A stretch of 63,855 nt of DNA, the filler included, from Atractiella rhizophila (lineage: Eukaryota): assembly GCA_021432655.1 (NCBI GenBank). It is 3 parts of 3 records of this genome, joined end to end, with 100 filler letters (N's around TTAATTAATTAA, not from the genome) between each part and the next. Parts side by side here need not be neighbours in the genome. Positions count along the whole stretch, not along the records: positions 23,155 to 46,145 come from MU271806.1; 2 more parts are not named here. The stretch is one strand, 5' to 3'. Under the pieces are notes generated by a model. The model had not been told where the DNA came from, searched no databases, and saw nothing but the letters and a program-made list of their open reading frames with translations. Below are positions 1 to 63,855 of this stretch, piece by piece (the stretch's first letter is position 1; each line of letters opens with the position of its first letter). The translations under genes were made by a program, and so were the position numbers.

Positions 1-748
1 TCCTGCTAACTCTATATTTTTATTTCGACAAGTGTATATATCCTTGAGGCCAGTCTTGAGGCAGAAGAGGGCTAGAGAAGGAGGCTGTCGATAAATATAC
101 TATACATTGCTCCTGTTCCTGCCTTGTTCCCAGTTGCTGCTCCCTGTCATGGTCAAGATGGGTTACAGGCTCCAAATCCGCTGCGTTCATGGGATGATAA
201 CACGCTCTCTCTTGGACTCAGGCTGAAGGTGAAATACTTGATAAAAGCGAAGCAGGCAGTGGTCTTGAAGGTTCCATTCGCGAGAGCGTTCAACAGCACC
301 ACGGAAGTAACGCTCGCACGAGCGGGGTATCTAATTCCAGTACGCTCATCTATCTACCCCCTGACTGCTCGACTAACGAGTCTCCACTACCTTTCCCAGC
401 CTTTTCCCAGTCTTCTCCGCTTGATATTTGACACACCTTCAAGTGGTTGTGCGCCAAGCCTCGATCCCGTCAACACGTTTATTTTGGGCTCTACCTTGCT
501 CATGGAGGCATCCCTCGAACGAGAGAAGAAGGACGGATTATACGGCTGCTCCGGACAGTACGCTTCCTTAACTCGCTACGTCGTGGGACAGAATCTGCAG
601 GTGTTCAAACGTTCTCGTAGGTACGGGAGAGGGGAAGTCTTGCCTGCTCCTCGCCAGCAGTTAAAAGGAGATGACCCTGGCATCATGATCAATCACCATC
701 CAACGCTTCGTACAGTAGAGGACCTACACCTACTCAAGGCAAGAACAG

Positions 749-1926
749 ATGTCCTCCAACTCCACCACTTCGTCAATCTTGGGAGGCTATCCGACGCACG
801 ACCCAGACACAAACGCCTCAGCAGCCTACGCCATCGGCTACGGACTCCTCTTTCCCTTCGCCGTGTACCGATTCATCAGACGGGAATCCAGGAGCAAATA
901 CTACATTGTCGCGAGCGCCTTCATCCTCATCCGAATAGCCAGCTTCGTCATACGAATCATCATCGCAGAGCATAACCGCAAAGAATCGACAGGCATCATC
1001 GTCGCCGAACAGGTCTTGCTCTCCACCGGATATTTGGGCCTTATAGGAATATTTATCGACCTTTTCTTTCGGGTGCGCATACTCGTCAACTATTTTACAT
1101 GAAAAAACAGACTGAGAGGGAGAAATTGTAGTATAAACTTGTCGGCGTGGTGCAAGCTTCTGCCAAACCGAAGGACGTGTTGCTTCCCATTTTGGGAGAT
1201 GGCGGACCGCAAGTAAGCCCATTGAATGTTCCGTGATGACCAGGACGGGACTAAATATTGTCAGTACCAACTAGTCGACGATGATTCAGCAGCGAGCAAT
1301 AGCAAGGACTTCTACAGGCGAGCCGTGGGTTGGGTAGCGACGCAGTCGATTCAGCTCGCCATAATTTTCTCCATCATCGCCGCTACGAAATACGATAAAC
1401 CAGAGGACCAAGATACTGTCAAAACACTGCGGTACGCTTTACGTATGACATCGTCCTAACGCCACCCTGATGACGGCGTGTTGTAGTACCCTATCCTCTG
1501 TCATAGTGTTGTTGGATTTAGTTTTCGTCCTCCTTCTCATCCTCGCTCTCCTAGTTCTCATGTCTACCAAGAAGCTGTACGGTTCAAGAACATCGACCAT
1601 CGTCATCTTCATAGGAACAGGACTTCTCGTGCGTAAATCCCTGCCCATCCGGGAATGAAACCTGACTGAATGCAAAGCTCGTCATACCCGCTTATCGATT
1701 GGTGACGGGGAGCAACACTGATATATTTTCAAAGACGGCCAAGATCGAGTTTTACCTGTTGCAGCTCCTCCCGGAATTTCTTACGACGGTTCTGGTTGTG
1801 CTGTGCAAGCTGAAGGAGATGTTTGGGATGCAGAAGGTCGATGAAGAGGAAAAGGAGAGGATGAAGCGTAAATATCCTCATGGAAGAAACAGGATTGTCA
1901 AATTGCTCGGTGCAGGATACTTCTAG
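749..1926 (+). CDS. Multi-pass membrane protein (fungal 7TM RTA1/DUF3112-like), spliced
   Basis: Successive hydrophobic ORF pieces (749-1072, about 1266-1431, 1488-1632, to stop 1926) are separated by GT-AG introns. N-terminal LGGYP and C-terminal FYLLQLLPEF motifs are typical of this fungal family. Confidence 0.65.
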
Positions 1927-3090
1927 AGTTAATTTTCTGTATGTGCAATACATTCTTTGTTGTCAATGTATAGTAGCCCGACAGGTTTTCGTTGAAGTCC
2001 TACTCCATCACAACGTGGCGCTCAATGCTTGAATATTAGAACTCCAAGTCACCTGAATCATGATGTATACTTATAGGAGTAGCTTTTTACCTACCCGTTG
2101 ACTCTCTTTGTCATTCAACTCAAGCAAAAGATGCGTGAACGTGCGCACTAGTACTTGGTACACATTGGTCCGCTGTTCATCAACGATAAGTTTGCTCTTG
2201 CCTTGCCGACTGGCTGGTAGAATGCTTTGAATAGAGTTTGCGAAAATCCTTCTCTGTACTAAAAGTTATCCTGATCATGAAGTTTCGTGAGAGAGTAATT
2301 CGATTGCAAGGGATGTGGGCTGAAATCAGTCCTTCTTGCTATTCGACCCCGGCAGGTGAACGAGTTCTTTCCTCCTGCACTCCAAGGTCCGAAAGATGAT
2401 TCCTATCGACACCATTCCAGCTGGTATTCCCAAGCGGGAAGAGGGAGCGGGGATCAAGGAAGAGATTGAGTAATTAGCGATAAAGCGTAAATGCGAGCTG
2501 AATACTTGCAATACTCTAGCCCTACTCCCTGCTTGCAACGAAATCGGTGTGCGGGCTCAGGGACGGATTGATTATATGATGCGGGGTGGTCCCGCTCGAC
2601 AACCCACCTTTATAATCGACATATTTTACCTGCCCGGCTGACAATCATACCTGCAAATGGCAAGCTCCACTTTAACATACAGAACATCAAACAAACGGTG
2701 GCATTCTAATGCTGAAGAAGTTCAACATCCTAACAGTGAGCCACGAAAGTCTAACATCGGCCTAGATAGCACCAACTGTGATTAGGGACTGGGGAGCGAG
2801 CAAGTCGCGGAAACCTTGGAATCTAGATTCAAAATGTTCAACCAATCCACATATAACGGCTAGACAATTCGTTTCAAAATAAAAGTGTCACCAAACCGTT
2901 TTTCGCGAAACACTTTCGGAAAGATCTTGAACCTGAGGCTTGAGAAACAATGACCAAAAACAAACTAAATAAATCAGACTATCGTCCTCCTTTGCCTCGC
3001 GGATCAGCCTGTTTAGTTGACATCCCTTCCTCTTCTCTTGTCTCCGCTAAAACTGTGGATAGAACTGTAGGAAGCGCAAAATAGCCTGCG

Positions 3091-3495
3091 ATGGAGCACA
3101 ACCTAGCTGTACACCTTGTCAAAAGGGTCAAAAGACTCAAGGTTATGCTCCTATCAGCTGCTCGTATGATTCGCTCGCTGCCAAGTAAAAACTCCGGACG
3201 AGAGGCTCACAAGCATGGAAGAGCGTATCGGTGAGACCGCTTCTTGCGCTCAGCCGAAGGGTGGTGATCTTCAACTTTAACAGCGTCTTTAGAAGTGACG
3301 ATGCGAGAGCAAGAGGACCTCATTCACAGGCTCAACTTGCTAAAGTCATCAAATCCGTCTATTCTCACAAAGTTTGAGTATCGTAATCACACTTCAGCGG
3401 AATTTACAGAAGAGGAGAGAAGGGTGTTGCAGGCCACCGGTATTGTCGATATGGATGGAAATCTTTTGGTGGATCCTCAGGTATTGTCAGCCTAA
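3091..3495 (+). CDS. Small hypothetical coiled-coil protein, spliced
   Basis: ATG at 3091 and a GTGAGA..CAG intron at about 3231-3283 join ERLTSMEERI to ASLEVTMREQEDLIHRL. No family recognised. Confidence 0.35.
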
Positions 3496-4646
3496 AATCC
3501 CATAGGTCTCCTGCATTGCGGGATTTTTGGTTCTGATGCGTTTCAGTATTGTCAGCAAACCTCAACGGTGGAGAACAAATTGTTTTTCACGGAATTGGCA
3601 CAAAGAGCAACAATTCCATCTAAACACAAAGAATATCGAACGTTGAAGTATAAAAGGCACTCGAGTCCTTGAACTTTTGAGCCCTTGCCAGCTATGAATG
3701 GCTTGAACGTATGCCCATGCAATGATAGCTATCAGACAGTTACTGTAAACTCGGGAATAGCACTTTGAGCGTTCTTTGACAATCACAAAGCCAAATTACC
3801 TCCCAATAGTTGGGAAGTATTCAACATCATCTCCTCAAATACCATCTGGGGTAATACAAGAGCTATGAGACAGCAAAGGAGGACCAACTCGACTCAGAAG
3901 AGAAGATGCTAACGTTTTGCTCTATACCAGACGAACGATGGCGGCGATGAACAGGACCAACTTTACCCAAGAGCCGGGCTGGACTACGCTCTTGTGAAGT
4001 GCAAGCCAACGGTTAACGCGGCTCCTCTAGAGGTGGGCAATAGTAATGTGGAGGCCTATGTGCGACCCCTGTGAATAAGATGGATATTGGGTTTTTCTCA
4101 GAGTCGGTGTGTTACGATGATGTTAAACCTAAAGACTATTCGAATTTTGCCGAAAGGCACCAAAGTCCTTTAGTTTGTTCTCGCATGGGGCATCGTTCTC
4201 CAGAGTAACTCGAGATTCTGACTGACTATCCAAATGACAGAATGACTGGCAACAGCTTGCTCTGAGCCCAATTTCACTTTTGGACAATCAGTCATAAAAG
4301 AGAAAGCTACCAAGCTTCACGCTCATGCTGATATCTTGTTCTTGAGACAGAAAAATTGATCCCATAGCTGGAAGATATTCAATATAATGTATTCTGAGCA
4401 ATGCGAGAACATGGGGAGATGTTTCTATATTAACAATAGATGCTCACATAGGAACCATACTCAAATTGAAGAGCGCCGCACTAGTAGACCCCAAGGATCC
4501 CACATCACCATTTCATTTCTCTCTGTGTCCCAGACATATCCCTGGCGCGGTACGTACGCGAGAGGAACGATGACGTTTGCCCACTCAATCCCAGCCAACT
4601 ACATTGCCACAACAACTTCCCGCGTGAACGTATATACCCATAAATT

Positions 4647-7600
4647 ATGCTTAACCGTCTCAAGAGCTCAGCTGGACTACGCTCTGCCGAAGTCCAAACC
4701 AATGGATCTCGTTCAGAAGTGGGGGATGACAACGGGGAGACGTATGTGCGACCGCCTGAGTTTGATATGGATTTCGTGAACAAGGAGGATATCGAGGTAT
4801 TTAGAAAGGTGTGCATTCCTTTGGAAGTAATCCCGAGATTGGGAGCGAGTTCTTGTTACTGCGACCATGTTTGCTGCTTTGCCCTGCCAATCGTATGCTT
4901 CATAGGAAGCTACCTTCCTGCCGTCAATAATGACACTTTGAAGCTTGCAAGCCTTCTTCTAACAAAGCAGAGACCTGAAATGATAGTATGTACGCAAGTG
5001 TACAAATCATCAACGATTTGAGTAGGTGTCCTGATAGATAGTCAGTTCTAAACGAATGGCAGACCTCGATTAAAAGCCCAACTGCTTTATATAAGAGAGA
5101 GTCTTGATGCTGATGGCAATGTTCCTACCTCAGGCACTTTCCGTGACAGAGCCTGAACCTTCGATCTATCCCCTAACACCGCGAGAGCGGCGAGTTCAGC
5201 ATATCTCAGCGGTCTCTGATTTTGCGCCCATAAATCAGAAGGTGTCAAAGAAACGGTGAGTTTTGAGCTTTCAATATTTCCACTTCACTGATGCCTCAGA
5301 ACAGCTCAAAAATGCAACGAGTAAGTCCATTCAATTCTAAGCACAAACTAAATCAAATGGTTTTGGTTCCACAGGACGTAGTTCGTGAAGGATGGGCGTA
5401 TCCCATTGCTCGATGGCCGTTGATCTTCTTCATTGGCCTTTTCGTTGTTCTTCAATTTTTCTCCTATATCTTGGTGCGGCAGTTAGTCAACATTATTGAG
5501 TATTTTAGTGCTTGTACATCTAATCGTTGCGCCGTTCCCGTTCTCATTACTGAAGTGTTGCACAGGGAGAGGATATCGTGGCCTGTTACGGTTGCGTTTA
5601 CGGAAGGCACCTACTTACGATAAATGGAAAGGTTCGTTGTGCCTGACGTATGCCTTGGTAAGAAGTCATTAAACCTTACACAGAATGCGCCTTGGATCTA
5701 GATCGACACCTTGGCTTGGAGGAGTGGAAGAAGAGCGACGAGAACAGCTATTATGATTGGTCACTATTGCGAAAAATATTTGAGAATCTTCGGGAACTGG
5801 TTGGTTATTCTGGTCAGTGATGGTCAGTGAGCTCAAGAGAAGGTTAGAGAGAACGTGGTGATTACGATGGCGTCCGTTCAGTCCTAGAAATCTGTCTCCG
5901 CTCCAACTTCGCGGGCACAGGTTCGTCCTTCCGATTTTGAACACAGAGACCTAAAGCCGCCCTGTAGAAAGCTTTCGTCTATACGCAGAGACACATTTGG
6001 GTTCGAAAAATCTGCTCGAACGCTATGTAGACGAAGGTGTGTTTCGTTTCGTTTTCTGGTATTCGATGCTTACGATGGTGGTAGTTGAGAAAAGCGTTAC
6101 CTTCATTCGCAATGCCCCCACTGACCGGATGTCGACCGAAGAGAAAGCTAGCTTTTTCAAATATGCATCCAAGAACTATGGACGCACTGCACTTTGCCTT
6201 TCCGGCGGTGCCAGCTTTGGGTATTATCACTTTGGCGTCCTGCGAGCGATGTTGGATGCTGGACTCCTCCCTCAAGTCATCAGTGGTACCAGTGCGGGCG
6301 GGTTGGTTGTGCGTGACTTTGTTTTGGCGTGACCGTTGGATAATCATGAATGAATGGTGAACAGGCTGCTTTCGCCTGCTGCTATAAAGAGGACGAATTG
6401 AAGCGACTCCTGATACCCGTAAGCCCCTTTTTTGTCTGTAGTCTAGTCAGAATTCTCATCCATAAATATAGGAGGTAGCGGAGAAGATTACTGCATGCTC
6501 TGATTCATTCAAGGTCAAGTCATTTCCCACTGCCCATCCCTCAGAAAACTTATCCGTGGTGTAGGTCTGGTACGCTCGGTATCGTAAAACTGGCGCCAGG
6601 TTGATACTTTCGCCTCCGACGAAAAAATTGCTAATTAAGAAACAGGTTTGATCCGGTTGAATGGGCTGAGAAGTGTGAGGTTCTTCCCGAAAAGATTACG
6701 CATCTGACAATGAAGAAGGTTCTTTCTGGACACACGTTTGTTGCTTGCTGATGTCTTCACATGGCTGCTTAATTTACGCAAACAGGGAAACACTACCTTC
6801 AAAGAGGCATTTGAGCGGACTGGAAAGATCCTCAATATCTCAGTGGTCCCAGCTGATCCCCATTCGCCGACGAAACTTCTAAACTACCTTACGAGTCCCA
6901 ATGTGATCATTGCTACTGCTGCAATCGCCAGTGCTGCTGTCCCAGGTACGCCCAAAGCCCGACTGTTGCTTTTCTCTAATGTCCTTTCCATAGGCATCCT
7001 GCCGCCAGTGGTACTGCTTGAGAAAGATCGAAACGGGAAGGCACGACCCTACGAATTTCATTCCAAGCACAGGGATGGCAGTTTGCGTGTAGACATTCCA
7101 CTGAGTACGTGCGCAGCTCAAAGGCATTTCTAAACTCATATAATCGCAGAATCGTTACATCTGCTCTACAATGTCAACTACTCTATCGTGTCCCAAGTCA
7201 ACCCACATGTTCACCTTTTTTTCTTTCAACCTGTAAGTTGTGTTTGTTACGATAATTACCAGCTAACAGCGAAATACAGAGAGGGAGTGCTGGCAAACCG
7301 GTTGCTCACCGCAAAGGTAAAGGATGGCGGTAGGTTTACATCATTGCTGCAGACAGCTCGTGCTGAACGCGCCATGTAGTGGAGGATTCTTCCTAAGTGC
7401 TGCCGAACAGCTGCTGAAAATCGAAATAGCCAAGAACTTTCGTGTATGCCGGCAGTCCGCATTTGATGTGCTTTGTATAATGAGTGGGAACAGATTATTC
7501 GAGATCTCGAACTTTTGCCAGAGGTTGGCGGTATGGATCTCGCCGCTGCATTCTTGCAGAAATTCGAAGGTACAGTCACCTTGACACCGAAGAGTCGACG

Positions 7601-8268
7601 TATGTATCTGTCCCTTCTTGCGTTGATAGACAAGTGACAATTAGACAGTGTGGGATTGGGTGCGCATACTGGATGATCCCGATCCGAAGGTCCGTACAAT
7701 ATTCCTTGTGTTGTTGGCCCTGAAAGCTATCACAGGAGCTTGCGCGGATGATAGACGTTGGCCAACGTGCGACTTGGCCGAAGCTGCATATGATTGAAAA
7801 TCGGATGAGGTGAGCACTCCTGCCCGTACGCTATTGTCGCTGACAATAATGTTTTCAAGGATCGAGAAACAGATTGAGCTAGGAAGAACGGAGAACCGAC
7901 GCGGCAAGAGTCTTGTTCATGACAGGATTCTTCCCAACATCGATGGCGCGAACGGTAGTGGATCTGAACTTGACCCGTTGCGGGCGATGTCCGCAGTCGA
8001 AAGCACGACGACTCCAGAGAGCGACGAGAAAGCTGGAGAGAAAGAAAACGGAAACAAGAAGAGGAAAAATCCTTTCTCGCCAAAGTCATTGAGACGACAA
8101 AAGGCTTTGTCGCGATTGGGGATGAGGAGGACCTCTGATCATATGATCAATATTGAGGCTGGCGGCGAAGCTAGACTAGGAGAGGGAGGAACCAAGTTTC
8201 CTGATATTTTGTCAGAAACTGAGGCGGAGGACGGCCGATCTGAACAAAGGTCGGGAAATGCCCGGTAG
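4647..8268 (+). CDS. Patatin-like phospholipase / triacylglycerol lipase (TGL3-5-like, DUF3336 + patatin), many introns
   Basis: Motifs ISAVSDFAPINQ, GRTALCLSGGASFGYYHFGV, nucleophile GTSAG, RDGSLRVDIP and VSQVNPHV occur across many short exons. Confidence 0.9.
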
Positions 8269-8388
8269 CTTCCACGTTACCTTTGAAATCAAAGTAACAC
8301 TTATACTTCTTGTGTCCATCGGACCTTCCATGTAGATATTAGACGAATATACCCTGCTTCTCATGTATATAGAAAGCTCCGGATTTTC

Positions 8389-10742
8389 TCAATAGGGATT
8401 GTGAACACCGTTAATTGCTAGACATCTGTAGCGTGTCTTCTGAACCAAGCATGCATTGTCACAGGTCAGGACTGGGGGGAAGCTCGAACTTCAAGCTGTC
8501 CCTATCGTCACTGGTTATCCTTGCCCATTCCAGCACAACTCGGTACTAAACGAAACTGTTTGTCTAGATGTAAACAGGATGGGAAGGCGCACAGTATACA
8601 ACATCATTTCAACTCTCCCCATGCATTGATTCGCAAATTCTTGTCCGTTTTGAGCGATCTGCACCAAGCCTCCTTCACTGCTCCGTTCGAACTAAATAGA
8701 GGGTAAGAAGTACGTACGCGCTCAAGTTCTTCGTCATGAGAGAGTGAAGCGGCTATGTTACGATGAAATCCTAGAGCTGAAGTACCGAAGAAGTAGAGCA
8801 GGATATTGTGTACTGTTCCACCCCAATCTGACAATACTGAATGACAGAGCTTGAGGACATACCCTCCGCTAATTTCAAGCTCAGTGGTATATAATGGACC
8901 CAAGCTATCGCACCTTTAAGTCATAAATCCTGGAGGGGGATAGATCGAAAGACTGACGTATAAGAAGTTCATCCATCGCCTCCCTAAACATCCTCGTCTT
9001 CATCACCGCACTACTGCTCTTCAACAAAGACCTAAGCCTTCCGCTGAAGGCGACTCCATCACCATCCCAAACGACCTTGAACCGATAAGCAGTTTTAAAA
9101 TCCCTCCATCCGGAGAATCGGAAGCTCTCCTCCTCTCTTTGGGCAGCCAAGGATTCTTCTTCTCCATGTACGTCTGTGCCGGTCAGAGCTACGTCGGCCA
9201 GAGTGTTCAAAATGTCAGTTGGGAGAGAAAGCGCTCGTACGGTAGTTGTGTTTTGGCTTGTGGTAGAATGGAAAGGGAGAAGTACGGTATTTTCTGTGGT
9301 CGGGGAGATGGTGTTGAGCAAGGAGACGAAGCGTTGACGGACCCATCCTCGATACGTATGACCTATCGAGCGACCTCCAGTCCCTGTACCCGTCCAATAT
9401 ACTTTAGATGACTTCTCTTCCCATGTGACGTCGTCCTTTCCAAAATTTACCAATCAACGCAGTCGATTAAGTGAGAGGGAGGCGACAAACCGATGGATTA
9501 TACGGACTGTTGTCGTTCCAATACCACGCCGGTGGCTAATGCCTATCTCTCAGCTTTCTGGTAACTCAATGAGACAGCAGGTAAAGGCCCACGATCAAAA
9601 TATCAGCGAATCCGTCCAGCTTGCTGGCTGAGAATATAGGGACGAGTTCGGTGGTATATCCCCAGGAGAGAGGATGGAGGAAGAAGGCATGGAGGTCCCT
9701 ATAATCTGGTCGCTCGCACCAGTCCGAATCGGAAGTGATAAAAGTTTCCGACTCATCTGCGAAGGTGGGTATGGAGGAAAAGTTGGAGGGGGCAGGGACA
9801 CCAGCTTGCCTTGCGCGAGAGTTTGGAGAACAGGTAGGCAACAGGACGTCGTAGGCAAGGAGGCCGGAGCGGCCGTGGTCCTGGAATTCAAAGGAGGTGA
9901 GCGGCGTAAACTTGCCTGCAAGATGAATAGTCAGCCAGCAATGCAGATGTGAGAGCAATCCGCAACCTCCAAGCTTCGTTCTTTGAACGACGTGTTGTTT
10001 ATGACGGAGAAGCTTTGATAATCACTGACGGGTTGGATAAGCCGATGGGTCCATCATAAACGTGTAGAACAAGCGGGTCAAGATGACGAAGCGTACCTTG
10101 GAGTATCTCTTCCATTTTCTCCCACGGTACGATGACCTTTGGTTCATCCATAGCATTCACAAAGAGGTCGACGTCAGGAATAGTTGCACCAAATCCCTGA
10201 GCCATTGTCAGCATGTTCTCCACGGCTCTCCTAGGTCCAGAGTCCCATCCGCGTTCCATTGCATCCATCTCCTCCCAAGGTACGACTCTTCCGTTCCTCG
10301 CGCGCACACGTCCCATGTCGTTCTTTCCGAGCAGCAGCTCCTGGCGTGCTCGTACTTCGGATGGAGTTAAAGAGAGAAAGGGGAGGAGGCTTGCATGGAG
10401 GGAGCGAAATGGAGCGGTGCGACATTGGGAGAGGCGCCCGTGGAGGAAGTGCCACTGGTCGAAGTAGGGGGGTGGCGGGCGACCGTGAGCGGAAATATAT
10501 TCGTGGTATGCTTGAGAGATTGATGGATGAACATGTGGGAAAGGAAACTGGTCTCTGTACTCAGAAAAAGCGGAACGGAGGAGCTGGTGTCCCAATCAGT
10601 CCAGTGCGAACGGTTTGGATTGACCCACGAAATCGATTGGATGGCCTGTTAATTCGCTCTCACGTTGCTCAAGGCGAAAATAACCCCATAACGTTGAGAA
10701 AAGGAATAAAAATAACAGAAGCACGTTTCGCTTCTTGAACAT
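8389..10742 (-). CDS. Glycosyltransferase family 90 (CAP10-like) protein, spliced
   Basis: N-terminal signal anchor, then HPIDF..EY...GRPPPPYFDQW, PDVDLFVNAMDEP, WEEKSSKVYWTGTGTGG, WDGDGVAFSGR and C-terminal YRVVLEWARITSDDR. Confidence 0.85.
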
Positions 10743-11041
10743 GATTTCAGTCGTTTCAGCATTCATGACACTGTTTTCCAAAACAGGAAGTCAAGATTCA
10801 CAACGCTAAAATTGTGAGTTGGTTTGAATGAAAAGAGAGATTCATGATTCCAAAATTATTGGGGGTTGCATTCCCAATTTGGGGCATTGTAGAATATGTG
10901 CAATGGGGTGCGTGGCGGGCTGGTACTACATTATACATTACGACAACCAAGACAACAAAAATTACAACATAATAAAAGCTAGTACATGATTCTGTTTATG
11001 TAACATATGATACATCTCATTCGAGCACAGTGATTCCGAAT

Positions 11042-12835
11042 TCACCCCGCACTGAGATCATTCCACCGGTGCGTGCTCCTGTCCATCGAACCATTTGCCT
11101 GCCAGAAGAAGAGCTCCTCGTCCATCGCGTCGAGATGTTCGGTGATCCACAACCTGAAGAATTTGGAATCAAAACCAATTGATGAGAGGCTTTCGGCCAT
11201 GGGTTCCTGAGGCGCGAAGTCGGACAGTCTAAACGACTCCAATAGCGCCAAAGGTACCGTGGTATCATCGACCATCTGCAAAGATGCCAGGCAGACGTCG
11301 GTCGTTAAATCCCAGTCGTGGAAAAAGGTTGTGATATGCAAAGATAACTTGGTGCTATCAGAAGAAGAGGAAGAAGTGACGAAGCGACGGGACAGGAAGT
11401 CCAAAATTTCTTGAAAGTCGATAGAACAGTACGCAATGGAAAGTTCTGAGAGGTGTTTTAGAATGTGTAACGCTCGCGTAAAGTGGCGAGAGATAAATCG
11501 GGAGGATTCATGGCCACCATCTAAATGAATGCTATTGAGGTAATTGCAAGCAAGAATGGCATGGTCGAAAGGCATTGGAAAGGAGGTGTGGAGATATTCA
11601 TTGATCCAACAATCGTGGGTCCTCTGAAACGCCAAATATAATTTTTTCAAATTTTTCTGGCATAGCAAAAATTGGCCAAAACCATTCTTCGACAATCTTG
11701 GGGTAAAAGAACTGAAGTATAGAGTTTCTATCGACGTGTGAATGCTCCCCAAATCCTTATCGGCCAAACTACAACGGAGAAGAGCCAGGCTACCTAAAGG
11801 ATTCTGCACCTCGATCAAATCTTCCCATTCTCTCAGAGACCAGGGATCGGACAGGAGATCGCAGAGAAAGAGCGAGTCTGGTTCGAGGGTGAAGAGGGAG
11901 CGGAGGATGGTTCTGAAAGGACTCAGGGACATTTGCGCAGAGCGCTTGAATCCGAGGAGGATAGAAGACGGATAGATTCCCTCTAGATGATTAAGGAGTG
12001 TGGGAGGATCGTGAATGTTCCAAGGAAGTTTCCATAGCTCGAGCCGATGACACCCTTGCCTGTGCAGATAGCGCCGCACGGTATCCCAACTCTGCATAGA
12101 TGATGGAGAGTTCGAAATGACCATGTCGGGAAATGATCTCAAAAGCTGATGTGACATGGTTATGTTCCTCAAGTATTCGCTCTTCATGACAAGCTTCCGG
12201 ACATCCTTCACTCCTGCTCGTTGTCTCGTATCCAAGTCCACCTTCAGAATGACTAGACCTAGTCTTGCCCAGTCATGGCAGACGGCTCGAAGCTTTCGCA
12301 GGCAAGCAACAAAAGCTTCGGTGTAATCGAGAAGTGGGAGAGAGTACTGGAGCACGATTTGGAGGAGTTCCTCAGGTAGGGTACCGATAGGGCAATTCTG
12401 TAGCACACGACGGAGACTGGGACGCCCATGAGGGACTGAATGAGGTTGCAATTGTGATTGGGGTTGGGGTTGGGGTTCGGGCTGAGGTTGAGTGGGGCTG
12501 ACGAAGAGTTTCGTGAGATAGGGGGTGGCTAAGGAGAAGAAGGATGTTCTGCGGTGTGGACGAAGCTGGCTGTCAACCCTTGTTGGCGAAGGTGGAGCAC
12601 TGAAAGAAGTGTCACTGTCACAATCGCTCATTTTATATCCTTTTCGTGATGTACCTGGTGCGTGCCCAATCAGCATTTGAAGGTTAACGTGGGGGAAACA
12701 TGCAACATGAGATGAGAGGGGTGAGATACAATCTAACTTTTCTTGCCGCTGAGTATCCACAAGAGGACTCGTACATGGCCTTGGGAGTGGCTCCAACCTG
12801 GGGAACCACTCGCAAAGCCTAGCGATCGAGCCCAT
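11042..12835 (-). CDS. F-box/LRR-like protein (intronless; true start may be about 12631)
   Basis: 597-aa ORF with F-box-like IGTLPEELLQIVL...LRAVCHDW followed by LxxLxL repeats. Confidence 0.7.
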   Translation of the reverse strand: MGSIARLCEWFPRLEPLPRPCTSPLVDTQRQEKLDCISPLSSHVACFPHVNLQMLIGHAPGTSRKGYKMSDCDSDTSFSAPPSPTRVDSQLRPHRRTSFFSLATPYLTKLFVSPTQPQPEPQPQPQSQLQPHSVPHGRPSLRRVLQNCPIGTLPEELLQIVLQYSLPLLDYTEAFVACLRKLRAVCHDWARLGLVILKVDLDTRQRAGVKDVRKLVMKSEYLRNITMSHQLLRSFPDMVISNSPSSMQSWDTVRRYLHRQGCHRLELWKLPWNIHDPPTLLNHLEGIYPSSILLGFKRSAQMSLSPFRTILRSLFTLEPDSLFLCDLLSDPWSLREWEDLIEVQNPLGSLALLRCSLADKDLGSIHTSIETLYFSSFTPRLSKNGFGQFLLCQKNLKKLYLAFQRTHDCWINEYLHTSFPMPFDHAILACNYLNSIHLDGGHESSRFISRHFTRALHILKHLSELSIAYCSIDFQEILDFLSRRFVTSSSSSDSTKLSLHITTFFHDWDLTTDVCLASLQMVDDTTVPLALLESFRLSDFAPQEPMAESLSSIGFDSKFFRLWITEHLDAMDEELFFWQANGSMDRSTHRWNDLSAG

Positions 12836-13603
12836 AGGATTGATGCTCCGCTCAGGTGCATCTTATAAAGGGGGGGCGAAGCGGCACTACCCTGGCACTT
12901 CATCTGCCAGTTGTCGATTCGAACCATACAAAATACTCGACGCAGTTCTGAAGCAACCAGCAGAGGTAAAGGGGGAAGTGTCAATGTCACATGTTAGGCG
13001 GCAACAGGCGGGTGCCTGGACGCCTCCAACAGCAAGGCTAGAAGTTTCAGAAAAACCCCATCAATAAAGCTTTCATCTCCTTTTATGATCAAATAATCGC
13101 TCTGTCAGGGTTTTGAGAACACGAACCTGACCTGGCATAACTTCCGACGCTATGAAAAGCTGGAAAAAAAGGCAAAAAGCCAAATGGCACTTGGCTCACC
13201 AAAGTGAAGTTCGTCCTCGCTATATCACGCCACGACTGCAATTCCTTGCAAGCTGCCTTTCCCGATCGTTCGTCTGTTATGATCGTCTAACACAGCAGAG
13301 AGCTGAGGAATCGTGTGTGGGGAAGAGCCGCGGGGCCAGGCCGGTTCAAGCCCCTGAGGCTTCGAAGCAAAAATTAACGATTTCCAATGGAGCAAGCCCT
13401 TTTGCGAACTCGAGACCGAGAGTTTGCCTCGCGAAAGCCTCTCAGGTCCCAGACGACAGCATCACTTGACAATAGTTATTGGATCATTACATTGAACATT
13501 AAGTAGCAGGGTATGGACTATCATGTCAACTGAAGAAAACAGCAACAGCCAATATTGCAATAAAATAGGTGCAAAATAAGAAAGACAACGGAAATAATCA
13601 TGA

Positions 13604-14758
13604 TCAAGGAAGCTTGAACATATTGCTGGGAGAAGATTTCACCTCCCTCTTCGCCTCCTCATGCATCTCCGTCGCGGTTACAGCGTCTCCTTTGTCTTCG
13701 TAGAGACGTTGAGCGTACTCCAGCTCTTCAAGGGCAGCGTTACTCTTCACTGGGCTGATCACAGCTCGATACCCACCTGAGCAAGGTGCTTTCTTCTCTT
13801 TCCTCGGCGAAGCAATTTCGAGGACTATTCACTCATCTTGAGCATCACGTTTTTAACAAGAGCGTTAGAGCTCACAAATCGCCGTTTCTAACCTCTCCTC
13901 TAGGATTGGTATATCTTTGAGTCCAACCGGTCTGCCTACACATTGAACTTTTGTCAACATGCAACGATTGAGTGGTGCAAACAAGAGGCACCTCTCCAGA
14001 ATACAGTGCTCGTCTTATCCAATATCTTCCTTGCCCGTCTTTGACCCGCTGGTCTCATTCTCAGGATCTCGGATGCCCCGACGCCTCTTTGCTTCCCAAA
14101 CATCATGCTACCGCTCAACACCTTCTCCTCCAACTTAGGGCTTGCTCCCGTGTCCTTCTCCACCGCAACCTTGATCCCATCCCGGATGGACGCGATCCCG
14201 AGCGATTCGTCGCTGGCTTTAACCGATTCGATGAAGACCTCGACAAGAGGATTGTCATCCACAGGTTGGACAAGATTGGTGAATGTGATGGTAAGGGAGG
14301 CTGGGATTGTGGCATGTTCCGTGGAATCGAAAGTAGGCGCTGCTTTGAGTGTGGGAGCAGCCACTCCAAGAGGCGGAAGGGATGGAAGTGCATCTAAAGG
14401 CTTCGGTTGAGCCTTGGAAGGGACAAATCTGAGCTCGTCATCGTCATCTTCATCTTCGCCCTCCCCGTTGTTCTCTTTTCCGGGAAAGCGGTTGTAGAAT
14501 CCTTCAAGGAGATCTCAATTTCTCTAACGGATGTAAGAAGCGAAAGGACACACCGATTTCGTTCACTCCCAAACCATGCTCTTCCAGATAATCGAAGAAG
14601 CTCTCTTCTGACATTCTGGCCTCCTTCGCTTTCGCCCGTTCAAATTCATTGAGGACGCTGGGAAGGAGCGGGAAGGGATAGTCTGATGAGCCTGGCTATC
14701 AGTATTTCATTCTCCTGTCAGAATGAAAGCATACGGATACTGCCAAGAGGTTGGACAT
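13604..14758 (-). CDS. Hypothetical protein, spliced
   Basis: Open frame 13954-14500 with an acidic EDEDDDDE patch, flanking GT-AG introns, and a last exon ending SSPSNMFKLP*. Boundaries approximate. Confidence 0.4.
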
Positions 14759-15086
14759 GGCACTTATATTATTATCGTAAGCAATATAGCTAAACACGTA
14801 AATCGTTACTGGAGCGTAAAGGTCGTAAAAGTAGCAGCAGAGATCCAGATGTTGGCTGTTTACTCCACTTCAACGCGTAAAGAAGGTTCGGAGAATATGG
14901 GAGTGTAAGTCACGTGCTTCTCATCAGCTTTTGGGCTACACGTCTACACGTATTTATTGAAGGGACGAGTTCTTGGGAAGGTCTGGTCTTGGACCAGATA
15001 TATGCTTTGAGGGAGCGAAAATGAGGATTCCATGGGTTCAGTGAAAATACAACGACAACCATCCATTTCATTGCGTTCACTCCCAC

Positions 15087-16388
15087 TCAACCCGTGAGAG
15101 AAGTTGTCTTTCCAGCTGCGAAACTGATCTTAGCCTACACATCAACGCACCACAAGTATCATTAGCATTCACGTTTGAACGAAAGTTAAGAGGAAGGCGA
15201 ACAATTGCATCCTTATCCGTCTCGCACGAGAGGTAGGTTCCAGGTCGGAACTCGAGAGGGAGGGCTTCACATTTGGTGGAGGCGGGACAGGCAGAAGTGA
15301 CCCATTGCTTGTTGATGCACTGTTCGCACATTCCAACCAAATCAGTTCTTCAGCTCTTAGGAGCGGGATGGAAGAGAGAGAAAGCAAGTGACGGGAGGGA
15401 AAACGAACCTGGGCGAAGCCTCCATCCAAGCACGCCACGCTTCCGCTCCTACACTTCTCGTTCGAGTTGATTGCCGCAAACGACTTATTCAGCCTCTGGG
15501 CCTTCCTCACGTTCGACGTTCGCATCTGGGCGAGCAGCTTTCTGAAGAAGTTGGCGATCGCGCTATTCCCGTTCCCATTGCCACCCTTTCCGCCTCCTGA
15601 TCCACCGTTATTGTTTCCTTTCCCAGTGGAGGTAGCAGCAGCGGAAGAAGTCGTCTTCGTCGCGTTGCCTCCACTGGCTTTCGTGGTCGTGGTCGCGGTG
15701 CCGGCTTTGGAGGTGCTCGTTCCCGCCGCAGCTTTGGAAGTGGTTGTGACCGCCGCAGCTTTGGAGGTGTTGGTGGGAGGAGTGGCGATCTTGGTTGGTT
15801 GGCCGGCAGAGGGGGTGGAGGTGCCGATAAGAGTGCGTGGGTTTCCAATGTCTCCTCCGTCGTCTTCACAGTCGGGTAGGTTATCGTCTCCAAATAGTCC
15901 TCCAGTTGCACCGGTGGCTGCAATCCTTCGCTCTGTAACGGCAATGTAGTATATTAGATGTCATCGATGATGCTGAGGAAAGCAGCGAGGACACACCAGC
16001 ATCCTCTTGCGTGTCACATGTAATGCTAGTCCCTGCCTTATTAACCAAGGGAAGAACTTGACAGCTCAATCCACTAGGGCATTGAGTAAGGAGCCATTTT
16101 CCATTGCCGCATTGAGCGAATTTGCCTGTCATCAACCGATGTATTGGCATCATTCGAAAATCAAGGGAAAAGCAGAGAAACCAGCGCACCATCGATACAC
16201 GCCAAGTCTCCGGTGTTGCACGCATCGGAGGCAGAGAGCTCGGCGAAATCCCTGTTCAGTTTCTGGGCTTCTTGTCCATTTGCGAGTGTGAATTCGGCAC
16301 GTCTGAAGTGGCGATGAGAATTGGAAGAGGGGAGGGGGAAGGCGAGGGAGAGGGAGAAGAGAGGAAGAAGGGCGAAGATGGCGATCAT
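15087..16388 (-). CDS. Secreted protein with two Cys-rich CBM19-like modules and a Thr/Gly linker
   Basis: Signal peptide MIAIFALLPLFSLSLA. Module NGQEAQKLN..C..G..ACIDG.FAQC...W.LT.CP....C..LPL....GT...CDT is repeated as NVRKAQRLN..C.SG..ACLDGGFAQ..WVTSACP...CEALPL...GTYLSCET. Confidence 0.75.
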
Positions 16389-17393
16389 GTCGTTTGTTGG
16401 TGTCCTGGTAGTAGGAAAGAATGAAGTGCAGCTGGTGCAGAAAGAATGACAAGCGCTAGGCTTTGGATGGATGGACGGTAGGCGAAGAAAGAAGGTAGAG
16501 TCCACCGGACTGTTAAAGATCGAAATGTCACGAAGGACGATAAAGAAAGACGAAGTTCGCTTTGCGAAGGACGACGACCACCTAAACTTCAAGTGAAGGG
16601 ACAACTGAACTCGAGTTTCGAATCAAAAGGGAAAATCATGAAGCGGACTCTGCCTTTATATTCCAACAAGATAGGTTGTTCAGGCACAGCGTGAAGTGAA
16701 CCCGCCCGAACAGATGGAATGTGGGCTCTCCGAGTCTGCCTCCTCATCACAAGATAGCATGCCGAAAGGAGTTTCATGAATTGTCACCTGGAGACGGCCT
16801 TTCTCCGAGAGCGAACATGAGATGTGCTTTGTCCCCTTCAGACACTTCACGTTGAATGAAATAGACACTAAATTTGACTAATAAGTTGGCCGTCCTGAGT
16901 TTCACGGTGAAGGCTGTGAATAAAAAACATTGGAGAATGTGCAAGCAAGAACAGTCCATCCTGAATTCTTCAGGACACCCACTGCCAAACACGCGTCTCG
17001 GAATCAAAACTAGGAACATGATGGTTCCTGAATGTCTCCTCTCTCCCCCTCTATTCTGATATACGAGAACATATTATCCTTCCCTATCGTGTATGATACC
17101 GCTGAGACAGAAAGACTCTACAAGAAGAAAGGAAATTTAGAGAATCAGGATGAAGTATCACGTGGGGAACATGCTATCTCGGGCCTTCTGCTCACATTGC
17201 CGGGAGGAACCTGAAACGACGACGTGAAGCATTCTTCTCCCTCAGCAGACAACTCCCTCCTTCATTTGTTACATATTTCGTGCGCATAATCTCTACTAGT
17301 TTACTCACGAGTGTCAGTATACTGACTTCCGGTGGCGAGTAAAGGTCACGTCACGAATTCACGCATTCAACTAATTTAGAGGAAGCTGCAAGA

Positions 17394-20300
17394 ATGTCTA
17401 CTGGCAGCATTGTCAACGGCAATGGCTCTTACTCTAGTTCCAATGGGGAAGGAACAGAACACACATTACGTCAGTCTTTCCCTTTTTCTGTCCTCCTGTC
17501 GTTCAAGTTGTGCTCTGGGCAGAAATCATCGACGAGTCTCAACAATTCAGGTCCTCCCTTCCTTCCGTATCATTCTTTCCATCTGAACCTTCTCCGTGAT
17601 GGAACAGCACATCCGTCCCAGACTCTATTAAGCGCTGGGGACTCTATGACGCCGGTTTCGGCTACGACGTCGTTGCTGTGTTTGGGAGTCAGAGCACGGG
17701 GAAGAGTACGTTGTTGAATAGGCTGTTTGGGAGCAAGTTTGCGGTCATGAGCGAGACGGAGAGGAGGCAGACTACTAAAGGTGCGTTTTTATGGCATTTG
17801 TATTTGGGATGTTGGCGCCGCCAAATTGGAGTGGAAGGACGAGAAATATTGACGGTTGTGCAGGTATTTGGATGACCCGTGCGAAGGGGATGAACGTCCT
17901 TGTCATGGACGTAGAAGGAACAGATGGAAGAGAGCGCGGCGAAGACCAAGTCTGTAGCCTTCTATCAATATCCATTCCTTTCAGCCTAACAAGAAGAGCA
18001 GGATTTCGAGCGCAAATCCGCCCTTTTCTCACTCGCCACCTCCGAAGTCCTCATCGTCAACCTTTGGGAACATCAAGTTGGCTTATACCAAGGAGCGAAT
18101 ATGGGACTTTTGAAGACTGTCTTCGAGGTCAATTTGGGGCTCTTTCAAGCTAGTTCGAAGGGATCTTCGTACGCCTCTCCTCCCTCTCCACATTCGATGG
18201 TTCCCGTTTGTTCAATGGAAAAATGGATAGGCAAGGGCGTACTTTACTCCTCTTCGTCATCCGGGACCACGTCGGCTCCACCCCTCTCGCAAACCTGCAG
18301 AACACGCTCACGTCGGACATGGCCAAGATTTGGGAAGGGCTCTCCAAACCTTCGGGATTGGAAAGTGCCAGGTTAGAGGATTACTTCGACCTCGCTTTTT
18401 TCCCCCTTCCACATAAAATCCTCCAGCCGGAGGAATTCGAGAAACAAGTCTTAGTCCTTAGGAAGAGGTTTGAGGATTCGAAAGACCCGGATTTCGTTTT
18501 TAAGCCGGTTTATCATAAACGCATTCCGGCTGACGGAGTCGGAGCATACATGAATGGGATCTGGGTTCGTGTCCTACTATGCTTTCATTTTTTGAATTGA
18601 CGTGATGGGGATGATAGGACCAAGTCGTCTCCAATAAAGATCTAGACCTCCCCACTCAACAAGAACTCCTCGCCCAATTCCGATGCGATGAAATTGCTGC
18701 TGGTGTGTTCGAAGTCTTCGAGGGAGCCGTCAAATCCTTCCGTCGCCCCGTGGAACAAGGCGTGGTGGTTCCAGAGCTAGGAGAGGGTATGGGAAGTGCC
18801 AGGAAGACGGCACTGGATAAATTTGACACCGCCGCATCTAGATATCACCAAGGGGTGTATCACAGGAAGCGTGCAGATCTATTGAGCAAGATCAACGCTT
18901 CGCTCTCGCCCCTGTTCTTGGGTCAGGTCAAGAATTCGCATAAGGCTATAGTCCTCTCTTTCAAGACGAGAATCCTTGAACGCCTCAGAGGAGAGGGGTA
19001 CGATTTCGGAGCGGTTGTGAGAGAGGAGAGGGAGAGGGCGGAAAGTACGTTTGATGAGGAAGGTGGGAAGGTGCTTTTGACAGAGACGGAGTGGAGTTTG
19101 GAGGAGAGCAAGAGTCAACTCTTGGACGAGTTGGAGACGATCGCGGCGGAGTGTAGGGTGGAAGAGACGAAGAAGATGGTCGCGCTCATCGACAGGAACC
19201 TTAAGAAGGACTATGGGGAAAAGGTCGAACTGGCTTTGAACAACCCGGAGAAGGAGATGTGGGATAAGGTCGTTGGAGCTTTCGTTGGTGCTTTGGAGAA
19301 GGCGGAAAATACATATTTGAGGAAAGCGAAGGGTTTGTCTGCCTCTCTCTACTCTAATTTTCCTCTTCCGAATTGTCAATGAGCCTTGCTGAGGAGTTAC
19401 GTTGGGGATGGGACGACAGGATTCAACTCAACGGACGAGGAGAATGAAAGTGCCCTGAAAAACTTGAGGAAGAAAGCGTGGCTGAGTCTGACAGCAAAGA
19501 TTGACGAACAGACGGCTGATACCGTCATGCTTGTTAAATTGAAGATGGCTTTTGAAGAGAGGTTCAGATACGATGATGACGGTGTACCAAGGATTTGGAG
19601 ACCAGAAGATGACATTGATGGACTCTTTAGGAAGGCGAGGGAAGCAGTAAGTCACCTTTGCCTCCGGACGTCGTGCATTTGCACGTGAAATGCTAATGGA
19701 AGCTGACTACGTTGTTTGACCTAGACCCTCTCGTTAATACCTCTTTACTCGAAAATTTCACCCACCAATCCCGAACTCTCCTCGTTCTCCCTTCCGTCCG
19801 AAGCATCCGAAGAGACTGACCTTACGGAACCCGAATTCGACTTCCCGTCCACATTGATCATCTTCACCGAATCTAAACAAGCCGATCTTGCATCGCGCTT
19901 CCGTCGCGAAGCGGACGCTTACTACGTCGAGGCGAAACGAAGTATGGTCTCGAGCATAAGTCAGATTCCTTATTGGATGTATGGCGTCGTTGCTCTGTTG
20001 GGATGGAACGAATTCATCGCCGTCATTCGCTCTCCAGTCTACTTTACTATGCTACTAGTTCTCGGAGCGGCCGCATATGTTACTGTCGCGTTGGGCATGG
20101 TTCGTTCTTACCCCCCTTTTATTCCTTAATTCAGTGATACTGACGCGGGTGGGATCTGGCTTAGGCTGGTCCGGTCCTCGCTCTGGGACGTGGAATCTCG
20201 AGGGAGGTGTTCAGAGTTGGGAATGAGCAGTTGCGCAATTATTATGCTGGGGAATCTGCACCTAGTGCACGGGTTCACGTACGCCTTTCCTTCTGCCTTC

Positions 20301-20434
20301 TAACTTCTACTTTTCCATTTCACCTTGAATCCATGAAGATGCTGATGAGTCATGTCATGGAATAGCCACCATCAAGGCGAACAGAGCAGGAGGATATTCC
20401 GATGCGGGACCTGAAGGAGAAGAAAGATGCCTAA
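17394..20434 (+). CDS. SEY1: Sey1/RHD3 atlastin-like ER-fusion GTPase
   Basis: P-loop [58 protein letters not shown] and C-terminal IPYWMYG..LGWNEF transmembrane hairpin. Confidence 0.97.
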
Positions 20435-20876
20435 GTGAAAGGCAGATGGAGTTGCATTGTAGGATGTAGAGCAGTGGATCTGTTGATCTGGTTCTTTTAC
20501 AGTAATTATTCTTTTCATTTCGTGCCCTTACAGTATTTGTTTCGTAGCATTGTTTCACAAGCCACTGTTGCATCGCTTCGTCGCTCAACATGCAATCGTG
20601 ATATCCTCCCTCCAAATGATGTCAGGCCCAATAACTTGCAGCCTTGTCGTTATGAACTTTTGCTGTGGGAGCTCACAATGACAGTTGATGAAAGGCTGTC
20701 GAGTAGTAACTTACTGGACAAATAAAAGCCAGTCATCCAAAGGATACATGTTCCCTTCGGCAATCATGAAGCTCGTAGACTTGGAGTATCGTCATGTATG
20801 TGAGATAACATTGTATTGATATCATTGATACCGAAGCCATAGAAATCTCTGAAACCACTGAACCGGCTCTTCTCGT

Positions 20877-22649
20877 TCATTTCTTCCTTTGCAATTCATA
20901 TCCTCCTTCCTGAAAAGTGAAACGGAAGTCGTGTGCCACAACCAAAAAATCATTATTCATCGGCTCTTTCCCTGCCCCTGCTTCAATCGTTGCTTGCAAA
21001 TCAGAAAACTGATCTTGAATAGCCGAGAAGCTCGCACTCTGGGCCGTTTCATCATTGTAAAATGTTCGTATAGTCATATCAAGGACAGATTTACTCGCAA
21101 GTCCTGCTGCGCGTCGTCGCCGCAAATATGCAGAAACTTGGAATATCGAGATGTAGCAGTGATGGATCGCTAGCTCAGTGATAAGGGGGCAGTGAAAGGA
21201 TTGGAGAAATTCAGGTGTGATGATGCCTGACCGTTCGTGCAGGCCGTCGAGATGCAACGTGCGAAGGGGACAGAGGTTGAAAAATGTGTCTAGCGGAAGT
21301 TTGAAGACGATGTAACGCGATCGTCGCCGAGGGCGCAAGGAGAACTTAAAGGAATGTAGCCACCACCCATGAAATAGTACTACCTGCAGGATGTCTTGAT
21401 ATTGCAGCCCTTCCAGCCAATTGGAGGACAATTCAAAGATAGTCCATGGCTGTCGCTTGGCGGGAAATTTTACACGATGGCCATGGGGTCTCCCGATATT
21501 AAAGGAATCTTTGATGAAGCCACTCGAACATACTATCATGCTCGACATGCAATGGATTATCTGATGGATGACCTCCCTCGATATAAATGACTCCTCGATT
21601 GTCAGGCGGAGGATTTTTCTTTGGGGTACAGGTTGAAGGCAGAACTGCCGTACCGGGACGAGATCCCAATACAAGAGACCCAGACCCATCAAACTCGTCA
21701 GTGGCTGTTCCAAGAGGAGGCAAAGGTCCTCCGTGTTCCATTTGTTTGGTGCAGGCTCTTCTTCGTCCCAAGATACGATCACAAGAGCTTTAAGATGCTT
21801 CAGAGCCCCCAACTGCAAAAAGAATCTGTTTCTAGATAAATCGCTCGAAGGTTTTGGAAGTTGAAGAAAAACTTGTTGCAAGTCAACTGCTTCATGGAGG
21901 ATAGAATCCACAGTGCTCCAAGTGCCATGTTGAAAATCCTGTGTTTTGGAGTCATCCCTATTCAAGCTGAAGCGCCTGATCCAAGGCACAATACGTTCCC
22001 GAAAGGTCTCATACATGGGAATAATGGGAAAGTTTCCTACCATCTTCCCTGTATACTGACAAATTTTGTGAACGCCAACTTCATCGAACCGTTTGCAGAC
22101 TAACCGAAAACGCTGTATTATTTCCAAATTGACGGCTTCCTCCAATAATTTTGTCAAACAACAGTCAACAAGCTCGCTTGGCAACTGTGAAAACGGATCG
22201 AGCCGCCACGGTTGAACGAACTCAAACTGAAGATTGAAGCGTGTCATAGAGAATTCGCTGAGGTGCATCAAGCTTTGAGATATGAATTCGACGAAGGTGC
22301 CACCCAAATCGATGTTGTTTGAAAATGACAATTCCTCCAAATCCGATTGAGAGTCCTGACTAAATTCTATCTCTCTCATGCCAATATACATCCGCACTTT
22401 CCTTTTCGAGCAGAAAGACACGATGATTTCCAAGACGAAAGTTTCTTTGTCCGAGATATCGAAAACTGATTTGGGTTGTTGATCTATTACCACAGCCTCC
22501 TTTTTGGAAATGTAGACCCTTTTGCCTTCAGCGAACATCTGGTTTTGGACTGCGGTGCTGGCCACTGCATGAGCTGTAAAACCAAACGGTTCTCCTTCCT
22601 TGCGATGCATGACGAGGGAGAGTAGCATGGCAATGCTGAATCTAGCCAA
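20877..22649 (-). CDS. F-box/LRR-like protein (last exon intronless; 5' exons probably to about 22890)
   Basis: 590-aa ORF with F-box FSQLPSELVDCCL...FRLVCKRF and LRR-like C-terminus. Shares LHLDG.HE.S with the 11042 ORF. Confidence 0.7.
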   Translation of the reverse strand: MARFSIAMLLSLVMHRKEGEPFGFTAHAVASTAVQNQMFAEGKRVYISKKEAVVIDQQPKSVFDISDKETFVLEIIVSFCSKRKVRMYIGMREIEFSQDSQSDLEELSFSNNIDLGGTFVEFISQSLMHLSEFSMTRFNLQFEFVQPWRLDPFSQLPSELVDCCLTKLLEEAVNLEIIQRFRLVCKRFDEVGVHKICQYTGKMVGNFPIIPMYETFRERIVPWIRRFSLNRDDSKTQDFQHGTWSTVDSILHEAVDLQQVFLQLPKPSSDLSRNRFFLQLGALKHLKALVIVSWDEEEPAPNKWNTEDLCLLLEQPLTSLMGLGLLYWDLVPVRQFCLQPVPQRKILRLTIEESFISREVIHQIIHCMSSMIVCSSGFIKDSFNIGRPHGHRVKFPAKRQPWTIFELSSNWLEGLQYQDILQVVLFHGWWLHSFKFSLRPRRRSRYIVFKLPLDTFFNLCPLRTLHLDGLHERSGIITPEFLQSFHCPLITELAIHHCYISIFQVSAYLRRRRAAGLASKSVLDMTIRTFYNDETAQSASFSAIQDQFSDLQATIEAGAGKEPMNNDFLVVAHDFRFTFQEGGYELQRKK

Positions 22650-23054
22650 AAGTCAGCGAATCAAGATGAAACAAGTATGACAATGGGATCCCCCGCGGCC
22701 GTTCTTAGCACCAGCCCTGCCAGCGGAGAACAGGAAGGAGCAAAGCTACGGTCCAAACCTCAAAGCTGAGACACTCACACTTGCTCGTTTCACTCAGCCA
22801 AGAATGAGACTCTGAGCAGTTCTCGAGGAGGTCGAGGAGGTGTAGCGCGAAGCCAGAGGCTGTGCTGCTCCCCTTGTCCCCTTGTCATCTGTTTGAGTTT
22901 GGCAATTTGAAATGCGGCATCTTTGCCGAAAAAGGAGGTCGACGAAGACTATTATAGTTCAGCTGGTCGCACAACGGGGAAGAAAGAAAGAGGGGATGAA
23001 TCTCTCAGGGACACTCAATTTTTTCCGTGTGTTTCTCAAACCAAATCTCGTCGT

Positions 23055-23154
23055 NNNNNNNNNNNNNNNNNNNNNNNNNNNNNNNNNNNNNNNNNNNNTT
23101 AATTAATTAANNNNNNNNNNNNNNNNNNNNNNNNNNNNNNNNNNNNNNNNNNNN
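23055..23154. other. Artificial contig linker (N44-TTAATTAATTAA-N44)
   Basis: A six-frame stop linker is embedded in symmetric N runs, 100 nt in total. Confidence 0.95.
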
Positions 23155-23836
23155 CTCCTTTCTTTCCTACATTTGTCCAACTGTGGCTCCGCAGCCCAAG
23201 TGCCACGAGGGTAACCTTGAGCATGCGTTGGACAGAGGGAACCAGACGGGGGGAATTTCAGATCAAAACTAGCCTGATTTCTCTGGCAGAGCAATATCTC
23301 TCTTCTATTCTTCCCAGCAACTGTAGCACATGACATCTTCACAAGACAACGATTTCTTTGCAGCTCTGTTTTACATGTGGAGACAAAGGCAATATTGTGC
23401 TCCTTCGGAGTGTGATAGTGGCATGAGACTGGAGCATGAAGTCTGTACTTATCTTATTCGTACCGTAATCAGGTCATGCCGTTAGAGTGAGAATAATAGC
23501 CCCACCCGCTATCCTTTCTGAGCTGCAACGTGCGTGTTGTGGTGTGTTTTAAACGCTCTTCTAGCCATCTTTGCAGCGCGTGTCACTCAGCTCGTGATAC
23601 CCTTCTTCCTTCGGGGCGATGCATTTCGAGAGCATCGGCATCAGCCAATCTGCTCCCTCAAAATACGGGATCCGAAACCTAAGTCCTTTGTTGACAGACT
23701 TGTGTTTAGCTTTAGCTCTAATATCGAACTCTTTTGAGCGCCTTCGTTTTACTTTTCTGATCTGGTTATCTCTCTGAGCAATTTCCCATCCTGGTACTCA
23801 CAGTTACGACACGACTGGAACTGATTTGTTGCACAG

Positions 23837-24182
23837 GTGAGATTGGTACGACGAGGGCGACGAATACAATGGGACGATGTTACGGTCATCGAGGCTTTTC
23901 TGTGGCGTATGTCGGAGCGATATGAACGTGGCTTAGTTGAAGCCGCGAAGTCGAATCGTCGAGCAATGGATAAGCAGGCTCGGGGGAAAGGGGTTGAAGG
24001 GAAAGGTGCAGGTGGCGCGGGAGGCGATTTTGTTGTCCTGGATGGGGAAGGCGAAGAGGAAATCAACGGCGAATTTCGATGCTATCAAGATATTGAGGCA
24101 CGACTAGGAGAGCCTACGCATTATTGGGCGAGCTTAGACGGCTTTTACCTTGGTTCGTGTAACCTTCGTCGTTTCTCAAATG
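23837..24182 (+). CDS. Partial hypothetical protein exon running toward the gap
   Basis: CAG acceptor then open frame VRLVRRGRRIQWDDVTVIEAFLWRMSERYE. Family not recognised. Confidence 0.4.
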
Positions 24183-24997
24183 NNNNNNNNNNNNNNNNNN
24201 NNNNNNNNNNNNNNNNNNNNNNNNNNNNNNNNNNNNNNNNNNNNNNNNNNNNNNNNNNNNNNNNNNNNNNNNNNNNNNNNNNNNNNNNNNNNNNNNNNNN
24301 NNNNNNNNNNNNNNNNNNNNNNNNNNNNNNNNNNNNNNNNNNNNNNNNNNNNNNNNNNNNNNNNNNNNNNNNNNNNNNNNNNNNNNNNNNNNNNNNNNNN
24401 NNNNNNNNNNNNNNNNNNNNNNNNNNNNNNNNNNNNNNNNNNNNNNNNNNNNNNNNNNNNNNNNNNNNNNNNNNNNNNNNNNNNNNNNNNNNNNNNNNNN
24501 NNNNNNNNNNNNNNNNNNNNNNNNNNNNNNNNNNNNNNNNNNNNNNNNNNNNNNNNNNNNNNNNNNNNNNNNNNNNNNNNNNNNNNNNNNNNNNNNNNNN
24601 NNNNNNNNNNNNNNNNNNNNNNNNNNNNNNNNNNNNNNNNNNNNNNNNNNNNNNNNNNNNNNNNNNNNNNNNNNNNNNNNNNNNNNNNNNNNNNNNNNNN
24701 NNNNNNNNNNNNNNNNNNNNNNNNNNNNNNNNNNNNNNNNNNNNNNNNNNNNNNNNNNNNNNNNNNNNNNNNNNNNNNNNNNNNNNNNNNNNNNNNNNNN
24801 NNNNNNNNNNNNNNNNNNNNNNNNNNNNNNNNNNNNNNNNNNNNNNNNNNNNNNNNNNNNNNNNNNNNNNNNNNNNNNNNNNNNNNNNNNNNNNNNNNNN
24901 NNNNNNNNNNNNNNNNNNNNNNNNNNNNNNNNNNNNNNNNNNNNNNNNNNNNNNNNNNNNNNNNNNNNNNNNNNNNNNNNNNNNNNNNNNNNNNNNN
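24183..24997. other. Scaffold gap (815 N)
   Basis: Run of N. Confidence 0.99.
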
Positions 24998-26119
24998 CTC
25001 ACGAAGATTATCCAACGCGTTCTCACTCCTCACCCTGACTCTCCCTCCGATGATCCTCTCGACCCTTACGCGGGCGGAGCAAGTAGTCGTCTGCGACAGC
25101 CCATTCATCTCCATATCACCATCGCTGAATCGCGTCCACTAAATGAAGGTGTTACACTCGCTCAACGACTTTACACGGTCATCGAGAAAGCAATTGAATA
25201 TGTAAGGATCACCACCTCTTCCGTGTGGGAGAAACTCTGACATTTCTGTTGCAGAACAACAAGCACGCAGAAAGGCACAGGAAACGTCGAGAAGAGTCTC
25301 TCGGCTTCTCACCGCGCTCGATACATGCTTCATCGATGCACGACTTCAATCCAGCTTCTCCTGCTCTTTCTCTGCATCAGAAGATTCGCAACATTCTCAA
25401 CTCTCCCGACGGGTCAATAGGTCCAGGGGCTCGCATACGAAACTCCATGTACAATTTCCCACCTGCCCTTGCTGACCTTCTCGCGAGTGAAGCGAAGCCC
25501 AGCAAGCCTCAGCCGAAAGTTACTCTGGAGATTGTGACCGACGCCGGTATGCCTGGCGTTGTGACGGAGAGTGCATTGAAAGGGCAAAAACCAGTACGTC
25601 ACTCACGTCCTGCGAAACGCTCGGCTGAAGGAATACAGATACTCCTACTTGGAGCGGATAAAATTCTTCCTTCTGGGGATGTCGTGAACAAAACGGGCTC
25701 GTTGACCGTTGCATCGTTTGCAAAAAGCGCTGACGCCCGAGTTTTGGTCATCGCTAGAGGCGACAAAGTGCAATCCGCCAACGATGGAGAAACCTTTGAC
25801 CCTGAATCCAACTCTGGCTCCGAGCTTTGCGCCGCATGGTTTGCGAGCGCTGGCAATACTGCAGCTAGTGACAAGATGAAGATGTTCGTTACGAAAGCAA
25901 TGGAAGGAGAGGTTTTAAAGATCAGTAATAGCTACTTTGAGAAGATCCCGGTACATCCTTTCCCGTTCCTCATCCTCATCACTAGCTCACCTAATTGTAT
26001 TGTAGTCCGACTTCGTTTCTTCCTATGTGACGGAGCTAGGCCCTTTGGACATCGATCAAATCAAGAAGTTGGGGGATGATCGCGCAGCGCTGGAGGACAA
26101 GGTTTGGGGGAAGGATTGA
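24998..26119 (+). CDS. eIF-2B alpha/beta/delta-like (IF-2B family) protein, 3' part
   Basis: Motifs ITIAESRPLNEGVTLA, LLLGADKILPSGDVVNKTGS, NSYFEKIP and YVTELG. Confidence 0.8.
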
Positions 26120-26662
26120 GACTTCCGTTCAAGAGAGCGAAGCATGCTCTAAGTACACGTTGGCCGTCATAGCAATAGTTTCAAGCAGTGCTCAGTTTAC
26201 GCATCCGTTCATCAAAAGCATTTTTCACGTTTTCCCGATTTCTCGACTTGAAATTGAACTAGTAGTCGGATAGGATACCATGGCATCATATCCCCTGTTG
26301 TATTCACTTTTTGACATTCTGAAGTCTGTGATCTTGCTCATTGACACTGTAACCATCGAATGATCTTTTCATCCCCATCTCTACTGTTCCCGCTATGTCT
26401 AAAGTCCATTCAGGTCTGGCACAACAGCAGCAACAATTGTCAACAAGTATGATCTTTCATGAGAAGTAGCCCGTCACTGTTATCGTAAGTTAGTAGCATT
26501 CTTCATAAACCCAACATCCCAAAACCATGCGAAACCTGAATGCCACAAAACCGCCAAACTCTTGCGAAACGAACAAATCGAACAAAGTGCCATCTAAGAA
26601 TGCGTTACTCAATGATTGCGAGAACACAAGGGACGCACGTCTAATAAAAATCGGATCCTCTA

Positions 26663-27616
26663 TCAGCTCATTACGAAATCCCCCCAGAAGCCTCTCGCAA
26701 GAGTCTGATCGGGCTGTACAATGCGATACATCCCCGTCTTGATTCTGAAGTCATTCACAATTCAACACCATAGCGTCAAGACTTCGAGAGGGTGAACAAA
26801 CGTTTGCCTCTCAGCCCCCATATATCCCGGTGCATGGTACTGAAGCACGATAGTCCCCGTGTCTTTCGCTCGCGCGGTGTACACGAAGTTCCCATCTCTT
26901 CCATAGGTCACTGTGATCTCGTGACGGATTGCGTTGTCTGTGAATCTGTTCCATCCTCGTCAGTCTTACTTCAAAGCAAGTAGAGGAAAGGAATGAGAGG
27001 ACGCACACTGACGCGTTGACTCTTGGACACATCCCGCTGCAAGAACGGTAGTTGTCGACGATTTCGATGACGCCTTCGTAATAGTCGAGGGTAATGATTG
27101 GCCCATCGTCTCCGTGGGAGAAGAGCTGTTCGGTGATCACTCACGTTAGAAAAAAGCGGAAAAGAAGTGGAGGGCACACTTGGAAAAGATGGAAGAAATG
27201 ATCCGAAGACCCTGTCTCAGAGGAAATCCACGTCGTCCATTCATAGTTCCTTGTGTCTCCATCATCTGCGTCTGTCGTTGGGAGACTTAGCATTCCCCAA
27301 CGGCTAAAAGAGGTACTCACAAGGGAACAAGAACTCAGTCCTCTGCCGTGGCGTGTTCTCCGGGCTCCCAGGGTCCAACATGAGTTCCTCATTCTGAGCA
27401 AGATAAAGTCCATAGCATCTCTCAATATGGCTGGAGGCCTCTTCGTTATTGCATCCATCTGTGAGAATACCTGACGCCTGGTATCCGATCTCAACTGATG
27501 GAAAGGGAGAGTTCGAGAACGGATGGAAGCAGGGTGTAGTGGTCGCCGCCAAGGAGGGGAAGGGAGGTAGTCCTCTCGAAGAGGACAAGGAAGAGGAAGA
27601 GAGGGAGGGGGATCAT
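26663..27616 (-). pseudogene. Secreted polysaccharide-lyase-like (beta-jelly-roll) protein, frameshifted copy
   Basis: Paralog of 28313-29408 (RQRTEFLFP, FFHLFQ, KTGMYR). The signal-peptide frame shifts after GGDHYTLLPS at about 27520. Confidence 0.55.
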
Positions 27617-28312
27617 CACGTCGTCAAGTCTTGCAAGTGCGGGATACACAAGCTGGAGAAATGAAAGGAAAAGAAGGCGCAAAGGCGTAGGGCCAACTGA
27701 CTGTGTTTATATCCTCCATCATGGTAGCGGCTGCTGCGCCTGGTTTGTTGTTAGTCTGTCATGGTGAGAGAAGTGGTATCCATGAAGCAATGAAATCGCA
27801 AACAAACAAAACCCCAATCGCGTTTCGGGAGATCAACGCTGCCGTTGTTGCTACATAGGCAGCGGTTGTTCGAATTCGGGAAGCGAGTTTCTTACGGCCT
27901 GCAGCCGCTCACACGAGTTGCTTGCCTTCCTGGTCACGTGCGTACTGTAAGTCCTCCGCTTCCAACCATCATCTCTTTGTGAACAATAGTGCCACCAGCT
28001 CTCAAAGAGGGCCTGACCTTGCCCACAGCTGTCGCCTGAATCTGTTACATCCTTGGGGTCAGTGCAGCTGCACTTTGTTGCTGACGGACAGCTGACTACC
28101 AGTGTTCGTCCGTATGTCCTTCCGTTCGCGGATTGTGCTAATACGTCTTCAGGAGGCAAATTGCGCTTTTTGGGCACTGCTTCTTGCCCAGTCGGGTGGT
28201 CTTTGATAACACCTGCGACATAGGAAGAAAACGCTCCCTTTTACATTCTTTCGAATTCACTCGCAAGTTGCGGACCAATTATAGTTACATCTTCACTTTG
28301 TAATCGACGAAC

Positions 28313-29408
28313 ATGCTCCCTTTCTTTCATATCTTCTCCCTCCTACTCCCTGCCACCGCCATCCCACTTTCCGGCGCTGCAGACCTCGACCTGGGCATGG
28401 GAGACGACAAATGGTCGCTCCTTCCCTCTCCCGACGACTTCAATCCCCTCCAGCTCGCGCCGGGGGAGGGAATGAAGTTTGGCAACCTCACCTTCCCTAC
28501 CGTGACAGTGGGATACCAAGCCTCTGGAGTACTCCAACTCAGGTGCGGAGAGGAACGCGCAGAGAGAAGCATACCTTATTGTTACTCACTGTATTTAGCT
28601 GATAATAGCGCTCTCATGTTGGAGGGAGATACCGATCGCAGCGCCAGGCAGAGAAGCGAGTTTCTGTTCCCTTGTATGTTGTCTTTCCCTCCCAGATGCG
28701 AATCTTGAATACTTCATTTACTATTGACTGAACGGGCAGATCAAGCTGACGGAGACACTCGACATTACGAATATACTATGTGGCTCTCCAGCGAGACAGG
28801 GAGCTCCGAGAACTTTTTCCACCTCTTCCAACTGTGCGTCCCCATCTTTCTGGGTTTGCGTCATGGCCAACTCATCTAAACCAATGTTGAAGGTTTTCGC
28901 ATGGCGATTCTGGACCTGTTATTACCCTGGACTATTACTTGGGAACCATAGTGATCCGCGACCATAAGCGTGAGTGTGCAGAATTCTGTCCTTTCGTCCC
29001 AGCTCAAGCGTATGTCTCCTTCCTCCATCCACTAAGTGTCGATCCTTACTTTCTTGGGGGTCGGATGCAATAGCATGATGGACAAGTCAATCCGGCATAT
29101 ATTCACTATCACCTATGGACCGCTCGGACGCTTCTCTTACGTAGCACAGGAGGTAGAAACAGGAGAGCAGATCATGGCTTATGAAGCGGCAGGGTGGATG
29201 GGGACTGATCGACAGACGTATGTTTTCGCCACAACATTGCACGGTTATGTTGCTTGCAACTACGGGGTAATGGCTGACGACTGATTGCTGGACGGTTTGT
29301 AGACTTAAATGTGGCTTATACCGTCTCGCACGTGCGGATCAAACACTTGCAAGAGCGTTCTTTGGAGCCTTCGTCATGGACCCCCCCGATCCAAATAAAC
29401 CCCAGTGA
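28313..29408 (+). CDS. Secreted polysaccharide-lyase-like (beta-jelly-roll) protein, spliced
   Basis: Signal peptide plus motifs RQRSEF, FFHLFQ and LKCGLYR, which resemble the R-x-E, Q/H and K-x-G-x-Y strands of PL7/PL20-type folds. Family call is inference. Confidence 0.55.
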
Positions 29409-30104
29409 CGCTCTCTTTTCAAGGTCGGAACTAATAGCAGGGGGTCGCTTCGAAGAGACATACTTGATGAGAAGAGAATTGGGAGACTTTAGCTGCATTA
29501 CCATAATTTTTGGCATTCTTATTCAAGTTGTTCGCATGCATTGTCTTTCAATCCATTAGTCCTTCAGTTTGGGGTGTTGCTGCACTAAGTTCAACAAGTA
29601 GAGATAGGTTAATCATGATTATTTAGCTGGCACGTTTCTTTGAGTGTTAAAGCGACGGTGACTCAAACCCATTCGACTCTCAGAGTCTAGCGACTTAAGC
29701 GTGGTAACCTTGCCCAGACCAAAAATGCGCCGTGCCTACCAAATTGGCTCCTCTTGCTCCTGTCCTCGCTCCCAGTCTCAGATTTACTCTGTCCCGGATG
29801 CCGATATCTCGAGCTATCCAAGTGAAGATAACCATTAATCGTAACGCGTAATGCACTCACTCTCTCCTTCGCCCCTTCGCCGTTGGCGGCTTCAAGTAGC
29901 GAGCCGACCAGTGCCGTCCCCTCACCAAAGCATGCCACATCGGCGGTTGAGCTAAAATCGGATGGACTCCACTCTAGCTCAGGCGAAGAGGTGGGAGATC
30001 GATTGATGCGCACGGCAGCGACCATCGTCTTTATATTCCGCACCCTCTACCTTCGTCCCATCTATCTACTACCTACCAACATCATTGAACGGTGACAATT
30101 CGGC

Positions 30105-31758
30105 ATGACAACTTCCTTGAAGGAGCCTCTCAAGTACTCGGGTTCTCTCGATCACCTGGAGTTTTTGAGGTTACTCCCGTCATTGGTTAGCCCTATTGTC
30201 GCATCGGAATTGATTAACATTGATTTTTTGCCCGGCTTGGCAGGGAGAGAGTATCCAAAGACCCAGATCAAAGATATCCTCAACGCCCCTAATGCGGAAC
30301 AGATGATCCGAGACCTCGCAATCATCAGTATGTTTCTCTCCCAAAGCGTTCGCAGGTGCTGACACTCCCGTCAACAGTCAGTCAGCGAGGAGTTGTTTTT
30401 TTCCGTACCCAGGAATTAGACATTGCCTCGCAGGTATGCGCTTCCTCAAGTGCTTCAGCAAACCCATCTTCATGTTTCTTCAGAAAAGGTTCACCAATCT
30501 TCTCGGGAAGCTGGGAGGGCGACCTGCCGATCACGACCTTCACAAGCACCCTCTATTCTACTCACCCCTGAACTCTGCCGTGCGTATCTTGTGTTCAGAG
30601 GCAACTCCAACTAAGCTTGGTGTAGATGGACGAAAAGGGCGGAACGGACCCGGAAATCTACGTTATCTCGAGTGAGACGCAGGCTAAGCTGTACCCGAAA
30701 GAAGACATGAAACGGACGTATAACGATGCTGCTGAACAAGTGTGTCTTCCTCTTCTCGTTGAATTACATTCTGACACAAACACAGTGGCACTCCGATTGC
30801 CTTTTCGAAACGTGCCCGGCGGAGTCCGTTTTCTGATTCTTGATTTTTTTCATACTCAATGCGGTTTTAGCTACTCCTGCCTCAAGCTTCATGAAACCCC
30901 TAAGACTGGAGGAGATACAATGTGGGCGTCTGCTTACGAAGTGTGCGTCCGCTCCCAAATCGCTAGAACCTTTAGATTTAGTATGCTTGCTTGAAGGTAC
31001 GATCGCATGTCCCCCCCATGGCAAAAGTTCATGGAGAGTCTGGAATGTGTGTGCGCGCAGCCTATCTTCAAGAAGACTGGTGCGTCGCTCTTCTTTTTCT
31101 CACACTGCAAACCCAAAAGGTTTATACAAAGCGGAACGGTCTAACTGCCCCATTATGGAGCCTCGCGGATCTCCACTCAACGTAGGAGACACTTTCGCAC
31201 CGGTCCATCCCATGGTGCGATCGAATCCTGTATGCGTTTCCTAACTTTCAGCTTGTTTTTTTCAATCAGAAGAATAGGTAACTGGATGGAAAGCGATCGT
31301 TGGTTTTGGGCTCCATTTTACCGAAATCAAGGACGTTTCGCCGTATGAGAATCAGATGATCAAAGACTACGTCATGAGACTGGTGACGCGGAACCACGAC
31401 CTCCAAGTTCGCCTTTGCTGATTCAGGAATCGAAGCTGATAAAAGAGCAACAGGCAAGGATCAAGTGGACACCGAACGATGTCGCCATCTGGGACAACCG
31501 AAGCGTTTTTCAGTACGCCTCGTCCCTGCCTTCTCTCCCAAAATCTGAAAGATGCTGTTTCCAGTTCTGCAACCCCCGACCTCATGCTGGCCGGAGGAAG
31601 GAGAACAGGCAATAGGGCCAGCTCAGTTGGCGAGAAACCGTATCTGGACCAGAATGTGGGTCTCATTCTCATTGTCGTGTCTTGGGTCCCGTCAACTGAC
31701 GCGTAATCAGGCTAAATCAAGGAGGGAAGCTTTGAGGGAAGGGGCAGAAAAGAAATAA
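30105..31758 (+). CDS. TauD/TfdA alpha-ketoglutarate-dependent dioxygenase, many introns
   Basis: Motifs QRGVVFFRTQEL, WHSD (HxD), GGDTMWASAYE, HPMVRSNP and WTPNDVAIWDNRSVFH (the His codon is split by an intron). Confidence 0.92.
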
Positions 31759-33679
31759 AGTGTCACAGCAATCACCTGTTGACGTCGAGGACACGGTGAA
31801 CATGGATTATAAGCATTCGAGGGACTAGATGTAAGAATTTGAAAGCTTGGTAAATGACAAATGCTAAATACATCCCTCACACTCGCGACTTTGACATCTT
31901 CCAATGAGTACTCATAGGAAGCACAGTCCTTGCCTGTAACTCCAATGGCGATAACTCCTGAGCGCTTAAACTGACCAATTGGTCAAATAAGACATGTAAG
32001 TGGGAAAGAAAATGGGAACCCAATAGAATGATCTTTATCATGCTGAGGATCCATATCACTTTATGCAACAGGATGATTATGCATTATGCATCCTGCGTCA
32101 ACTAGGCAAAGGGACTTTACCGTTCACGAGTAGCTTCGTTTCAACACCTCATCACCACTAAGCAATTGCAACCCAGGGATCCATCCCTCATAATCCGCTA
32201 ACTTGCGCGTCTTCTAAATGAAAGGGAGAAACAACTACACATTGTCGCCCTCAAAAAGGTCTCCAAGCGCTCCAATGATGTCTTCGGTATGGGACCAATG
32301 GGAGCCAGACGTCCATTTGCGTTGAAGGACGAAGTGAGGAAGCAAAACCTTGAAGTCGGGCACACTTGCGCTCACCATCATTTTGAAAGTATCTCCAGGC
32401 CCTCTTGTCTTTCACCTTTCAAAATCTCCTTCGGTGGCATTCCCGTCAGTGCAATCATCTCCGCAACGGTTTGAGCGTTCGAAAAGTTCCCTTCCCTGTC
32501 CTTGGCGCCAAACAAAGTGACGGTCATAAACAGCTATGCAAAATAGCCAGCCAAAGCTCCAGATGTCGGGTAACTCCAAGGCAAACAACTCCAAGGTCTC
32601 GAAAGAGATTAGGCATGATGTCGTCCTTCCATGGCCCGAGATCGCCAAATCGTGTGTGGCCGAAGTCGCATAATATGTGGAAATGGATTGTGTGGGGAGG
32701 TGCGATAAAGGGGTAGATTATGCAATCCACGAGAATCCTGCGAGGGATAGGAGATCGGACCTCTCGTTCTTCAGTCTTCGTCAACACGGAAAGATCCTTC
32801 ATCGTGAAGAGTATGCTCTTCGGTTCCCACATCTGGATCTGAATTAGCTTTGATACGAGTCGAGGGAGATCTAGACCTGTATGTATAAGTTGACCTTAGA
32901 AATGCAAGAAATCAAGTCCTATCAGAGATTAGGGTTAGCGTCCTAAGATCAGCATGGGTAGTTTACTTTCTTTTTCAATGCTTCTTCTTACCGCAGGACC
33001 TGCACAATCAATACTTTCGACGTAGTTCCAAAACCTAGTTTGGAAACGATTTGATTTAAGACTCGGTGAATCTGTGCTGGATAGTATTGAGCAGGATAAT
33101 AGGATGGTAGCGTTTCCTCATCAAGACGGTGGAGTCTGGAATCACTTGGAGGTCAGATATGGAAACACTCGGGGAGGTATCATTACCTGGTCCGCGTCGA
33201 GGAGTCGCATCAAGGGGAAACCTGGGGAGAATTGTCGCACGGCAATCACTAGAACTTGCTAACGCTAAAAAAGGTGGACACGAGATACATGGAATAGAGC
33301 AAGCCCCAAGTGGTGCTGCTAGCATGACACAGGACGTTACTTCGAAGCGCACACAAGTTCTCGCAAGAAGCGATTCTCTTTATACATGAGCTGTTCTCCA
33401 ATACCTCTTCGATCGTGGTGGCGTGGTCTCAGGCTTCATCGATGCTTCATCTGTAACGGTGACAGTATTCAAACTTGCAGCATTGCGCTCAGCAGTGCCA
33501 AAGTAACGCTCGAGTCTACGTATCTAATCCTGATTCTAATCATAGCCCAGCTTAGCCGACATGATGAAAATTGGTGACGCTGGAAGATAATCTGACGTCA
33601 CCTCTTTCGCGAATATATAAAGGTTGAGCAAAGGTAGGTAACAAGCCAATAACAACCAAGCAAATAAGCATAAAGCAAC

Positions 33680-34285
33680 ATGTCTTCCAACGCAACCACC
33701 AACACTAGCTCTACATCGCCTGCTTATGCGACGAACGCTCCTGCTCATGGGAGGAACGCAGGAAATACTTTTGGAGAGAAAGTTCGGTGCGTCCCGTTCT
33801 CATGGGTACAGGACTGGCATGACTGAGGGAATACGATGCAGAGACGGGTTTAACGTCGCTGGTGGAACAGGAGACGCGATTCGTGGCACCTTCAACTCGT
33901 ACGTGTGCTCACCGTCCCCTTCCTGTGCTGAACAATGGAGAAAAGGGCGATGGACTCGCTTGGAGATGCCATCACTGGACGTGATGGTCACGCGAAGCAT
34001 CAAGTCTCTGAAACTCACAATGAAGGCATTGCCAACCGCGGTCGGTTGCTTTGCTCCTTCTCACTTCCAATCTGCTCACCCCGCGGAATAGGGATGAATG
34101 ACGTCCGCCAAGGCATGGATCACCTTCGAGGACGACCAGAAACGACGGCTGAACACCAGACGGGGGGAAGTCTGCCTCCTAACAACGTCAACTTGCAGCC
34201 TCAGTATAATAATCCCACGACGGCAGCTGCTGACGCGAGTGGAGAGACGGCTGGAGCAGGGGAGTCGAAGCGAGGATTCGTGTGA
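33680..34285 (+). CDS. Small hydrophilic fungal protein (stress/hydrophilin-like), spliced
   Basis: TATA at about 33614, ATG 33680, exons joined give GFNVAGGTGDAIRGTFNSAMDSLG. Confidence 0.5.
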
Positions 34286-34542
34286 GCGTCGTGTTGAAGG
34301 GCGCGATGTAATTATTGTACTTTGTCGATAAAGCAGAAATGTGAATACTGTACTGCATCACATCACTCACAGGCAGCAGCAGGTTGCTGGATGAATGCCA
34401 AAATACGGCTCCCGAAAGTACGCACGGGAACTCCGCGGCGCTGTGTCTCTCACCGCCTACATTCACGCTCGCCTTCTCTCCTCCAGCGACCAGCTCCTCC
34501 AACGTCTCCCACCGCACCACTCCTTCTCTTCCCTCGTCCAAC

Positions 34543-36021
34543 ATGCCGCTCAACTACACACACTCCTCCGGTGGAGGCTCTTCAAATGCGCCGAGCTATG
34601 AAATGGAGGGCAGGAATAGCATGGGTGGAGGGAGCATGGACGACTATTTCGGCGAGGTATGTTCTGCCCTTTCAGTCTACAAGTTTCGGAGGGTCTGGGA
34701 AACCATTTCTGCATTCGTTCCGGTTGCAGAAGAAGGACTGAGGGCGAAAGAGTGACATGTTGTCCCACTTCACTTCACCTGCTTAGACGTTGCACCGCAA
34801 GAAGTTGCCACAGCTCTTTCTCATTCACTCAAGTAATTGTGTCCAAGCGGGAGACCTGTTGAAGTACTCGAAACAAGCACATCGCTATGCAGAATGAGGT
34901 TACTCTGGTATAAGTAGAGAAAACGGTGTTCACTGCTCTCCGTTGAATATCACGATGGTATTTTCTAGCCGTAGCTGCCTCTTCCTGCACATGTCTCATG
35001 ACATCTTTAACTACGTGTTCTCTCTTTACTCAGGTCAACTATTCGGTGCTCCTCTGACTGTTTGCCGTTATACAGATTAGTGCCATCCAAGATGCCATCC
35101 GCACGTTCAACGATCAAGTTCAAAACATTTCCGACCTACACAACCGTCAGCTCACTGCATTGGACGCTGACCCGAACAGCACCGCCTCCACTGTATCCTC
35201 TGACCTTGCCACTGCGAGTTCCTCCATATCGACGCTGTCGAACTCGATCAAGCAACGCATCAAAACCCTTGAGCGACAAACCGTCCGTTTGCCAGCCACG
35301 AACCCGGACAAGAGCGTGCGCCAGAACCAGGAGGGAGCGTTGAAAAAGAGGTTCATGGAGACCATCGAGTCGTACCAAGGAGTGGAAAAGGCGTATCGAG
35401 ATAGGCTTAGGATGCGACTCGAGAGGCAGTATAGGATCGTGAAACCTGATGCGACCGAGGATGAGGTGCGGAATGCGGTTGATGGTGACGCGGGCGAGGG
35501 AGGGGTCTTCGCTCAAGCTGTGCGCCGTCGTTTTTACCTACTCAACCCTGTGGTTTAACTAATTGAGTCTTATAGTTGCTTGGATCGAGAACTACGGATG
35601 CTCGACGCGCCTTGTCTGCGGCCCAAGACCGACAAAAGGACATCAAGAAGATTGAGCAGACGCTCGTGGAGCTCGCTCAACTTTTTAACGAAGTAAGTCA
35701 CTGTCTCTGTCTCTCTTCCGCAGACGCAGCTGAGGACGGATTTAGATGTCTATCATGGTTGAGCAAGACGATGAAAAGATTGTGAGCATTGATGAACGAC
35801 AGGCGCTTGTTGGTGAGGAGCTTGGAATGACGTAGGTTTCTCCTTCCTCTGTCCATGGGTTCAGACGCTTATCTGTCTGTTGGCTTAGCATCAAGGAGCT
35901 AAAACAGGCGAATGTCTCGGCCAGAAATTACCGCAGGGGTCGATGGATTTGTTTCTTCATCTCCGTTGGAGTTCTTGTTGTTGTCGGTATCATTCTTGCC
36001 ATTGTCTTCGGGAGGAAGTGA
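34543..36021 (+). CDS. Plasma-membrane syntaxin (Sso1/2-like t-SNARE)
   Basis: Habc region ending RQYRIVKPDATEDEV...VFAQA, SNARE motif DIKKIEQTLVELAQLFNE, and C-terminal RWICFFI transmembrane anchor. Confidence 0.92.
34760..34994 (+). ncRNA. Candidate intronic H/ACA-type snoRNA
   Basis: Inside the unusually long syntaxin intron 1: hairpin (ACTTCA/TGAAGT, CCTGCTT/AAGCGGG), AAACAA H box at 34871, second hairpin (TGCAG..GAGG/CCTC..CTGC), then ACA at 34989. Confidence 0.35.
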
Positions 36022-39000
36022 AATCTCCATTTCTTCCCTCAAGGACAATGTTTGGTGTAGGCTATTCACGCTCGAGTTATGCATTCTATTCTTTGGTCGG
36101 GAATACGGTTGCCTTGAACAAGTTACACTGGCCGCCTATCTGACATCTGACATCTGCCGCCTGCCGCAGCTTGCCATGGGGCCGCTCATGCCGTGTGTTT
36201 GTCGATACATAGGCACTTCCAATCGTTCGGTGGCAGAGCGCTGTCACACGCAAGACCTCTTCAACTTGAAATTCCTTCGCTTAGTTCTTCTCGACGTCTC
36301 GAAGTCTCTAAGTCGTCAGAGCCTTGCAGAGAGATCCGGTCTGGCGCCCGCATCACCACGATTGCCAGCAGAAAAGAACATCAGCTAGGCAAAAGGGAAA
36401 AGGTTAGCTGACTAATCCTCACTCGCCGTTTATCGATCCTGGCCTACCGTATTGACGTCGTAACCCTGAGTTGCTAAACCAGCTTCGTCCTCTTGAAAAG
36501 GTCTGCTGACTAGTATTCTGCTGGGCCGATGGTGTAACCCGAACATCGAGCAGACCTGACCTGAGGGTGCTTTTCGAACCACGGCATTCTAAGGTATTCG
36601 AATTCAGCATGTTCGATCGGATCCCCAGTCGCCAATCGGCCATATGGATCGATCAGAAACGATGGACAAGAGTCAGGAGTACTATTATTGCGAGCATCAT
36701 CGGCATGCTCGTCTGGCGTCGTGCGTTCAGCGCAAACATCGACTTCCGCTAAGCCAGACTAATTTTTGCCAACGCATGCATGAAATGCACACGAAGTGAC
36801 ACAATAATCACGAAAAAGGACGCAGCGCAAAGAGATCCATGACGAGAGAAGAATCAGAAACGAGACGCCTGCGGAATAGACGTTGCGCCTAGACGATGAA
36901 ATCTACGATAGGTAGACGGTAGACGCAGCTGAGGGCAACGGCCGGGTGAAAAGCTCGTTTATCGAGTAACTGACACCACTCAGCGTATGTAACGAGCTCT
37001 GCATGAGTGGTGCGCAACGTGGGACAGTTATTGATCAGATGCTTGCTACGTAGTGTGTAAGCCTAACCCTCATAAAGAGTAAATAGAGCGGGGGCGTATA
37101 GATTGTCTACCGGTTTTTTTTCAAAACTGAACTAAGATTTGTATGAGCAATCGCCTATGAGCCGATTCCTTCTTTAATTCGACGTAAACGTGTTGAACAG
37201 GAGAAGGATCTTACCAATCCATTGTAATTGACCTCCTAAAAAATCTAGAACACAGATGAGATGGTCGGATAAAAGCATGCAAAACACCTGAACGCACTAT
37301 TTCGATCGACCTCTTTCGTCGCGGAAGGCAAACACTCCTTTCCTCTAAAGTCGACCTCTACGAATTCGGGACTAGTATCATTCCGGGGCTGAAGGTTACA
37401 GGATCTTTCCAATGTTCTTTCCCAAGGTCAGGTTGAATTTGGGGTTCCTCCACTGTCCGGATTTCAATTCTTCGTCTTCAAAATAAAGGACGATGCTTTT
37501 CTCCTGTGGTTTAATCTGAAGGGTTTATGAGCGGCTAGGTCATATCCAGTTGAGGATGATGCATATCGTTGTTTAGGGGTTAGGAAGCGTGCCGGTACTG
37601 ACAGTTGACGTGGGTGGAGGTGTCGGATGGAGAATAAGGTGCGATAGAACCATGGGGTTAGATTGTGAGTTTACAAAAAAAGATGAGAAAGTAACAAACT
37701 GTTTCCATCATGTACCGTCGTATGCTCCATTTGCGAATCCGCTGAGCGGCTTTCATGTCCTGTGGGTCGTCAGTGATAGAAACTTGACCTTTCAGCAAAG
37801 CATTATTCCTGTGTTAGGACTGGGAGCGGCGTCGACAGTATGTAGAATATAAATTAGATGGCTTTGCGAGGGAGACACTGATATACAACAGACATACCGG
37901 CAATCGCAGCTTGTAAGGAAGGTTGATCCATCACGAATTGTTGATGAGGGGACATGAGGGGATATGATATAAAGCAAGCCCATGATCTGCTGCCGCAATA
38001 CCTTCGAGTAAGGTTTCTATCATATGTTCCAGAGAGGTGAAAGACTCACCCACATCAGAGCCATTCACTTTAGAAATAGCATAGGTTGAGTTGAACTCTT
38101 GTGGGTGGTTGGCCGTGGTTAGATCAATACTGCTCGCGAAAGGATAATAATTTGAGATGACGAGTGTGGCGGCTGGGTGGAATGTCGGGTTAGCGGATGG
38201 CATAAACGCGAAGTCTGGGGCTAGATTCACGGCGACTTCTTGCTGAAAGTGAAGATTTCCCGATGAGTTCAAAGACGCCTCAGGGGAATGAAGTGAAAGG
38301 TGGGATCCGTGGACGCTAGCTCTCGGAGGGATACGGGTGGCTGCGAATCGTAGCGGGTGCGGAGTGGTATGTTACTTGTCCTTGAGAGGTTGATTCGAAA
38401 CTTGGTGAGGAGGAAACCATCCGTGCGAGCGGTACCGTGAATCGGAGACTGTAGCGAACGGAGAATGACGCGCCGAATAGTTATCCATAGCAGCAGGCGC
38501 GGAGTGGTATGGCATACGAAACGGAAACGTCCCAGCGAGTTGTCTTTGAGGGTAAAAATGCCCCAGCTAGTTAGAGACTTGGTGCGAAGGAAGAGGGTTA
38601 TGCATTCCGCATGGATGGTGCTCGAAGGTGGAGATCCCAGCTGGCAGAGTGGAATTCGTTCAAAGGTTGGACGTCGAAGGGGATCTGAAATGAGATGGCA
38701 GGCGGAATGGAGCCAGAGCAACGTGTTGTGGAGGGCGAAAATCGCATGATGGATCGAAGGAGGCTGGAGAAAGGAGGCTGGAACAGAGGGTAAGATGAGG
38801 ACTCTGAGCGCCGTATGCTTGTAACTGAGGTTGGATTCATCGAAAGGGGTCGAGCATGTGATTGGGTACGTTGAGACCTTCAGTGGATAGCGCGAAATCA
38901 GCCAAGTACAAGTATATGATATGAAAAGGATGGCAAACAAGAACAGAAGTGAAATGCGTCGGGGGGAATGGTCTCGTTTATCCGCACTGAGGAACTGGTT

Positions 39001-40318
39001 CTGCGGTTGAGTGACGGAGTGATTGGCGGCGGGCATCTGCAAAGAAGATTTGGAGTTTCGTTGTGTCGTCGGGGCGATTGCGAATGCGATGACTATGTCG
39101 ATGTTGGGAGGTTGAAGCTGGAGTTTTGGAGGTGGATGTGGCCCCGACTGGGCGAGGGAGTTGTAGGCTTTGACGAGGAAGGATCTTGAGCGATGCACTC
39201 TCCATGCCCAACATCGTCTGTTTCGCAATGACTGACCGATATGGATATTCCACGGTTACTAGTAAGATGGGAGAAATGAAGGAGACAGGCTTAAATAGGA
39301 TGGCAACATTCCCAACAGCCAGCCTTCCACTCTTTTGGGAGGGTCTGTGAGATAAAGTGTTCATGGAATTTCGACTAAATCATGGAGCAATAAAAAAGAT
39401 AGTTAGGATTGCATAAGTCGTCAGATAATTCAGAAAGCTAAGCATAACGTAAAGAGTGACGCCTCGATATTGAAGAGAGGATTTAATAAATTCACCCTTG
39501 TTCCCTTCACTTTCATGAACTTTGGGCAACGCATGTTCAGGATGTGGGACAAACAGTGATCAATCTGTTCTAGAATCATGGCAATCGACCACCATCACTC
39601 TCCTCCACAAGCTTCTTGCAGCTTCAGATAAATCAGATATTCGGCTGTTAAGCGATTGGGTTTTGGCTCAAGTTGAAGTTGCGATTGGTTCGCAGGATCA
39701 ACAAAATTGGACACAGTCCTTGTGGGTATCAAATCTCTAAACTGGTCTTATCGACGGTTGAGGTTGACGAAGGCTAAACGTTGACATTGTTGTAGCCACA
39801 TAAATTATAAAAATTTTGAGGAGTGGAAGAAATGACTTCACTTCCTCCTGTTCAAATTACGATCTTTCCGTTTTCAAGTTCGCCAGAGTTACTTCATAGA
39901 CCCTTTTCCGTCCTTAGGAGAGCAGTTCGTCACTGCGTCAGAACCGGAAGATATGTGGCGCGATATCGTTGATTTTGCCAGTCTCTGTTCTTGTGATTCA
40001 CAATCACTTGCCCTCAACTTCATCCTCTCATCGATCTCTTCTTCTATGCATTCGTACGTACAGATGTTTTGGATCATATTCGTCCTGGATTGGTCCTCTT
40101 GAAACGTCACGGTAGAACTTGGGGAGGCGTCTCTGATGTCTTGTCCTTTCGCCAGTATCAATCCGCACGCTTCCAGAACAGATTTACATGTTTTCTTGCT
40201 TTCTCCCAGCATCCAGAGTGCAGTCATCTGACTTGTATTTTTAGTGTTGTCTCGCTCTCAACGCAGTGCTAGTCTAATTATCATCGATGCCATCTATCAT
40301 CCGATACTTGTCAAGACG

Positions 40319-43300
40319 ATGGATACCTCTACCAACGATCGAGATCATGAAGCTCCCCAAACGCGTCCCAAGAGAAAGGCAGATGACCCAGGGTTCACGC
40401 CAAACAAACGAGTCCTTGACTTTAAGCAAACCATGGATGTGGACGACGTCAGCCCAATCTGCACTAAATCGCAGGAGGTTCCCACTCCATCAGCCTATCC
40501 ATCCACTGGCTCCTCCGACGCTCAAACTCTCAAAACGTTCAAAGTCCCCGAGAATGTTAAGAAGACGAACGACCAAGGTATCCGAATCCTCGCTATTGAC
40601 AACGGCGGCATCTGTACCTTTTCCACGCTTTACATGCTCGAAGTCGTCATGCTCCAAGTTGGAGGCCTCCTTCAAGTTCCGGAGGGCGAAGACATCCGGC
40701 CGTGCGATGTTTTCGATCTCATCTGCGGCACTTCCACGGGCGGGTGGATCGCTCTCATGCTCGGACGGCTGGGGATGACCGTTCGAGAATGCATCCGTGC
40801 ATATGAGCAGATCGTACAGCGCGTCTTCTCCGAAGAAGCTCCAATCTCGAAGGAAGGCTGCGTGTACTCTGCAGAGAGGCTCAAAGCCGCCTTCCTCGAC
40901 ATCATTGATCGATATGCTTCATCATCTGTGCCATCGTCCCATCTTCCTATGAAAGATGATAACATCGGAGATCGATGCAGAACTTTCGTCGTCTCAAGAT
41001 ACGAATCAGACGCCGTCTGTTCGACAGAGATGCGCACGTACGACGTCCGCCACGCAGCTCGCTTTGCCGCTCAATGTAATGTGTGGGAGGCGGCAAGAGC
41101 AACTTCCTCTGATCCTGACTTCTTCCTTCCTATGGTCATCGACAAAACGAAATATGTCGCCATGGGAAACAATAACCCAGCAGCCTTAGCGATTGACGAG
41201 TCAAAGAGGATTTGGGGAGAAAGAAGCCAACTCGCATGTCTCGTATCTTTGGGCTCAGGGCTTGCGCAGGCTGTCTCATTGGGTCATACGTTGGCTCAGA
41301 TTGAGCGGGCTGTGAGGGCCATCGTCAAGGATTGCTCCGGCGTGGCGAATCAGGTAAAAATGATGATGCAAGAACAACGCCTGGGAAATCGCTACCACCG
41401 CTTGTCAGTCCAAACGATGGGAGGCATCAAGTGGGAGGAGTGGGAGCGAACGGAGGACATTGTGGGCCGTACGAAGGCTTATATGGAAGAAATGTGTTAC
41501 GAAGCGCGTAATGCTGCTGAATATCTCGTGCAGGGTATATTCTCTTACCTCTTGCATACCTACTGTGTTGATGTTCTTGTAGTATGGAGTGATCGGGTTG
41601 CAGTTCGCCGACGGTTGCCATTACCGCCTGCAGGCTCCTGTTTTGGCCGCAAAGATGAGGTCCAACATGCTAGAGAAGCTATACTTAATGGCTGCCACGT
41701 TGCAATTGTGGGTGGAGCTGGAAACGGCAAATCCACTGTTGCACTCGACACCGTGCACTTCGAAGAGATCAGGCAGTCATTCACAGATCTGACACAGGGC
41801 ACTGGAGAAGATCTCCGCTTCTGGGTTCACTGCGACAATTTTGACACCTTTGCCAGGCTCTCTGACCACATCTGCAACGACATCTTTGCACTGACTAAGT
41901 CTGACAAAACATCGCTAGAGGTCGTGGCAGATTACTTCAGAAGTCGAAAATGCCTTCTCGTTTTGGATAACTTTGAGACCCCCATGCGTGCCGACGAAAA
42001 CAAAAAACAACACTTCTTCCGAACCCTGCTCTCGAACAACTCAGTTGGGTCGGTGCTCGTCGTGGCCCATCGTGGGGATAAAGTGGAATCGTTGAGCGTG
42101 AAAGGGTTAGGGAAAGAGCCTGTGAAGTTCACCATGATCTCAGTTGGTGGTCTGCCGAAAGACGGCGCGCTCGCACTCTTCGAGGAGTCATATGGAAGCG
42201 ACGAGCAGTCCTCGCTACTGGTGGTCCAACAGCTATTTCATCAGCTAGACTTCCATGCTCTATCCATCAAGCTGTTCGCTCTTCGTGCACATGAGGATTC
42301 AACTATGACACTGGAAGAATTGGTAGAGGAGTGGAAGGAGAAAAAGACACTTGTTTTCTGGAATGAAGACAGCGAAGACACCATCACGCTCAAAACGTCT
42401 ATATCGTTCTCCCTCCATTCTCCCGCTCTCAAGAAGCAGGGGGAGCGTGCTGTCTTTGCACTCGCACTACTGTCTTGGGTGCCAGACGGTCTAGCCTACC
42501 ATGACCTGTCAGCACTCGTTTCCAGGTTTTATGAATCTCAGGATATCTTCAAAGTCATTGCTGTGATTTCAAAGGTTGGACTTGCCGATAACATCAAAGG
42601 TACTCTCCGTATGCTTGCTCCTATTCGTGAATACCTCAACAAACTTGTCTCTGGCTCCAAATCACCATTTTCGATGACCGTGGCTTGGTCACTCCTACCT
42701 CTTGGAAACCATCTCATGCAGAAAGCTGAGTCAAATATTCAACAGTTTGAGATCCATCAGGATCAACACACACTGTTTCAATTCCGTGAACAATACCCAA
42801 ACCTTGAACATGTCTTGCGAAGAAGCTTATTACACCTGTCAAACCCTTTACCCATGCTGCAGCATTTGGAGAGGACATCGGAGTTTGTACGCCTGAAACA
42901 TCGGCTCTCAACTTCGCTGTTGCAACAGGCGACCCATGCCGTGAACACCGGGTTGAGAATGCCCCTGTATCCAGGTCGCAGAGAGTCTGAATGGTTAAGA
43001 CTAAGGTGTTCGGTGACAAAGTCCCTTGGCAATTGTTTTTACAACTGTGGCAAGAACGAGGATGCTCTGAAGGCGTTACAAGAAGCAAAGGTGCTCTACA
43101 TGGAAGTGGGAGATCAACAGGGTCAAGCCAACTGCGTCCGGAACATCGGGGAGATTGATTTTCGATGTGGGCGGAACGCTGACGCTCTGAAGGCGTACGA
43201 GGAGGCAAAGGAGCTCTACATAGAAGTGGGAGATCGACTGGGTCAAGCCAACTGCGTTTTCAACATCGGGAGGATTGATTTTCGATGTGGGCGGAACAAT

Positions 43301-46145
43301 GACGCTCTGAAGGCGTATGAGGAGGCAAAGGAGCTCTACATAGAAGTGGGAGATCGACTGGGTCTAGCCCACTGCATCTTCTACATCGGGGAGATCGATT
43401 TTCTATGTGGGCGGAACGATGACACTCTGAAGGCGTATGAGGAGGCAAAGGAGCTCTACATAGAAGTGGGAGATCGACATTTGGGGAGAAAGAAGCCAAC
43501 TCGCATGTCTCGTATCTTTGGGCTCAGGGCTTGCGCAGGCTGTCTCATTGGGTCATACGTTGGCTCAGATTGAGTGGGCTGTGAGGGCCATCGTCAAGGA
43601 TTGCTCCGGCGTGGCGAATCAGGTAAAAATGATGATGCAAGAACAACACCTGGGAAATCGCTACCACCGCTTGTCAGTCCAAACGATGGGAGGCATCAAG
43701 TGGGAGGAGTGGGAGCGAACGGAGGATGTTGTGGGCCGTACGAAGGCTTATATGGAAGAAATGTGTTACGAAGTGCGTAATGCTGCTGAATATCTCGTGC
43801 AGGGTATATTCTCTTACCTCTTGCATACGTACTGTGTTGATGTTCTTGTAGTGTGGAGTGATCGGGTTGCAGTTCGCCGACGGTTGCCATTACCGCCTGT
43901 AGGCTCCTGTTTTGGCCGCAAAGATGAGGTCCAACATGCTAGAGAAGCTATACTTAACGGCTTCCACGTTGCGATTGTGGGTGGAGCTGGAAACGGCAAA
44001 TCCACTATTACACTCGACACCGTGCACTGCGAAGAGATCAAGCAGTCATTCACAGATCTGACACAGGGCACTGGAGAAGATCTCCGCTTCTGGGTTCGCT
44101 GCGACAATTTTGACACCTTTGCCAGGCTTTCTGACCACATCTGCAACGATATCTTCGCACTGACCAAGTCTAGCAAAACATCGCTAGAGGTCGTGGCAGA
44201 TTACTTCCGAAGTCGAAAATGTCTTCTCGTTTTGGACAATTTTGAAACTCCTCTTCGTGCTGACAAGGACAACGTACAAAACTTCTTTCGAACTCTTCTT
44301 TCAGACAACTCAAAGAAGTCGGTACTTGTTGTGGCCCATCGCGGAGATCAAGTGGAACGTTTGGACGTGAAGGGGGACAAGCCCGTAAAGTTTGTCAAGG
44401 TCTCAGTTGGCGCTTTGCCAGAAAATGGTGCACTTGCACTCTTCGAAAATTCATACCATAGAGAGGACAAGTTCTCGCGACCGCTGGTCCATTGCCTTGT
44501 CAGACAGCTAGACTTCCATGCTCTGTCAATTAAGCTATTCGTTCTACGTGCTAACAAGGATTCAACCATGACCCTTGAACAACTGACAGGGAAGTGGGAG
44601 GAAAAGAAGACGGGGATTCTCTACAACAAAGGCAGCAAAGACACAATCACGCTCGAAACATCGATATCGTTCTCCCTCGACTCTCCCGCTCTCCAAGAGG
44701 AGGGAGAGCGTGGGCTCTTTGCACTTGCTCTGCTGTCATGGGTGCCTGACGGTCTATCCCATGATGATTTGTCAGCCCTTATTTCTGAGACTGGGAATAT
44801 CTACGAAGTCATTACTACAATGTCAACAATTGGGCTGGCCAATGACAATAAAGGTACTCTCCGTATGCTTGCTCCAATTCGTGAATACCTCAACGAACTT
44901 GTCTCCGGATCCAAATCACCGTTTTCGATGCCTGTGCCTTGGTCCCTCCTGCCTCTCGGGAACTATCTCATGCAGAAAGCCGAGTCAAATATTCAACAGT
45001 TTGAGAGCCACCAGGATCAACATGCACTGTTTCAATTCCGTGAACAATACCCCAACCTTGAACATGTCCTGATAAGGAGCATGTTAAGCCTGTCAAACCC
45101 TTTACCAATGCTGCAGCATTTGGAGAAGACATCAGAGTTTGTACGCCTGAAACATCGGCTCTCAACTTCGCTGTTACAACAGGCGACGCATGTCGTGAAC
45201 ACGTGGCTGGGAATGCCCCTGTATCTAGGTCGCAGAGAGACTGAATGGTTAAGACTAAGGCGTTCGCTCACAATGTCCCTCGGCGATTGTTTCTATGAAT
45301 GTGGCGAGAACAAGGATGCTCTGAAGGCGTTTCAAGAAGCAAAGGTGCTGTACATGGAAGGGGGATCTCGACTGGGCCAAGCCAACTGTGTTCGCAGTAT
45401 CGGGGATATTGATTTTCGATGTGGGCGGAATGAGGATGCTCTGAAGGCTTTCAAAGAGGCAAAGGTGCTCTACACGGAAGTGGGATCTCGACTGGGTCAA
45501 GCCAACTGTGTTCGCAGCATTGGGGATATTGATTTTCGATGTGGGCGGAATGAGGATGCTCTGAAGGCTTTCAAAGAGGCAAAGGTGCTCTACACGGAAG
45601 TGGGATCTCGACCGGGTCAAGCCAACTGTGTTCGCAGCATGGGGGATATTGATTTTCGATGTGGACGGAATGAGGATGCTCTGAAGGCTTTCAAAGAGGC
45701 AAAGGTGCTCTACACGGAAGTGGGATCTCGACTGGGTCAAGCTAAATGTGTTCGCAGGGTTAGGGTTAGGGTTAGGGTTAGGGTTAGGGTTAGGGTTAGG
45801 GTTAGGGTTAGGGTTAGGGTTAGGGTTAGGGTTAGGGTTAGGGTTAGGGTACTCTGAAGGCGTATGAGGAGGCAAAGGAGCTCTACATAGAAGTGGGAGA
45901 TCGACAGGGGCAAGCCGACTGCGTCTTCAACATCGGGGAGATCGATTTTCGATGTGGGCGGAACGATGACGCTCTGAAGGCGTATGAGGGGGCAAAGGAG
46001 CTCTACATAGAAGTGGGATCTCAACAGGGTCAAGCCGACTGCGTTTGCGACATCGGGAGGATTGATTTTCTGTGTGGGCGGAACAATGACGCTCTGAAGG
46101 CGTATGAGGAGGCAAAGGAGCTCTACATAGAAGTGGGAGATCGAC
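40319..46145 (+). CDS. NLR-like patatin - STAND P-loop NTPase - TPR protein (copy 1), interrupted by insert 43480-45906 and truncated at the contig end
   Basis: Patatin DNGGI/DLICGTSTGG/WEAARATS/LVSLGSG; Walker A GGAGNGKST, Walker B LLVLDNFE, MLAPIREY; 40-aa TPRs. Probable in-frame intron 41535-41582. Copy-1-type TPRs resume at 45851. Confidence 0.88.
43008..43479 (+). repeat. 120-nt tandem TPR-coding repeats, copy-1 type (continue at 45851-46145)
   Basis: Near-identical 120-nt units starting 43128, 43248, 43368, 45914 and 46034. Confidence 0.95.
45381..45755 (+). repeat. 120-nt tandem TPR-coding repeats, copy-2 type
   Basis: Three almost identical units at 45381, 45501 and 45621, plus the start of a fourth cut off by the telomere tract. 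Confidence 0.95.
45756..45850 (+). repeat. Perfect telomeric tract (TTAGGG)~16
   Basis: 95 nt of uninterrupted AGGGTT units, with the G-rich strand on +. Confidence 0.98.
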
Positions 46146-46245
46146 NNNNNNNNNNNNNNNNNNNNNNNNNNNNNNNNNNNNNNNNNNNNTTAATTAATTA
46201 ANNNNNNNNNNNNNNNNNNNNNNNNNNNNNNNNNNNNNNNNNNNN
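46146..46245. other. Artificial contig linker (N44-TTAATTAATTAA-N44)
   Basis: Same design as 23055-23154. Confidence 0.95.
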
Positions 46246-47576
46246 GTTGGAGATGTGTTGCCGATGACAAAACCGGCGGGCACGCAACCCGTCTCCTTCA
46301 CTTTGATGTCAAGCCAGCGAACATCTTGACTGTCTCAGTGAATTATCTGGGTTCTAAGAAACGTCGGGAGCAGAGAATGATGCGTTTGTCTGGGGCTTTA
46401 TTTATAGAAGTTTGTAGTTGTAGAAACACGCGTGACTTCATGCTGATGAGATAGCGTCACCTTTTTCACTGAATGCATCTGCGCACATTGATGAAACATG
46501 GCGCAGGCAGTTAAGAAAGGAGAGCTACTAGCACACTTGGTTGGGGATAGAAGGACGAAAGAACATCGTTACAAAGGAAACAAACTACTTCTGATTAGGC
46601 TTCAAAGTGAGAGCGATTACGAGCAAACATGAACCGAAGTCGACGGAAACAGGCTCAAAGTGTGGCGCGACGATCCGCAGTTGCGAAGTGCAGCTGGATC
46701 CTCCGAGCTCCGAGAGGTAGAATGGGGTTGCAGAAACATTCAGAGGAGGTCCGATCGAAATGACATACGTCCTTAGTTTTCATGCTCAGCTTGCGCACTT
46801 TAACATCTCCTGCCTCGAATGAACCCCATCTCACTTCGTCGTCAGTCGTTGTTAACTCCTGCTGGTCCATGAGTTGGTTACACCACACCACAACAGAAAA
46901 GAATAGTTTCTGAGTCACCGGAACATTCCGCTTCTTGGTTGTCGTGTCGTTGATGGATGTAAAGGCTAGAGCACTATTAGGGACTGTGAGACAGAAAAGG
47001 TACAGCTTACAGTAAGTCCGAAAGAATAGATAGGAGCGTCTTCTCAGGCGGCTTCACGCCTGCGTCCGGCGTCTTTTACCCATCGGGCATCGTGCACTAC
47101 GACATGGAGGAGTCCTGCAATCTTGCATCAAATAAATCATCAAGAAAGGCATTACAGCACTCCTAAACCTGGGTGTGTGGAATCATTAATTGTACACAGA
47201 GAATATTTGATATCTCCAACAAAGTCTCTGTTGTCAGTCATTTGCATTCGATGAAAGACTCGGCGACAGAAGCAATGGAGACCCAAATTGTTAGAGTCTG
47301 GTGTTGGTTGCTTCTGGTATGCAAATCCGCACCGTCAGTTGCCAATTAGATACTGTGGTTCATGGCAACATGGAATCCTCGGCGTTGTGTAGCATTCATT
47401 TTACCACACAGAAGAAGCAACGCTTCAACTTTCGATGGCATATTTGCTGCCTTTTATTCTCCTTTGTAATAGTTGAACAAGCGATGCCGCACTACCATTC
47501 TTGATTACCGTCCTCAATTCCCTTTATGAACAAGTTGGGATTGTCGGCTCCTTCCCTCCATGAAGGACACTCAACT

Positions 47577-47716
47577 CAAAACAAATAATCCGCACTTCCC
47601 TTTATCACTCGAAGAAGGACTCGGTTCCCTTCAATGTTCAAAGGGACAAAACAAATAATCCGCACTTCCCTTTATCACTCGAAGAAGGACTCGGTTCCCT
47701 TCAATGTTCAAAGGGA
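47577..47716. repeat. Perfect 70-bp tandem duplication
   Basis: 47577-47646 is identical to 47647-47716. Confidence 0.95.
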
Positions 47717-47835
47717 GTGAGTGGGGTTGAACAAGGACCGAGTTGTTCGCCTTTTCTTTATGGCGCGCAAAGAGGTATAAAAGCCTCGATGTGAAACTGG
47801 GATCCCACGACACTTGCTACTTAACATTAATACAA

Positions 47836-48754
47836 ATGTCGCAAGCGCTACATCGACGAGCTCTTACCATGAAGATTGATGTGAAGGGTATCTTTACTGA
47901 GAACGGCCGACCGGAAGATAATCCTGGATCCGCACCATTCAAGGTTTTCTCAAAGTTCTTCAAAAATATTGAAGACATTAACCCACACACGTGGCATAAA
48001 GCTATTGCCAAACTGCCCTATGTGATGAAATGTGATGAATACCACGTCATCCAACAAGGGATGACCGTCGACATCAGTGCGTTTTTCTTCCCTTTTCTTT
48101 CATCAATGTTGACTATTGCATCCCCACTTGTAGAACCGGTTGGTGGAGACTATACATTGGATGAGCTGCAGAAAATATGTGCGCTGTACTTTATATGCGA
48201 GGGTAAGGATCCATCCTATGGTCAGAACACTCTTCATGTCGTTCTTAGGCGTGATCGATCAAATACGAGCCAATTATCCGAAAGAGGACGTACTATACAG
48301 GATTAATGACGATACTGTGTCCTTCTCCGACTCAGAATTGTCGGCTAAAGTGGGGCAGATTCTGACAGCTGCAACCGCATCTGAACTGGCCAGCCTCATC
48401 TGTCGACCTCAACAAAAGCGTAGATACTCCCGAGTGAACATTCTTCTTTCATCAAACGACACCATGGGGACAATCCAATTCTACCAGTACCATGGGACCT
48501 GGGATGCTAAGGAGGCTTATGATTGGTACCTATTCGCTCAAACTGTTGTGAGGCAGTCGCTTGAAATTTCACCTGATAGGATTAGGCAGTATGCTCTTAG
48601 CAGAAGGGAGGCCATTGCGTATGTTCTCAGATTGCTAGCAAATTCATTGGAGGAGGCGGAGCAGAAAGCTGTTGTGCAACAATTGGGAGATCAGGCTGCG
48701 GAGGCTAATGATATCTGTGGCAATGACAGCTGCTGGCGGGTTGGGACTGCTTGA
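47836..48754 (+). CDS. Divergent putative amidoligase (Amidoligase_2-like) protein, spliced
   Basis: TATAAA at about 47777. C-terminal RYSRVN...GTIQFYQYHGTWD....W..F resembles the RYxxxN..TIEFRQHxGTxD motif. Introns at about 48078-48133 and 48203-48249. Confidence 0.5.
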
Positions 48755-49998
48755 AGCTTTTCTGGAACCGGTTTCTTAAACAGGAAGAGTAGTGGGCAGG
48801 TATATTGATGAAGAGACTCATGTCATGCATTATACTATACTTCGCTTCCATATCGAGAAATAGTACAAGTGCACCGACTTCAGACATTGTTAATTGATTA
48901 CCCACCCTAGCCGGCAGGGGATGAAGATGGAGCTTCTCGAGTATGACTATTTCAATGCCCTCCTTTGCACACACAATTTCCAGAGCATCTCACTGTAAAG
49001 TTTCTCTGGTCACCCCCAATACCAGGAACGATGTGAATATGCCTCAAATTTCTCTTCCCAAGACGGCTCAGCGTTGTCTGCAAGTGATGCGCGATAGATG
49101 CATCGTAACCACGTCGAAACCTCCCTAATAAACCTAGCTCGATCATTTGAAGGCTTAGGGGAAGATGAGGCAGCATATCTATCGAAAATGTCAATCTTTT
49201 GCAGCGAAACTTCAAGACTTTTTAGACCACCAATGAGGTCATCCCAAGATGGTTGAGTAGGCCATAAATAACTCAATCCGAAGTCACGAAATTTTCCTGC
49301 AACCTCAACTTCACCAACAAACCAAGATGACCACTCCATTCTGCGAAGGTAAGATGAAAGCGGACTAGCGTGTGTCATGTTGCAATTAAGATTTCCCAAA
49401 GGATGGGAGGGATGTCGACGAGCAACCAAGCGCGACGTTCAAGAGTAGCCATAGGAACTAGAACGACGCGATCCTTGGGAATGCCGACGCTGGACAGCGT
49501 GAGCGTCCAAAACTTCGTCGAGAGACACGCAATTAAGATTTCTGACTGTTTATCCCCGTATAGAAAATGTGGAAAGAGTAGTAAGAGCTTCCGCATCAGC
49601 AAGAAGGCATATCTTTATCTGTAGAAGTCGGATATTTGGACAGTTGGAAAGCAGGGACAGCCAGTCTGAAAGCAATGTCGTTCTCTTGCTTATCAGCGTT
49701 GCTCCTATTACGAATTTCGCACGCTCTGGGCGACGGGAAAAGCTGCAGGAAGAGCCTTGAGATTAGTCACCTTGAAGATAGCTCCCTTTTCAAAGCGTAT
49801 GAGTAGGGTTTCGTAGAGTTGAGGCTCAGATAATGGAGACCATATCTTGCAGGTCAAAGCGACAGCCAAGACATCCTTCTTTTTGAGGCATCCAAAAATT
49901 TCTAAGAATATTTCATGAGGGACTCGTGGCAGTGGACGCGCATCTGATTCCCCAACCGTGTTGCTGCACGACGTGCCGGTTAAGGTAAGGGTTTGCAT
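48705..49998 (-). pseudogene. F-box/LRR-like gene with frameshifts
   Basis: F-box LPRVPHEIFLEIFGCL...VALTCKIWS..SEPQLYE. The coding-like continuation (SRRPERAKFV..CPNIRLLQI) is in another frame after about 49755 and shifts again later. 3' end approximate. Confidence 0.6.
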
Positions 49999-50256
49999 GG
50001 TTGTAATTGTGATGGCTGGGTAGAGATGCGGGCTCGAAGCGATGGATGGCGATAAGTTCTTAGTCATCTTTGTCTCCTTTGACCCTTATCATCAAAGCAA
50101 ATGCCCGAAGCTAGCTGCTCAGGTGGCTGTCCAACAAGTTGATTCCACGAACCAAACACACCGCCAGGTGATAATACAATTGAGACATTGATACACTTCC
50201 AACCTATTGTACCTTTAATTTTTATTCTCAGCATTCATATAAGCAATCGCATCCTC

Positions 50257-51765
50257 CTAAATCGTCCCGACCTCCACCTCAACCCAATTCTCATACACCT
50301 CTCCCTTCTTCAAGATGCTATCTCCACCGTTCTTCTCTCTGAGGCTATCAAACTCCTTTCCAGGCAAACAAGCGCCAATGACTCCCTGAAACTCGAGGAA
50401 CGTCGCTTGGAACTTCTCGTATCCTCCTTTCCCATCGGTAGAAGAAGAATGTGAAGCTCGACGTGTACCATCGCCGTTAAAGAATTTGGCGGTGTAGCAT
50501 TGAACCGCTGGTTGGTTCGACGTGAAAGTGAGCACTGGTCGTGGGGTGGAGGAAGAAGGGCCGACGAGGATGAGCTTTGGCGACGTCGAGCTCGGATTGG
50601 CGAATACGAGACAGTGATCTAATGGATGCATAAGTCAACGACCTCATATGTCTGCTATGCTCGAAATGGTAAGGAAAGACGTGACGCACCAACTCCATTC
50701 TCCTCGTCCCACACGTCCCCAAATTTCCTAATCGCCTTCAAATCTTCCGGCCCACCTTGGTTGAAATCAAAGATGGTGCCCTTCACGTCTCCCAGTTCTC
50801 CAGTTGGAAGAGCATCGGAGGAGTTGACGACAACCACTTTGTCGCATTCAGCCCACATAGCATAATCTTTGGCGGTGTGGTCGCCTCCGAAATTGAATCC
50901 CCAATGCACCTGAAAATCGTAACGGGTCAGTGACGACATCGATGGAAGGTGAGGACGCGTACGGTCAAGTTCACTGGTGTGGCCGGCGCGTCGCCTTCCA
51001 GAGCTGCTTTTATAACATACTTGAACTATTCCATACCGATCATAAATAAGTTAGTCAAAGAAGAAGACAAAACAGGACGTGCCTTGTTACCGTCTAGGGT
51101 CAAAAGCACCTGGAGGAGCAAATCGCCAGGGAATCCATTGTCTCCATCAGGAGATTGGAGCTGAAAGAGCAACGCATTTTCTTTCGGGACAGAGGGGAAG
51201 AGCGAAGTGGACTCTAGCGGAAGCGCTGTCCAAGTGCGTTGGTCGAGAGAGGATTGTCCGCCATGCAAGCAGACAGACGGAGGTTCTGTGTTGGAATTTG
51301 ATAGAAAGCAAAGTTAGTGGATGCCTTGTCGGCTAAATTCGAGGAGAGGAGGCATGTCGGTGTTTTGAGAGAGGGGGCTCCGCTAGTCCTCCTCCAGCCA
51401 AACAGACGAGGAAGGAGAGGATGAGGAGGCAACGTACCCACTACGTCGAGATTGAGCTTTGTGCTTCCATCACATGCGGTCCATTCGCCTGCAGGAAGTC
51501 TTCCAACGCGATCTATTAGTCCTTGTCTCAACAGAGCAGCATGAACAGACCGATTAGCATAACGTCCCACAGTCTGATTTCTGAATCTTCGAACTTGCGC
51601 ATGCTCCTCTGGCTTTTGTGGCCCAATGAGGAGCTCTGTTTCGTTGCCATTTTGTCTGAGTTGGAAGGAATAGAAGGTGAGTCCGAAGGGGAGGACGGAG
51701 AAGGAGAGCGAGGAAGAAGACAGAGAAACGGGATTGAAGGATGTGTCGTTAATCTGTGGTGCCAT
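50257..51765 (-). CDS. Aldose 1-epimerase (galactose mutarotase), spliced
   Basis: Motifs TVGRYANR, MHGG, DGDNGFPG, VNLT.HWGFN, LDHC, QCYT and FLEFQ. Confidence 0.92.
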
Positions 51766-52357
51766 GGTGCGCTTCTATCTCTTTCGCTTGACAGTACTGG
51801 GCATTCGAGTGTTCAAGTCGAGTTGGGAGTTGGGAGATACCTGTCACGATCTGATCAACTTTATCTCGCGTTTTTTCCGTCCGCTCAATTGTGTGGTGTT
51901 ATTTGTCCTTCTGTCACACTGTGTGAATCTTTGAAGTCCCCATCACAAGACAGGACGCTGTATGCACCAGCAGGATGGCAGAAGGGAGAAGTAGATCATC
52001 ATACCAGCCATATCTCTAATGACAGTTAATATGTGAGCTAACGTATCAAGTTGTCTTGTCCGTTCTTTAGAGGTGGGATCGCGCTTGTCTCTCAACAACT
52101 CTGCCTGTTTCCTTTTCTATTCTCCCAGAATTCTACGCGGTTCTCGCTCTACGCCTCTGGGGTTGACGCTCAACTTCGGAAATGGTTGCATCGATTTCAC
52201 ACTCATCGAAATCTGAGTTGGGACCAATTCTAATTACGTCACCACATCCCATTTAAGAGGAGCTGGCTGGCTTGAAGACCCTGCTCTCCAATCCGTCAAC
52301 TACCTTCACTTACTTCCTACTACGCCATAAAAGGGCAAATTTAACAAAAGCGACGAA

Positions 52358-52965
52358 ATGGAATCGCTATCTAACAAAGTCGACCGCATGCTTGATCCAA
52401 CTCCGGACACAGTCCCTCATCAGACGAGGCAGGCAGCTGCCCAGCCTGACGTTTCATTGCAACCAAGCGAAGGTACGGGTATGAAAGACCACATATCAGA
52501 TTCTCACGCTCTCGCTACCTCCAATGTGCATCTCATGGAATCAGGTGTGTCTTCTTGTCTATTCTTCATACGTCCTCTCACGGAATTTGGAAGAAGCCAA
52601 GAAGGAAATTGATTTGAAAGGAGGCTCCCCTGTTCATCCCGGAGAAGGGAAGGTGGTGGAGCCCAGCGACGCGGAGGAAGGAACACATAACCTCGGTTGG
52701 CAATCTTTGACCCAGCCTGGTGAACTGCCCAGTTTTGTGGATGGCTGGACGAATGACGAAGTCTGGATGCTCATAAGGAGATTCAACATGGTAATTAATC
52801 TGTTTTGCAGCGTCCCGTGGGCTCATACTTCATACAATTAGTCTACTGCGAGCATTAGGAAGACAGAAAAGCCGCTTGACTTCGATGGCAAGCTTGACCT
52901 CAATCGAGCCGACCACGTCAAGTTTTCGCCCGAAAAACTCAGGGCTGTTCTGGAAAGAGGATACA
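52358..52965 (+). pseudogene. 5' fragment of the DUF3292 gene (duplicate of 60820-61429)
   Basis: Near-identical to 60820-61429 and cut after LERGY by a junction to F-box sequence. Confidence 0.8.
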
Positions 52966-53171
52966 AGCGTATGAGTAGGGTTTCGTAGAGTTGAGGCTCA
53001 GATAATGGAGACCATATCTTGCAGGTCAAAGCGACAGCCAAGACATCCTTCTTTTTGAGGTATCCAAAAATTTCTAAGAATATTTCATGAGGGACTCGTG
53101 GCAGTGGACGCGCATCTGATTCCCCAACCGTATTGCTGCACGATGTGCCCGTTAAGGTAAGGGTTTGCATG
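52965..53171 (-). repeat. Second copy of the F-box 5' end (about 49793-49999)
   Basis: 207-nt near-identical copy with a few SNPs that diverges right after the ATG complement. Confidence 0.9.
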
Positions 53172-55115
53172 CATCATGAAAAGCTTAACTGACTGATCAA
53201 TATTGATCAGTCCATCAGGTTCATCAGATTTCGGAAAGCTGATTGCCAAGTAATCAGGTAATACAACAGTCTGAGATGATGTGATCAGAAGCCATAGGGA
53301 AACATTTCAGCCGGTGATCATGTAATGAAGTTTTGTGAACAGATGCATATCATGAAGGATATTTAGTCGTATCAGGTAGTGATCATTACTTAGAGCATTG
53401 TGAGCAGAAGGGGATCCGAGTGCGATAGGAGTGTATCAGGTACGTCTCAGGCAGTAAGACGGTAGTAAGCGGAAAGTACCATTTCATGTCTCTTTCACCC
53501 CGAAGCACTTAAGTACTTGATATGACCTTTTCTGAAGGTAATATCAGCCATTATCCATTGCAAATGCCATTGTAGGCTCGAAGAATTAAGCACACTCCAC
53601 TAGATGCATGCCACAGCAGGATAACTAGGAACTAATCGAACGAAGGGACCACGGACCTGTTGGTTGACTCGGAATGAATGGTGCAAACGGATGTCGTCCA
53701 TGTCTACGAAGTGGTGGGGCGTCAGGCGTCATCTCAGCGTGAATCGTGGAGGTTGGAAAGGACGCTGGTCGCAGGGCGGTGGATACACCTCTTGCGAGCA
53801 GTGGGAGAAGTTTGGAAATAATCGTAGGAGACACACCTGAGCCTGGCTCAACCCCCCAAACCACCACGTCAGTGTTACTGCCGCTTACTAGGGACGACGA
53901 AGAGCCAAGTAGACGAAAATAGACGAAAATAGACAAAAGAGCGACGAAGGCTCTCCGAACCTTGAAAAGACGTTGATTCAATGCTAGAATCACACTTTCC
54001 TTCCTTGCTACATACCCCCTAGTAAATTGCAACGCTGACACCCCGAAAACTTGAAAATGTAAAGAGTAACACGAGAGACATCAGGCCATCAGGTGGCAAT
54101 TTTATATCACACTTTCAGCCTTTTTTTCATGCACAATATGGCACTTTGAGCTTGAATGTTGAACCCTTCTCTCACCAACTTGAACTTGAATGGCTGCTCA
54201 CCTGCATTTTGCACGGCCAGTGCTGAACATTAGCAACTTGGCTTCACCACCGCCGCGTCTGCCATGGCACCGTGATTGGGTTCAGGAGATATGGGACATC
54301 TTCATACAATGCGCAGACGAGCCGGAAGGTTGGTAGGAGAGCTGCAGTTGAAGGAGGGTGGCCACTTCGTTCGTACGACGTCGACGTTCAACTTTGCCCT
54401 TTTTGCCACCGGCGGCCGAAAGTAGAACTTGAACCAAACCAAAGTTCAAAATTTCAAAACGAGTTCGAGCTGGTTCGAGTCCCTTTTCCTTCACTGTCAT
54501 GGTCTGCTGTTCTTCTTCGCGTGCTAGGGTCACCGTAGAAAGCAGGGGAGTTATACTTCTTTGTGGCGGAGTGCGGACCAGAGTTCCCACTTTCAGCTGC
54601 CAGACTTACCCGCCCTCTCGCACTTACATCGCACAACTCGAATTGAGCAGGAAGGAGCGTGAGCTGAGCAACGGAGGGGGGAAAAGGGGAAACAAATAAT
54701 ATACCAATGGGTGATGGATTCTCTGCCATTGCACTTATTTCAGAATGGTGAGGTTGCAACGGCCACTGACTAGTCCTTTCGCTTTAGAACAGAATGTAGA
54801 GTATTGTGCTTCTCCTACCGTAATTTCATCCCCTTCCCCCTACTTACCCCCTCTCTTAAAAGCCTTTAAGGCTGTCCTGATCCGGTGTCCGTGCTTTTAA
54901 AACAGTTTACGTTAGTTAAACAGTCTCAAAGGAAGTAGTGAGGCTGCAAGGGATTATACAGTCCAATTTGTACGTTCTTCCATCGTGTTCCTCGCTGGAT
55001 GGGTTAGATGGTTTTCTTAATGGCTCCTGCAAGCATTTCTCAGTCGGAATAACAATAATGTTTATGTGCAAGATGAACATCTATCTACATCAATTTGTGT
55101 TCGTGTGGAGCATTT

Positions 55116-55898
55116 CTACGCATCCTCCATCTCTTCTCCTTCTTCATTATCTTCATTATGAACATCGACATCAAACCCTTCCAAAATATCTGCATCACTT
55201 GTGCCATGGCCATGGGCTACGCGAGAACTATCTGTTTCATCATCGTCCCGAGGAAAGACCTCTTTATTCCACAAAGACATCAACTCCCTAAACTTATTTT
55301 CATGTTGCTCCTTCACAGTTGAAAGCAAGGTGACCGTCCTACGATAGTGGTCACGATAGTTATTGACTTCTTCTGTTCCCGGCTTGATTGGGGTTATCCC
55401 TTCGGCAGAAAAGGCAGTATCACTGCTTAGGGCATACCGAGCCTTTAGAGAGAGTCAACATATAGTCTCTGGTGTGCATAGAAGAGTAGAGGACATACCA
55501 GCGTAGAGGCATAAGCCATCAGGGGGATCGTTATTTGGCGGATTGACAGTTGGCTTCCAATCGTTGCACCTCGTGCACGGTTGCTTGCGCTGTTCATCGT
55601 GGCTGGGCCATGAATGATGATACGTGCAACCTTTACCCGTTAGTCAATAATGTTCAGGGATGAATTGAAGGCTCACTTTGAAAAGAGCGGGGGAGCAAAG
55701 ATAAGCACCTGCTTTGAGGGCTTTTCGGGTGGAATCACGGCAGCGGACGGGAGTTTCATAAGGGGCGTAGACATAACTTTCGTCCTCAATGTGCTGTTGA
55801 ATTTCGTCATTTTCTTGTCTTGCCTTGGGAGACTTCAGATCTGCTGAAGTTGAGGATTTGACATCAAAGATGTCGACGAGGTTATTCGCTACGATCAC
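55116..55898 (-). CDS. Transposon accessory protein (DUF6698-like), 3' exons
   Basis: VIVANNLVDIF...LMAYASTL|ARYALSSD..F...YRDHY...L..WNKEVFP plus an acidic tail. Its 5' exons lie in the complement-only reading of 59197-59930. Confidence 0.55.
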
Positions 55899-58800
55899 GC
55901 ATTAGTTAACGTTCTTACCCTTGCATGGCACCTGAGCAGTTAGACTCCATCCACGAGGACCGCCTGTGCATACCCCCAACTTCCTAACTACCGAGCATCC
56001 TCCTTCTCAGCCTCCAGTAATTGCTTCAGAACAGCTAATAACTTAAGCTCCCTTTCGACCACCTTCATCCATACTTACACTTTGGCAAAGCTGTTCGGTG
56101 TTTCTGCCTTCAACCCTCATGGCAAGACTTAGCCCCAAGCCGATGCCAGGAGAAATGGTGTTAGCTCGACGTTACGTAACTGCCGTAGCTACGCGGCAAG
56201 TTAGCAAACTTAGACGTAGTAGAGCTTGCGTGCGACACGGTAGATGCAAGCGGATTCAACTCGAACTTCAAACTTGTCGCGTGTTTTGAGTGGCTAAGAA
56301 GTCAAAGCGGTAGTTGGCATGACGCTTATCGAGCTCGTTAATGTACGAGAAACTCTCCTGCTACTCGGGAGAGCGGCACACGACACCAAACTACTAGGTC
56401 GCACGGCGGAAGCGACTAGTACAGTTGTTTTACGACACCATCTACTGAAAAGCCTTTGAACAGCCTGTACGGCTTTACGAGCACGTCGCAGACGTCACTT
56501 CGCAACACTCTCCTACGTTAATGTTTTGACTCCGCATGGAACTCCCGTCGAAGTTTGGCGACGTTTACTACTAAAGCTTCATAACTTTAAGCTAGCAGTA
56601 GAACTTGCACGTAAAAGTGTTCCTGAAGCTTTCGCCGGTTGCGAGCGTTACGGCCTTAGTGGAGAACGAGTTAAAGACGTCCTTCCTCTGGTTAGTTGGG
56701 TTGTTAGTTCGTGACATGGGGTCGTCAGTCAAGCCACGATTCACCTCTCTTGGTTTTCTGGTAAGTGGAAGTAACGTAGAACTTAAAGGTACGTTCATTT
56801 CGAGAGTTCCAATCAGTTGGGAGCAAAGCCTTGTACGGCGTTTCTAGGTATGCCGCCGTTCCTTTAGTTCGACCTCATGCGCTCCTACATAATATTTAAA
56901 CGAGACATCTCTCACCGTCTCTGAGTGATACTTAGATGGACAAGAAAGAAACGACAACTCTCCAATAGCTTATTGAAAACGTACTGCACTAGAAACATGT
57001 CAGGTGGTTTCTGCACGTTTCTCAGGCGCCGTTACCTAAGCATCTGCAGTGACGTAAAGTTCGCAGCTTTTCGTCTGACGACTCTGGACTCGTACTCGTT
57101 AAGTAACGCTACCGCGCCACCGCATGGAAAAGTCCCGCGTTTCTGCTGTGCGAACAGTTAAGGAATTGACGGTGTGGGCACGGAAAGCATAGAACCCAGG
57201 CAACCATAACGACCTCGACTGCAACACGAACGAGGTTCGAAGAGAAACCTTTAACGAAGCACTCGGCCACTTCTACACGAAAACCTTGCTCTGTTTAACC
57301 CGTAAATTTGAGTCTTAACTGTGGCTCCTCCTCCTCCTACTATATCGATCACTTACTATCACTCAGGGTTGCTTCATTGTCAACTTTGCTGAGTGTCAAG
57401 ACGGTCTAGGCGGACGTCTTCCTTGTCTGCCCCCTTTTACTCAAATAGTTTGAGTCAAGGCTGAGCTTGGGACTTAGGCTGAACGAGCATAGCAGAATAA
57501 ACGAAGTTTTGATGAGGATAGTGGAACACTATTTGTCTCGCAGCCATATCCGCTTTAAAAAACAAAAAGAAGACGACTAGACATCGTCCTTAGACTAGGG
57601 AGCATTTACTTAAACTGCTTCAACCCTAACCCTTACAGTTACATGAATGAAGCCCGACTTTAGGCTACTCGACCGTGGGAGGAAAAGGTAAAGGCGAGGA
57701 AAGAGCGTTTCCTTGTAAGGGCTCGGTGTATATCTATCCTACTTGACAAAAAACAGGTTTAAAGTGCCGTGAGCAGGGTAGACTCATGTCCTACTACCGT
57801 GGCTGCGTAGGCAGTACCAACCCGTTACTTAGGACCCATAAATGATGGAGTCGCGGAAGTGATTACATCGTTCTTATGTGTGGACGTCAAAGGTGGTAGC
57901 AAACCAACAGGTGTGGAGCAGCATGTGGGAGTGCAGCGCGCTCCCAACGAGCAGTCAGGAAAACTTGAAGAACTGTCCCATCTTAACGTACACGACGGCA
58001 CATGACAGCAGAGCCTAGTGGAGGAAGTACTATAGATAGCCTAGGGCTTACATCTGTACTACGACATAGGAAACAGGAAGTTTGAGTCGTCTTTATTCTA
58101 CACTAGCTTTGACAAATTTGACTCAGTCATAGTTAGAAAGTTTTGATTCTTAGGTGTTTGGCGTCGCCAGTGTGAGTAGGCTAGGAAGAACTCTCAAACA
58201 GCTTCGACGAACTTCCTTAGTTCCCATTTCAAACCTTCCGGTGCAAAGAACTCCAATGCCTTCACTCGTCACTACAGCGCGACCCAGTAGGGAACCTTTT
58301 TCTGTACCCTTCGGTAAAGTATCAGATGAAGCGAGAACTTTCCTACTACCCGACCTTACGACGGTAACGTCGAACGGTGGCCTCTGAACCTCTGTTGTGC
58401 TTTTACGCTCCTTGAACTTCTCCCCATGCTTCACCGCTCCCTTAGCCCTACATTTTGGACCTTCATCGCCGGTGGATCTAGAACGGCGTTGAGACATAGA
58501 TCGAGGACAAGTAGCCGACTTCATTCTAGTCCTCTGACATGACCTCAACCATCCCCTAGACCGTCGTGCTTTAGTTCACGCCCACTACCTCCCAAGCTTT
58601 TAACTGTTACAACACCGACTAATTTTACGTGAGGCTTCAGATTGAGGGTTAGTAAGCCAAAACACACTTCACTTGTGTGTCTGACTGGGTGGAAGTTGAA
58701 CGAGCTGTAGTCTTACCTACAAGAGTAGGTGAAGAAGTAGTAACGAGCTAAGCCTCCACAGTCTTAGAACATATAGGAAACGAAGTAGCAGTCAGTTACC

Positions 58801-59031
58801 TCGAACTCTGTCATACTTACTTGAGTGTAGGAGTCGACTAGGAAGTTGATAGGGGGGCAGATAAGAATATCTAAAGGTCGGTCGACTGCCATGTCATCGA
58901 ACTACGAAGTCTCTAGCTACAAAAGATTTTGGTGGAGACCGCTTGCTTATGTGAAATACTGTTAGACCTGTGAGGTGAAACGGTCCCCCGTCTAAAAATT
59001 GCCGTAACCGAGACCATAAGACTCCACGGTA
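55899..59031. CDS. C2H2 zinc finger + Plavaka transposase, legible only by reading the given strand right-to-left without complementing
   Basis: The reversed read from 59031 gives MAPQNT..CPDCHK..HRSLKH, HPFKSEVDY, RDPIDIMKE, VYDEVWTTKRWWKLQ, AIILYSDGT..FGQKTVHPIYMWLGNVP, FPRLFLLQAD, CPICLVPK and DSLH, with canonical GT-AG introns. Confidence 0.85.
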
Positions 59032-59930
59032 CTATTAACTTCTGTCCTGCTTTCCTCTTTGAACAAATAGTACTGCTCCTCCCTCTGCGCGCGACTGCAG
59101 TACTGCAGTAAGAACAAATGGAGGGTTAGTAGAAGGGCCCGCCCGATATTTTTGGGAGAGATGCTTTCAACAAGAGAGAGGTTCATAAGTTAGGTTTACA
59201 GTCTAGTTCTTTTATAGTGGTCCCTTTTCTTAATGTTCCGTGACATGTTTCGGAGTTTCGCAGTCCACGCAGTAGAGAAGGAAATTGTTTCTTCCCTTAC
59301 CTGCTACACATATCGCGCTATTGTGCGCGGTCCTCGACAGTAATAACGTTCTTTCTCATCACTCTCGTCTCCTCCTAGTCGTCTGTACCCTCCTTCTCGC
59401 ACGGGTCGATGCTCTTCTCGACCTTCGGTACTTTCTTGTCGACGTACGTCTGCTTGGGGGACGGTTCTCTGCTGCGAGCTGAGCACAACAAGGATGTCGT
59501 GGAAGTTTTGAGCGGTTTGAGGTTCGGATAGCTCGACCTTTCCGTCGCCACGACGAGATAGTTGGCACCGGTTACCACCAGCTGTCGCAGAAACGGTTCT
59601 CCAGTCTCTGAGGACTTGTAGGACTGCTACGTCTCACACTTCACCATAGACTGCTACTTCTCCATCTCCTTCTACCTCTACTCGTTCTAGCTTTTCTCTT
59701 CGTTGTCTCCTTGGTGCTTGCGCTTCAGGCGGCGTGGATAGCCTCCAGATTGAAGAAGTTCAAGTAAAAACCCGCAGAGGGTGGGCTTCGACAACTTACC
59801 GTGTTGTCGCGTACCAAAGTTGCGCTTCATAACAGAAAGGCGTCTAGACTGTAATGTAGGATTAACTTTCCTTGTCCACGATGCTCCAGAGCGACTTGTC
59901 TTCTCGCTGTTGCGGGTAGCTTACGCTTTG

Positions 59931-59955
59931 NNNNNNNNNNNNNNNNNNNNNNNNN
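59931..59955. other. 25-N gap
   Basis: Run of N directly after the reversed block. Confidence 0.99.
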
Positions 59956-61429
59956 CGCCTGCAGGAAGTCTTCCAACGCGATCTATTAGTCCTTGTCTCA
60001 ACAGAGCAGCATGAACAGACCGATTAGCATAGCGTCCCACAGTCTGATTTCTGAATCTTCGAACTTGCGCATGCTCCTCTGGCTTTTGTGGCCCAATGAG
60101 GAGCTCTGTTTCGTTGCCATTTTGTCTGAGTTGGAAGGAATAGAAGGTGAGTCCGAAGGGGAGGACGGAGAAGGAGAGCGAGGAAGAAGACAGAGAAACG
60201 GGATTGAAGGATGTGTCGTTAATCTGTGGTGCCATGGTGGCTTCTAGCTCTTTCGCTTGATAGTACTGGGCGTTCGAGCGTTCAAGTCGAGTTGGGAGTT
60301 GGGAGATACCTGTCACGATCTGATCAACTTTATCTCGCGTTTTTTCCGTCCGCTCTCTTGTGTGGTGTTATTTGTCCTCCTGTGTGAATCTTTGAAGTCC
60401 CCATCACAAGATAGGACGCTGTATGCACCAGCAGGATGGCAGAAGGGAGAAGTAGAGCATCATACCAGCCATATCTCTAATGACAGTTAATATGTGAGCT
60501 AACGTATCAAGTTGTCTTGTCCGTTCTTTAGAGGTGGGATCGCGCTTGTCTCTCAACAACTCTGCCTGTTTCCTCTTCTATTCTCCCAGAATTCTACGCG
60601 GTTCTCGCTCTGCGCCTCTGGGGTTGACGCTCAACTTCGGAAATGGTTGCATCGATTTCACACTCATCGAAATCTGAGTTGGGACCAATTCTAATTACGT
60701 CACCACATCCCATTTAAGAGGAGCTGGCTGGCTTGAAGGCCCCTGCTCTCCAATCCGTCAACTACCTTCACTTACTTCCTACTACGCCATAAAAGGGCAA
60801 ATTTAACAAAAGCGACGAAATGGAATCGCTATCTAACAAAGTCGACCGCATGCTTGATCCAACTCCGGACACAGTCCCTCATCAGACGAGGCAGGCAGCT
60901 GCCCAGCCTGACGTTTTTCATTGCAACCAAGCGAAGGTACGGGTATGAAAGACCACATATCAGATTCTCACGCTCTCGCTACCTCCAATGTGCATCTCAT
61001 GGAATCAGGTGTGTCTTCTTGTCTATTCTTCATACGTCCTCTCACGGATTTGGAAGAAGCCAAGAAGGAAATTGATTTGAAAGGAGGCTCCCCTGTTCAT
61101 CCCGGAGAAGGGAAGGTGGTGGAGCCCAGCGACGCGGAGGAAGGAACACATAACCTCGGTTGGCAATCTTTGACCCAGCCTGGTGAACTGCCCAGTTTTG
61201 TGGATGGCTGGACGAATGACGAAGTCTGGATGCTCATAAGGAGGTTCAACATGGTAATTAATCTGTTTTGCAGCGTCCCGTGGGCTCATACTTCATACAA
61301 TTAGTCTACTGCGAGCATTAGGAAGACAGAAAAGCCGCTTGACTTCGATGGCAAGCTTGACCTCAATCGAGCCGACCACGTCAAGTTTTTCGCCCGAAAA
61401 ACTCAGGGCTGTTCTGGAAAGAGGATACA
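59956..61429. repeat. Second copy of 51486-52965 (aldose epimerase 5' end, divergent promoter, DUF3292 5' end)
   Basis: Colinear near-identity with scattered SNPs and small indels. Confidence 0.95.
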
Positions 61430-63233
61430 TTGAGATTGTATGTTTTCCCCTCTTCATTTCATAAACGTGTGGCTCATCATTTACACAGGTAACGCCTTTG
61501 ATGCACCTTGGTGGACGGATCGTCTATCTTCGTTCATGGGAAGACTTCTATTTGACTCTCACTCACGCTCTCTTCTTCGCCATCGCCTGGCTCCTCGACC
61601 ACCTCATCACAGCTTATACACTCACACTTTTCGTCCTTATTCTAGTACCATCTGTCAGACCAATGGTCTTGCCTCCCCCCACCCCAAGCCCACATATCGG
61701 GAAGCGGAGCAACGACTGCAAGGGAGGCATACGCGGGTGCGGCAGCTGAGAGTGAAGCGGAAGCTGTTGTGGACTCCATAGCGGCTGTAGCTGTTGGTTC
61801 GTCATTTGACTTTGTTCTGATTACGTCGACTGATGATGATCTTTTGTGATCAAGGGTCTGTTACTGGTAAAGGCGCCGCGGATAACAATCCTGGTGGAGA
61901 CACAGAGATGGTGCCTGATCCCGAAAAGGCGTTGACTCAAGGAACTCATGCTAGGAAGAAGGCAGAACGTGCCGCGCAAGTTGGTGAGACTGTGAATCCT
62001 GACGGAGGTTTGGAAGAGGAAGGAAAGTTGGATACGGAGACTGAGGCGAGACAGAAGGTGGAGAAGGGCATCTGGGACTCGATGGATGTGGTGATAGCGG
62101 TGATGCAAGACGTGATTGATACATGGGAGAGGTTTGGAAAGTAAGCGTCACTTGTATTGTCCTCTTGCTTTTGCGTTAACCTTGGATCATAGCGCACTGT
62201 CTCCAAAACCTCCGTTTTCTCAATTGTCCAGATTTCGAATGGCAGCTTTAGTCCTGCCAGTGCTCTACTCATCAGTCCTTTCATCTCTTCACAAGCGCTT
62301 GTCAAAGGCACTACGCTCTTGTCCGGAGCGATCTTCTTCTCTCAACCAGTCATCATGAAACCTGTCGAGTATCTCAACAAACATTACCCTCACTGGACGC
62401 GCTGGCTCGAACTTAGGAACTCGATCCTTAAGGGTATCCCCACCAATGCCCAGGTCGCCATCACCCTCCTCCGCACGGCGGAACAAGCGAATGCTCCTCT
62501 TCCGGTAAACTATCTTCAACTCTTTCTTTTGTTCTCGTTCTGACGAGGCGAACTAGCCACCTCCAAGTGTGACCGGGAAAGCGACGACTCCCTCTGACGA
62601 AATGACCACTCCGCCTCCCACGCAGGACAACGACCAAAGACTCGACTCTACTGCTGACACCGCTTCACATGAGACGCACTCGAAAGGCTCCCGTCTCCTA
62701 AGCACGTTCAAATCGATCACAAAGGGCGGAGTGAATACGACTCTCACTGCTGACCACCTTAAAGCAGACCTGGGTTCCGACGCATCCAAGAATCGTTTAG
62801 GCGTTGTCCCAGGCAACCAAGAAGTCCGAAAGGCGAGGCTGAAGGATGGACCTTCGCTCTACGCTTGCCGATATAAAGGAAAGAAAGGGAATTTAGTCAT
62901 CAATACTCAGGCTACGACTCCTTCCATAGCTTTCAGACGCGCGGAAGAGAAGCCAGTTTGGACGGCAATGCTCGATGAGGTCAAGGCGGTGAAGAAGGTC
63001 GGTGGATTGGGATGGAAGAGCAAGTTGCTTGTTGGGTACCTACTTGGATACGAAGTCGTGGACGGTCTATCGATCGAAACGGAGTCGGGTGATAATTGGA
63101 TCGTGACTGCGCTCACCAGGAGGGACGAGGCTTTCAATAGACTGGTGGTACGTCTCTCGTGTCACGAGTGCTCTAGACGAGAAGCTGAGAGTCGTCACAG
63201 GCGATGGGGAATCAGCGATGGGAGACCCTCTGA
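60820..63233 (+). CDS. DUF3292 family membrane protein, spliced (homopolymer frameshifts in the 5' part)
   Basis: Motifs FVDGWTNDEVWMLIRRFN, LDLN.....FSPEKLRAVLER, DTWERF, LKGIPTNAQVAITLLR..E...PLP, KKVGGLGWKSKL and RDEAFNRL. Confidence 0.85.
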
Positions 63234-63621
63234 GATTGAGTCTTTATTTGTAAACTGGCGCTTAACAAGTTTGTACCCGCACCTGTAGAAAGGAAAAGTG
63301 TTCATATGAAAAGCAGTCAATATGCTCAGATGTAATGTAAATAAAAGTTCGCAGTAATACTTTCCGGAGCGCCTCGAGAAAGCTTTCTTGTGTCTGAGAA
63401 TTACTGAACGAATGGAATTTTCATTAATGGTAGCAGATAAAATATTCAACTCGTATGAACGTGATGAACTACCGATAAGCATAGACGACGCAAGACACAC
63501 TCCTCGAAAGAAAATCAAATATACACAAACCGTTCTCAGCGATTATCCATTACCCTCTACTCTAAGCCGAACTTTTAACACATTCACAAACCCCACGTGC
63601 AACAGCACCAAATAGATCCAT

Positions 63622-63855
63622 CTACCTCACTTCCCTCCAAATGACAGGTAAAATGACCATAGCAGCCGTATAAAACACGCGGACGCTCAACCAAGCCAGT
63701 GCCGGATACTCCAACACGGTGGGTGCCTTCTTCCCTGTTCCGTCTGGGGAAGGACGCGGCTGGACGAAGAGGATGTAAATGCTGTAGAAGGCGACGTAGA
63801 AGAAGTGGTAGAGGAGGAGACCAGGGGATGGACGGATGGCGGAGAGGAGGGAGAC
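63622..63855 (-). CDS. ERG1: Squalene epoxidase C-terminus (partial)
   Basis: The minus strand reads LLSAIRPSPGLLLYHFFYVAFYSI...EYPAL...SVRVFYTAAMVILPVIWREVR*, matching the fungal SE C-terminal membrane region. Confidence 0.75.
   Translation of the reverse strand, partial: VSLLSAIRPSPGLLLYHFFYVAFYSIYILFVQPRPSPDGTGKKAPTVLEYPALAWLSVRVFYTAAMVILPVIWREVR

What the first reader, a model, noticed from the sequence alone, without database searches (positions are those of the whole stretch)
43424..45906. Telomere-capped NLR paralog nested in the TPR array of its sister gene, flanked by a 56-bp direct repeat
Seen: copy-1 TPR sequence stops at 43479. A 2.37-kb paralog fragment follows and ends in about 16 perfect TTAGGG units. 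Then 43424-43479 is repeated exactly at 45851-45906, and deleting the insert plus one repeat copy restores an in-frame TPR array (DRQGQADC). Inference: this is either (a) a real capture of a broken, telomerase-healed subtelomeric NLR end into a paralog, a possible route to receptor diversification, or (b) a mis-join of a true chromosome end into a repeat-rich gap. Because TPR units are near-identical, the flanking duplication is weak evidence on its own, although it carries the ACTCTG variant specific to the interrupted unit.
Basis: partly seen in the sequence, partly recalled or inferred. Interest (0 to 1): 0.8.

Follow-up and report, generated by a model that had tools for sequence, protein, structure and literature searches.

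The report
Chromosome tip mis-scaffolded inside NLR gene
The apparent telomere-capped gene copy sitting inside its sister gene is most likely an assembly error in which a real chromosome tip, ending in a broken immune-receptor-like gene, was written into the middle of a near-identical copy.

Summary
The letters are as described, but the nesting is very probably not one molecule. The tract is exactly 95 nt, as are 27 of the 30 long TTAGGG tracts in this assembly (21 of 23 at contig ends; none longer): the K-1 limit of a K=96 de Bruijn graph. The insert starts 95(+1) identical bases before its first difference from copy 1, as a graph fork would. Both junctions are a single A, as at most other such joins here; the same A-insert-A layout with a 95-bp flanking repeat and no telomere occurs on C140. 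The contig ends 295 nt later at the same TPR phase. The 56-bp repeat is the unmerged overlap of two copy-1 contigs. What is real: copy 2 is a chromosome tip healed inside a TPR unit (2-nt AG seed; the same join appears in a public run's contigs), and three more copies of this patatin-NACHT-TPR family in the assembly, plus one in run contigs, end in telomeres. No read-level test of either junction was possible. The scan noted a one-base telomere join and a healed gene tip elsewhere in this genome before.

The parts
40319..43478 (+). Copy 1: patatin-NACHT-TPR NLR-type gene, from the first ATG to the end of the left contig (3.5 TPR units of 120 nt at 43054-43478)
   Evidence: (Patatin aa 122-321 E 2e-11; NACHT aa 490-652; TPR_12)
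41535..41582 (+). 48-nt in-frame GT-AG intron of copy 1; the insert keeps its counterpart at 43804-43851
   Evidence: spliced joint in run X3 (table 5), sequence
43424..43479 (+). Left copy of the 56-bp repeat: end of the left contig (inferred overlap with the tail contig)
43479..43479 (.). Single A at the left junction, inferred one-base spacer between contigs
   Evidence: A at most comparable joins
43480..43574 (+). 95 nt identical to 41211-41305, up to the first difference between the copies: inferred K=96 graph fork
   Evidence: maximal exact match 96 with the junction A; first difference 41306/43575
43480..45755 (+). Copy 2 fragment (end of patatin, NACHT, 3.7 TPR units); mosaic: 96-99% like copy 1 for 600 nt, then closest to the C953 copy (89-94%), then to C67/C381 copies
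45756..45850 (+). Telomere tract, 95 nt, starting on a 2-nt AG seed of the TPR unit; length set by the assembler; read in frame as (RV)n without a stop
   Evidence: TTAGGG loose end at the same TPR phase in run X2
45851..45851 (.). Single A at the right junction, inferred one-base spacer
45852..46145 (+). 294-nt tail contig: continuation of the copy-1 TPR array (94% to copy 1, 79-80% to copy 2), beginning and ending with the same 54-nt repeat
46146..46245 (.). N44-TTAATTAATTAA-N44 linker; G000 contig C627 (window 23155-46145) ends here
30000..36299 (+). Upstream block with a syntaxin gene (35058-35558); a 92-97% identical version lies on C705, which ends in a telomere about 0.4 kb further on, same polarity

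Best explanation
A chromosome-end block exists in at least two near-identical versions (haplotypes or sister chromosome ends). They fork inside the patatin-NACHT-TPR gene. In one version (copy 1) the TPR array runs on; in the other (copy 2) the chromosome broke in the fourth TPR unit and telomerase added TTAGGG on a 2-nt AG seed. A K=96 short-read assembler collapsed the shared 5' part, produced the copy-2 branch as a contig that starts K-1 bases before the first difference and stops K-1 bases into the telomere, and the scaffolder wrote it between two copy-1 contigs that overlap by about 55 nt, with one filler base at each join. Shown: the lengths, boundaries, genome-wide tract lengths and parallel cases. 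Inferred: the assembler and its K, the filler base, telomerase as the agent, and whether copy 2 is an allele or a paralog.
For: 27 of 30 tracts of 15 or more units are exactly 95 nt, the others 93, 93, 92; 21 of 23 terminal and 6 of 7 internal ones are 95. ALLPATHS-LG builds unipaths at K=96 (PMC3483556, passages). Insert opens with 95(+1) identical bases; chance about 0.005 at the local 2.2% mismatch rate; an unrelated duplicate in the window opens with the same 96 (49793/52965). C140:81231-84793 has the same layout with a 95-bp flanking repeat, single As at both joins and no telomere. Two other internal tracts (C140, C541) abut a 97-98% second copy of their own flank. Abutting 98.6-100% tandem duplicates occur on 4 of 11 contigs picked by number (C600, C605, C300, C628). 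Left junction and contig end share one TPR phase. No assembled copy of 38000-41209 above 86% was listed (40 of 96 candidates scored), while runs X2 and X3 hold a 98% second version of 40200-40609 that is not the C953 copy. TPR-to-TTAGGG join at the same phase in run X2. C705 shows that this block lies at a chromosome end with this polarity.
Against: No raw or long reads were available; only contigs of three runs were laid, and the stretch stopped at 45750, so the right junction was not examined and no record was shown joining 43479 to 45907 (18 loose-end rows shown, 112 not). The 55-56-nt overlap is not K-1, so it needs a second step (trimmed or patched contig ends). Other tandem duplicates open with 97, 104 or 237 identical bases, not 95. 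Two of 17 hand-picked joins show T, not A, and several positions are ambiguous by a base and were chosen after the pattern was noticed. The assembler is inferred from the numbers, not known.
Confidence: 0.92

Rival explanations
1. Real capture: a break in the copy-1 TPR array copied or ligated 2.3 kb of a telomere-capped paralog, telomere included, and rejoined with a 55-56-bp duplication (template switch or end joining).
For: Sequence as written; the repeat carries the unit-specific ACTCTG variant; interstitial tracts of 6-34 units and capture of sequence at failed ends are described in Pyricularia (PMC8381367, passages); the family recombines among copies.
Against: Needs four coincidences: tract length equal to that of the terminal tracts, a 95(+1)-nt exact opening, the same TPR phase as the contig end, and one-base joins like those of telomere-free duplicates. 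Only 1 nt of microhomology at the left join and none at the right. Internalised MoTeR relics in Pyricularia had no target-site duplications.
Confidence: 0.04
2. The internal tract is real but longer than 96 nt and was collapsed to 95 by merging the two flanking contigs on their repeat ends.
For: A tract longer than K cannot be sized by a K=96 graph (inference from PMC3483556).
Against: Such merging gives 95 only when both ends share the repeat phase, about 1 in 6 per locus on my model; 5 of 6 gap-free internal tracts are 95 and the sixth is 93 ((1/6)^4 = 8e-4 without this locus). It does not explain the left junction.
Confidence: 0.02
3. Retroelement-mediated insertion (an RNA running from the NLR into the telomere, reverse-transcribed into the sister gene with a target-site duplication).
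For: 5'-truncated insert, simple-repeat tail and flanking direct repeat look like such a product; earlier notes report Penelope-like elements in this genome (unchecked).
Against: The insert keeps the 48-nt intron that run X3 shows spliced; 56 bp is long for a target-site duplication (my knowledge); all assembly signatures above stay unexplained.
Confidence: 0.01
4. The TPR-to-telomere join is itself a chimera (library or assembly), so copy 2 is not a chromosome end.
For: Seen in one contig of one run, which may be the sample the window was built from; because the laid stretch ended at 45750 it was placed at the equivalent unit (45517) and could belong to a sister copy.
Against: Found by a second assembly method; 2-nt seed fits the 1-4-nt seeds in 19 of 24 de novo telomere events in Magnaporthe (PMC7367193, passages); a 95-nt perfect tract means K=96 words covered it; C705 puts a telomere on the same block.
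Confidence: 0.06

Closest known systems
False (heterotype) duplication in genome assemblies (Ko et al. 2022, PMC9516828; passages read)
   Same: A second haplotype or near-identical copy placed on the same scaffold next to or inside a gene, starting at the border of identical and divergent sequence, with faulty gap closure; that paper shows exons of one gene falsely inserted in another.
   Different: Here the misplaced piece is a chromosome tip with its telomere; read depth and read pairs, the paper's tests, were not available; allele versus paralog is open.
Terminal truncation with de novo telomere formation in Magnaporthe/Pyricularia oryzae (PMC7367193, PMC8381367; passages read)
   Same: Telomere repeats joined directly to broken gene sequence on a 1-4-nt seed; polymorphic chromosome ends.
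   Different: Here the capped sequences include several members of one NLR family; a basidiomycete root fungus; no MoTeR-like element at this join.
Interstitial telomeres / telomere relics of Pyricularia (PMC8381367)
   Same: A telomere tract written inside a chromosome near an end.
   Different: Those vary in length (6-34 units) and were seen in long reads; here every internal tract has the assembler's limit length.
PLP-1 (Neurospora crassa), HET-Z1, VIC2: patatin-NB-ARC-TPR NLRs (PMC12881547, passages)
   Same: Patatin, STAND NTPase with P-loop, TPR array of high internal identity; a SNARE (syntaxin) gene lies 5 kb upstream.
   Different: Pfam calls the NTPase NACHT/nSTAND1; the patatin Asp motif is missing in this family; no partner or cell-death role tested.

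Membership tests
True interstitial telomere / captured chromosome end | One molecule spans the tract and both flanks | tested here: inconclusive
Contigs show presence, not absence.
True interstitial telomere / captured chromosome end | Tract length independent of the assembly method | tested here: not met
   95 nt, equal to 21 of 23 terminal tracts; none of 30 longer
Insertion with target-site duplication | Flanking direct repeat not explained by contig overlap | tested here: not met
   Repeat ends at the same 54-nt repeat border as the contig end; same layout without telomere on C140
Retrocopy | Introns lost | tested here: not met
   48-nt intron kept at 43804-43851; spliced form in run X3
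False duplication by assembly | Duplicate starts at the border of identical and divergent sequence, at an assembler-set distance | tested here: met
   95(+1) nt before the first difference; second case 49793/52965
False duplication by assembly | Haploid read depth over each copy and discordant read pairs | not testable with these tools
   Only contig depths, which the tool says are no copy number
De novo telomere healing | G-rich strand joined 3' to gene sequence on a short seed | tested here: met
   AG seed shared with intact units; polarity as on C705
De novo telomere healing | Molecules end in variable-length repeats at this site | tested here: inconclusive
   One X2 contig ends in 26 loose telomere letters at this TPR phase; contigs cannot show ends
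PLP-1-type NLR | Patatin + STAND NTPase (P-loop, Walker B) + TPR | tested here: met
   (GTSTG, GGAGNGKS, LLVLDNFE)
PLP-1-type NLR | Catalytic patatin dyad (Ser and Asp) | tested here: not met
   GTSTG kept; the DGG/DAG motif of outside homologues P0009, P0018, P0019, P0060, P0098, P0021 aligns to V-A/V-L in copy 1 and four close relatives, likewise in the family loci read; a shifted Asp is not excluded
PLP-1-type NLR | Cell death on meeting an incompatible SNARE | not testable with these tools
   needs genetics

The most novel reading that the evidence does not exclude
Leaving the nesting aside: chromosome breaks in this fungus are healed inside one NLR family more often than its share of the genome predicts (this copy, C1372, C403, C1523 and, in run contigs, the C953 sister, all with the gene reading into the telomere), giving a ladder of patatin-only, patatin-NACHT and short-TPR alleles, some without a stop codon and with (RV)n or (GL)n tails. 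Telomere healing would then be a recurrent way of trimming or switching off allorecognition receptors, polymorphic between nuclei or chromosome ends. Literal nesting as first described I put at about 0.05.
Probability: 0.2. Interest if true: 0.55.

Novelty: not a real feature. Interest (0 to 1): 0.2.

Why it matters
As written the structure would have been a new route to NLR diversification; it is almost certainly a scaffolding product, and the 95-nt rule found here lets all seven long internal telomere tracts of this assembly be read as misplaced chromosome ends. The real remainder, NLR copies cut by new telomeres, is a known process (healing after terminal truncation) acting on a subtelomeric receptor family; it would matter if the enrichment holds in a long-read assembly and the cut genes are expressed.

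Tried and rejected
Laying three runs: all were contig sets; none of the 6 listed joints and none of the 18 loose-end rows shown (112 not shown) lay at 43479/43480, which proves nothing either way. Contig depths (copy-2-specific 135-145 in X1 but 8 in X2) were not used. Run X3 held only 0.21 of the words. A pattern search for the second telomere join (equivalent of 44686) found 0 matches in the assembly; the C953 copy ends 7 nt before it. A search for the onward contig of the tail found nothing closer than 89% outside C627 (40 of 81 candidates scored). My first idea of a K series 57/77/97 (note 1) was dropped when the tracts gave 95. A histogram of exact-match lengths at abrupt duplicate borders gave no clear peak (few cases). 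G000 C628 is not the window's third piece; the label 'C628:1' is window 46246-63855. Pfam on 65 of 91 ORFs beside the telomeres found no second family hit more than once. A larger sample of joins could not be fetched. Paper searches listed no paper on telomere addition inside fungal NLR genes; PMC12258605 and PMC13449251 have no hit for 'telomer' in the main text (supplements not read). This is not proof that none exists.

Full report
Observation. The coordinates are right. 43424-43479 and 45851-45906 are identical over 56 nt; the insert matches 41210-43478 at 85% overall; the telomere tract is 45756-45850, 95 nt, with 15 whole TTAGGG units. Copy 1 (40319-43478) encodes patatin, NACHT and TPR domains, copy 2 the same from the end of the patatin onward. 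The closest named proteins are labelled Atractiella rhizophila. The window is three contigs joined by N44-TTAATTAATTAA-N44 linkers; the finding lies at the very end of G000 C627 (window 23155-46145), which stops 295 nt after the tract.

The tract length is set by the assembler. A search for 15 units in a row found 30 tracts in the genome. 27 are exactly 95 nt, two 93, one 92, none longer; 21 of 23 at contig ends and 6 of 7 inside contigs are 95. Real telomeres do not share one length (my knowledge), but a de Bruijn unipath stops K-1 bases into a repeat longer than K; ALLPATHS-LG uses K=96 (PMC3483556, passages). That this or a like assembler was used is my inference. Our tract thus looks like the end of a contig. 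A real, longer internal tract merged on its repeat ends would give 95 about once in six per locus on my model; 5 of 6 gap-free internal tracts are 95 and the sixth 93 ((1/6)^4 = 8e-4 leaving this locus out).

The other end of the insert has the same mark. It begins with 96 bases identical to copy 1 (41210-41305), the first being the junction A, then the first difference: 95 plus one, where a branch of a K=96 graph would begin. At the local mismatch rate of 2.2% a run of 95 or 96 has a chance of about 0.005. An unrelated duplicate in the window opens with the same 96 (49793/52965). Against a strict rule, other duplicates open with 97, 104, 76 or 237. No assembled second copy of 38000-41209 above 86% was listed (40 of 96 candidates scored), but runs X2 and X3 hold a 98% version of 40200-40609 that differs from the C953 copy: a candidate for the collapsed 5' part of copy 2.

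The 56-bp repeat. A 54-nt stretch is shared by four TPR units (43305, 43425, 45852, 46092). The left contig ends at its end (43478), the tail begins at its start (45852) and the contig C627 ends at its end (46145). One A lies between left contig and insert, one A between tract and tail. The tail is 94% like copy-1 units and about 80% like copy 2. So the repeat is an unmerged overlap of two copy-1 contigs. Single As recur: 5 of 6 gap-free internal tracts have A on the + strand at the outer join, and 10 of 11 duplicate joins that I picked by hand; the two others are T; some positions are ambiguous by a base and were chosen after I saw the pattern, so this is supporting, not decisive. C140:81231-84793 shows the whole layout (repeat, A, 3.4-kb insert, A, repeat) with a 95-bp repeat and no telomere. 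The internal tracts on C140 and C541 abut a 97-98% second copy of their own flank. Abutting tandem duplicates of 98.6-100% occur on 4 of 11 contigs picked by number. This is the false-duplication pattern of PMC9516828 (passages).

Reads. Three runs hold the stretch, all as contigs. Laid on 40200-45750 they give perfect pieces of both copies (X1 44519-45053; X2 42789-43114; X3 41995-42629), no listed joint or loose end at 43479/43480, which proves nothing, and two loose telomere ends in X2: one at 45517, the same TPR phase as 45757, and one at 44686 on a 94% sister that matches the C953 copy, whose contig stops 7 nt short. X3 shows the 48-nt intron spliced; the insert keeps it, so it is no retrocopy. 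X1 and X2 are one sample and may be the source of the assembly, so they check the method, not the biology. The right junction was not examined.

What is real. Copy 2 is most likely a chromosome tip: the repeats start on the AG of the TPR unit, like the 1-4-nt seeds in 19 of 24 de novo events in Magnaporthe (PMC7367193, passages). C705 carries a 92-97% version of window 30000-36299 and a telomere about 0.4 kb further on, in the same polarity, so the block is subtelomeric and exists in at least three versions; allele or paralog is open. Copy 2 is a mosaic of copy-1-like, C953-like and C67/C381-like parts, as expected of a recombining family. Of the other 29 long tracts, 3 cap a close family member read toward the telomere: C1523 (about residue 139), C403 (323), C1372 (584); a fourth (C376) cuts a distant patatin NLR read away from it. 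With an assumed family footprint of 0.4 Mb, 3 of 29 has P = 0.0015; with 2 Mb, P = 0.10; the footprint is a guess, the search counts are lower bounds, and subtelomeric position alone may explain it. Frames into the repeats are RV (this copy), GL (C1372, C1523) and stop (C403), so no common design. Other telomeres cut other genes, such as an aspartyl protease on C379.

Comparison. The gene has the PLP-1 architecture (PMC12881547, passages) but lacks the patatin Asp motif, so it works like, rather than is shown to be, a PLP-1. True interstitial telomeres in Pyricularia vary from 6 to 34 units and were seen in long reads (PMC8381367, passages). Searches listed no paper on telomere addition within fungal NLR genes; supplements were not read.

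Verdict. Nesting: assembly artefact, about 0.92. Telomere cap on copy 2: real, about 0.9, a known process. Interest 0.2; the recurrent capping of this NLR family is the lead worth a long-read check.

Noticed in passing
G000 C1372:3200, C403:92-96, C1523:96-100, C953:8941 (L072, L058, L073, L132): Four more copies of the same patatin-NACHT-TPR family end in telomere repeats (C953 only in run contigs), all read toward the telomere.
   Followed up: partly
window 35058-35558: Syntaxin (t-SNARE) gene 5 kb upstream of the patatin NLR, recalling the PLP-1/SEC-9 pair; a 99% identical protein stretch lies on telomere-capped C705.
   Followed up: partly
window about 41150-41180 (P0001 residues 305-316) and family loci L001-L015: The whole family keeps GTSTG but lacks the patatin DGG Asp motif and has DNGG for DGGG: perhaps a pseudo-lipase NLR family.
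   Followed up: partly
G000 C11:26388, C140:90201, C167:81080, C280:3628, C541:14876, C591:10516: The six other long internal telomere tracts have the same 95/93-nt length and are probably misplaced chromosome ends too; C140:90200 looks like a telomere-addition site present in only one of two versions.
   Followed up: partly
window 47577-47716; 49793-49999/52965-53171; 51486-52965/59956-61429: Exact 70-bp tandem and two 98% duplicates with abrupt borders: likely the same kind of scaffolding duplicates.
   Followed up: partly
window 53172-54995: 96.7% match to G000 C200 (L115:5954-7744, opposite strand).
   Followed up: no
window 41535-41582: A 48-nt intron that keeps the frame and has no stop, so the unspliced form is also open.
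   Followed up: partly
L046, L041, L055, L060 (C11, C50, C280, C418): Four telomere-adjacent flanks share a 63-bp-period repeat; most other flanks are unrelated to each other.
   Followed up: no
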